Positions 1 to 64,000 of a DNA stretch of 64,000 nucleotides are shown one piece after another. Source of the DNA: Chiloscyllium plagiosum (lineage: Eukaryota); contig NC_057733.1 of NCBI RefSeq assembly GCF_004010195.1, forward strand, positions 30,449,938-30,513,937, written 5' to 3'. Both the position numbers and the translations under genes were made by a program. Numbering within the stretch: position 1 is the stretch's first letter; every line of letters starts with the position of its first letter. The notes under the pieces were generated by a model. That model saw nothing but the letters and a program-made list of their open reading frames with translations, was not told the origin of the DNA and searched no databases.

Positions 1-109
1 ACTCTCGGTACCAATGCCTTCCAGCTACACTGTGTTCTATCTATTAGAATGCACTGCAACAACTCCAAAGTGTTTCTTCAATCATCCCTTCAAAATCTGT
101 AAACTCTGT

Positions 110-398
110 GGGTGGCACAGTGGCTCAGTGGTTAGCACTGCTGCCTCACACCACCTGGGTTCAATTCCCACCTCAGGCAACTGTCTGTGTGGAGTTTGCA
201 CATTTTCCCCATGTTCGGTGTGGGTTTCCTCCCATAGTCCAAAAATGTGCAGGTTAGGTGAATTGGCCATGCTAAATTGCCCTTAGTGTTAGGTGCATTA
301 GTCAGAGGGAAATAGGTCTGGGTGGGTCGCTCTTCAGAGGGTCGGTGTGGACTTGTTGGGCCAAAGGGCCTGTTTCCACACTGTAAGTAATCTAATCC
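110..398 (+). mobile_element. HE1-like V-SINE (tRNA-derived shark SINE), internally deleted
   Basis: tRNA-like head with A box (TGGCTCAGTGG) and B box (GGTTCAATTCC), central GTGTGGAGTTTGCAC V-domain, tail GGGCCTGTTTCCACACTGTAAGTAATCTAATC; similar to the copies at 39015 and 54181. Confidence 0.85.
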
Positions 399-2352
399 AA
401 TACCAAGAAAGACAATAACCACAGTCACATAGGAAACCACTACCTCCGCCTTCCACCTTAAGGAAGCACCATCTGGATTTGACTTATATTGTCATCTCTT
501 TGTCACTGGATCAATGTCCTTGCACTTAGTGCAGGAGAATCTTCAACACATGGACCTCAAGGATACGATTTACTCTCATTTTCTCAAGGTAAACTAGAGA
601 TATGCAAAAAGACAGGATCAGCCACCAATGCCTATATCCTGCCTGAGGCTGATTTTTCTTTAAAGACGGACTCAACACAAAGGATCAATGGTGCATCACA
701 CTGGGACATCAATGAAGGGAATGGAAGACGAATATGGACAGAAAAATTGTCGTGAAGAAGAGCAGAAGTGTTACTATTGAAACTTCAAACTGTAATTAAT
801 TTTATGCAATGTAATTACATTTTGATAGTTCAGAATAAATTGCGAAGAAGTATGAAGGATTGCATTTAGAGAGAGTAGGCCTTACTATCTTGCAATGAAC
901 CATGATGTGTTCAGTTGATACATCTAAATGAACTTTACTAAGAATTTCCATTTGCAAAGGTGAGAATTGAGGTCATTAATAAAAAGCAGAAATGTGAATT
1001 TAAATGCATCATGTGTATGATTGCAAAACTATATACTCAGATAGAAATCAGCATCATTGTCATGCACTTAATAAAGAAAGCTAGCACAGAAACTGTTCAT
1101 GGAAATGATGTTTTTTGTGAATCAGCACATTTAAAATAGAAAATGTCTCATCCGTATTGTCCAGTCAATTGAACAGATGTTTGTCTCCACAATAATATAG
1201 AACAATACTATATATTTTTTTCAGGGTTAAACTATGGAAAATAATTGAAATTCATGTACACTCAAGATTGACTTTTGAGAAATGTTTTTTTAATACTTTT
1301 GTTACAAAAGCCATTTATTGTGAATTGTTATGAAAAGTGTAGTCAAGAGTATATGTTAACGCATGTACCAGGACAATGTCAAATTGTTTTAACTAACATT
1401 TATAGGATTTTAGGAAAGTAGATGACAGTATTGTGGAACAAACTTTTCTGAACAGCATCCTGAAATGTATATAAACTAGTTAGCATTTTCTTTCACTCTC
1501 TTTCCGTTTAACTTGCTCATATGTTTTTATGTCTTGTTTGTCGCTATCACTCTCAGGTTTCCTTTCTTTGCCTTTTGCTTATTGGTATTAGGAGCAACCA
1601 GTGAGATGTGAATTCAAGCAGTTTTAATTTATTTCCAAGTGGGCATCGGTTCACAGCACAGGAAGATGTTTCAACACAAAACAACAGTCTGAGTTATGAG
1701 GGCAATAACTGATCATGGAACTTGGAAATATCATTTAGGTACAATGGAGAACACTCATTTGAGGTGGGATTGAAGTTTATTGCAAGGGAAACTGAGCTTG
1801 TCATTATATCTTTGTTACAAATCCATTCTTGGAACATTACCTAGCAACATAATACTGTCCCAAGGACCAAAGTAAAGACCAAAACCTTTTCGTCGTCTGT
1901 CACTTCTTGTCTGTGTAACAACCAAAATTACATGGGGTGAATTGCACTGTGTAATATCGGTTAATGAGTGAATTAACATGAAATTACTTTGCTGTTTTAA
2001 CAGAAGCATGACTGCAATTACTTAAATGCTTCCTCGAAAATAGGACACAAGGCAATTATGGATACCTGGGAAGCTTGTAACTAATTCATGGGCTGAAACC
2101 ACAGGATAAATCTCTAACAGTTCAACAAAAGTCATCTGTAGATTATAGCTTGTAATGTACCTTGTGATTTTACATGATTATATATCATGGTTAACATACA
2201 ATGTTTTAGTTTCAAAAGAGCTACTGCAACCTGTCAGTATTCCACAGAGTGCATGGAGTGCCTACAGCAAGATCCAGGGACTTACACAAGCTGGTGCACT
2301 CCTTTCTGAAACAATTAATACAGGATCATTATTTCACTTGACTGAAGGTTCA

Positions 2353-2569
2353 TAGGTTGTATGGAATGAGCTGCCAGAGGAAGTAGTGGGGGCTGGTACA
2401 ATTGCAACATTTAAGAGGCATTTGGATGGCAATATGAATAGGAAGAGTTTGGAGGGATATGGGCTGGGTGCTGGCAGGTAGGACTAGATTGGGTTGGGAT
2501 ATCTGGTCGGCATGGACGGGTTGGACCAAAGGGTCTGTTTCCATGCTGTACATCTCTATGACTCTATGA
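2353..2569 (+). mobile_element. CR1/HER1-type LINE 3' end fragment
   Basis: Close match to 53380-53576 (encodes WNELPEEVV-AGTIATFKRHLD); ends in (CTCTATGA)n tail. Confidence 0.85.
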
Positions 2570-2654
2570 CAACAGGTTATGCAATAAAATAGAGCTCACT
2601 CCAAGAATATCTTATTAATTCCTGAATGTGATTTGTTTCATCATTTAATCACAG

Positions 2655-2715
2655 GTAAACAATGCAACTGCAAGAGTAATGACGAACAAAAAGACCCCCA
2701 ATCAATACACAAATG
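2655..2715 (+). CDS. RBFOX3: RBFOX3-like exon, 61 nt (end of RRM: VNNATARVMTNKKTPNQYTN-G)
   Basis: acag| acceptor and |gtaagg donor; VNNATARVMTNKK is the RBFOX family signature; phase 0 to phase 1 fits the next exon. Confidence 0.95.
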
Positions 2716-3737
2716 GTAAGGTAATCAGCAGTCGCTGACTCAGTTATTTCTATGGAGATTGTTTTTGTTATCAACAAATAAATTGTGACTTAAGAATTAA
2801 TATTAAATAAACAGCCTCCTTGAAAGTAGACTTACTTAGGGCCATATTTCTCCTTTTGAGTTGAGCACGGTCTATGCATGAACATTTACTTTTGGGATAA
2901 TTGCAAAATAGGTTTTATTGGACTATTTTTGTATTATTGGCTTTAAAAAATCAAGAAACCACAATAGGAATATAGACACTTGACTCTGGGGTATGCAAAA
3001 GTTGCTTTGCTGGACAAACTTAGATAAAGCTGTGATGAGTAAGTGCTCCCTGTGTTGTATCAAATTATACAAGCATATGAGTACGTGTACAAGAAAAATT
3101 ACTGATCTGAGCAACAGAAGATTAGTTTCCACAAGGACAAAGTAATAGGTTTTCAACTTCAATTATAGTATTTTTAAACCTGCGGGAAGTAACTTGTAGC
3201 AGCAATTAAAACTGCGCTGTTCCAGATTTGATTCATTCTGACCAACATATTGCAGTGCTCAGTATCATCCAGTCCATGGAGCAATCCATCCAAGCATCGG
3301 CATAGATGGAGAAGATTAACTTTTATAGATGACAGAAATATTGTCAGCAACTTTGTGCAATTAAATTAATTTTATTCAAACAAAAAGAATGGCCCTCCAA
3401 AATTGTCCACAACTCCTAAGAAATTGTTAATGTTTTATAATTGCAACAGCAAAACTAACACCCATTCCAAATTTGAGTTGGGAGGTCCAACTTCTTTTCT
3501 ACTTAATGATAAATAACAGAAAAAATGTCATTGTGTGTTGAGTTTTGAAATATATTTTCTGGTATAGCTTTTGCAGATAAGCATTTACAGTGAATTTTGG
3601 TGAATATTGACTAACAAATCTTTGAATTGAGTAACATGTTTGAATTTGCACAGAAGATGCTTTCTGCTGGTGCTACAGCGTGAGATTGGTGTCTACGTTG
3701 GCAATTTTGTGGCTCCACAATACTAAGGGATTTGAAC

Positions 3738-3968
3738 TGAGATGGAAATGTGTTGCTGGAAAAGCGCAGCAGGTCAGGCAGCATCTAGGGAACAGGAGAA
3801 TCGACGTTTCGGGCATTAGCCCTTCTTCAGGAATCCCATTCCTGAAGAAGGGCTAATGCCCGAAACGTCGATTCTCCTGTTCCCTAGATGCTGCCTGACC
3901 TGCTGCGCTTTTCCAGCAACACATTTCCATCTCTGATCTCCAGCATCTGCAGACCTCACTTTCTCCTC
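3738..3968 (+). mobile_element. Penelope-like pLTR insertion forming a 96-bp perfect inverted repeat, with hammerhead cores
   Basis: Arms 3739-3834 and 3838-3933 with a CCC loop; flanking 15-bp direct repeat CTAAGGGATTTGAAC at 3723-3737 and 3969-3983. Confidence 0.85.
3842..3869 (+). ncRNA. Minimal type I hammerhead ribozyme motif
   Basis: CUGAAGA-A-GGGC(UAAU)GCCC-GAAA-C-GUC; activity not shown. Confidence 0.65.
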
Positions 3969-4629
3969 CTAAGGGATTTGAACCCCTACTTTTACTCCTG
4001 CTGCAGCCTGTTATTAACATCGGTATATTTCTGGAGTTGAATGGACCAGGTTTAATCCGCAATCTAGACATCTCGAGAATCCAAGCATGCATTATGAAGT
4101 TTCACTGAAGCAAGTCATCTTGGCATTAGTCAAAATAAAATCAATGAAAAGGAGGCAGATTGAGTTTTAAAATGTCTCATGTTAAGGGATTCTTCCTCCA
4201 GCAATAATTCATAAACTGCAAATCAAACAATTGTCTCTCCTTAAACTTATTTTATTGTTTCTTCCCAATCTTCTTCATGAAAGGAAAACTTGGTTCCATT
4301 GCAATACTTGACAAATTGGAAATAAGACACTTTTAAACTTAATTTGTATTTTGTACCCATACGCATAGCAGTTGTGCTCTGGGAAATATTTTCCAGATGC
4401 AACTGGGAATTGTCGATACTACAACATTGCAGACATCAACTCGTTTGAAATAAATACGTTATTCTACCACCAAGGAAATATAAAACCACACCAACCGTAA
4501 CCCAGCAATATAACTAACGACTGCTGTCACTGGGAATCTGATCCAGTTGGTTGCAAACCCCTACTGCAAGAAGTGTCCTAGGGTTGATACCACCATGGTA
4601 ATTCAGCAGAGCCTGGGATATGGAACACT

Positions 4630-4765
4630 ACATTTAGAAGAGCTTTGTTGGACTCGAAACATTAACTCTATTTCACTCTATGCAGATGCTACCAGACCTG
4701 CTGAGTTCCTGCAGTATTTTCTGCTTTTATTTCAGATTTCCAATATCCACTTTTCTTTTGTTGTT
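4630..4765 (+). mobile_element. Degenerate Penelope-like pLTR fragment (older family)
   Basis: GAAGAG...ACTCGAAACATTAACTC...AGATGCT..CAGACCTGCTGAG layout, similar to 44820-45042. Confidence 0.55.
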
Positions 4766-4984
4766 GTTGTTGAAATTATTTAATTACTTTAAGCTCCTGG
4801 GTGAAGAAAATTAGTTGAGGCAAAATCCTGTTTATGGTGGAGAGATCACTGGCAGAAATGTGTGTTCATGTCAGGTGAAGAGTAGGCCAGGCTGTGATGC
4901 TTTGCTTGTTCAAACAGCCTCACAACCTTCCTAGTCAATTGGTTTGCATGGATAATGATCCTTGGGCGAGGTTACAAAGGTAGA

Positions 4985-5443
4985 CCTCTACCTGTAGAAA
5001 TATAACTCAAGGAAAGAGAGAGATTATATAGATTAGGGTTACTTTTCTTGGAGCAGTGGAGATGGAGGGGGAATAAGATTGTCATGTATAAATTATGAAT
5101 GGCATAGAAGGGTAGACAGGAGGGAATGTGTCCTCTTGGTAGAGGGATCAGTGACTAGGCGACATAAATTTAAGGTAAAGGGCAGGAGGTTGAGAGGGGA
5201 TGTGAAGAAAAACTTAAAGGGTGGTGGGTATATGTAATTGACTGCATGTAAGGGTGGTAGAGGTAGAAACCCGCATAGCATTTCAGAAGTATTTAGCTGT
5301 GCATTTGCAATGCTAAGACACACAAGGCTATAGACCAAGTGATGGAAATTGGGATTAGAATATTTAGATTTTTGACCAGCACAGACTCACTGGGCTGATG
5401 GGCCTCTTTTTCAAGCGGTAGACCTTTGTGACTCTATGACTCT
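4985..5443 (+). mobile_element. Degenerate CR1-type LINE 3' fragment
   Basis: Similar to the 3' part of the 51810 element; ends TGACTCTATGACTCTA. Confidence 0.7.
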
Positions 5444-5546
5444 AAAGTTGTGGAATAGCAAGAGAATGCATTAAGTAGTTGTATATCAATATGGTATAGT
5501 GTAATGTTAGGATCCAAACATTATACCTAACTGATTGGTAAAACAG

Positions 5547-5659
5547 GCAGAAGTGAGGACTGCAGATGCTGGAAACTAGAGTCTAGATTAGAGTGGTGCT
5601 GGAAAAGCACAGCAGGTCAGGCAGCATCCGAGGCAGCAAAAGCCCTTCATCAGGAATGG
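5547..5659 (-). mobile_element. Penelope-like pLTR fragment, internally deleted
   Basis: Reverse complement of 16455-16539-type sequence; flanked by TTGGTAAAA(C/T)AG direct repeats. Confidence 0.75.
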
Positions 5660-7557
5660 TTGGTAAAATAGACCAATTGTCCAGTTTTTCTTTGTAATAA
5701 AGGTAAATATTCTGCCATTGGATATTAAAAATTAACTTCTATCATTACAGAGGAAGATGTTTGAAGTATATTGAACAGATTCAGCTACAATAAATGAGGA
5801 AAGATATTTGAATATTTTGAATAGTTTGAAGTATTTAAATCCTATATCTAGACTGTCCAGACTGTATTAAGTGAAGTTCAAGGAGGGACAATGCTTCCTG
5901 AACAGTGGGAGTTCTCACCTCTGTAACCACTAGACCCATACTTAAAACACTTTGTCCTCCAACCGCACCACCATACTATCAGGAAAAATTTGGATTTGGT
6001 ACTGTCTGCAGCTACCAGTGTTAGTTGATGTCATGGAGATCTTTGAACAGGAGAATTTGAAAATACCAACTGGACATTTTTCTCCTCAGGTCATTTATTT
6101 ATAAATAGTGTGAAATAAACCAATTTTTAAAAAAAATGTTGTCAAATAAAGCCAATTCAGGAATGTAACTCGAGATTTGCTGCCTGCTCCAATTTAGATC
6201 CACTAACTTTTTACAAATCAAACAATTGGCTGTTATGTCGCCTTAGTCTTACCAGACCATAGAGGCTGCTCTCTCATAAGAGAGAAGCGACTGGTGGTGA
6301 TTTAACCTGAGAGCCACCAGACCTCAAGCAAGAGAAGAAGGTGAGTTCTTCATGGTAACCTCAAACCTGTGATGGGAATTGAACTCATGCTGTCAGCATC
6401 CCATTCTCTGTAAACCAATAATCCAGCCAACTGAGCTAAACTGATTCCCAATTTGCAAATAGGATGTCAGTGATTAAATATCAAGTTTTCAATAACTTTT
6501 CTGATGTTGAAGTTTACATCTACCTTTTGTTTGTTCTGTTGTCATAAACTAGTAGGAAGGAGAATTTATACTGATGGAACATCATGAAGACAATACTTTT
6601 GTAATAATGTGACTTGAATTGCAGTGCAGGAAGAAACAGTCAATTTGACCTCGAACCTTAGTCTCCTTATTTTGATCATGACTGAATTAATTTTGCAATG
6701 CAGGAAATGGTGATGTTGACAGCAACGTGGTGTTTTTGGTAGATTATTAACCAATAACCTACCTTAAGTGGATTTGATTTTAAATTAAACTAAGCAATAA
6801 CTGCAATCTAAAACAAAAAGTTTCGCTCAAATTTTCTTCTGTCAATATATGGACAAAGGCAAGCTTAGAATTGACAATAAAAACATGAAAGTCAGTTTAT
6901 TTCTTTGAATAGTTAGGATTTGGACATCAAATCAAATAATTACAATCAAAAGCAGTTGTCTGGTTAGCTATCCACTGAGCTACCGTGCCGCCTAAACCAT
7001 AATAAACTGTTTCAGATTGTAGTTAAAAAAAAAGTTTTAATGTGTTTAAACATTGTAAGCAACAGTGGTCACTCATTTGTTTCCCATTATGAGGCGAACT
7101 TTCTTTTTTCAATTCAAATCTCGATACAATCATGTGTGGATGTTATAGTGCATACCATTGTATCCAATGTGGGAGTTGGAAATCATCTGTAAATTAACAA
7201 TTTCATTAAAATATCACACAGAGGAATTGAACACAGTACGCCAGCTGGTGCATGAAAAATAGTGCGCAGAGTAACTTTAACACACGTTAGAAATTGTGAC
7301 TGTTTGCACTTTATTTCACCAGTGAGTTCACGTTATGAAAGATTTTTCTTGAAAGTGCAACTAACTGTGTGATTACTGGGAATTATTTTAAAATGATTGT
7401 TTTAATTGGTCAAATTTAGTTTCCAATGAGAATAATGACTGCACTCTGAGTCTACATTTTTCAGGAATATCAGTCTAGATTTTCTGATCCATATTATTAA
7501 CATAAATTGAAGAATACACAAAAAGAAAAATTAGGGATTTTTTTTGTGGTTAATTTA

Positions 7558-7778
7558 ATGATTTGGAGGTGCCAATGTTGGACTGGGGTGTATAAATTTA
7601 AAAATTACACAACACCAAGTTATAGTCCAATAGATTTAATTGGAAGCGCTAGCTTTCAGAGCACTGCTCCTTCATCAGGGGTTTGTGCACAACGACCTGA
7701 TGAAGGAACAGAGCTCCTGAAAGCTAGTGCTTCGAAATAAACCTGTTGGATTATAACCTGGTGTTGTGTGATTTTTAA
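7558..7778. mobile_element. Second-family Penelope-like element forming an imperfect inverted repeat, with hammerhead cores
   Basis: Minus-strand core CUGAUGA-A-GGAGC(AGU)GCUCU-GAAA-GC-UA at 7650-7678, plus-strand copy at 7697-7726; homologous to 51416-51525. Confidence 0.75.
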
Positions 7779-8263
7779 AATTTTTAAATAAGATTTTCTT
7801 TTGTTAAATAAAAGCTGTGTACTTTTGTTTACACTCTGACACTGTTGGAATGGAGAAAGAAGAAGATTTACTCTATTAAATTTATGAAGGATGGATTTAT
7901 AGTAATGCTGTTGGATCAGATTGACAGCGTGTAAATATGGAGGAACTGGAGGGAACAAACTAGCAAAAAACCATATATCAAGCACTGAAATAAATTTGTG
8001 ATTTTGTCAGCTCTTAAATAACTATGTTTGTCCACGTGTGTCAAACAAATAACTGTTTTTATGCCAAGCGATCTTCCTGTATTTGTTTGCATTCTTTTAT
8101 CTTGTCAATAGGGACTCCTGTTAAACTAACCTTTCTGGCTACATTGATGATTCTGCATGAATAATGTATTCTAGTAAATAAATACAAGTGTGAATTTAAA
8201 GTCGTGCTGTAATTACCAATCCTCTGTGTATGAAAGTGACTCTTAAACTGCGAGTGAAAATGA

Positions 8264-8404
<141 letters not shown>

Positions 8405-10099
8405 TAATTTTACAAGTCAGAAAATAAGTGAAAGCAATAAAGAAACCTGTGGGATAGCAGTATGAAAAGGAGAAACAGAATGATTGAAATGAAAGCAGGT
8501 GACGGAAAGAGCTCATTTTTCATTTTTATTTCCTTTTCCTGATGCTGTACCAAATCATCTTTAATGGATACTGCCTTCATTTCAAAGCAAGGCAGTCTGT
8601 CGGCTCACTTGATTAATTTACCACAAATCTTTTTCTCTCCCCTAACCATAGTACTGCAGTTTGCCAAGTCTAAACGTTACCATATGTTTTCTATTCCCCA
8701 GAGACGCAGTAAATAGCCGTCTTTGCCTGGCCACATTCCTTGGATATATTCACAAATAATTATCGAAGGATTTAATATACTTTCAAAAGGAATAAACTGG
8801 ATAGACAGTAATTAATCACTGTTTATCAACAGGCTCTCTATACTGGAGTTTAGTGCTATCAGTCACTGTAAATCCAGTACTGATGACAGGCAAGTCTCCC
8901 TCCATTCATCCCCAGGCTTAGTTTTATTATAGTCAAATCTGCTTCACCACAATGACAAATGGAGCCGTAACCTGTTTAAAGAGACTCTATCCCTTTTCTG
9001 TTACCCTGCACAGTCCAATTTTCTACCCAATATTTTACATAAATATCATCATGTTTTGCTGACTGAGGCCTTCTCACAGTTAGAAATTGATTTAAAGACT
9101 CTTGAGTGCAGCTTTTAAACCTGCTGCAACCAGCATCCAATGATCTGCTTGTCGATTTCCAGACAGTTCCATGAATTCAAAATGAAGCAGCGAGTGATCA
9201 CAGCTTACTTGGGGTTCTATGAAACCAGGACTATCAGAGAGCAGATCACTGCAGTAATTTTTTTTAAAATTACATTTAACCCATATCCAGCTGAATGGAA
9301 AAAATGGATTAAAGGATAGTGTCGTCTCTTTTTGAACCATTTTTCGACAATCTTGTGATAACTCCTTCCAAAACTTAACAAGAAAATCATTTTAAAATCA
9401 AGTAAGTGGACTTAATAAGAGATTATTGCTTTCTTTTGCAATAGGCACCAGTACAGAAGGTAAAAGTCATTAAGAAATTGTTCTAATTTTAAAGCCACAG
9501 TGCCTTGTACTTGTTTGTTTTTACGTGACATGTCAATAACAGAAAATCTCTCTGTCAAAACATTCCATTTAAACTGCCATCATTGTGAGGAAATTCCATT
9601 TTTCAACTGTCAATTTTACAAGTTTTTAATTTATGTACTCTTCTTACTGACTTCCATAATCTGAAATAATTTAGCGATTTACTGTTAGCCAAAACTCAGG
9701 TGAAGGATAAGGAAGAGGGGTGCGCAATTTCTTCTCAAAATGTATTTCCACTTTTAATTCCCCTGTCTTTTAAGTCTCTGAGTATACCTCTTCAAAGGCA
9801 TGTGAATGTGAATCACAGCCATATAAATGAATTCTTCTTCTGCAAAAAACAAATATTCTTAACTGCCACCCAGGGCCACTGAATCTTTTCAATCAGAAAC
9901 TCAGGGTAAGAGATGCTCTGCTTGATATGTGTGTGGCAAAATCATGAACGTGCTCCTGAAATTTCCTCTGATCAGCATTTCTTCGAAATCATAAAAACCT
10001 TTAATGGGTACAAGAAGTATCTACTGAGGAAATCCTTTGTATTTTTGATGTAAATGTGAGAATCGGTGATATTTAACACCAATCACTCCCATTAAGAAC

Positions 10100-10690
10100 T
10101 TAATATTCTGGAGCTTATGTAAAGAGATTTCTTCTCACCACTTTTCTCTGCTCACCTTTTCTGAAAATATTGTCTCCACTAAGCTGTAACACAGTTTGGG
10201 TTTTGACTGATCCTGCCTTTGTCTTAACTGGTATCAAGTCCAGTTGCTCTATCACCCTCTACTTGCTGATCGACATTCGCTCCTCGGCAAATAGTGTATT
10301 GAATTTAAATTCCCCATCATTGTTTTGAAATGCCTTCATGGGCTCACTTACCCCCAAGAACACAATCGTTGTCATCACCTTCAGCACTACAACCCTTTTG
10401 AGATATCTGTGCTCAGTTAATTCTAGTTTCTTAAGGTATTCCAAGTTTAATTGCTGCACCATTAGTGGCCATGCCTTCAGTTACCCAGATCCTGGGGTCT
10501 GGAATTCATCCCTTAAATCCCTCTGCCTCTCTACCCTGCTTTTCTCCTTCAAGACACTCCTTAAATTTTGACCAAGCTTTTGGTCATCCTGACTTATTAT
10601 CTCCTTATTTGGCCTTGTGTGTTTTTTTAAACAATGCTCCTATTCTGCACTTTGTGCCATTGCATTACATTAAAGGTGCTTAGATACTGC
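10100..10690 (+). mobile_element. Old L2-like LINE 3' fragment
   Basis: Degenerate GCCTTCAG...TCTGGAATTC..CCT...CCTTCAAGACACTCCTTAAA..TTTGACCAAGCTTTTGG..TAAAGGTGCT terminal pattern. Confidence 0.55.
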
Positions 10691-10699
10691 CAGCAGAGG

Positions 10700-11491
10700 A
10701 GTGTTTGCAGAATAACGAGCAGAAATTAAAATCAGAGATGCTGAAATGGTCAGAAATCATGCTAAATATCCTTTTTTAATTAAGCCTTTCTGGCCAGTCT
10801 TTTTAGTTACCTTCTGTCCTGAAGATATTTGTTATTTCCTGGGATAAGGGTACTCTGCTGTAATATGCCCTTGTGATGATGATGCTCCTTTAACAAGGTA
10901 TGAGATCCTTGGTTGTTTTTTTCAGAGGGATCATAAATGCAGAGTTGCTGAGAGGTCTAGGTTTGAAGGGTTTTAGGGCCAATTTGATTATAGCTAACAG
11001 ATACTGCCTTCGGCAAAAGGCTTTCAAGTTTAAAACAACTTGGACAATAAAAGGGGAGTGGCCAGTTCTCAAGCTCAGCTTTTCTCTGGTTTGGTTTGGT
11101 TTTAGCAATCCGTCAGTTATGAAGCTGCTGGACCCAAAGAAGCAGGTCCATGCTGATCCTTCCTCTTTCTAACATCTCTCCTGTAAGAACCTGTGTTGCA
11201 TTTTACCTTTTCTTTTGCCAAAAGTTGTTTATGGGGATTGTGCACGTATTTGAAACAGCATCATTATGTTGAGATAATCTGTTGGGTTTTCAGATATGTT
11301 AAGTTACTCTGTATTCTGCTCTTTGTTGTTTGTATTTCATTCAGTAATGTTGCAAATAAATTCTGCAAATAAACTCAGTAGTTGGGTCAGCTACATCGCT
11401 CCTGGAATATCCTGCTTAAAATAACGAGCAAAGTAAAGGTCCAGGCTACTTTCTTGAAATGCTTTGAGGGAGCCTGGTCTGGTCCATAACA
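10700..11491 (+). mobile_element. Putative solo LTR or non-autonomous element
   Basis: AATAAA followed by ...GGTCTGGTCCATAACA end; 3' part resembles 20400-21046; left boundary uncertain. Confidence 0.45.
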
Positions 11492-12829
11492 CCCTCCAGT
11501 ACCTTACACAATGAAACAGTACTCAGATTGAAACCTTGACAGGAAGTGACATGTAGGTTGTTCATCCATAAGGTCAGATGAACTGAACTCAATTATTCAA
11601 AAGAGATTACTTGCTTTTCAAGAACTGTGGTGAATTTCCCATTCTTGACCCAGAACGAGTGAGGATTACATGATCTCCAATAACTTCCGAGACAACATAC
11701 CCATTAATTACGAGGTCTTCAGCACAGTCCTTGCCTCTGAACCAGGAAGTTCAGGTTCAAGAAGTATCTACCTTTTTTTTGGAAAGCATGGGCAATTTGT
11801 CTAAGGGCACAGCTCCTTCAGACTTTTTTGCAAGTTATCTTAAGGAGTTAGATGTGCACATTGACCCTTGATTGGAATAACTAATAAGTACTGTTTGCTT
11901 TTGTAACCATGACTTTGTAACCAAGCCTTTGCAGATATGCATTGTTCAGCTATGCAGTCACTGAAGTTGCTAAACCATCAGGGAATTTGTATTGTTGAAA
12001 GATTAACAAAATATTTGGAGCAATGATTTACTTGCAGTATATTCTCAGTTAGTCAATTAGCCCAGCCTACACATGATAAGTTAAAAGTGCTTTGCAGAGC
12101 ATGTCTTTCCGTTATACCGATGTCAGCCATTTTACATAGAACAATACCTGATCAAATGTGTGACTGATTTGGAGAGAAGATGATTAATCCGCTGTTTAAT
12201 CTTCTGTTGATTAGCATTTTAATTGAATAATCAGTAGAGCTGTGATAGCTCATTCATTCCTTATTGGTTGCAGTGATGTAATTGTGATTGAGAGCGTTAC
12301 CTTCCAAACCATTTCTACGCTGGATATAGATAATCCAAACTGTGAATGAAAATGTCTTCAGCAATAAGTCCTCAACAATATTGTATAGGGTTGAAATGCA
12401 CTGCCAATGTAGTAAGGAGACAAATGGCATTGTTTGGCATCTGTCCAGATAATTCAGCTACACTGACTAATACAGCCTCAGTTACGCACACTCAGATATA
12501 CAAGCTGAAAGTGCTCCTTTTCCTGGTTTCTCCAAAGCAGAAAGCACCACTGTACATTTGGATCCGCATGTATTCCATGCATGCTCTTGCACGCACAAGT
12601 GTTTTGAGTACCTATGTCAGTCAAAATGCCCAGTGCTTGTCATTCACATCCTGACAGTATATTTATCTACCAAGATGTCAGTTTATGCTTGATGGGAATG
12701 TAATCCCTATTTGATGTGAACAACATGACATTCCATTGTCAAGATATGTATTGCATTTTGAGTTGTTAGCTCCTCACTTTAGGCTAGAACTGGATAATGT
12801 CACATCTGGATCACTGCTACAGGAGACAT

Positions 12830-13400
12830 GGGGAATGCATAGTGGTTTTGTTTCTGGAGTCCTGGGTTCAACTCCCACCTGCTCCCGAGGTATGTAATAA
12901 CATCTCTGCACAGGTTGTTTATAAAGTACCTCCAGAAAGCCAGGTTAATGCTTTGGGGATGTAGGTTAAAATTCTATCAAGGCAAATGGTGAAATTTGAA
13001 TTCAAAATTTTTTAAAAATCTGCAATTAAAAGCGAATCTAATGGTGACCGTAAACCCATTGTGAATTGTTGTATAAACCCTTTAGGTATGAGCTCCTTTT
13101 AAGGAAGGAAAAATCTGCCCTCTACATATGGTTTGGTCGACATATGGATCCACACATAGTAAAGTGGTTGACTCTTAAGTGCCCTCTGACATTGCCTAGG
13201 AAACTATTAAATTGATGTCCCTTCAGTATTGCTGGATCAAAATTCTGGAACTCCCATCCTAAAAAGCTCTGTGGATGCATTCAACTCCCATGGACTGTAG
13301 CAGTTAAGGTGGCACCACCATCTTCTCAAGGTCAATTGGGGATGGGTAATAAATACTGGCCCAGCCAGTAATATCCAAACACTGTGAATAAATAAAAGAA
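12830..13400 (+). mobile_element. Cluster of old SINE and LINE-tail fragments
   Basis: tRNA-like head (CCTGGGTTCAACTCCC) and tail CACCATCTTCTCAAGG...GGGATGGGTAATAAATACTGGCC, also seen at 57575/58170 and near 480-650. Confidence 0.5.
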
Positions 13401-14399
13401 AGTGTTGTTTGGACTGCTTTGATTTTGGCTCTGCATTGAAATTTTCAGGGGATATTTGGACTCCTATGATTGGTGTAAACATCTTCAAATAACAAGAGTA
13501 TTGAGCATTACAATCATGGGCATCTGCTTCTCTCAGCTTTTGTTTTTCCAGAGATGCCCAATTCGCTCATGCTGCATGTCAACAGTGATGTTTCTGTCCC
13601 AAGAGGAAAGCTGTACTACTCTTTACATTTGATTATGCCAAGTTTATGCTGTTTGCACAAGGCATCATAAGGAGTAAAACAGCCACCCATCCACACTTAT
13701 AAAGCAAATAATGGCCCAAGGCAGTGAGTTCTTCACCAGTTAGATGTTTTCACCCCTCAGGCTGCAGTGGGAGATCTAGTGTAGATGTGGTAGCCAGTAT
13801 ACTGATGAGAAGTTGGCATCCTGGTTTTCCTGTGAGCGTATGTGACAATCAGCCTTATTCCTGAGGGAACTGAGAAGCGAGTTGTAGTACTGAACCAGGG
13901 ACTGCCAAAGGCAAACTACCCATTGCCACAGGGCAAGCAAATGCCAGAAATGGGCCTGTCGTAGTGTTTGCACACAATAAGACATGCCAACTTACTGAAA
14001 CCACAAAGCCAAGCAATGCCAGTGCTGTAGGAGACAGGCAGGTATCACTCCCATGTTTGTTTTTAAGTTAATTCACAGGATGTAGGCATTGCTGGCTAAG
14101 CCAGCATTTACTGCGCAGAGGGTAGTTAAGAATTAACCACATTGCTGTAGGTCAGACTAGGTAAGGATGGCAATTTTCTTCTCTAAAGGATATTAGTGAA
14201 CCACTTGCGTTTTACAATAATTGACATGGCTGCTATTAGAATAGCTGTGATTGAATTCAAATTCCACTGCTTGCTGTGGTGGGATTTGAACCTATATCCC
14301 CAGAATGTTAGCGTTGACCTTTAGTTCACTAGTCCAGTGACATAATAACTATACCATTGCCTCTTCCAACTGCCAAGAAGAAGACCAGAAGATTTAAGG

Positions 14400-14818
14400 C
14401 CACCTTGGGTCAGTGTAGCACTCTTGACTCTGAAAGTTAATTGATCAAAGCCCCACTCCCATGACGTAAGATCCTTCAGTGCAGAATGGCAATTCACTGC
14501 AATGCTGAGGCTGTACAGTCTTCCATTTGGCATGTCAGCAGCCTCTCAGGTGGAAACAAAAGATACCATTGGGCTATTTCAAAAGGAATTCTCCTGGGTC
14601 TTCATGCCAATATTTATCCTTCTACTAGTATTACTATAAATCAAATTGTCTGCTGTTTATTTAATTGCTTGTTAGTGGTTTGTGATGTGCGCAAATATGC
14701 TTCAGCATTTCCTTGCACTACAACTGTGACCATATTTCAAAACAGATGCAATTCATTGGCTTTCAGTCACTCTGGAATATCTTGGGGTCATGCAAAATCC
14801 CATTCAAATGCAAGATTT
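14400..14818 (+). mobile_element. DeuSINE-like (SacSINE/AmnSINE-type) element
   Basis: tRNA-like head, then TGTGCGCAAAT...TTTCCT..ACTACAAC.GTGAC...TTCAAAA...TTCATTGGCT...AAATGCAAG, resembling the Deu domain and tail. Confidence 0.55.
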
Positions 14819-15765
14819 TAAAATGAAGTCAAACATGGGAGGAAAATGGCTAAAAGTAATGGAGAAAATAGCTGGGAGGAGGGAGTGCAAGACAGAACCA
14901 CCTGGGGAATCCTGGGATCATTACTTAGTGTAGTTAATGTATTAGGTCTAGCTGGTGCTTGCTTGTAAGAAGAATTTGGAATAGAACATCAAAGAAGCTG
15001 GCAAAGAGAATTTAAAATGCTCACATCAGCTGACTGAAGGAGTTATGCAAATTCTGCGAATCAAGGAAAGGTGGAAACAAAATCTGCTCAAACAAGTGAG
15101 TTAGTTCCTGTGGGATGTGTATGTGGAATTATTCATATAGGTAATGTTTCACTCTTTGTTCAGATTGCTTTTAATCTACATGATTGTCTCACAGAAATAA
15201 TTTTGACTTCTGCAGCTGGTTAGAGTTTCCAGAAACCACATGTTAAAATGGGTTGGAGGATAGCATGCAAGCTGGAATCAGTCTGTGGCAAATATGTTGG
15301 CATGTAAATCTAAACACCATGCACAGGGTGGGTATTTGATGGAGGGCTGGTGAGCGATCCACGTTGCCTCTTTAAGGGAAAACCCATCATATTTCATATC
15401 ACTCAGGCACTTAACTGAACAGCAGTCACCGAGACCAGGGGGTCTTGAGGAGACGGGTGTCCTAGCAACTTGACTAGACAAAGTGCCAACTGGAGAAGTG
15501 GTGGCTGCTGCTGGTACAACACTTACCTCAGGCCTAGGGTCATCCCTAAATCCTCGGCAACAGGTGACTGATGGCAGGAAGACGGTGCTGGGGGAGTTGT
15601 TGATGGGGGCACGGTGGGGGTTTTAGTCTGAGTAGGCCACCCACTTTGTCATGCCATTCCCTTAATCAGATGCTGTGTCTTTAACATCCTCCCCCACCAT
15701 TGGAGTCTGCAAGCAACATCTCACTGGTTTGAACTCACCTGCCACTGGGTTAATATCAGTGGAGG

Positions 15766-16349
15766 ATGAGTGGTGCTGGAAGAGCACAGCAATTCAGGCA
15801 GCATCCGAGGATAGGCAAAATCGACGTTTCGGGCAAAAGCCCTTCATCAGGAATAAAGGCAGAGAGCCTGAAGCGCCGCTCCCTCACCACCAGACGCCTG
15901 GAGGAAGAACGCCTCATCTTCCGCCTCGAAACACTTCAACCCCAGGGCATCAATGTGGATTTCAACAGCTTCCTCATTTCCCCTTCCCCCACCTCATCCT
16001 AGTTTCTAACCTCCAGCAACACGATCCCCTTGACTTGTCTGGACTTGTCCGACCTGCCCAGCTCCTTTTCCACCTATCCACTCCACCCTCTCCTCCCTGA
16101 CCTATCACCTTCATCTCCTCCCCCACTGACCTATTGTACTCTATGCTACTCTATCCCCACCCCCACCCCCACCCTCCTCTAGCTTATCTCTCCACGCTTC
16201 AGGCTCTCTGCCTTTATTCCTGATGAAGGGCTTTTGCCCGAAACGTCGATTTTGCCTGTCCTCGGATGCTGCCTGAATTGCTGTGCTCTTCCAGCACCAC
16301 TCATCCAGAATCTGGTTTCCAGCATCTGCAGTCATTGTTTTTACCTCCC
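15766..16349 (+). mobile_element. Truncated Penelope-like element: inverted pLTR, GIY-YIG endonuclease C-terminus and 3' pLTR
   Basis: About 15875-15990 encodes RSLTTRRLEEERLIFRLETLQPQGINVDF (R..E..I..L.T..P.G.N motif); inverted arms 15766-15873 and 16195-16303; flanked by TAATATCAGTGGAGG. Confidence 0.85.
16220..16247 (+). ncRNA. Minimal type I hammerhead ribozyme motif
   Basis: CUGAUGA-A-GGGC(UUUU)GCCC-GAAA-C-GUC; activity not shown. Confidence 0.65.
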
Positions 16350-16364
16350 TAATATCAGTGGAGG

Positions 16365-16539
16365 TCAGGCAGTATCCGAGGAGCAGGAAAATCAACGTTT
16401 CGGGCAAAAGCCCTTCATCAGAAATTTGCCCGAAACATCGATTTTCCTGCTTCTCAGATGCTGCCTGACCTGCTGTGCTTTTCCAGCACCACTCTAATCT
16501 AGACTCTGATTTCCAGCATCTGCAGTCCTCACTTTTGCC
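16365..16539 (+). mobile_element. Second short Penelope-like pLTR insertion with an inverted 5' part
   Basis: Inverted arms about 16362-16407 and 16425-16471; bounded by TAATATCAGTGGAGG at 16350-16364 and 16540-16554. Confidence 0.8.
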
Positions 16540-16837
16540 TAATATCAGTGGAGGCAGAATGGGCATTAGTTGCTCATTCATGAATTCACAGCAGGATAGA
16601 AAAGTCTTCAATTGGCCTGCCAGCCATAGAAAGGATGGAGGCAGGAAGCCGACGTGATCTCCAATTGTCACCATCCCACCTGATTAAGTGGATTCCCATG
16701 AGTTACCACACTTACCGCTGAATTGATAATGAAGTCCTCCCAAACTTACCAATGGCAATAATTGACAAATACTAAGAAATAATTGCTTTGTTATTTGATA
16801 GTGCCGAACTTGATTATTACAGAAAAAGAAACATATT

Positions 16838-17270
16838 TTTGTCTCGAACTCATCAGGACATTTGCAAAAATACCAATGTAAAGTGGAACAACATTTTACA
16901 CTTAAGGGAAGAGAGTTGTTGACAGACTAGTTGGCCAGTGGACTCTTATTGGTAAAGGCATTGTCATGGAGAATATAATCAGTTGGATGATGACTGACAG
17001 TTAACTGCAAAAGCTTGGCCAATCAAAGTCAACCTACCTGGTTTATATTTAAACAAAGCTTGACATTTAATTGTCAGCCATAATGATACTGGTGCATTCT
17101 CCATGGCAATGCATTTAACAATCAAAATCCACTTGCCAACCAATAAGCACCCCCTACTCATACAGTGTAAAATGTTTGTACATGGGAAAAGTTGCCATAG
17201 GCTGACCAGAGTATAGGCCTGCTCTTTCATTAAAGAGTGGGACGGCAAGACTGAAAGTTTCAACAAAATA
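16838..17270. mobile_element. Degenerate palindromic non-autonomous element
   Basis: Internal imperfect inverted repeat 16940-16974 / 17096-17130; minus-strand CTGATGAG at the left end. Confidence 0.4.
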
Positions 17271-17822
17271 TTTTTATTCATCATCATTCAAATAATTATT
17301 TCTTAAAGTAATCGTAATATTAAATACGATACCATACTTATCAGTGTTCAATTTCTCTTTATGTAATGTCAAATACAAAATGGATTTTTAATATTTCGCT
17401 GAGAAAATTGAGTAAATTAGTTATGTAAAGCAATTATGTGCTCTGGTCAAATGTCCTTCCATTATGCTGAATCTTTTTAGGAGCACATTCACAAGCATAA
17501 TATAATAGAAAGTAGAAGAATTCTTATTCTGCCTTTTAAATAATTACTTTCTTACAGAGACCCTTAGAAAATATTTTATTCTGCCTCAGAACACACAATC
17601 AGAAAGTCTCAGTGGGGTTAATGAACTCTTCACCTTTTAAAATGTAGCACCAGGAAATACATTATAGGTTAACTTTTAAAGAGGAGAGATTTTAATGGCA
17701 CGGATACATAAATCTTTAAACACAAGTAGACATGTTTATAAAACAGTAAACTAAATAGAGACACAGGATACAAAAATAAAGTAATGGACAATCTATATGG
17801 TGGCTTCTCGGCCAAGTGTAGC

Positions 17823-18643
17823 TGTCTCTCAGCCCGGCATGTTTGTCTGTCTCTCAGCCTGGTCTGCAGGTCTGTCTCTCAGCCCGGTGTACCTGTCTCA
17901 GCCCGGTCTGCAGGTCTGTCTCTCAGCCCAGTGTGTCTGTCTCTCAGCCCGGCGTGTCTGTCGATCTGTCTCTCAGCCCAGCGTGTCTGTCGATCTGTCT
18001 CTCAGCCCGGTGTGTCTGTCTCTCAGCCTGGCGTGTCTGTCGATCTGTCTCTCAGCCCGGTGTGTCTATCTGTCTGTCTCTCAGCCCGGCGTGTCTATCT
18101 GTCTGTCTTTCAATCCGGTCTGTCTCTCTGTCTGTCAGCCCGGTCTGTCTGTCTGTCTCTCAGCCCGGCGTGTCTGTCTGTCTGTCTATCTCCCAGCCCG
18201 GTCTGTCTTTTTGTCTGTCAGCCTGGCGTGTCTGTCTGTCTGTCTATCTCCCAGCCCGGTCTGTCTGTCTGTCTATCTCCCAGCCCGGTCTGTCTGTCCG
18301 TCTCTCAGCCCGGTCTGTCTGTCTGTTTCTGATACCCGGTATGTCTGTCTATCTCTCACCCTGGTCTGTCAGTCTGTCTGTCCCTCAGTCCGTCTGTCTC
18401 TCAGCCCAGCACAACTGTCTGTCTCTGTCTCTCAACCCGGTCTGTCTCTCTGTCTCTCAGCCCGGTCTGTCTGTCTGTCTCTCAACCCGGTCTGTCTGTC
18501 TCTCAGCCCAGTCTGTCTCTCAGCCCGGTCTGTCTGTCTGTTTCTCAGCCAATCTCTCTGTCTCTCAGCTCGATCTGTCAGTCTATCTCTTAGCCCAGTG
18601 TGTCTGTCTGTCTCGCAGCCCGGTCTGTCTGTCTGTCTCTCAA
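17823..18643. repeat. Degenerate (TCTG)n / TCTCAGCCCGG minisatellite
   Basis: About 30 copies of (TGTC)n-TCTCAGCCCGG with variable spacing of about 20-40 bp. Confidence 0.95.
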
Positions 18644-18649
18644 CTTGGC

Positions 18650-19003
18650 GTGGCATTGTCTGGTGTGGCCTCAGCGTGACCTCTGGCCTAGAGGTGATTC
18701 CAGAGTGGCCTCATGGCCTTGAGAATCTTGAGGTGAATGTCGTTGCGGTCTGGAGTCAAGGCCAGGGTGGACTGGGTTCGAAAGTCTGGTATTCTGAACT
18801 TATTATTTTTTTATTTCTCCAGTTTATTCCTCAGATCTGTAATACTGGACTTTTTATTTATTAATTGTTCAAATTTTTTTGGTCAGAGTTTCTACTTAAG
18901 AATCTGTACATTTGAACGTAAAATGGTTCTGTATGGCGACACATAAACGTTTCACTATACTCATTTATTTGCATGTGACAATAAAGCTAATTCTAAATTC
19001 TAT
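18650..19003 (+). mobile_element. 3' part of a non-autonomous retroelement attached to the minisatellite
   Basis: Ends TTTCACTATAC...GTGACAATAAAG plus (AATTCTA)2 tail, typical of LINE/SINE 3' ends; interrupts degenerate CR1-like sequence. Confidence 0.5.
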
Positions 19004-20399
19004 TTGCCAATAGTAAGGATACCACAATAAAAATAGTAATTATGACCCATTTTTAGACTATGGACAGGAAGGTAAGTTTAAAAAATAAATTAATCTTGCT
19101 GACACTTGTTGTACTGGTCATTGCAGTCCACCAGAACCAGCACTAACATGTTGTCAATAGGACATCAAAGAATATGAAGGGGGTCAATGTGTCTTTATGG
19201 CAGCTACCAGGATGCCTAAAAATCATGCAGTGCTCAGTACAAATTTTAACATTTTTGTTTTGAATTTCTTGACCGATTTCTAACTGACTGTTTCAGGTTT
19301 TGTGTGTCCTCCTTTAAGAAAGGTTTCAAGGCCAAGAAAAAAGTACAAAAAAGACTTGTAAGGATGATCCCTGGGATGAGAGTCTAGAAAAGCCAGTGCC
19401 TTAATTTACAAAAAGGGAAAATATTAAAAGAATATCAGATGGAGTGGTTTAAATGTCTGAAGCATTTTAATTAAGTACGTTGGGATTTCCACTAATCATT
19501 GAGTGAGTGAAGTTGCACAAATATAGGGCAGTATTGTCATTGCAGAAACAAGTAACGAGGTAGAGGGGATTGGCCACATAGGATTTTGTGTTGGGGATCC
19601 CTGCTCCTAATTAGATGCATTGAGATAGCGGCTCTTTATAGTTCCCACTTCCTCAAATTCCTTCCTCAAATCTTTCCCTAACTAACATCTACATTAAAAT
19701 CTGCTTCTTCAGTTAGGAACTTGTGTTACCTCCTAGTGCCAATTTTTGGTGCCCATTTTCCTTCAGTAGAGAAAATGTTAGTTGTTTTTCTAAAGTCTTA
19801 CAACTCACTGGAAAGGGAGAAGCTGTGCCATTAGCCGAGAAGTAAACCAGAAATGAAAACTGTGCTGACTATAATGCTGGGGACCTGGGTGTTCTGCTTC
19901 AAAGCTATACCGAAGGAGAGAACCTGAATTTTAGGACTAAACTTCAAAAAGCCATCCTCTGTGTTTCTCAAGCCACTATCTATCAAAAGCACATGTGGCA
20001 AATTAATGTAGGGAGGTTGTTAATCAAAACTTTGCATTTATTTATCCACTTAAATCAGAAAAGGAGTGTTAATATCAGGGACAAGTCAAAATTAAGTGTG
20101 TTACTCACTTTATACATGTTTCTTGTAGCATACCACCATGAAACATTGGGAATCCCACATCAATTTGGATGCACATTACCCCACATACTTTTCATGAGGG
20201 TGGTCGCTGACTAAAGGGCGTGAGTCATGGTATCCCTTTGTTGTTAACAAAATGTTTATCAGCAGAATCAGGAACCATTAATGCAAAGCAGTATTTTTCC
20301 TAAGTTCCATCTACACAGTATTTTAGTACTTCCAACAATGTAGATAATTTGGAATACCGCTTATCCATGCTTCTTGCATGTGTATTATCATGTTCTTGC

Positions 20400-21046
20400 A
20401 GTTCGAGTGCAAGCTTCTTCCTTCATGAAGGTCATGAGATTTCACATGAAAAGCTTTGATGTGTTGTCACAAAGCTGGTTTCTTTTTTCTAAAAGCTGTT
20501 CCTTTTCTCAAGGATACAATGTCCTTGGTTTATTTTCAGAGGGGTAATAAACTGCTCTTAGTGCCAATTAGACAGGTTTGGTACAGAGATTAAAGGGTAT
20601 TGAGAGGCCTTTTTGTTTATATGTAAACAGATGAGATTTCAGGCCAAATTGGTCATGGTTTAGAAGTGACCTGGATAATGAAAGGGCAGTGGTCAGCTCT
20701 CCTCTCTCTCTCTTTCTGCCCTTCTAACTTCAACTTGTAAACATCTGTTCTATTTTTTAATCGTGTTTTAAGGGGGTTTGCTTATTGGGACTGTTGTGTG
20801 AATTCGGAACAGCATAATTAATTCTAGTTTGGATAGACTGAGTTCTGTAGGGGTTCTTTATTCTGTTCTTTGTGTTTCATTGTGTAATTTTGTGAATAAA
20901 TTTTTGTCTGTTTTCGAACCTGGTAGTCGACCTGGCTAACTTAATCTGGGTCATTTTCACTGTACACTTACCAAAACAAATTGCAAAGTTATGGTCTGGG
21001 CTGCCTGATTAAGAATGTTTTAAGTGGTCTGGCCTAGTCCATAACA
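20400..21046 (+). mobile_element. Putative solo LTR or non-autonomous element
   Basis: AATAAA followed by ...GGTCTGGCCTAGTCCATAACA end; related to 10700-11491. Confidence 0.45.
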
Positions 21047-21414
21047 ATGTGCATGGCTTCTACCTTGCACACTAGAGAACAACAATGCCGACTGAAAGAT
21101 CTGCATCCTATCCAATTGAAGGCACCTTCTTTGAATGGAAGTACCATAATTTTCTATCTGGGAATATTACTGGCAGCACTTGTTATGATCAGTTATCTGC
21201 TAGTGTTTAGTTTGATATGTATGTATTTTATTTAAAAATGACATGCCAAGCTGCATAAATGACTCAATGAATATTCTAAAAGGTATTATTTTCAGCACTG
21301 CTGCACAGTAACCTGAGACTACTGCTGAACATCAGACAATCATACTCTGCGAATGGAACAGTTTAAACATTTTAATGTCAATGGAAACTGATAGGTGAAA
21401 TCTTAGATTGTAAG

Positions 21415-21820
21415 ACCATAAGAATTAGGAGGAGGAGAATTAAGAGGTGGTCCATTAAGCCTGCTCTACCCATTCAATAAGATTATGGCTGATCAGGTCA
21501 TGGTCTCAATTTCCTGTCTGACCCCATGACCTTTGACTTCCATGTTAATCAAAAATCTGTCCAATTCAACCTCAAATATCTCAAAGCATCAGTGCCCACT
21601 GCTTTCTGTGGAAGGGAATTTCAAAGACTATTCTAGGAAAAAGAATCCTCCTTATCTCCATCTTATTTCTAATCAGTGTTACCTAGTTCTCGATTCCCCC
21701 ATGAGAAGAAGCTTTCTGTCCTGTCAAACCCCCTTAGAACATTACAGTTACACCAGATTCACTTCTCATTCTTCCAAATTGCAAGTAGTAAAAGGCCTTG
21801 CTGAATGTTTCTATATCAAA
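21415..21820 (-). mobile_element. Degenerate CR1-type LINE 3' end
   Basis: ATAAGAATTAGGAG...CATTCAATAAGATTATGGCTGATC pattern shared with 29565, 29790, 35400 and 45760. Confidence 0.6.
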
Positions 21821-24800
21821 TAACCACTTCTTCTATTTTATTTATTCATGGGATCTGGACTCAGGAAGTTTGTTGAAGTTTACATACTGCTTGTTCCTAA
21901 CGGCCCTGGAGAATGTGGAGGTGAGCTGTCTGTTGAGATGAAAGAACACCCATGGTGCTGCTAGGAGTGAAGTTCCAGGATTTTGGCCCATCAACAGCGA
22001 AGTAACAGTGTTCTGAATCAGGATGATGTGTGACCAGCTGGGGAACTGCTGGAGTGGTGTTTCCAAGCATCTGCTGCCATTGTCCTTCTCAGTTGTAGTG
22101 GTCAGAGGTATGGAGATGCTATTGAAGGAGCCTGGGAACTTCCACCACAGGAATCAACCTTGTTTTCTGAGTACTTTTTCACTGGAGATCATGATTATTT
22201 TTAGTTCCTCTCTGCTTTCAGCAAATTGTTTTTCTCCTATTCTTTGGATGATTTTGTGCCTTCTATAGTTTTATTTATGTTATATGTGGATGGGTGTGCA
22301 TGTATACTTATTCAACAATATCTGCCGTTTCCTTTTTATGACCATTATTAATTCCACAGTCTAAACCTCTAATGCACCAGTGCTCACTTTGCTACATCTC
22401 TGATCACTGTAAAGTTAAAGAAGTTATTATTGTCTATTTTTATGTTTCTTGCTAGTTTTCTCTCATGATGTAATAATGAATATAATCATGATTACCACTT
22501 CCACATTAATGTGCATGACCAAAGTGGCAGCAAAACTACAGAATCAGGCTCCTAATTTAGTAAGCAGAGCTGGTTCCAGTGTGATTCTGGAAAACACCTG
22601 CACATTGTAAGATTCCCTTCACTAGAATGTTCTCTTAGAATTTCTTCTGGAGAAAAACGAAGGGCATACTTTAAATTCACTTCAACACTAAACATTCAGT
22701 GTCGTAAACAAGTTGATGTTCTGCCGAGTCTTCCCTAATATTGGAATGTTATCAGATTAAATCTTCTGGTCCTGCAGGTAGTGGGACACAGACTGGAAGG
22801 CAACTTAACTCAGCATGGTGGTGGCATTCCAGAACCCTGCCACCTTCCCAACTCTGCCAGGATGATTTGTGGTTCAACATATTGCCCTGCAATTGAGGCC
22901 CTTAAATGGCCAATTAATGACTGGATAAGGACTCCCAAAAGGTCGATTCCTACCTTGGATGCAATTATCTCAGCTGCAGCTGGGAGAAATAAGAGGCGGC
23001 CTACCTCACTGGTAAACTAGTGTGGACTGTCTGTCAGTTCATGAATGGCAGATGGGGGATGGGCTCCCTTAATCTACAATAAATTATACACAATCACCGG
23101 TATGGACATATGTTGAAGGGGGGGTGTCCTACTAAGATCCATCCCCTCCTGCCTTTGTATCCTTACCACCTTCTTCCCTGTGATCTCTAACACCAGAAAC
23201 ACTTACCCTCATTAAGCAATACCTTCCTGGTTCATCTTGTCATTCCTGGTTTATCTTTCAGTAACAACTGTGGCGTCCTTCATGGCAGTGGCCATTATAT
23301 GAAATGTTTGTCTCTATTGGCTGGCACTTCTCACAAAGCCAAGCTTTCATCCCTGGAGATCAGATTTCAGAGGAAAGCCAGTTGATGCCCTCGAAACTGC
23401 CCTACTGGAAATAAGATACATTGGACTTTGCTCTGAAGTGTCAGCCAGGGTCAGGGAGCTCACCGCTTACTACCTAAGCAGATGGGACACCCAGTGACAA
23501 CAAATAATTCCACCCATTAATTCCAACAATCTAAAATATCAAAATGGAAACTGGAGTTCTAAACACGGCAGTAGCAAATCCACAGCTCCAAGATGCTCAA
23601 AGACTTCCATAGGGATCCACCCCAGACTATTTATACCATTTACAGCATTTGTGGTGCCGAAACATTGCCATATGATCTCAAGCAAGTTCTGAAGTCTGTC
23701 GATTTATTTTTCTGGGGCGCTATTACGAATCTTGATGATTATCACTGTAGTGTGTAGGCGATAATTTTCTAAAGTCACTATTTCAAGCAAAATTGGAAAA
23801 GCAGTCTGAAAGAATAGACTTAAAACTCTCCAAGATTCAAAACTCCACAGAAATGTCCTCTCTATGGTTCCAAGCTATTTTCTATTCTGAAATCATACTT
23901 TGGAATTTTCTAGGTATGGTCATTGTGAGGAAAAGTATTGTTACAGATTGTCCCAGATGGTGTTTAACTAAGCGTTTGAAAAAAGGCCTCATATTATATT
24001 CAGTGTTATTTTATGTTGGAGACCATTCTCATTGTACAGAATTCATTGAATACTTTGGATAGAGCTTAGATCTGGAAAACCATGGTGAGGTATGGGAGTA
24101 ACTTAACTCTGGACCACATCCCCCACCCATACCCCTCTCCCTGTGAGCCCCTCCCAGTGAATCCCTTCCCAGTGAATCCCCCATATTATTTACCTGAGAC
24201 ATGTGTGACCCCCAAACCTGGGATTCCAAAATCCTTCGGGCACCAGGGGTGCTGCTGAGCACAAAAGCTGGCAACCTCTGATTGGCCAGAAGCTCTCAGA
24301 AGACAAGACACTCCGCGACCACAGGTGGTTGATTCCAGGAGAAGACCCAATAGTGGTGTCACCACTGCCTGATTGGCATATGGTCCAATAGAACTTTCCA
24401 AAAAGAGGCACCACGGAACCCCATACTCCCAATGTCACAATAAGATTCTATTCCAAGCACCTGTATCAAATATTCCTGAGTTAGCTGAAACATGGTAAGA
24501 TACAGAATAAAACTTCCCAATGCTCTACTGTAACAAATTAGCCCAGCCTTCCTTTCCTTTCCCTAGTAAGAAGAACCCACACGAAGCTATACCATGGTCT
24601 CTTCACTGAGATTGTTAATAAAGCATTGGTCCCATAGCTAGTAAAATCTTGATTGTTATCAGCCAAACTTTGCACCTTTATGGGTAACAAACACAGACTT
24701 TAATTGCCTCAGCCTGAAATGAATTTGAATCGAGGTCTGAGACGTAAGAGGCCAGTGTATGACACGTTACACCACAGAGTTTTCTCCTGTTTTTCATCTG

Positions 24801-26239
24801 GCAATTTTTATTTCCACTGAAGTGAAATAATGAACTATCATTGCATTGGAAATAACTATGATAATTGTAGAACAAGTTTTATTTTAAATGACAGAACAAG
24901 TAGCAGGATGTTGCATTGGTGACCTCCAGTGTGTTGAGGTCTTCCATGCATATGAAAGAAGATCAGCCTCATCTTCTATTCATTAATCACTGCTGAGTTC
25001 AGAATTAAACACGTCCGCGAATGCAGCCCACACTGTTGAACCATTTGTATTTTTTTCCTTGAGTGAATTATAACTTATCAGTGAAAGCACACATACTCCT
25101 GTCAGATGTCTCATATTTTTTGTTATGTTCTGTAAAGATAAACTGAAGTGCTTTCAGCGACTGAGGCTGAGTTGAATGCTTTCATTAACATACTGAGTTG
25201 GGATTTTGTTTCCTTCATTACACTAGTCAGTTATTATTGGTGCGTAATGACTGTTGTTTCTGCAGCTTACATTACAGCACCCAGGCCTTTTCTAGTTCTT
25301 CACTCCTGGCAATTTAACCTATGAAAGACAGGCTGCAGTTCTTGTTGTGCTTTTATTTCTTATTCACTGATTATGGGTCTGAAGATGGGCAAAGAGCATT
25401 TCTTACCACAATGGTGTCATAAACAAAAATCTGAATGATTAGTCAATGTTAGCGTGTCCATATGACACAAGCTTTGGTCAGACTTCACTTTACTTAGAAA
25501 CACTGAAGTGCATAACTCATTTATATTTGAAAATTTTCCAATTCACAACAGAAATTCCAGTTGTGTTCCTAAAAGTTGAGTTTGCAAGTCCTGTAGGTGG
25601 CCATGTTAGTTCTCCATCTACTCTCTGCTGCAATTGTAGATGGGTGTTAAAACTAGGAACCAGAAAGCTGCATTGAACTTGTCCAAATTGTATTCTTTCT
25701 CTGCTCCTTCCTATATTTTGCCTAAATGGATCCAAACTTATTTATTTTTAAATCTTCCTGTTAAAGGCTTTGTTACTAAGATTTTTGAAAAAGGTCAAAA
25801 AATTAGGTTAAGCTGCTCCATTTCAGTTAATATAAGTATGAAGTTGCCAACCTTGGCAATAAAGTACCTTCAAGAAGACATTTGCAGCAATTGGTACATT
25901 TACTGTTTCAGTATTGGTGGAGGTGGCAAACATTAGTTGAACAGCACTAACATCAGCAGGAATTAATCACCTTAGCCATCCTGCATTTACTGGCACCTGA
26001 AGCAATTGAGCAATATACCGCTTGAGGCACATTAGATGGATGAACAGCAGAATTCTTAGTATTTGAATGTTGCGCAGAAATTCAGATTTTTTTCCCCCAT
26101 CATTGTGTAGTTTGTATTCATCTGTTTTATATAATTTTTACCACGTGAATTATGGTTCCCCAGCCTCAACTCCATGGACATGACTTCCACCTTAAGTTAA
26201 GTGCAGAGGTCTGGAACTTATGTTGCTTATTCCTGAGTA

Positions 26240-26780
26240 CTTCACCCCCATGTTTCCTCTATCACTGTGACCATTTCTATTTCCTTAGTATGCTTTTTCT
26301 GCTTCCAAAATTCTGATTCCAGTCTTTATCTACAGGTAAATTTCTCCAGTACTCACCCGGAGACCTTCATAGTGTGCAGCATAGAACTCATCCAAAACAC
26401 TGTGGGACGTGTTAACACCATCACTCTACAGCTGATATGTTCATTGTCCATGTCTTCACCAGCTCTGCTGGCTCATCGTGCCCTGGTGAATTGATCTGAG
26501 GAACGTTGTCTTCACAGCTTCAAATCTTTCACTACCTCAGCAATCTTTTCCAACTCTTACACCAAGCTAGTCCTTTCTTTTTCCTGACTGACCATTCCTG
26601 GCTGCTTTTGTAGCCCCTCGCCATCCTTTACTGCAGCTCGGCTGTGTGTCCCTCCCTCCTCCTCAACACACTGAGGGTTCATCTTTCCATTATTTATTCA
26701 TTCAGCCTCCTTTCCTTTGTCTTTGCCTGACTGTTGGTGGCTACTAGTTTTCTACTTGCCTGTAAAGGGCTTTATCGTTG
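26240..26780 (+). mobile_element. Very old L2-like fragment
   Basis: GAACTCATCCAAAACACTG...CCATCACTC...GCTGGCTC degenerate L2 ORF2 3' pattern. Confidence 0.4.
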
Positions 26781-26979
26781 ACACTTGAGCAGCACCAGAG
26801 AGTTGCAACTTCTAAGAAACATTTTGTAAGGAATGTTTTACATCTTTGTGAGCAATATGCTGCATAATGAGATCAATCAAATGAGTGCTCATATGAAACA
26901 CTTAATCAATTTAGCTTCTAATTGAGCTGTAATGAATGCAAGGCAATCTAGTAAACCTGATTTTCCTCTCTGTCTCTAG

Positions 26980-27112
26980 TGACTGGTTTTCCATACCCTG
27001 GAGCTGGAGCAGCTGTGGCCTACAGAGGAGCTCATTTACGGGGGCGAGGTCGCGCTGTTTACAACACCTTCCGCGCTGCACCCCCACCACCACCGATCCC
27101 TACGTATGGAGC
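26980..27112 (+). CDS. RBFOX3: RBFOX3-like exon, 133 nt ([45 protein letters not shown])
   Basis: tctctag| acceptor and |gtgagt donor; [17 protein letters not shown] and IPTYGA are RBFOX3-type rather than RBFOX1/2-type as recalled; phase 1-2. Confidence 0.96.
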
Positions 27113-28689
27113 GTGAGTATCAGTACAAAACTGGCAGTGTTCTAGATTTGGCAGATTTCATTTTATGGCCCATTATCATGTGCCCTGTGCAAAATACTTT
27201 CTAAGAATTTAATTTTCTTCAACGTATATTAAATAATAGACTTGCAGTGATAGATGTTTCGAGTCTGTTCTGTTGGCATTAAGATTAGAGTCTCATTTTC
27301 ACTTCAATCCTGGCTGTTTGGTGTAGTATTAGAACATAGTGTTGCCAATCAGGACAAGTGATGTGTTATATATCTGTGTTTGAGCTTTCGTGATTTGAGG
27401 ATGGTGTTATTTTCCTTTGTGCTGTTTCACCAGTGAGTAATTTGCAATAGATTACAGACAAATTCTGTAATTTGAATCAACTCAAGAATATCAACTCTGA
27501 AGATGTTCTGTTCTTGTCTGTATAAGCTATTTTACTTTGAAGTGCCAAAATATAATGGAAAATTTGACATATCTGTGAGGAAAGGTTTCCACAGTACTCT
27601 ATATGTGGTAAAATTGTAAGGCTATGTATCAAAAAAAGGCTTACAATTTTGCCACACTTAAAACAAAGAAATCTCAACTCTGGTCACTAACCTAGGCCTT
27701 ACTGTTAAATTCCCCATAATTTAGTGGCTATAATCACTCACTTTCCCTGTTGCTGTGGCCTTTGAGAACTCTGCAATCTTTGAGGGTAGACTTCCTAATT
27801 TAAAAAAATGTACAAGCAATAAATGTTGCTCCTAATTAAACAAAAAGACTGATGGGAGAAAATACTTCAAATGATGCTGTAACAAAGTCGAAGTGAGCCA
27901 CTACAACTTGGTTAATGTGAGATGTAGAGGGCAAATTTGCTTTTGAAAGATTATTTGTTTTATGCAGCGGAGATGTATAATTGGATCGCTTTTTAATTAA
28001 AGTTTTAATAGGAAAATTATTTGTCCTCGATTTATATTTGAAGTTCCTATTTTTCACCACAAATGTGGTTAATTATTTGCTTCCACTAAGTAACAGCTCC
28101 CCCCCCGCCCCCCGCCCCCGCTCCTGTATCTGACTTGAATTGTACTAAAATAGAAATGGTCCATTTTCAACCTTACCCTGCAGCATTTTGCTGTTTGTCT
28201 CGAGCAGGGATTATAGATATTAGCTTTTTTTTTTGTCCTCTGTTTGTTTATTTTACCAGAAATGCGAGTGCAAGTTATGAACCCGTTCTCTCACTTTGCT
28301 TAATTTCTGCGTTTATTGTCACCATTACAAAAATAAAGGAATATAAGCGCTCGTGTCTTTTTCTCAAAGGTTCTATCAGATATCTGGATGCATGATTACA
28401 AATTTGTATTTCCGAATTAACTTAATTGCTTTATAACTCAGTTAATGGAGAGATTCAACTTGTAATAAATGAAATACTTATAATAGATATGACCTAACCT
28501 TCCAGCTTTAAATTAAACTATTCCCAGTTATCCTCACCCAGTCATTTCAGTGTGACTAGAATCAGTAAAATGGTAATCTAGCAGCTTGAATATTACCGTT
28601 AGAGCATCAGCTCTATCAAACCTTGCTATTGAGGAGCAAGAAATTTGCTTTCACTCTGAGGGCTTATAGTTGTTGCACAGACTGAGTAA

Positions 28690-29560
28690 TTTAACGGGTT
28701 AAACTGAGAGGGATTGTGCAGGTATGAGGTGAAATACATGGAAGTCCGGAGGACTAGGAAAGCTATTGAAAAACAACAAAGAGATACAAATAAGAATAGA
28801 AACTATAAAAACAGAATCTGAAAATCTTGCAAGAAATATCAATGCTAAATAAAAGTTTTGCAAATATATTAAATGGAAATTGGCAAAGACAGGAGTAAGT
28901 GAGAATGAAATGGACAGTATCATTTTTGGTGGAATAAACAGGCAATATAGCAATGGTACGGGGAATTTAAAAATGTCAAGGAATGAAATTTAATTAATTT
29001 AATTTACATATACACAAATTGATCAGATGTATGAGTTTTCAATTTCCATCTAGATTATTGGTGGTGACATTAGTCACAATTTTCCAGTCTGTCTCAGTTC
29101 AGAGATTGCGCTCCTCATTTGGAAAATTGTTCATTAAACTTCATGATTTAAGGAAAGGGCAGCCAAGTAGTGCCAGTTTAGCATCAACAAAAGGAAAGTT
29201 ACTGGTATCTGTCATTAGCTACAGAGTGACTGAAGAACTGAACACGTATAAGCTGATCAAAGAGAACCAACTTAGATTTGTGAAAGATAGATCATGTCTG
29301 GCTAATCCAGTTCAATGCTTTGGTTAAGTCCTGCATAGCGGATCAGAGAGATTTTGAGTCTTTGATTATTTGAAATTACATCAATAATTTGGTAGCTTTC
29401 CACACAATAAATAATTAGTAAAACTGAAAGTCTACAATATTATGAAATGGTTTGGTAATTTGACAGGATTTAGATGAAGGGAACATGCACTGATGGATAT
29501 AAATGGTGTCCCCAGGAATCCTGACTTGGCCTCAGCTTTGTTTTGTACTTGTTCGCAGAA
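28690..29560 (+). mobile_element. Degenerate CR1 ORF2 (RT) fragment
   Basis: Remnant LIKENQLRFVKDRSCLAN, compared with LIRDSQHGFVRGKSCLTN at 51829+. Confidence 0.65.
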
Positions 29561-29561
29561 G

Positions 29562-30110
29562 CATAGAAACCAGGAACAGGAATAGGCCGTCAGCTTCTCA
29601 AGCAGGCTTCTGCACTTCAATTAGATTATGACTGATCTGTATTTTAGCTCCATCAATCTCCCTTACTTCTATAAGCATTAAAACTCTTCTTTAATAAGCG
29701 TTATCAATTTGAGTTCTGACAAATTTTAGGTGACATAGATCAACAGCTTCTTGGGAAAGCCAGTTCCCAATTTCCACTATTCTTTATAGGAACAAAGGAG
29801 TTAGGAGGAAGGATAGGCCGTTCAGTTCTTGGAGCTGGTTTAAGAAGATTCTTTAAGATCATGGCTGATCTGTTGTGGTCTCAACTCCACTTTCCTGTCT
29901 TTACCCAATAACATTTGACTCCCTTGTCTGTCAAAAATCTATCTAATTCGACATTGAATAATTTCATTGACCTAATCACCATACATAGTCCTCTTTCACC
30001 CTTTGTGTGAAGAAATGCTCCGAACCCCATGTAGCCTAATTATTTTTAAGACTATCCTCTAACACTTTGGATGCTATCACCAGATGAAATCATTCCTTTC
30101 TATCAACCTG
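29562..30110 (-). mobile_element. Two nested CR1-type 3' end fragments
   Basis: Two ATAGGCCGT..AG...AGAT(T/C)AT(G)ACTGATCTG-type motifs at about 29580 and about 29810. Confidence 0.55.
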
Positions 30111-32326
30111 TCAACTGATGTTCCTCTTCTTCCCTCCTCTGACTCTTCTAGATACTTTTAATTAACCTTTTCATGCACGCTATGACACATGTCAGGGGCA
30201 GGTGGTGCGAGCTCTTGTTGCACAGTGTTAGTGTTCCCCAACCTCTGATCCAGGAGTCCTGGGTTCAAGTCCCAACTGTTCCAGAGATGTGTCATAGCAC
30301 GTCTGAAGAGGTTGGTTAAAAACATCTGGTGTAGGTGGCACTTGAAACAGAATGTACTGGGCTAGAGGTAGGGACACTACCACTGTGCTACAAGATTCTC
30401 TCAAATGACAGCACCTCTATCAGTGCAGCACCCGCACATTACTACACCAGAAGCATCATAAACTCTGGGATGGAAGTTGAACCTCGAGCCTTTGAAAACA
30501 GGAAGCAACTGTGTTGTCACCTGGACCTATGGATGAAGGAATAGAAAGGCGCCTGCCAAGTTTAAGTATGACACTCAATTTAGTGGCTCCTCCTGTGTCC
30601 AGTTCTGGATGTCATCCCTTTGGGATGATACACTGGCCTTGAAGATGGCATACCACAGATTCACTGGAGTCAAATTCTCCAAGTGGTGAATTAGGTATAC
30701 AATTGGCATATAGTTACTTTGCTTTCTTATATTAAAGCATGACCTAATTGAGCTTCAGAAAATAATAATTAGCATTGTTTGGCTATACATGGAGGAACTA
30801 CTTTAGTTGCTGGAGGAATTGAGAACAAGGGATCGTGATTCTCAAGTGAGAGCTCATCAATTTAGGGGTTAAACCAAAAAAAACTTGTTATTTTAAACAA
30901 AGATTAGTGGAAATCTGGAACGCCAAAGGAGTGAAGATAAGTAAATACTGCAAGAGACAGATCAGTTCTAATTGAAAGTGAAACAGACTGGAGGGACTGA
31001 ATGGCCTACTCCTATATTCCTGTAGCAATTGGTGTAAAGTTTCACGTTATAAGTGGCAGGTTGGGTTCTATTGACCAATTGCTGAAAAATGTCTTTAGTG
31101 ATTAACTTACTTTTCCAGCACAGAATTATTATTTGTGATGACTATTCCTGAGTGTTTTTCTTTCCTGAGAAGTTACATCATGTAATTATCTAAAAAAAAT
31201 TATACATCCACATATGGACAAATTCACATTAGGTTTGATCATCTTTATGGCATATCAGCTTCTGAAATGAAAACAAGGCAAACAATTTCCAAAATTCTGC
31301 TGTCACTAGGGGGTAAAAAGAACTGCAAATGTGCTTCAACTCCATCAAACATCTTAAGATCAGCTGATATTTATTATTGATGCTTCATATATAATCTAAG
31401 AAAATCTGTAAAAAAAAAAATAAGTAACAACTGAGTCTGATCCCAAGTAATATATTCCTTGCACAATTTCCAAGGAGATCAACTTTCAGTCAACAATTTG
31501 TTGTTATTAGTAAATTAGCACTTTGTATATAATTCCTGTCATGCACAGAAAGCTACATTTTGACCTTGTTCTTGGCATACATCTCATCTCTTCTACATTA
31601 GTCTGCAACACCATGCTACAAAAAGCAAGTCCTTAGTCTATAGAAGTACAAATTTACCAGCAGGGATCCTTATCCAGCCAGGAGGTTGGGACAGTGTGAA
31701 TGCCATCAATCCTACAATTCAAGTTGGCAGGGTTTTATTTTGCTGTAACAGGCGAAGCTTCATGCCACTATAAATTTCTCTATTGAACAGCATACAATTG
31801 TGAATTAGTGGTACATAGTGGTGATTTATCGAGGTTTTTCTTGGATGGAACTGGGGAGCTGAGGAGGAAAAGCCATGATTAAAAAGTACCTTCAGGCATT
31901 AAGGATTTAAGCTGTGGCTTTTGTATGAAAATCTCAGAAATCTTCCCATTGTTCACTGTAATCATAAGAGCACAAATTCCTGCACAGCCTGGAGAATGGT
32001 ATTCTCTAGTCAAAAGCTGCCAAACTGAGATCTTTGTGTGGTTGGTTATCACGTCCACAACAGGTTGAAAACCTAATATAAAAATCTCAGCTACTTGATC
32101 ATGTCAAACTCTTACATGCCTTCTGGGACTGTATGTATTAAGGAGTGCTCAATTTGACAAAGAAATGTATGTATTGTTGTCTTGGTTTGAATGTAGCCTA
32201 GACGCTGCAACTGATGGGTTTGCTCATTAGTGGAGTACTGTCCTCTGATCATACCCAGGTTTAATAGCAGATGTTTTACGATCAAATATGTGAAAGATAA
32301 TTCATGATGCTTCCTGTTTTTTGCAG

Positions 32327-32366
32327 AGTTGTTTACCAGGATGGGTTTTATGGGGCAGAAATTTAC
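32327..32366 (+). CDS. RBFOX3: RBFOX3-like 40-nt exon (B40 equivalent: VVYQDGFYGAEIY)
   Basis: ttttttgcag| acceptor and |gtgagt donor; exactly 40 nt; phase 2-0. Confidence 0.96.
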
Positions 32367-33963
32367 GTGAGTATTGATTTTAAAATCAAATCGTTTACAA
32401 CTGGTGAGTTGAAAGCACACATGCCTAACTTTTGTCTGCATTCGGAAGGTGTACAATTATTACAGAAACAATATCTACTTCACCTGCAGAAATTGATTGA
32501 ACTTATTGAAATTCCTTTGGATATGTACATTGGTGCTAAACCATTCAAAACTTCATACATCAATACATCTAAAAGAAATGCTCAATGCCCCCTTGAAGAG
32601 GCAGGTCTTTGATCATTATTAGAGCAGAACAGTAGTTCTTAATTAGAGACAGGTTTAGCAGTTCTGATTATTAAAATGATACAGTTGCTCTTATGTCAAA
32701 TTGGTTTGGCATGAATCTAATTAAATTAGAGCACTTATAATCCAGCAGGAACAAATATAAAAACCAAATGATATCTACCAGTTACCAAGAGAAGGGTGAA
32801 TCATTTTGAACAAATTTAGCTCATTACATAATTTTAAGAACATTTGCTACATTTGAAAATTAAAATCGAACTGCATAATTTCTCAAACTGTTAAGTTAAA
32901 GGACAAGGATTTAGAACAAGCTACAAGTTGAAGCTTAAGTCAACACTTCTTTTGTAATCAGAAATTGCCGTTTTAAATTTACTAATGAAAGAATTTCAGT
33001 GAAGTCACTGTTTAATATCAGCCTGTTCCAAAAGGGGCACAGATCAGAGACCACAATGAACGAGTCTCATTATACAGCAAATCCACTTACGCATATAAAT
33101 AGCATTACTCGGTAGCTTGGCAATACATTGAATCGTATAATACCACAAATTACTTCAAAACTTTACCAAATAGAGTAGATAATATCTCTGTACCTTCCTT
33201 CAAGGTTGATACTGAATGAATGAGCCTCAAGTACAAGATCACAGTTGATTGTTACCAGCATAAAGGGTTTACTCAACCACTAAATTGAGTATAACTACAG
33301 TGCTTTTCCTCCAGAACACTTAGACTCTGTATCTTGCAGTAGTGAGATAATGATCCAATAGTCCTGCTGCTGTGGTTAGAGTGGGGAATAAATCTGATGA
33401 TAGATTAAATTTCAAGCTACACACACGAAGGGATATTAAGTAGGCCTGAGCAGCTGGATCTCAGTTGTTGTGATTGTTATCTCACTGGTTTTCGGTTTGC
33501 CTTGAAGTTATCCATAATAGTCTACATTCTATGTTGGGGCTGTCAGCAATCCTGCTGTTAAAGAGTACTGGATCTCATGGTATTTTTGGATAAGGTTTTG
33601 CACAGACTTTATACTGCACTATATTTTCTTCAAATTTAAGATGGAGTGTTCCCAAATCATAAGCTGTGATCCACCATGAGGTCACAAGGCAAGCAACTGA
33701 GGCTGTGAGCTCCCAGTCCTTACTGATCACACAGGTGGAACAGCCATGGGATTAGCCCCTTGGTGTGTGTGTATGTGAATTATTTTCTTGCCTTGGTCTT
33801 GTGAGTGTGGTCTAATGAGCCTCCTCCAAGGCTGTGTTATTTCTTCCAATAGAACATAATGGTAGATGGAAAAAAAAGCAAGCAACCAACTGCAGCAACA
33901 ACCCCCCCCCCCCCCCCCCTCCCCAGCTCTCACAACTCTACTTCCATTTGCTCTCACTGTCCT

Positions 33964-34147
33964 CCCTGGTAGACAAACAGAAGGCTGGAAGTCAGGCAGC
34001 ATCTCAGGAGGTGGAGAAGTCTGATGTTCCGAGAAGGGTTAGACCAGAAACATTGACTTCTCCACCTCCTGATGTTTCCTGGCTTGCTGTGCTCTTCCAG
34101 CCTTCTGTTTGTCTCCTTTTGGATTCCAGCATCTGCATTTTTTTTGT
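33964..34147 (+). mobile_element. Third-family Penelope-like pLTR with an inverted 5' arm
   Basis: GACAAACAGAAGGCTGGAAG / CTTCCAGCCTTCTGTTTGTC inverted arms; flanking CTCTC(A/G)CTGTCCT at 33951-33963 and 34148-34160; decayed hammerhead core. Confidence 0.7.
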
Positions 34148-34555
34148 CTCTCGCTGTCCTTCCTCACAGCTTTACTCCTCACTGTCGGAACCCTCACTGT
34201 TTTTCTTTATGTTTTACCATTTTTAGTTTTGAGCTGTGAACTGACAGCTGAAGGTGACCTTTGAGCTGTGATCAGCGCTTGTGTTTCTTTTTAAAAAAAA
34301 GACAAACTGATAGTCGCGTATGACTCTCCAACTCTTACCATGCCCCTAAAATACAACATCCCCTGCCCTACCCTCCTCTGGGAGCTCTATTCTCCTGTCC
34401 CTTTGGAATCTCTGCAGAATGAGCCACAGTAGTTGGGGGGGGGGGGGGAAGTTGAGTAGCACTGATTTAAGACAAACAGTTTAAGTTCTGAGTTGGACAT
34501 CGACAATGTCAATGTTTCTAGCAGGAATAGATGAATTGCCTGAAAAATGTTGAGG

Positions 34556-36280
34556 AAGTGAGGACTGCAGATGCTGGAGATCAGAGCTGAAAATGTGTTG
34601 CTGGAAAAGCGCAGCAGGTCAGGCAGCATCCAAGGAGCAGGAGAATCGACGTTTCGGGCATGAGCCCTTCTTCAGGAATGAGGAAAGTGTGTCCAGCAGG
34701 CTAAGATAAAAGGTAGGGAGGAGGGACTTGGGGGAGGGGCATTGGAAAGGCATCGTTGCAAGAGGATTCGCAGTAGGTTAAAGGGTTATAGAGAGTGGGC
34801 AGGAAAGTGGAGTTGAGACCGAGATGAGATCAACCCTGATCATATTAAATGTCACAGCAGGCTCAAGGGGCTGAATGGCTTACATCTGCTCCGAGCTTTT
34901 ACGTTCCTATGTTCTCCAGCTCCTGTTTCGTATGTTTTTATTCTTACAAACAGTGGGAGCATAATATAGCGACTTCCATGCCAGGAGTATACATCTGGTA
35001 TAGGAACTTGTGGGCAGAGATTGCTACATGTTTAACACTCGCAAAACAGGCACAGTGAGTTCTCCCAAAGAATGAGATATTTCAATGATTTCAAATTTGG
35101 CAGCATAAGAAAAAGTCACTTATTAATTTAAGCCATTTGCGAAAAAAGCTTGAATGTTGTAACGTTGGTCCTTTTGACTTTGGCTCCCTACCAAGCCAGG
35201 GGGGAGAGGAAAGTACTCTTGATTGACACTGATGCCACATTGTACTTCCATGGTCATTTCAACGGTGCAGTCAAAGCTGAACATATGAACTAAAAGCACT
35301 AATTGAACATATTATTACAACATGGACCCAATTCCATTCTGGGAAGCGTGCTTTTGTTGACCTGTTAGTGAAATAGCACAATATCCAAGGGCAAAGGATT
35401 AAGAACAGAATGAGACCATTCGGCCCTCTGAGACTGCTAAGCTGTTCTTTAAGATCAAGGATAATCAGGGTGTCGGCTCAACTTCACTTTCCTGTCTGGC
35501 TCCCTCCTAACACCCAATTGTCGCGAGCTCAGCCTTGAACAAATTCAATGACACACCCCCGCGGCTTTTTGGTGAAGAGAATTCCATTGATTAATAAAGG
35601 GTATTCATATTCTTAAAGAGTGTCCCTGAGCTTTACAAAAGGTATATCTTCCCAGTGCCCGCCCTCTCGAGCCCTCTCTGGATCTCATGTGTTTCAATAG
35701 CATGAGCTCTCATTTTTCTAAACTCCACTGGTGCAGGTCTAACCTCTGCAACCTTTCCCCATTCAATAACTCCCTCATCCTCAATGAACTGTTCTGAATG
35801 AAATGGTATCTTTTTTCCAAATAAGGAAACCAATACTGCAGACAGCTGAAATAACTGCACGGAGGCCGGTATCCCATTATTAAGTCACCCTTTATTCACG
35901 TGTGCACAGTACATGGGCTCTGACCACCCCTAGAATGAGGAGACTCTCTGACACTCCTGTTTATATCTGTGAGCCAGGGCTCCCTGATTAGCCCAGGTTA
36001 ACAACCCCTCTCAAGGATCTTACAGACAATGGGATGCAATCTTCTTCCTGACCTCTCCGCTCCCACCCCCACTCTGGCCTATCACCCTCACCTTAACCTC
36101 CTTCCACCTATTGCATTTCCAACGCCCCTCCCCCAAGTCCCTCCTCCCTACCTTTTATCTTAGCCTGCTTTGCACACTTTCCTAATTTCTGAAGAAGGGC
36201 TCATACCCGAAATGTCGATTCTCCTGCTCCTTGGATGCTGCCTGACCTGCTGCGCTTTTCCAGCAACACATTTTCAGCTG
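34556..36280 (-). mobile_element. Composite Penelope-like insertion: inverted pLTR arms enclosing about 1.3 kb of other DNA
   Basis: Arms 34556-34748 (-) and about 36040-36279 (+); 15-bp direct repeat TGAAAAATGTTGAGG at 34541-34555 and 36281-36295. Confidence 0.8.
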
Positions 36281-39014
36281 TGAAAAATGTTGAGGTCTGT
36301 ATTTGAATCTGGAGTGATGCTGATTAATGTGCCTAGTTGATCCGCCAAGTTCAGGTTTTGTTAGATTTCCCTGTTTCTGTAATTCCTGGAATGCATGGCT
36401 GAAGCAAATAAAGGAAAGTCATTTGCCGGTAAGGAAGACAGCCCTGTCCTTAAATTTAAAAGGATGAAAAATCCAGAGAAACCTTTCTCTTCGAAATAAA
36501 TACTCCCCATTTGGTTAACTTCAATTTTCTGTGCCTGATGCAATATGCTCAGGTGTAGGATCAGCAAACTCTGCCTGATGCCTTTTTGAAAGTAGTATTA
36601 AAAGGTTGATCATTGTTGTGCTCTGTGCCTCTTTATGCCCTTTTTCGCAGATTTCCAGAAACCTTCGCCATCCTATTTGACTGGGGAAGACTTTGAAAAT
36701 GTCTACCAGAAATTGATGATCCATCTTTTATAGCAGAATTGCAATTATTTTTCACAAAGCTTTTAATTAACTGGTTATTAAATCTTTTTTTCCTTCATTC
36801 TTCATGGTTTGTTTGATTGCCTCATTGTTATTCATTATCCATGACCAGAGCACCAAACTGTATGAGCAAAACCGTCTTATTGGACAAAAAATGTAACAGA
36901 TAGCTTTCAGAATCCAGCTACAGTGAGAGTAGCTGTTGCTGATTGAGCATTTATTTCCACAGTAGATGTTGCGCTCTTTTATCACTGTTTCCTTACATTT
37001 TACTGCCACAGGCAGGCAAATTCTACATATTTTCTTGGGTGCATGAATTCTGAGGTATTAAGTGATTTGTGACCATTGAATCTGTATGATTAAGACACTG
37101 TTCTTACAAATTTGTTTTGTAAAATGTGATTAGTTTAAGAATCATTTGCAAACAGTGCTCATTGTTGCTTAATAATTGAAATGGAGTGACTGGAAATAGC
37201 AGGTGCAACAAACTTCAGCTGAGACCATGGCTTACGGGCTGATTATATCATGTAGCCTACACAAAAATGACTAAAACAGCATATTTAAATAAATATCGTG
37301 CAAGTGCATAATGAAAAACATTTTATGTTTCTGGTCCATTTGACAAACTACTGTCTTCCATTGCATCCAATATTAGTACTGTAATGGTTTTCATGGAAAC
37401 AAGTAGCCTCAGGCTGCACTGCAGTGTGACATCCCAAAGGGATCTCATTCAGACAGAGACTGTCTCTTGCAAGCTCATGCAGCAAGTTGAGTTCCTTCGT
37501 TACCGTCAGTACTAAAGAGATCCTCACATTCCCATGCTATAAAAAGTATTCTCTAAAACATTAGCTGTAAATTAAACAAGAACTGAAATTTGTGGTTGAA
37601 ACAGAATACATAATGAAAAGGTTTAGGATCAAATGAGTAAACCTTCCTGAATATCACAACCAAGAGGCATGTGGAAATAGGGCAAAAAGTGGATAAGTAA
37701 TGCAAAATAGTGAGGACACTCTGTTGCTAAATGACTATATTTCTAAATTTCCTCACTGATTTATGCCAGGTATTTGTGCACGTCCTGATTGCATATGTCT
37801 CTGGGTGAAAATACTCAGCTGCTTGCCTCATTACAGTGGATGCAGCCTTAATTTAATTTCCTGTAATTATACTGTTTTAGAAAGGATTTAAAATTCTTAG
37901 AATTTTTGGTACAGCAGGAAACAAAGGCTTACTTCTGATACTTTTCTGCAATTTTTAAATTTATCCTCACTGAGATCTGCTGTGGTATTTTGTTTTTCTG
38001 AATGCATTTTGTGGCATTCAGTTTGTGTGACATTAAAAGTTGGAAAGCTTCCTCGATTGCAAGTTCTTAAACAAGCTGTGCCTAATGTCTGTGACTAATG
38101 ATTAAATGGCTTCAAACTCGAATTTTTATTCCTAAAGAAATATGGTCTGAGTTCTGTGCTTCCCTCAGGTCCCAATTCTTTACACTGATTTAAGCCCAAT
38201 TTTACAAACCAGCACATGCTAAAAAGATTGGCATGAAATGTATGCACATCCATGATGGGTCAAATGGCCTGCATCCCTGCTGTGTCATACATTGATTTGC
38301 ATAAATGTGACATTATTTTAAAGAGTGTGTAAGCAAGTGTGATTTCAGGTGAAATTTCATGATTGAAATCCCAAGGGGAAATTTCCCTCAAAATTTCTGA
38401 CATTCCTAAGTTTAACAGTGTCATGTTGAATATGACATGCATGGAGCAATAAATGAATTGATTGGAAATTATTGATTCAGTTTTATTCATTGATCTTTAG
38501 CTAGATTCTCACTGAACAACAGGATTTTGGTGTGTGTAAGTAGTTTGAGATTTTTACTTTACTCTGGTACAGAACCTCATCTGCTATATGCCCTGTAGAT
38601 GCATCTGGAAGCTAGACTTGAAAATGTACCTACTTTGCCAAGGTCAAGTTATTCTCGAATTTCCAGTGAATCTTGTGAGAATACACCAACTATAAAGTCG
38701 GTGTAAATCAGTATGAACAGTAAGGAGTCAAGAAAAGCATTAAAACTATTGAATGAAAAATAAAGCTTCAACTCATTTATGCACTCTCGGCACATGTTTA
38801 ATTACCTGCAATTGAGAAAGCTTTGGGATTTTTAATGCCACTTGCATTTGTGCCATAAAATGCAAGCAACAGACAATAAAGACAATCTCAGTGATGACCA
38901 ACTTAAGGAAAGACTCAATTGCAACATGCATTAAAAAAGCATATTTCTTGCTTCACCCAAAAATCTGCTCGCAATTTGAAGAAAAGCTTTGAGCAAACAC
39001 TGCAGGAAATTGTT

Positions 39015-39346
39015 GGGCGGCACGGTGGCACAGTGGTTAGTACTGCTGCCTCACAGCGCTAGAGACCCGGGTTCAATTCCCGACTCAGGCGACTGACTGT
39101 GTGGAGTTTGCACGTTCTCCCCGTGTCTGCATGGGTTTCCTCCGGGTGCTCCGGTTTCCTCCCACAGTCCAAAGATGTGCAGGTCAGGTGAATTGGCCAT
39201 GCTAAATTGTCCGTAGTGCTAGGTAAGGGGTAAATGTAGGGGTATGGGTGGGTTGCGCTTCGGCGGGTCGGTGTGGACTTGTTGGGCCGAAGGGCCTGTT
39301 TCCACACTGTAAGTAATTTAATTTAATTTAATTTAATCTAATCTAA
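39015..39346 (+). mobile_element. Full-length HE1-like V-SINE
   Basis: GGGCGGCACGGTGGCACAGTGG head, B box GGTTCAATTCC, V-domain, LINE-derived tail with (AATCT/AATTT)n. Confidence 0.92.
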
Positions 39347-40936
39347 ATTCATGTGGGAGGCTTTGTAATTTCAACGCATGATCAGTTTTAAAAGTCTAAA
39401 TTTTTTGAATGGGGAAATTGATCATAAAAGATTGAAGAAGTGTATCCAAGCACTTTATTTACTCATGTGACCTTAGCAACCATCTTACTGATTTGCACTG
39501 CAAATAAAAGGGAAGTTCAAAGTTTTTGTACTTTTATTTTGCAAACTACATTTCCCCACCCTCCACAGTGAAAGTTTGATGTGTATTTTGGCCACTTATT
39601 TGGAGAGCTTGCACACCACTGTATGATACTAACTTGTTCTCAAGCCCAGTCTGCTCTAGATTGTGTTTTTTTGGGGGGGTTAAAAAGGATCAACTGTAAT
39701 TTATCTGAATGGCAGAGCTAGCCCATGATGCTGACTGGTCTATTTTGCTCCCCAATGATTCTAGGCTAGAGAAATCAGCTGTAACTATGCAAGAACACAT
39801 TATTGTAAATTGGATTTAATGGCAAAGGAATGATTAAAACATCAATGTCGTTTTAATCAGAATGGCCATTTAAAAATGGTACTGCCTATGGAGAACCAGA
39901 TGACATAAAACTGTTGCCTGACCGCTGTGAACCGGATTAGTACATCCCAGGGTGTAGTCCCCTTGGTACCTACCAAGTGTACAGAGCAAATTAAGTTTTA
40001 ATATATTTCATCCAATTCCTATATAAGGGATTCCACAGCAACATGTTACCTCCAGCTGAGAGACATTAATTGACATTGTAGCAAATAAAAACTCAACTTT
40101 ATTTTGGACAGGTTGTAATTAAAATATCATGATGGAGAGGGCAGCAGCTATGTGTGTTTTGTAACGGGATCTGAACCCAGTTCATCAGTGTACAAAATGA
40201 AAATTGTCACAGATTTATAGGCTGCAGTAGATTGTGAAGAAACACCCATTAACCTTCGGGAGGAGGGCCGCTGTTTAGGAATCGTTTAAGATCCTTGTGA
40301 AAGGTTTATGAGAGATTTATTTGAAGAGCTGTATAATTGAAGCTATCTACAGGATGATTTCTCTTACCTTTTAATTTAATTTCTAGGTTAATATTTTTAA
40401 AAAATCCCATCTGAATGTTAATGAGCCTAAAACTCCCATAAGGGGGAGGGAGGGGATGACTTTATTAGATAGGCAGCCCTCTGTGGACCCAACAATACCC
40501 AGTTCCATTCATTCAATTGCTGTTTAAAATGTGAATGAGATGGCATGATGCCAAGGACCCAGGCTGCAGTCCCTGTGTTTTAATTAACACTGCGCTTAGC
40601 ACAGTATATGAGGGGTTTAACAGTATTGAGGTTTCAGATCGATCAGTCACTGCCATGCTCACTGCATCTTCTATCGAAATCTCTGCAGTGTCTGATTCCC
40701 ATTCTGAACACACTGCTGAGACACTAAACACTTCACCAGCCCCCACCTGCTTCGCCAAAGCTTCAGCATTGCAGCCCATGCAGGGCTGTTCATCCATTAG
40801 CGCTTATCAGTTCTGCTCCCTAGCATCTGGATGTTACTATTTTCTTAATACAAAACAATGAGAAGTCACTTCTTTTATTAGGAAAACCTGCCAGCCATCA
40901 CTCCAATCCCAAATTCAAATCCCTCCTCATGAATTT

Positions 40937-41275
40937 CACGGGTAGCTCAGTGGTTAGCACTGCTGTCTCACAGCAATTGGGACCTGGATTTGATTCCAGT
41001 TTTGGGTGACTGTGTGGAGTCTGCATGTTCACCTTGTGTTTGTGTGGTTGCTCCAGTTTCATCCCCCAGCCCAAATATGTGCAAGTTAGGTGGAATGGCC
41101 ATGCTAAATTGTCTGTAATGTCCAGCGATGTGTCGGCTTGGTGCGTTAGCCATGGTCAAGGTAGGGTTACAGGATAGGGTAGGGAGCTGGATCTGGGTGG
41201 GACGCTCTTCAAAAGAATAGTGCAAATTTGATGGGCTGAATGGCATCTTGCTGCACTGCTAGGATCCTATAATTC
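40937..41275 (+). mobile_element. Older HE1/V-SINE subfamily copy
   Basis: Diverged match to the 39015 copy. Confidence 0.8.
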
Positions 41276-42582
41276 TAGTTTCAGGAGCCCACTGATAAAT
41301 CATAAGAATTTATTTTCAACAAATATATCAGTTACAGGTTTGAATGGTTATTGTTAAAGCACAGAATGTTCAAGTCATGAAACACTATGAGATGAATCTG
41401 AACCCAGCTAACACTTCATCCTTGTTGTTGAAATTGAGCATGTTACTCCCTTGGTTCTTCTCACTGTTTCTGGCAAGGCTGGGTAATTTGTTTTTAATGT
41501 CATCAGTGATATTCTGTTACAGACTCTGACCAGAATTGGGAGGACAGATGCTGTGGCTTCTCTACCATTTTAAAGCTGACAGCAGCAGGATTTGTAACGC
41601 TGCCACAAAACATTTAAATTGTTTTCTTTAGACTGGTGTTAGCAATTAGTGTATTGGAGAGGGCAAGATGGATAGTTCCAGGGCATGTCAATACTCCAGT
41701 GTGGCTCTAAAAAAAATCCATGTGTTATTTAATGATAGCTTAGTTGGAGCAGCACTACCAAATTCATAACATTTTTTTTAAAGAGTTAGTAAAACATTGG
41801 AAAACTTGACTTCCACTTCTGAACTACACATTGAACAAGCACTAACAACATATTCTGAGGAGCAGATATAGGGCACACTTCTATAAGGATTCAGAAGCTA
41901 ATATTTCTTCCAACAAACCCTAAGTCTTCCCAGAAAAATATATAGTTATTAGAAAAGTCCCATGTAGTTAACAACAGAAAGTATCCTTTGGCACTAGATT
42001 TCTAATTCTGTGTTTATACTTTTTAATCTTTAAGAGCATACATAAGTCACGAGGGAAAGTGAGTGGGTTTAGTGTGTTACAGACAAAGATTAACTTTGTT
42101 TGCTTTCTAAAGTGCCTGTTGTTTTCACGGATACTCTGTCACCTGAGAAAGGAGATAGTCAATTATCAAAAGCAGCAGTTCATATTGGGATGCAACTGTA
42201 CAGGTCTCTCGGTCTTCGCCAGAACTTATATACCAGCAATGTATTTTGCACCAACTTAAAAGAATTCTTTTCATGAGGAATTTTTCCTGGGCAAATGCTT
42301 AGTAGCAATAATGACCTAACAAATTGATGTTCACAAGAGTACAGTAAGTAGCACAATCTCAACAGGTCAGCAATTCTTTCCATCCAAATTAATTGCGCCT
42401 CAGATCTAGATGGCGCCAATCAGCCCTGCTCGTGGTTTGCCTGCATCTCTGGGTTGTGACTGTTTGCAGAGCCTCTACTTCCCTGACCATTTCATTGCCT
42501 CCATCTTACAGACTAAGCATCATTTGCCACAGTATTAATCTATTCAACACAGTCTATAATCAAGCTCTTCTTTCTATTCCAG

Positions 42583-42650
42583 GGAGGCTATGCAGCATAC
42601 AGATATGCCCAGCCTGCTGCAGCTGCTGCCGCCGCAGCATACAGTGACAG
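42583..42650 (+). CDS. RBFOX3: RBFOX3-like exon, 68 nt (GGYAAYRYAQPAAAAAAAAYSD-S)
   Basis: ttctattccag| acceptor and |gtatga donor; GGYAAYRYAQP family signature; phase 0-2. Confidence 0.96.
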
Positions 42651-44599
42651 GTATGACAATCCAGCAAGCACCACTTTATTCATTGGCTCACTCCTTTGCT
42701 CACCCCTTACATTTGTCTCAAAGTCCGGATGAGAACAACAAGTTCTTCCTGAGCGTTCTGAAACTCTCTCTTTATATATAAATATTGCCGGGCAGAATTT
42801 TCTCCTGTAGGCGGAAGCATCATTGTTTCCCACTCACTGTTGGTTAAGCTCCACAATGCCAGTGGAATCTTACAAATTCGGTCAAAAGTGTTGGCAGATG
42901 TTATCAAGGGAAAAGTCTAATGGCAAAGTAATGACCATTAAATAATGTATGTAAATATATTTGTAAAGAATTTGAGGCTTGTTGCAGTTGTGTGGAACAG
43001 TGGAGCAATTTAAACTGAGAACCACTGGCTAATTGATTCAAACCTCAGCTTAAATTCAGGCATAGATTTAAATTCAAGTTGGTTATGTGAAGAGCAATAT
43101 AAATGAAGAAAGAAATAAATGGCATTTATTCAATTCTCTTATGCTCTTATAATTGGATTATGTAAAACTGGCCAAGAGTTTGCTGTTTTGAAACTCTGAT
43201 CCAAGGATAAGGTGTTGTGATAATAGAAATCGCGTTGATGGATTTATGATCTATTATAATGACATGTCAAACAGATTAAAGCACAGAGCCTGGAGCAGAT
43301 TGAAAAGAAGAGCTGACATCCAGAAGCCAGATTTTATGAATGAAAACAAATCCATGAACAGCCTGGACCACTGGCTGTCCACATTGCAGGTCGCATTGTC
43401 TACAATTTTTCAACCATGAATTTTAGCAGATTACAGATTGTGGGCAGTACGCCCATGGTTTCTGAATATGTCTGGCCAGTGGTCAAGGCCTCCCACTGAT
43501 AGCATACATTTGTCATAAACTGCTGGACCAAAACTTGAGCAGTTTATCACTGTCACTTTAACCCTGAGATTCGGTACTGACTTGGAGGTACGTTTTGGTG
43601 TGTGATACTCGAAAATTGTAGCTTCTAACTTTTTCACTCCTGGCTGAGAATGCAGCAAACACAAAATGCTTTTCCAAACAGATTATTACATCTGGAAATG
43701 AGCAGGATCTGCATTGTAAGATGCATTTTAAGTTATAACCATGTTGCCATTGATGCAGTGAGTGTGCATCTCTGAATCCAATTGTCAGCTGGTAAAGGAG
43801 CAATTGTTCTGTAATCTGGATCATCTTTACATTCTGCGGTAAGGGCAATATTCTTTAAATGACAGCAATTCTTTGTTTGTTACAAAGCCATGGTACTGTA
43901 GTAGTTGCCACACAGATAATTCCCTAAGATCTGACGTGATAAATCAAAGGCTGGATCAAGTCAATACCAAAGCATTATGTAGAAAGATCAGGATCACAAC
44001 GTTCTCCTGCACAAAACCTCTTTCATTATCATATCTTCATGATAGAATAAGTGCTTAATGCTATAGTAATAAAGTTAGGTTTTTCACAAAAAGGAATTAA
44101 AAATCATGTTGAATTGTTGCTCTAAATGAAGATTATCATATTGGCTGCCTGTTTACGTGAATGAAACTTAATAACAGGCCCAGCTATGATGTCACCTATC
44201 TTATATTCTGCCTTACATTTTAACCCCACCATCTCAGGGTTAGGGGTAAACTGTTCATGCCTTTTCCTTGTTGTTTTGAGTTTTAGCAATGTTCAAAATA
44301 TTTTAAATTGTTTCTCTTCCTCTTTTTTTGGAACCCATCAATCCAAAGTTTTACACTGGAAATTAAATCTGAAAAATAGGAAAACCTGTGAGTGGTAAAA
44401 ACTGGCTTTGACTACCTAGAGGAATATATACATGCTGTTTTAGATATAGAATCATACAACGAGAAAGGGTTAATTCATCACCTTGTCGATTAATCTTTAG
44501 GGAAAATTGACCGAAATATGCTTGAATTTTCCTTTATTTTTGGGAACTATATAGTTCAATCAAAACCCATTCCCTTAAACCTAAACAAAGGAAACTGAA

Positions 44600-46340
44600 G
44601 GCAGGAGGGGAAAGTTGCTTGTGGTAGATTGAGAAAATACATTAAAAGATATGATGGTGGTCAGGCATTGGCTACCACTGAAAGAATTGATACATGATTT
44701 GTAATAAATATACATACCTTTAATGTAAAAAAATCCAACATGGAAAGTGAATCAACTATAACTAATAAAGGAAGTTAAGGATCGTAATAGATGAAAGAAG
44801 GAGGTTATAAATTTATTAAAATGCAGGAAGTGTTGGAGGTACTCAGCATATTTGGTTGAATCTGTGGAACACGAAATAGAGTTAATGTTTCACGTCTAAT
44901 GTGACTCTTCTTTGGAACCCCTATTAGACTCATGTAAACTCTCTTTCTGTCTCTCCACAGATGCTGCCACACCTGTAAAGCAGGTCCAGCATCTTGAGTT
45001 TTTATTTTATATTTTCAGCGTCCGCAGTATTTTGCTTTTGTGTTGGTATACCTGAGGATTGGGAGCATTTTAGAATTTAGCCAAAGTAGAACCAAAAAAA
45101 AATCAAAAGAAGGGAAAAATAAAGGTAAACTAGCCAGAAGCATAGGAATGTAAAAAGGAAGAAAAACAAAGACAAATGGGGTCCACTGCAGGCAGAGTCA
45201 GGATAATTTCTGGTGGTACATAGCGAAGAACGTCAAAAATAGTTTTGCATCTGTCTTCACTGAGGGAGAAACAAAAAATCTCCCAGAAATAATAAAATAC
45301 AAGGCATTAGTGAGAATGAGGAACTGACAGATTTTTTTTCATAAAGTAGTATTGGAGAAATTAATGGGACTATAAGTTAACAAAGCCCCAAGACCTGATA
45401 AAATGCATCACAAACTATTGAAAGAAGTGGCCATTTAAATTGTGGGTGCATTGGTGATCATCTGACAAGATTCTATTAGATGTTGGAGCGGTGCCTCCAG
45501 ATTGGGCAGTTATAAATGTAACTCCACCATTGAGGAAAAGACACAGAGAGAAAAGAAAGGACCACCAACCTATTCGCCAGATGTCAGTTGTAGGAAAAAT
45601 ATAGAGTCCACTAAAGAATGTGATAACCAGATATTTATAAAATAAAAATCTGATTGGGAAGAGCAATCAGGATTTGTGAATGGAAAGTCATGCTTGACAA
45701 ACTTGATGGAAGTTTTATTGTGAATGCTACGAGCAGAGTAGACAAGGGTCATCATATGAATATAGAAAATAGTGGCAGAAATAGATCATTCAGACTCTCA
45801 AGCCTGCTCTACCATTCAATAAAATCCTATCTAATCCCGATAACTGTTGAATCCCTTGCCTAACAATAACCTATCTACTTCCATTTTACAAATGTTCGAT
45901 GATCCCTCTTACACAGCTTTCTGAGGCAGATAGTTCCAAAGCTGCACAACCCTCGGAGAGAAAACAGAAGCCCTTATCTATCCAAAAAAGGTGATCCTAA
46001 TTTTGAAAGAGTGTCTCCTCCCTGTGGACAGCCAATGGACGTGATGTATTTGGAGTTTCATAAGATTCCATGCAAGAGTTTTAACAAACAAAATTAGAGC
46101 ATATGGGACAGGAGGTAATGTACTGGCATGTACTGAAGATTGGTTAACAGGAAATATGACTGGGTTATTCTTAGGTTGGGCCATAACTACTGGAGCTCCA
46201 CGAAGATCAATGCTTGGGCCCAAGCTGTTCACAATTTATGCTTGGGGATCGAACATAGTTTATGGATGATGATGTGAGTTGTGAGGGGGATGCAAACAGT
46301 CATCATGAGATTTGTAGGTGCTGGGTCAGTGGGCAAGGTG
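44600..46340 (+). mobile_element. Old CR1 ORF2 fragment interrupted by a Penelope-like pLTR (about 44820-45042) and a minus-strand CR1 3' end (about 45755-46020)
   Basis: TTTTGCATCTGTCTTCACTG, AAAGCCCCAAGACCTGAT and GGAAAGTCATGCTTGACAAAC parallel the 51810 element. Confidence 0.7.
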
Positions 46341-49300
46341 ATTGTGACAGGGTTAGATGAGGATGAGAAGAGAGTGAACCCCAGCCAGTAACAAGTTGGA
46401 CTAAAGTGTCTGCAACCATGCCTTGAATTCTATGTAAGCATATCTTCTGCTATCTGCTGTTCAGAAGTCATTTAACAAAGATTGCAGTTTGATTGTCCTA
46501 TATTTCTACTGACAGAATAAATAAAATATGGCAAAGGATGATGGCAATGAAAATCAAGCTGCTAATACGATATAAAACATATTTACGCACCCAGTAATAT
46601 CCAATCAAGTGTCACTTTCACCACTAATAAATTTGTAACGTCCCATTAGTGATTATTGGCTTTTCTAGAAAGCCAGTGGAAAAAAGGAATTTGTTTTTCC
46701 ACCAACCTTCATTCACTGTTTATGTGAATAGTTGAGTCCCTGATGTGATTGGGATTATGAAGTTGGTTATTTTATTGGCTGCTGCTACTAATTGAGGGAG
46801 AACGATGCACTTGCTTCTGAAGAAGCTCTGGGAAAATATTTTAAACAAGAAATTCCTCTGTGGTCACAGAAACCTTCCTTTGTCTTGTAACCTTTGTGTC
46901 TCCTCTTTGTGAAAGTGGCTTTTCCACGTGGAATTACATGGGTAAGAGGTTGTAATAAGAACATTTTTACACATTTCAAACAATAAGGAACCATATTTCA
47001 AGTGCAACCTCGTAAGAGCTTAGTACTGAGCTGAAAGCTATTCCTCACCCCTCTAGCTCCCCAGGGAAATGTGTATTCCAATAGGATTGTCTCAAATATC
47101 TCACTGATTTGCATGGAATATAATGTGCTGGTAGAAGATGTGGATGGACTGGGTAAGTTAAAGAAGATTGTTTTCAAACCATATTCTTCAATTCAATTTG
47201 TGAGAATGTTCCCTCATTCACTGCTGGAAACACCAAATTACCTGACAAAAATAGAGATTCTACTTGATGCAGTTCTGGGCACTGTGAAGATTACTATAGT
47301 TTTCTGATCATTTAAATGTTACAACTGATATGTCACAATGTAAATATTGGAATAGCAATCTAAGATTAATGATCTAATCTGCAGATAAGATCAGATGTAC
47401 CATTCTAAATATTAGGAAAGATTGCCATCAATTTGATTTTTATTACAGGTTCCAAATAACATAAACATCATGAATGAATTTGACCATGTCATTATCACAG
47501 TGAACTGATGACAATTTAAGAATGATGGAGGATACTTGATAAATTAGAGTTCATTTGATTGATTACAATCTGCTCACAACCTAGGACAATGATAAATATT
47601 ATTAAACAAAAATTAAAACAATCTTTCTTCCTGTTTAAGTGTTTAAAAACATATCAAAATATGTTAATAAATATCAGTATTTATGAATTCCTTGTAAACT
47701 CCCAAGAGTGTGTACATAAGGCTCCCAGTAGGGTTTACATTAAAACACAGAAATGGTCACAGGATAGAAACAACTTCACTGCCTAATGTTGTCAGAGCTT
47801 CATGTTTTCCATTATACAGTCAATATACTTCTCCTCAAAAAAGCTGTTTTATCTTTGTATTTTGATCTACATCACATACCGACTGTGTTTATGACTTGAT
47901 GACTGTGTCTGCAGACTTACAATTTTTCAATCTATTACAGTCCCTCAAAGCTTTAACAATTGGCAACCATATTCTTCTCGATATTGTTTTGGAGGAGAAC
48001 CAAAACATTCTTAAGTCATTTTGTTGGCAGTCAGTGACTTCAGGCAAAAACCAATGAAGAGAATTGCAAGGAAATTGTCTTTGGAGTGATTTCAGTATCT
48101 CTATTTGAAGACATTTGAAAGTTTTTTTTGCACAAATCCAGGCTTCAGAATAGTTTCTGTCGTGAATAATGTTGACAGCAAGGCAAAAAGTTGTGAATGC
48201 ATTGACAGAATTGCAGTTCTTAATGTCAGGACTTTAAAAATGGAAATGCAAAATGTGGACATGGGTTCACACCTTCGTTTACAGAAATCTTTCATATGAT
48301 AAATCTAGATATTGTGTAGCTGTTTGTAGAGGAACAGGAATGTGGAAATGTAAGTGTGACCAAGTCATGACAGGAGATAAATATTCGATAGAAAGCCATA
48401 CTTACAGCAAGGTTTTTTGCCTAGAAGTTCAATTTGAAATCACTGTTCCTGGAGGGCGAGCTGTCCAAGAATGCTAAAGGAGCAATGGAGGCAGTAACTA
48501 TAATTTGCCAAGAATGTTTGGAATCAAGAACTGTGCCAAAGGACAAATGCTATCTCTGTTTCTCAAAAAAAAAGCGGAAATGGTAAGCAGGGAAATCATC
48601 AGCCTATCCATTTTACCTCATTTCAGGTTTGTTATGAAATGTAATTGGTTCATGTCTTATTTTCAAAATCTCCATACAGCTTTGGCACAAATAGAAACAG
48701 ACTGTAGATATATCTTACTATGTCTAACACTTTCTATGCCATGTTTCAGTTAGTCCTTTTAAGACAGCAGTGTTCCTTCAGAGACATTGCTGACTGTATC
48801 ACACTGAGTAAGTTTGCCAGTTTGAAGGATGCACCATTTTAAATGGTTTGCCCAGATTTTTTAAAAAATTGATTTATTCGAATATAGGTGCTTTCCTTCT
48901 TTTAAACTATCCCAGCCATTTATCCTTTCACATAAATTCCCCTCAGCAGAAAAATGCTTGAATTAAAAGCGTACAAAATTCAATGAATTACATCACTGGT
49001 AACACGGTTGACTTGATTCCCTCAGAATACCCTATTTCTGGGCAAGGGCTGCTTTGTTATTTGCTCTAGCCTTGTTAACTCCAGCACACCGACCTCATTT
49101 GCAGTCTGTCACTTTAAAGAAGCATCCATAATATTGTCTTGTATGCTGGCAATCATCCAGATCAATACATTCAATGTTTTTAAAAGTTTTGTCTTCAACA
49201 AAAATGGATGAAACTGCAGAATTCTGCTGTAACTGATGGCATGGGCCTTCCCAGAACTCTCATTTATTTTTATCAATGAGGTCAGTGTATTTTGTCAAAA

Positions 49301-49917
49301 GAGTCAGCTAAAGGCAAAGCTGAGGTTTTTAAATGGATTGAGAACAAATGCACAATTAAGAATTATTTAATCGGCTATAACATGGTCACAGTGAAAAGAT
49401 AAAGTTATCTTGACTCTTCCAAACTGTGGTTACATTCAAAGATAGGGACCAAACAGTTCAGATGACCTTAAAGGTGGTTTTCAATCCTTGGGATAACAAA
49501 GGTCGAGAAAGGATTTTACTCATTGCTAGCTCCTCAAAAGAAATAAGCATTCTGTCATGTTTATTCAGAAGCTGTAACTCTGTGAAGTTATACTGACAAT
49601 TTATTTCCCGTTATTTGCCAGTTTCTTTCCTTTTGTTTCCTTGACTTCCTTTCTCAGCAGTGACAACTCTTTACTTGAGTATTGTTCCACAAGGTACCAG
49701 CAGTTCTCCAGGGCCTATCCCTAAGTAGTCATTCTTGTGATTATTATGTCTAGATGCCTGAAGACCAGATGAGCTCAATCTGATTCTCAACAGACATCTG
49801 ACATGCAAATATTCTAACATAGTTCACTGAAAAGTATTCAAGAACAGATATTTTCCGCTCCTCAGTACAGACGTGACAAAAGGGAAAAAGTATACAAGTC
49901 AAGTATGTCTCAGTTAC

Positions 49918-50225
49918 TAGATTAGATTACAGTGTGGAAACAGGCCCTTCGGCCCAACAAGTCCACACCGACCTGCCGAAGTGCAACCCACCCATACCCC
50001 TACACATCTACCCCTTACCTAACACTACGGGAAATTTAGCGCGGCCAATTCACCTGACCTGCACATCTTTGGACTGTGGGAGGAAACCGGAGCACCCGGA
50101 GGAAACCCATGCAGACACGGGTAGAACGTGCAAACTCCACACAGTCAGTCGCCTGAGGCGGGAATTGAACTCGGGTCTCTGGCGCTGTGAGGCAGCAGTG
50201 CTAACCACTGTGCCACCGTGCCGCC
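49918..50225 (-). mobile_element. Full-length HE1-like V-SINE
   Basis: Reverse complement is nearly identical to the 39015 and 54181 copies. Confidence 0.92.
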
Positions 50226-50409
50226 ACACGGTTTTTCCATCTGGAATGTCCAGTTAACTCTGTGTGGATTAAATCTCAAAAACTGATTCTGTATGGCTTG
50301 TTCTAAGTTTAAAGCAACATACATCTCTATGTTATTTATGTGTTCAAGTAACTCAGTCGATGAAGCCCACCTTTCTCTGGGTAGAACTGGAAAGCAACAG
50401 AGACACAGC

Positions 50410-51100
50410 ATCATTGAGTAAACAGCTCGGAAACAGACCCTTCAGTCCAACTCGTTCAGGCTGAACAGATATCCTAAATTGATCTAGTCCCATTTGCCAG
50501 CATTTGGCCCATATTCCACTAAATCCTTCCTATTCATATACCCATCCAAATATCTTTTAAATGTTGTAATCGTACCATCTCCACCACTTCTCTGACAGCT
50601 CATTCCACACACATGCACCACCCTCTGTGTGAAACAGTTTCCCTCAGGTCCCTTTTAAATCTCTCTCCTCTCACCTTAAACGTATGCACTTGAGTTTTGG
50701 ACTCTCGCACCATGCCCCTCATGAATTTATAAATCTCTATAAGGTCACCCCTCAGCCTCCGATGCACTAAGTAAAAAAGCCCCAGCCTTTTCAGTATCTC
50801 CCTGTAGCTCAAACCTTCCATCCCAGCAACATGCTTGTAAATCTTTTCTGAACCCTTCAAGTTTCACAACATTCTTCCTACAGCGGGGAGACCAGAATTG
50901 AATGCAGTATTCTCAAAGTGGCCTAATCAATGTCCTGTACAGCTATAACATGACCTCCCAACTCCTTTACTCAAGGCACTGACCAATGGAGGTAAGCATG
51001 TCAAATGCCTTCTTCATCACCCTGTCTACCTGCGATTCTACTTTCACGGAACTATGCACCTGCACCCATAGGTCTTTTTGTTTGGCAACTCTCCCAGGGC
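50410..51100 (-). mobile_element. CR1-type LINE 3' fragment
   Basis: Encodes RRLRGDLIEIYKFMRG and VESQVDRVMKKAF on the minus strand. Confidence 0.88.
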
Positions 51101-51415
51101 CCAATCGAGGTCCTGTTGTACTGAGATAATCTTCATGTTTTATTACATCCTTGTTCTCCACAGTTCATTGCTATCAGAGTGAACTAACTTCATGCGGGCA
51201 TACGGAATGCAGTGTAGACATGTTTAGCACAGGTTGCACTCATGGGATAGACTATTGGGCCCAGCGTGCAAGCTTCAGAGATCAGTAGAAAGGGAATCCC
51301 AAGTGAGCTTCATTGTAGAGGGGCCTCTGCAATGTTTTTTGACCATTGTATACACTCTTTGAAAAAAAGGATTACCTTGTATTGATTACAGGTTGAACTG
51401 GTTATTCAATGGTTC

Positions 51416-51525
51416 ATGATTTGGAGGTGCCAGTGTGGGACTGGGGTGTACAAAGTTAAAAAAACACACAACACCAGCTTATTTGGAAGCACTAGCTTTC
51501 AGAGCACTGCTCCTTCATCAGGCGG
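51416..51525 (-). mobile_element. Second-family Penelope-like pLTR with hammerhead core (51493-51521)
   Basis: Minus strand reads CGC-CUGAUGA-A-GGAGC(AGU)GCUCU-GAAA-GC-UA-GUG; homologous to 7558. Confidence 0.75.
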
Positions 51526-51809
51526 TTAAGATCATAGGACACAGAATATCAGTTCCCTGATGACAGATGACTGACTTGGAGTGGTAAAAATGCAAATCAT
51601 ATTGAAATCCACTGACATTAAAATAATTCGACTTGTTAGAAAATGTGAAAGATAATAAAATAAAAGAACTTGTGTTAATTTTTGAAAGGCCTATACTTAG
51701 TTGCACTTATTTTAATTCAAAACAAACATGATGTTTGCTGGTTAGTGAAAGTAAACCATAGTGTGTAGAAATCTAAATTTAGAGTAGTATTTCGGTCATG
51801 TTGAAAAAC

Positions 51810-53576
51810 GTCCATATTACAAGGAGAAATGCTGGATGTCTTGAAATGCATAGAAGTGGATAAATCCCCAGGACCTGATCAGGTGTACCCTAGAACTCTG
51901 TGGGAAGCTAGGGAAATGATTGCTAGGCCTCTTGCTGAGATATTTGCATCATTGATAGTCACAGATGAGGTGTCGGAAGAATGGACATTGGCTAATGTGG
52001 TGCCACTATTTAAGAAAGGTGGTAAGGACAAGCCAGGGAACCATAGACAAGTGAGTTTGACGTTGGTGGTGGGCAGGTTGTTGGAACAAAACCTGAGGGG
52101 CAGGATGGACATGTATTTGGAAAGGCAAGGACTGATTAGGGATAGTCAACATGGCTTTGTGCGTGGGAAATCATGTCTCACAAACTCGATTGAGTTTTTT
52201 GAAGAAGTAACAAAGAGGATTGATGAGGGCAGAGCGGTAGATGTGATCTGTATGGACTTCACTAAGGCGTTCGACAAGGTTCCCCATGGGAGACTAGTGA
52301 GCAAGGTTAAATCTCATGGAATACAGGGAGAACTGGCCATTTGGATACAGAACTGGCTCAAAGGTAGAAGACAGAGGGTGATGATCGAGGGTTGTTTTTC
52401 AGACTGGAGGCCTGTGACCAGTGGAGTGCCACAAGGATCAGTGTCTTGTTCCACTACCTTTCCTCATTTATATAAATGATTTGGATGTGAGCATAACAGG
52501 TATACTTAGTAAGTTTGCAGATGATATGAACATTGGAGGTGTAGTTGACAGTGAAGAAGGTTACCTCAGATTACAATGGGATCTTGACCAGATGGGCCAA
52601 TGGGCTGAGGAGTGGCAGATGAAGTTTAATTTAGATAAATGCGAGGTACTGCATTTTGAGAAAGCAAATCTGAGCAGGACTTATACACTTAATTCCTGAT
52701 GCTCATTCCTGATGAAGGGCTCTTGCCCGAAACGTTGATTTTCATGCTCCTCAGATGCTGCCTGACCTGCTGTGCTTTTCCAGCACCACTCTAATCTTGA
52801 CTCTGATCTCCAGTATCTGCAGTCCTCACTTTCGCCTTATACACTTAATGGTAAGGTCCTAGGGAGTGTTGCTGAACAAAGAGACATTGGAGTGCAGGTT
52901 CATAGCTTCTTGAAAATAGAGTCGCAGGTAGATAGGATAGTGAAGAAGGCGTTTGGTATGCTTTCCTTTCTTGGTCGGAGTCTTGAGTACAGGAGTTGGG
53001 AGGTCATGTTGCAGCTGTACAGGACATTGGTTAGGCCACTTTTGGAATATTGCATGCAATTCTGGACTCCTTCCTATCGGAAGGATGTTGTGAAACTTGA
53101 AAGGGTTCAGAAAAGATTTACAAGGATGTTGCCAGGGTTGGAGGATTTGTGCTTTAGGGAGGGATTGAATAGGCTAAGGCTGTTTTGCCTGGAGCGTCGG
53201 AGGCTGAGGGGTAGCCTTTTCGAGGTTTTTAAAATCATGAGGAGCATGGATAGGATAAATAGGCAAAGTCTTTTCCCTGGGATGGGGAAGTCCAGAACTA
53301 GAGGGTCTGGGTTTAGGTTGAGAGGAGAAAGATATAAAAGAGATCTAAGGGGCAACTTTTTCACGCAGAGGGTGCTCCTTGTATGGAATGAGCTGCCAGC
53401 GGAAGTGGTGGAGGCTGGTACAATTGCAACATTTAAAAGGCATTTGGATGTTTATATGAATAGGAAGGGTTTGGAGGGATATGGGCCAGGTCCTGGCAAG
53501 TGGGACTAGATTGAGTTGGGATATCTGGTCGGCATGACAGAGTCTGTTTCCGTGCTGTACATCTCTATGACTCTAT
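51810..53576 (+). mobile_element. 5'-truncated CR1/HER1-type LINE (RT pseudogene, frameshifted)
   Basis: KSPGPD, QHGF..GKSCLTN, DFTKAFDKVPH, GVPQGSV and KFADD motifs; frameshifts near 52445; CTCTATGA tail. Confidence 0.95.
52694..52835 (+). mobile_element. Penelope-like pLTR inserted in the CR1, with hammerhead core at 52709-52736
   Basis: TSD CTTATACACTTAAT at 52680-52693 and 52836-52849; CUGAUGA-A-GGGC(UCUU)GCCC-GAAA-C-GUU. Confidence 0.88.
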
Positions 53577-54180
53577 GTTCTGCACAAGCCCATCTTTTCT
53601 CTAAAAAGACTGTGATCTGTGGAGATTGTGTATGTCCATTCACCAGCAATATCTTCTCTCCTCCTAAACTGAACATGATATGATGCAGTAAGCAAATTAT
53701 ATGGGAAAACACAATTTCTATCATTCAACAAGAACAAAGTGTCAAGGGGATAAAAATCCAAAGCAGGTGTGAAAATGGAGCAGCAACTAATCCAAGGCAT
53801 TGACTGTAAGATTGGAATAAGGAGGAGATTACTTGGCTGCCATCTTGCTCAGAGAACAATGTGGAGTTTCCAATAAATCATGTTAAAAGCACAGAAACAG
53901 GCTAAGCAACCCAACTGTTCTATAACAATGTTTATATTGCTCCTGAGATATTCCTCACACTCTACGTCTTCCATTTCCTGCACTGAATTCTCTTGTCCTT
54001 TCTTCCTCTTGTGTGTCAAGTTTTCATATGAGTTCATCAGATGCTCCAACAAGTGGAAATTCACACTCTCACCATTCTCTCTGTGGAGAGGTTTCTCCTC
54101 ACTTTGCTATTTAGTCTGTTTGTGGCTACCTTATATTTATGCTTCCTCTTTTCTGAACTCAAACACAACTGGAAGTAGGT

Positions 54181-54494
54181 GGGCGGCACGGTGGCACAGT
54201 GGTTAGCACTGCTGCCTCACAGCGCCAGAGACCCGGGTTCAATTCCCGTCTCAGGCGACTGACTGTATGGAGTTTGCACGTTCTCCCCGTGTCTGCATGG
54301 GTTTCCTCCGGGTGCTCCAGTTTCCTCCCACAGTCCAAAGATGTGCAGGTCAGGTGAATTGGCCATGCTAAATTGCCCGTAGTGTTAGGTAAGGGGTAAA
54401 TGTAGAGGTATGGGTGGGTTGCGCTTCAGCGGGGTGGTGTGGACTTGTTGGGCCGAAGGGCCTGTTTCCACACTGTAAGTAATCTAATCTAATC
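54181..54494 (+). mobile_element. Full-length HE1-like V-SINE
   Basis: Same structure as the 39015 copy; (AATCT)3 tail. Confidence 0.92.
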
Positions 54495-54550
54495 TCGGTG
54501 CTCCTCAGCCACACAGCTTTAAGGACCTCTATTTGATTTCTTTTTGATGT

Positions 54551-54830
54551 TTAGAGTCACAGAGATGTACAGCATGGAAACAAACCCTTCAGTCCAACCT
54601 GTCCATGCCGACCAGATATCCCAACCCAATCTCGTCCCACCTGCCAGAACCCGGCCCATTTCCCTCCAAACCCTTCCTATTCATATACCCATCCAAATGC
54701 CTCTTAAATGTTGCAATTGTACCAGCCTCCACCACATCCTCTGGCAGCTCATTCCATACACGTATCATCCTCTGCGTGAAAAAGTTGCCCCTGAGGTCTA
54801 TTTTATACTTTTCTCCTCTCACCCTAAACC
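54551..54830 (-). mobile_element. CR1-type LINE 3' end
   Basis: Encodes LRGNFFTQR..VWNELPEDVVEAGTIATFKRHLD. Confidence 0.9.
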
Positions 54831-55064
54831 TATTTGCTGAAATTGAAGAAAAAAAACCAACTTGTTCAACCTTTCTTCATAGTTTCAACCTCTCAATTCT
54901 GATAGATTCATAAATCTCTTCTTGTACTTTCTCCAGGGCTTTGGTATTCATTTTTACAGGGTAGGGACCAAATTGTACACACACAACCTCAAAACAATTC
55001 AGCCTTAAGACTCTAAATGAGAACAGGGACTTTGTTTTGACTATTTCTAGCCCTACTGATATCA

Positions 55065-55407
55065 TAGAATCCCCTACATTGTGGAAGTAGGCCATTTAGC
55101 CCACAGAGTCCATTCTGACCCAGCGAAGAGCATCCCATTCAGACCAATCCCCCCTACCCTATCCCGGTAACATTGCTTTTCCCATGGCTAACCCACCTCA
55201 TCTGCGCATCCCTGGACATAATGAGCAATTTAGCTTGGCCAGTCCACTGAACCTACACATCATTGGACTATGGGATGAAACCGGAGCACCTGGATGATAT
55301 GGGGATAACGTACAAACTCCACACAGACAGTTGCCCGAGGGTGAAATCAAACTTGGGTCCCTGACACAGTGAGGCTGCAGTGCTAACCACTGAGGCACTG
55401 TGCAACC
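55065..55407 (-). mobile_element. Older HE1/V-SINE copy
   Basis: AAACTCCACACAGACAG...GCAGTGCTAACCACTGAG is the reverse complement of the SINE head. Confidence 0.8.
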
Positions 55408-56001
55408 CTAATTTGTATTGTTTCTATAGCTGTTTTTAATTATGTGTGTATGCCTAATCCTCACTCTGTGTAAGCCTCCATAAAAATTAGTTTCATTCCT
55501 TCTGTAGTGCAAGTTGGCCTCCTTATTCCTCCAAGTAAAATGAACCACCTCACAATTTTCTGTATTGTGGTTCATTTAGCATTTGTCTGCTCAGCAAACT
55601 TGTTTATCCTTCTCTGTATTTTGGTGCAGTCCTCTACAATAATATCTATACCTTCAATTTTGTACATTCTGGTAAATTTGGTGCAATATCTCCAATTTCT
55701 GAGCCTAACTCTTTTATGAATATTTACTTTTGACACATGAAGTCCAAAGAAGGAAAAACAATTTTTAATCACAGCCAATTTCACACTGTGTGAATATTAG
55801 CCTGCCGTATCAAATTATTTTGCTACTTTAACTGAGGCATTAACATGTTTATTTTAAATAAATTACTCCCTCTATTAAAATGGCAGGTAATAGAATTTCA
55901 CAGAAATACATTTTTCCATTAATATTCAAACAGTATAATGCCACAGCAGTAACCCAATTTACCAATCTAACTGCACCTTAAACCACGTTAAACCTGTTTG
56001 G

Positions 56002-56485
56002 AGTCATAGACTCATACAGTATGAAAGTAAACCCTTTGGTCCAACTCATCCAGGCTAATCGTGTTCCCAAACTAAACTAGTCCCACTTGTCTGCATTTGG
56101 CCCATCGCGCTCCAACCCTTTCCTTTTCATGTATTTGTCCAAATGTCTTTTAAATTTTGCAACTGTACCTGCATCCACTACTTCCTCTGGCAGTTCATTT
56201 CACATATGAACCATTGTCTGTGTAAAAACATTGCCCCTCTTGTCCTTTGTAAAACCTTCTCCCCTTAAAAATTTGCCTCCTAGTTTTGAACTACCCCACC
56301 CTTGGGAAAAGACCATTCCTAATCAGCTTCTCTGTGCCCCTCATGATTTTATAAACCTCTATAACGTCACCCCTCAACCTCCTACACTCCAGTGAAAAGG
56401 TCCCAGACTCTCCAGTCTATTTTTACATACCAAACCTTCCAATCCAGTCAACATCCTGGTAAGTTTTTTCAGAATCTTCTCTAAT
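56002..56485 (-). mobile_element. CR1-type LINE 3' fragment
   Basis: GAGTCATAGACTCATA tail and diverged match to 53100-53576. Confidence 0.8.
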
Positions 56486-57619
56486 TTAATAATATGCATT
56501 AACATGGAATAATCAGTCGTACAAATCACAATTTGATACTGGGATAAGCTGGATTCCTACATGGCTGATATTGGCTCTATATTTGATTTGAAATACCAGC
56601 ATCAGCCTGGGTGCTGCAGTACAGCAAGTGAGCCGAGCACAGAACCAGGCTGAATGGCCTCTTTTTGCACTGAGGGATTCTGTGATTCCAACTGTTTCAA
56701 ATTGTTCAAATCTTCTTGGCATTTACTGTTATACACTCATAGACATTTACAGCTCAGAGGGACGCTATTCAGCAAGTATGCCTGTGCCAGTCAACCAAGA
56801 TCTGACTACACTAATCTCATTTTCCACCCTTTGACCCATAGCCCTACATGCTATGGAAATGCAAGCAAATATTGAAATACCGCTTAAATATTTCATGAGT
56901 TTCTGATACAAACACACTTTCAGGCTGGGAATTCCATATTCTCACCACCCTTTGAGTAAGAAAATAATTTTCCCGATGTGTCATTTTGGACTCCTACTAC
57001 TGGCCATATATCTATGTCTCCTGGCTATTGACCACTCTATGAATGGTAAAAGTATCTTCTTACCAGCTTAACTAAGCCCCTCACAATATCATATACCTCT
57101 ACTCCTGCCCCTTTCAACCTTTGCTTCTCCAGAAAATAGCAACCTCAGCTTCCTCAATAATTCCTCAAAGATCTATCTGCCATAGCTTCTCTTTTATTTT
57201 TCTTAGTCCTTAATCTTTACATCCCTTTTCATCCAGGGTTCTTTAGTCTTGAATGCCTCCGACTGCTTGAACACTGTTTTATCTTCTAGTAGCTACTCCC
57301 AGTCAAGTTGTGCCAAACCATATTTTAGGAAAATTACCTTTTCCACAGTGTTGAAGTTTAATTCCCAGCACATCCTTATCATTTTCCAGAACAAACCTAA
57401 ATCGAACTGCATTATGCTTACTATCACCAGAATGCTCTCCTATTATTATGTCTTCCACTTGGGCTCATTTCCAAATGTTAGAATTGCCTCTTCACTTGTT
57501 GAGCATTCCATTGACTGGCTAAAAGGGTCTCCTAGATGCAATACATACCCTGTACTGGTTCACGATAGCCGCTCACCACCATCTTCTCAAGGGCAAGTGG
57601 GGATGGGTAACTACTCACA

Positions 57620-58167
57620 GAGCACTTAAGAGAACATCTCTGGGACACCTTCACCAATCAACCCCACCGCCCCGTGAACTAAACACTTCAACTCCCCCTC
57701 CCCCTCCGCCAAGGACATGCAGGTTCTGGGCCTCCTTCATCGCCACTCCCTTACCACCTGATGCCTGGAGGAAAAACGCATCATCTTCTGCCTCAGGACC
57801 CTCCAACTCCATGGCATTAATGTGGATTTCACCAGTTTCCTCATTTCCCCTCCCCCTACCTTATCCCAGTTCCAACCTTCCAGCTCAGCACCACTTTCAT
57901 GACCTGTCTCACCTGTCAATCTTCCTTCCCACCTATCCACTCCACCCTCCCCTCCAACCTATCACCTTTGTCCCCATCTCCATCCACCTATTGCATTCTC
58001 AGCTATTCCCCCACCCCACCCCCGAGGCTCCCAGCCTCATTCCTAATGATAGGTTTTTGCCTGAAACGTCGATTTTCCTGCTCTTCAGATGCTGCCTGAC
58101 CTGCTATGCTTTTCCAGCACCACACTCTTGACTCTCACCTCCAGCATCTGCAGTCCTCACTTTTGCC
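57620..58167 (+). mobile_element. Truncated Penelope-like element (GIY-YIG remnant plus pLTR)
   Basis: Decayed EHL...HFNSPS..KDMQVLGLLH...LEEKRIIF.LRTLQ.HGINVDF, followed by a pLTR with a mutated hammerhead core. Confidence 0.82.
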
Positions 58168-58239
58168 ATGGGCAATAAATGCTGGCCCATCCAGCAATGC
58201 TCACATCCCATAACAGAGTTGAAAAAAATAAGAATTTTG

Positions 58240-58760
58240 TTCCCTCCCTGTTACTGTCCTATTGTTTTTACTGAAAATTGGTGACATATTTGATCCTCTG
58301 TGTATCCATGACTGCTTGGATGTCTATGCTGCACACCACCAGTATGTTTGTCCCTTTTGTATCTTTAACTACAACCCATATGGCCTCATTTGATGGTCCT
58401 GCCAAGATATGAATCTACCTCACTGCTATAATTGATTACCTGATCAATATTTGGATCCTACCCAGTCCTCTTCTGTCACCCCCACTCATCTAAATACCCT
58501 AAATATCAATTGGCCAATCATGCCCAATTTCCATCCAAGTCTCAGTCTCAGATGTGACTTCATCTTTTTAAGCTGCATGGTGACCACATGCTGAAACATG
58601 CTATCCTCAAACCTTTCAGACTCATGAATACACCGTACTGCCCCTAACTGCTCCTCAAGCTCCAAAAGACAGAGCTCAAGTTGCTGCCAGAGACGACACC
58701 TGCAGTTGGTCATATCCAGGATTTCCCACTTAGTTCAGGTTTTGCCAATCATGAGCTTAA
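58240..58760 (-). mobile_element. Old CR1 5'/ORF1 remnant
   Basis: C..C..QQLEL.LLELEEQL..VR.I.ESE.F.DS.FQ.VVT resembles the CR1 ORF1 coiled-coil region. Confidence 0.5.
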
Positions 58761-58833
58761 GATCTCCAAACTTAACTAAATAAAATATGGAGCCTTTAGT
58801 CTTATTTTATCCTTGCTCCCACTTAAGTATAGA

Positions 58834-61111
58834 TTTTTTTTATTTCAAAAATATACTTTATTCATAAAATAATTTGATGGTCTGTACAGTTGGTCATGCC
58901 ATACATACGTAACATTTATATACAGAGATCAGAATTTATCATTTTTATATACAGGTCTGTACGTTTATCAATCATATGTCCATATATTTAGCTGAGGCGC
59001 CAGCAGAGCCCAAATGACTGCATGGGCCCCCTGTTCTTCTTTGGCAGGCAGATGTTACATGGTGGTCTTGTAGTCCTGGGCCTTGGAATGTGCCAGTCTG
59101 CAACACTCAGTCGGGGTCAACTCCTTCAGCTGGAAGATCAACAGGTTTCGGACCGCCCAGAGAGCGTCCTTCACCGAGTTGTTGATCCTCCAGGCACAGT
59201 TGATGTTCGTCTCGGTGTGCGTCCCGGGGGACAGGCCGTAGAGCACGGAGTCCCGTGTCACGGCGCTGCTCGGGACGAACCTCGACAAACACCACTGCAT
59301 TCCTCTCCAGACTTCTTCTGCGTAGGCACATTCCAGAAGGAGGTGTGTGACAGTCTCGTTCCCCCCCCGCAGCCACTTAGAGGGCAGCATGCGGTGCGGC
59401 TGAGAGTCCAGGCGTGCATTAAGGATCTCACAGGCAGAGCCCTTCTCACCACCAGCCAAGCAATGTCTCGGTGCTTGTTGGAAAGTTCTGGCGATGAGGC
59501 ATTCTGCCAAATGGCTTTGACAGTCTGCTCAGGGAACCGCTCGATAGGATCCGCCCTCTCCTTTTCCCGAAGGGTCTCAAGGACACTACATGCTGACCAC
59601 TTCCTGATGGACTTGTGGTCAAAGTTGTTTTTCTTCATAAACTTCTCCACGAAGGACAGGTGATACAGAATGGTCCAACTACTCGGAGCGTTCCACGGCA
59701 GCGAGGCCAGGCCCATCCCTCGCAACACTGGGGACAGGTAGAACCTCAGTACGTAGTGACACTTGGTGTTTGTGTACCGGGGATCTACGCACAGCTTAAT
59801 GCAGCCTCACACAAAGGTGGCATTGGGTGTATTTTTTTCCCCCGTTGCCCAGATCTTTGTACAGCAAGTCCCTTCAGACCCGGTCCATCTTTGACCTCCA
59901 TATAAATTGGAAGATGGCCCGGATGACTGCAGCGACATAGGTTCTGGGAATAGGCCAGACCTGTGCCACATATAACAGCAATGACAGTGCCTCACTCCTG
60001 ATGACCAGGTTTTTTCCCGTGACCGTAGCTTCCATCTGCCCAGTTTCTGCCTCACTATGCTGATACGCTCCTCCCAAGACTTGGCGCACGCCCCAGCCCC
60101 CCCCTCCCCAAACCAAATACCCAGCACCTTCAGGTGGTCGGTCCTGACGGTGAAGGGGATCGAGGATTGGTCGGCCCTTGGTTTACCTTGGCCCCCGAGG
60201 CCCATTCGAACTAGTCACATATGCACAAGAGTCTGTGCACGGACAGCGGATCCGAGCAGAAAACGGCGACATCATCCATGTACAGGGAGGCCTTAACCTG
60301 CAGGCCCCCACTGCCAGGAATAGTCACCCCCCTCAGGCTCGCATCCTTCCTGATGGACTCGGCAAATGGCTCTTTGTAGCACACAAACAAGGCAGGAGAG
60401 AGAGAGAGAGCAGCCCTGCCTGACTCCAGATCTGACTGGGAAGCTATCTGATTCCACCCATTGATTGAGACTGCACTGACAATGTTGGTGTAGAGCAGTC
60501 TGATCCAACTGCCGATTCCCTCCCCAAAGCCCATTTTGGAGAGAACATCTCTCATATACCTGTGTGATATCCTGTCAAAGGCTTTCTCCTGGTCCAGGCT
60601 GATCAGGCAGGTGTCCAACCCTCTGTCCTGCATGTAGGCGATCATATCCCTGAGGAGTGCGAGACTCTCAGCGATCTTCCTGCCCGGCACAGCACAGGTT
60701 TGGTCAGGGTGAATCACCGACCCCAGAGCAGACCTGATCCGGTTGGCGATTACCTTTGACAGAACTTTGTAGTCCGCATTCAACAGTGAGATTGGTCTCC
60801 AATTTTTGAGTTCCTCCCTCTCCCCCTTCCACTTGTAGATGAGGGTGATAATGGCTTTCCTCATGGATTCACACATGGTACCTGCCCGAAGCATACTGAC
60901 ATACACCTCCAGCAGGTCCTGGCCAATCAAGTCCCACAGAGCAGAATAGAGCTCGACCAGTAGGCCGTCACTTCCAGGAGTTCTATTCTTTTCGAAGGAC
61001 TCGAAAAGAGTCAGCTTGTCCAGAGATAGCGGCTGGTCCAGCCTCTCCCCTGTTCTGTCTTCTAAAACCTCCGTGATAGAAGACAGGAACGACTGGGAGG
61101 CCGCACTGTCA
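58834..61111 (-). mobile_element. Tx1-clade (L1-like) LINE, 5'-truncated, RT pseudogene
   Basis: TPGSDGL, NWRPISLLNADYK, DQEKAFDRISH, YMDD and C-terminal C-x-C...ET..HLLLEC; AATAAA plus poly(A) end at about 58834-58865. Confidence 0.93.
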
Positions 61112-63470
61112 TTTTTTTTTAATTTCAAAAATATACTTTATTCATAAAATAATTTGATGGTCTGTACAGTTGGTCATGCCATACATATGTACATACAAAG
61201 GTCAAAACTTATCATTTTTATACAGGTCTGTACATTTTTTGATCATATGCCCATATATTTAGCTGAGGCGTCAGCAGAGCCCAAATGACTGCATGGGCCC
61301 CCTGTTCTTCGTTAGGCAGGCAGATGTTACACAGTGGTCTTTCCCCACCGCGCCTTGGCGGCAACCGCCCCAAGCTTCAGCGCGTCCCTCAACACGTAGT
61401 CCTGGACCATGGAATGTGCCAGTCTGCAACACTCAGTCGGGGTCAACTCCTTCAGCTGGAAGATCAGCAGGTTTCGGACCACCCAGAGAGCGTCCTTCAC
61501 CGAGTTGATGATCCTCCAGGCACAGTTGATGTTCGTCTCGGTATGCGTCCCAGGGAACAGGCCGTAGAGCACGGAGTCCCATGTCACGGAGCTGCTCGGG
61601 ACGAACCTCGACAAACACCACTGCATTCCTCTCCAGACTCCCTCTGCGTAGGCACATTCCAGAAGGAGGTCTGTGACAGTCTCGTCCCCCCGCAGCCACT
61701 TTGAGGGCAGGGTGCAGTGCGGCTGAGAGTCCGGGTGTGCATAAAGGATCTCACAGGCAGAGCCCTTCTCACCACCAGCCAAGCCATGTCTTGGTGCTTG
61801 TTGGAAAGTTCTGGCGATGAGGCATTCTGCCAAATGGCTTTGACAGTCTGCTCAGGGTACCGCTCAATAGGATCCGCCCTCTCCTTTTCCCGAAGGGTCT
61901 CAAGGACACTACGTGCTGACCACTTCCTAATGGACTTGTGGTCAAGGGTGTTTTCCTTCATAAATTTCTCCACAAAGGACAGGTGATACGGAATGGTCCA
62001 ACTACTCGGAGCGTTCCGCGGCAGCGAGGCCAGGCCCATCCTTCGCAACACCGGGGACAGGTAGAACCTCAGTACGTAGTGACACTTGGTGTTTGCGTAC
62101 CGGGGATCCACGCACAGCTTGATGCAGCCACACACAAAGGTGGCCATCAGGGTGAGGGTGGCATTGGGTGTATTTTTTCCCCGTTGCCCAGATCTTTATA
62201 CAGTGAGGTGAAGGACCAGCAAGCCTCGCTCTTTGCTTCGGAGGCCTCCAAGATAATCTTCCGGTCCAGGGTCCGCTCGGGTGGAGCAGGACGAGACGTG
62301 CTCACGTTTCTTCTTCCAGAAGGTGCATAAAGAGAGCTCTGTGCTNNNNNNNNNNNNNNNNNNNNNNNNNNNNNNNNNNNNNNNNNNNNNNNNNNNNNNN
62401 NNNNNNNNNNNNNNNNNNNNNNNNNNNNNNNNNNNNNNNNNNNNNNNNNNNNNNNNNNNNNNNNNNNNNNNNNNNNNNNNNNNNNNNNNNNNNNNNNNNN
62501 NNNNNNNNNNNNNNNNNNNNNNNNNNNNNNNNNNNNNNNNNNNNNNNNNNNNNNNNNNNNNNNNNNNNNNNNNNNNNNNNNNNNNNNNNNNNNNNNNNNN
62601 NNNNNNNNNNNNNNNNNNNNNNNNNNNNNNNNNNNNNNNNNNNNNNNNNNNNNNNNNNNNNNNNNNNNNNNNNNNNNNNNNNNNNNNNNNNNNNNNNNNN
62701 NNNNNNNNNNNNNNNNNNNNNNNNNNNNNNNNNNNNNNNNNNNNNNNNNNNNNNNNNNNNNNNNNNNNNNNNNNNNNNNNNNNNNNNNNNNNNNNNNNNN
62801 NNNNNNNNNNNNNNNNNNNNNNNNNNNNNNNNNNNNNNNNNNNNNNNNNNNNNNNNNNNNNNNNNNNNNNNNNNNNNNNNNNNNNNNNNNNNNNNNNNNN
62901 NNNNNNNNNNNNNNNNNNNNNNNNNNNNNNNNNNNNNNNNNNNNNNNNNNNNNNNNNNNNNNNNNNNNNNNNNNNNNNNNNNNNNNNNNNNNNNNNNNNN
63001 NNNNNNNNNNNNNNNNNNNNNNNNNNNNNNNNNNNNNNNNNNNNNNNNNNNNNNNNNNNNNNNNNNNNNNNNNNNNNNNNNNNNNNGCCTCAGGGGCCAA
63101 GGTAAACCGAGGCAAGAGTGAGGCCATGCTCTTCGGGAACTGGGCCGACCAATCCTCGATCCCCTTCACTGTCAGGACCGACCACCTGAAGGTGCTGGGT
63201 ATTTGGTTCGGAGGGGCTGGGGCGTGCGCCAAGTCTTGGGAGGAGCGTATCAGCAAAGTGAGGCAGAAACTGAGCAGATGGAAGCTACAGTCGCTCTCCA
63301 TCGCGGGAAAAAAACTGGTCATCAGGTGTGAGGCACTGTCATTGCTATTATACGTGGCACAGATCTGGCCTATTCCCAGAACCTGTGCCGCTGCAGTCAT
63401 CCGGGCCATCTTCCAGTTTATATGGAGGTCAACGATGGACCGGGTCCGAAGGGACTCACTGTATAAAGAT
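61112..63470 (-). mobile_element. Second Tx1-clade LINE with 5' inversion (minus 61112-62206, plus 62207-63470), spanning an assembly gap
   Basis: Same 3' end as the 58834 copy; flanked by CTGGGAGGCCGC(A/G)CTGTCA at 61093-61111 and 63471-63489. Confidence 0.88.
62346..63087. other. Assembly gap (N run)
   Basis: Run of N. Confidence 1.
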
Positions 63471-63554
63471 CTGGGAGGCCGCGCTGTCATAGATGACAAA
63501 AATATTATTTTTATATCCCATTTCTGCCTCTGATCTGTGTGCTTTTCTCCGGGG

Positions 63555-63752
63555 GTCCTCACTTCACCCTCTCTTGGTGTTGCTGACTGCCTGTTTCTTG
63601 TCCCCACCTCACCCTCTCCTGTCGGTAATGCTGGCTGTCCGTCTCTAATCCTCAACTCACCCTCTCCTCTGGGTGATGCTAGTCCTCACATCACCCTCTC
63701 CTATCGGTTTTACTGACTGTCTGTCCCTAGTCCTCACCTCCCCCTCTCTTCT
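63555..63752. repeat. Degenerate minisatellite with a unit of about 50 bp, about 4.5 copies
   Basis: Recurring TCCTCAC.TCACCCTCTC...GCTGACTG.CTG. Confidence 0.75.
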
Positions 63753-64000
63753 CAGTGAATGATTGGCTTTCTCTAGAGCATCATTGCTGAGATTTATTTC
63801 TGAAAGGACTGTACTATGAATGATGTACGGCTTCTTATTGTGTGTGATCTGCATCTCCACCTGTCTTAGCAAATTTATCATTTCTGCACTGTTTATTGGA
63901 GCTCAAGCCAATGTCTCTGTAGCTGCTTCTGCTATGTGTGACCTGTTTTACAGGACAGTTGCTCTCGGTTTCATTGAATTGATGATCCAGATTGCCCTGT

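Follow-up and report, generated by a model that had tools for sequence, protein, structure and literature searches.

Insertions of Penelope (PLE) elements are described as an inverted truncated copy with a one-sided tail, a hammerhead motif and a target-site duplication (TSD) in the available parts of Craig et al. (2021, PMC8557442), Arkhipova et al. (2013, PMC3846280) and PMC4209133. Working in vitro, a PLE protein from a lizard cuts each of the two strands, extends it and begins RT at two RNA sites bounding the tail, and the sealing step of PLE insertions is still unvalidated (Frangieh et al., 2024, PMC11167929); the two start sites would explain how two arms with unlike outer ends come from one event. 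Non-element DNA between solo pLTRs is described in Adineta vaga for a few non-coding cases, with host spacers of 0.9-1.5 kb in Pen1 (Arkhipova et al., 2013, PMC3846280, available part), and this rotifer capture case is restated in the available part of PMC6431247. For other elements, the accessible portions of three sources describe non-canonical L1 insertions that carry genomic DNA, either templated or captured (PMC11702581), L1-RNA chimeras formed via template switching or twin priming (PMC13174262) and exchanges between two synchronous insertions that give mismatched duplications (10.1101/2024.08.27.596794).

The composite unit analysed here was compared with each of these systems; the window is the whole 64,000-nucleotide stretch of DNA that was analysed. 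Like the Adineta vaga case, the unit holds non-element DNA between pLTRs inside one TSD. However, the NRPS case in that rotifer has two pLTRs in direct orientation plus an inverted one, and an empty allele (PMC3846280, available part), whereas here there are two inverted truncated arms only and neither an empty site nor a donor was seen. Inverted arms, a tail at one end, a hammerhead motif and a TSD are shared with canonical EN+ PLE insertions (Craig et al., 2021, PMC8557442, available part; Frangieh et al., 2024, PMC11167929), from which the unit differs in having no ORF and, where the arms meet, 1.28 kb of foreign DNA; cargo at that place is described neither in Frangieh et al. nor in the available part of Craig et al. 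The L1 cases (PMC11702581 and PMC13174262, both available in part) are similar in that extra sequence appears to have been joined during resolution, inside the TSD, but they concern another element class, and here the element 3' end is present at both ends, there is no poly(A) and the donor was not found. In contrast to exchange between synchronous insertions (10.1101/2024.08.27.596794, available part), the duplication matches exactly. A literature search, which had most subscription papers outside it, returned no paper describing cargo in the PLE fold-backs of sharks. That host DNA can be captured between pLTRs is already known (PMC3846280, available part); what is noteworthy here is the length of the cargo and the absent donor.

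Anatomy of the composite unit

Judging by its repeats, the host is probably a shark. An RBFOX-family gene on the + strand harbours the unit in one of its introns (32367-42582, 10.2 kb); the features of the unit, with the adjoining exons, are as follows.

32327..32366, + strand: RBFOX-family exon of 40 nt, 2.2 kb upstream of the unit, with splice sites read from the sequence
34541..34555, + strand: left TSD, 15 bp, the last 4 nt of which match the element end too
34556..34584, - strand: tail of the left arm, 29 nt, one-sided, the presumed outer RT start site
34585..34748, - strand: left pLTR arm, 5'-truncated, with an intact minimal hammerhead motif at 34651-34675
34749..34799, + strand: junction zone and start of the cargo, with gapped-block resemblance to the element continuation
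34771..34915, + strand: decayed CR1-like 3' end, 68-72% alike to three of nine window paralogs (nhmmer E 2e-8), left edge approximate
34916..35389, no strand: unique cargo DNA of about 470 bp, one contig per run, with neutral-looking divergence
35390..35844, - strand: decayed CR1-like 3' part, 66-71% alike to its best paralogs (nhmmer E 2e-8)
35845..36024, no strand: LTR-like insert of high copy number, with a 4-6 bp direct repeat (GACA / CAGACA) of its own
36025..36034, no strand: last 10 nt of the cargo, with no clear microhomology at the right junction
36035..36280, + strand: right pLTR arm, 246 nt, without tail, hammerhead motif at 36189-36213 with two changes
36281..36295, + strand: right TSD, the first 3 nt of which match the element too
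42583-42650, + strand: next RBFOX-family exon, with splice sites read from the sequence

Pfam Fox-1_C was matched by three of the four exon pieces scanned (E 2e-19, 3e-4 and 4e-8), and the 40-nt exon piece reached 21.6 bits against it, below the 25-bit cut-off. Mammalian Fox-1 and Fox-2 carry a brain-type alternative exon, B40 (PMC2777236, available part), of which the 40-nt exon would be the counterpart.

The 15-bp direct repeat TGAAAAATGTTGAGG is present at 34541-34555 and 36281-36295 with 15 of 15 letters identical, occurs twice in the whole window (chance about 5e-8, with 25 boundary placements allowed) and constitutes a TSD around the composite unit. Duplications of 14-17 bp were found at four of eight other repeat-end loci tested in the window, all four belonging to the same repeat family, and the TSD length is therefore typical. 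The inverted arms match over 34581-34752 and 36112-36283 with 10 mismatches in 172 positions, two of them at the edges, and the core of the match (34585-34748) has 8 mismatches in 164 nt; the perfect repeat bracketing two inverted pLTR arms, with which the original prediction began, was thus confirmed. Arm-to-arm divergence is 4.9% (CI 2.1-9.4). All eight core differences lie in the inner 98 nt and the outer 66 nt are identical (p 0.02-0.05, post hoc), while four of the five polarisable differences are assigned to the right arm, an asymmetry (4:1) that is not significant (p 0.375); one of the arms may be a mosaic. Loose contig ends at 34552, the left TSD/element boundary, occur in all four public runs compared, and the right arm start was set at 36035 by loose ends of family copies in public runs. 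The right arm extends about 80 nt further inward in the element than the left, and its end is within 1 nt of the inner arm end of a cargo-less fold-back at 3739. The left arm is 94% alike to a window copy at 3837-3965 and is the only one with a tail, the length of which (29 nt, or 33 with the TSD overlap) is slightly below the published 30-40 bp. Several further fold-backs occur in the window.

A hammerhead pattern drawn from these arms gave eight matches in the window and none in 100 shuffles. The motif is exact in the left arm and has two changes in the right arm, where it is in sense orientation in the host pre-mRNA; no hammerhead was among ten weak Rfam matches, and in a folding prediction the motif alone did not fold as a hammerhead. 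Four changes private to the right arm lie within 30 nt around its hammerhead. Selection against a sense-strand ribozyme was considered as a cause and rejected, since intact sense-strand motifs occur elsewhere in the window (3842, 16220 and 52709) and such motifs are described as inactive alone (PMC11167929; PMC4209133, available part). Upstream of related arms, ORF remnants were located at 15862-15999 and 57500-57899. These presumably resemble the endonuclease end of a PLE. RT or GIY-YIG was recovered for them in none of five Pfam scans, neither of two homolog searches and no Atlas hit, and a metagenome scan for the arm motif gave no matches. As no RT/GIY-YIG ORF could be tied to the arm family, the PLE label rests on structure, namely the inverted truncated copy, one-sided tail, hammerhead motif and TSD. 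Taken as a whole, the unit is very probably one PLE-type fold-back whose centre holds foreign host DNA.

The cargo (approximately 34749-36034, 1.28 kb) is a mosaic of old host DNA exactly where the arms meet, and comparison with the window found no element sequence inside it. Its pieces are those first proposed: a plus-strand repeat 3' end (~34771-34915), a minus-strand repeat (~35390-35845) and an LTR-like piece (~35845-36024). We regard the two repeats as putative CR1 and the high-copy insert at 35845-36024 as a putative LTR. Scores of the CR1-like pieces against window paralogs were 90-132, with shuffle maxima of 39-72, three of nine paralogs being clear for each piece; tblastn with the window's own LINE ORFs matched some paralogs and not the cargo pieces, and a CR1 coding remnant at the cargo start was dropped when paralogs gave no confirmation. 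The unique part (34916..35389) had no match below E 0.5 in the remaining window. The LTR-like piece lies inside the minus-strand CR1-like repeat, and public-run contigs give it a summed depth of 10,018-26,286 (bin 35812-35945). It is the only cargo piece with a direct repeat, set within the minus-strand repeat, and the arrangement in which each piece has its own TSD inside PLE sequence was not found. Because the left arm is 94% and the cargo repeats 66-72% alike to window copies, the cargo repeats look older than the arms, as had been claimed. The further claim, that this decay argues against a later insertion, holds for CR1-like repeats jumping in, but not for a later repair patch of old DNA.

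The cargo contains 19 stop-to-stop frames of at least 40 aa, the longest of 83 aa, and neither a strong splice-acceptor motif nor a sign of RNA processing was found in it. Coding or exon cargo was rejected, as there is no strong acceptor and the divergence equals that of the left flank; the cargo looks neutral. Folding predicts that the arms pair with each other in the pre-mRNA (162 pairs; -336 kcal/mol for the duplex), and the cargo would then loop out; the looping suggested in the original prediction has this pairing in its favour, but as a folding prediction alone.

The first 50 nt of the cargo could be aligned in gapped blocks to the continuation of the element past the left arm with a score of 27. 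A single one of 400 dinucleotide shuffles and none of 1456 random 60-mers scored as high, and the best scores of four paralog stretches compared with the same continuation were 15-20. This resemblance was spotted first and tested afterwards (post hoc), and no comparable similarity was found at the right junction. It hints at homology-guided capture and would fit a 3' end derived from the element having annealed to a repeat of loose similarity, either during insertion or when a break arose later.

Relatives and the search for a donor

Of the 22 public runs listed, four were compared, at a likeness of 88%: X4 (organism A, from another sample than the best-matching one), X10 (organism B), and X12 and X13 (organism C, one sample), with 84%, the whole, 86% and 87% of the runs covered. 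Such contigs are evidence of presence only, not absence; they drop variants, and a record filter was applied. In X10, X12 and X13, contigs cross from the left flank over the TSD and enter the tail by 26, 25 and 24 letters, and in X12 and X4 contigs link the right flank to the right arm, with 20 and 23 letters, all of them (20-26 letters) below the bridging bar of 31 letters. Among the contigs listed, the left junction was without a match in A and the right junction in B, and none in the four runs joined the cargo to either arm or spanned a whole arm. Non-element DNA between pLTRs within one TSD is seen in the assembly only, the cargo-arm joins being absent from the listed contigs. The empty site with a single repeat copy that had been expected in relatives was not among the joints listed for the four runs, 1709 further joints lying outside that listing, and the contigs of B and C run from flank into arm; nor was an ortholog seen that has the cargo without the arms, which relatives appear to carry. 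As outer junctions occur in B and C contigs and no empty site is listed, the insertion probably predates the split of organisms A, B and C. Divergence between A and C is 4.1-4.3% (4.3% in the left flank), with which the arm divergence of 4.9% agrees. The cargo differs from the window at 4 of 1078 letters in A, 47 of 1132 in B, and 45 of 1102 and 44 of 1099 in the two runs of C, and the divergence of its unique part (~4%) is like that of the left flank (by Fisher's test, p is 0.83 in C and 0.25 in B).

The original prediction also anticipated a donor locus lacking the arms, and none was seen. Over the unique cargo, at the positions listed, the total depth is that of one contig in all four runs (13.4, 14, 35.7 and 29.6), and a second copy at 88% likeness was seen in none of them, contigs showing presence and not absence. 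For a local donor, blastn and nhmmer searches of the remaining window with the cargo returned only repeat paralogs (nine nhmmer hits). The donor of an old copy is expected to be ~4-6% diverged (94-96% alike) and is detectable at 88% by a simulation approximating the matching rule, in which there were 0 misses in 4000 up to 6% divergence. That no donor was seen though detectable argues against a simple old copy model, as a strong hint and not as proof. Nor is this a many-copy cargo such as a non-autonomous composite PLE family would carry, given one contig of flank-like depth in all four runs. The X4 cargo contig reaches a depth of 13.4, against 7.9-9.9 in three contigs of the flanks, which hints weakly at one more, almost identical cargo copy in organism A; flank-contig depth in X10 scatters from 10 to 24, and depth is no copy number. 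With cargo and arm joined in none of the listed contigs, the one cargo copy of B and C could itself be the donor.

Origin of the cargo

The likelihoods given to the readings below are judgements and were not computed. We tentatively prefer, at somewhat short of an even chance, capture of the cargo during the sealing of a PLE insertion, with the donor since lost or unseen. The two strands would be cut by the element endonuclease at sites 15 nt from each other, and a cDNA would be primed from each end, the left arm and its tail from the outer start site and the right arm from the inner one. Before the cDNA ends joined, the left end would anneal to another locus, an old CR1-like repeat imperfectly similar to it over ~50 nt, and 1.28 kb of the donor locus (DNA or unspliced RNA) would be copied and then end-joined to the right arm. 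The product would be a dead, fixed, single-copy fossil older than the three-organism split, its donor lost or unseen. We infer the enzymology, timing, template and donor loss in this scheme from the features to be accounted for. The exact TSD encloses the whole unit, with its one-sided tail and hammerhead motifs, and the cargo, free of element sequence, sits exactly at the arm meeting point. The end of the right arm is within 1 nt of that of the inner arm in the cargo-less fold-back at 3739, and the left-junction resemblance is to the element continuation. Two-strand cutting and two RT starts are known for the lizard PLE protein (PMC11167929), and capture between solo pLTRs with TSDs has its rotifer precedent (PMC3846280, available part). 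The outer junctions in B and C and the fit of arm to A-C divergence are consistent with the age this scheme implies. However, donor loss must be assumed, with one contig over the unique cargo in all four runs, and the organism A contig differs at just 4 of 1078 letters. No listed contig links cargo to arm, the outer junctions fall short of 31 letters and no empty site is among the joints listed; moreover, the junction resemblance was noticed before testing and no RT/GIY-YIG ORF could be tied to the arms.

Donor loss would not be required if an old shared fold-back had received the cargo recently, in lineage A, copied into its centre during break repair, which we consider unlikely. The single contigs of B and C would then be the donor locus, and in A a near-identical donor would merge with the copy. 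One contig per run, the ordinary A-C cargo divergence (45/1102) and the missing cargo-arm contigs fit such a history, the X4 cargo depth points the same way, and the shorter left arm and the junction resemblance would suit a broken end invading a similar repeat. However, the break would have to occur at the centre of an already diverged, asymmetric hairpin, whereas the fold-back centre is a natural open junction during insertion, and depth is weak evidence in view of the flank scatter in X10.

It is more doubtful that the cargo was moved and not copied, as a fragment cut from the same chromosome and caught between the cDNA ends, the linked deletion being co-inherited. This would account directly for the single copy seen in each of the three organisms, DNA fragments can be taken up at the junctions of L1 insertions (PMC11702581, available part) and the cargo shows no sign of RNA processing, but two extra breaks and tight linkage would be needed, and a cut-out scar, in the form of abutting 5' parts of both repeats, was not among the window tblastn and nhmmer hits, a comparison of low power.

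Of the PLE-mediated capture originally claimed, one PLE-type insertion with older host DNA inside stands, but RNA transduction as its route has no positive evidence. We judge it improbable that a read-through RNA (cargo, truncated element and tail) from a source copy templated both arms. The order cargo(+)-right arm-tail is self-consistent, and pLTRs can mobilise intervening DNA in trans (PMC3846280, available part). The opposite orientation fails, however, because its RNA would be without ~80 nt of element that are present in the right arm; the source locus was not seen and the left-junction resemblance would go unexplained; the four private changes of the right arm are what an older source might give, but the 4:1 asymmetry is not significant.

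An assembly chimera, in which the outer halves of a fold-back were joined to another locus with the cargo between inverted element copies, is very improbable. In its favour, an arm or a cargo-arm junction is spanned by none of the listed contigs, the outer part of the arms is identical with all differences further in, and there is a 741-N gap in the window, but two mis-joins across repeats of just 200-250 nt and a second locus of the same shape would be required. Native intron DNA between two separate insertions, or repeats arriving one by one, is hardly credible, since the single copy with flank-like divergence is as expected of native DNA but the exact 15-bp repeat is found only at the outer ends (p ~5e-8) and is missing from the inner junctions, just one arm has the tail, and 470 bp of unique DNA with repeats decayed to 66-72% are not fresh transpositions. 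A composite DNA transposon, in which two separate inverted copies were excised together, was rejected, because the end of the right arm is at the inner RT start, as in fold-backs that have no cargo.

Implications for PLE insertion

By itself the unit would be a dead insertion of minor importance, with a cargo that looks neutral. If the cargo was captured at sealing, the junction of PLE cDNA ends can take in more than 1 kb of host DNA, possibly guided by loose similarity. Were it instead moved, PLE fold-backs would be cut-and-paste relocators of kilobase pieces, and donor-less orphan cargo with a matching deletion elsewhere on the same chromosome would be expected. Counting cargo-bearing fold-backs with and without donors would make the sealing step testable and would bear on whether these very abundant elements copy or move host DNA.

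Further fold-backs and PLE-type insertions

A fold-back (an inverted-arm PLE-type insertion) at 3723-3983, which carries no cargo, is flanked by a 15-bp TSD and belongs to the identical subfamily as the cargo-bearing unit at 34541-36295, is a natural control for that unit. Two further fold-backs lie in tandem, with one identical 15-mer present three times around both:

15751-16554: tandem fold-backs, in the order repeat, hairpin, repeat, hairpin, repeat

The three copies of the 15-mer around the hairpins suggest that a single target was struck twice or that the arrangement arose in one multi-step event. At 52680-52849, a LINE ORF remnant is interrupted by a PLE-type end with a TSD of 14 bp.

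Other repeats in the window

Three decayed palindromic repeats (33971-34114, 7594-7782 and 16890-17176) belong to families other than the PLE fold-backs, and a CT-rich degenerate tandem repeat of approximately 0.9 kb occupies 17800-18680. A LINE-like ORF region is present in two or three copies, 89-92% alike, at 58834-63475, adjoined by a gap of 741 Ns (62346-63086).

Right arm, hammerhead and flanking intron

Four changes private to the right pLTR arm are clustered within 30 nt (36184-36213) around the sense-strand hammerhead, intact motifs of which are present, in sense, at other sites in the window. Elsewhere in the RBFOX-family gene, a non-coding-looking stretch flanked by two RBFOX exons (28090-28400) contains TGCATG at 28389. 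The intron sequence to the right of the unit (36339-37400) is less diverged from organism C, one of three compared through contigs from public runs, than the left flank (29/1157 versus 46/1073; p 0.025) and contains TGCATG at 36392 and 37040; it is possibly a conserved autoregulatory stretch.
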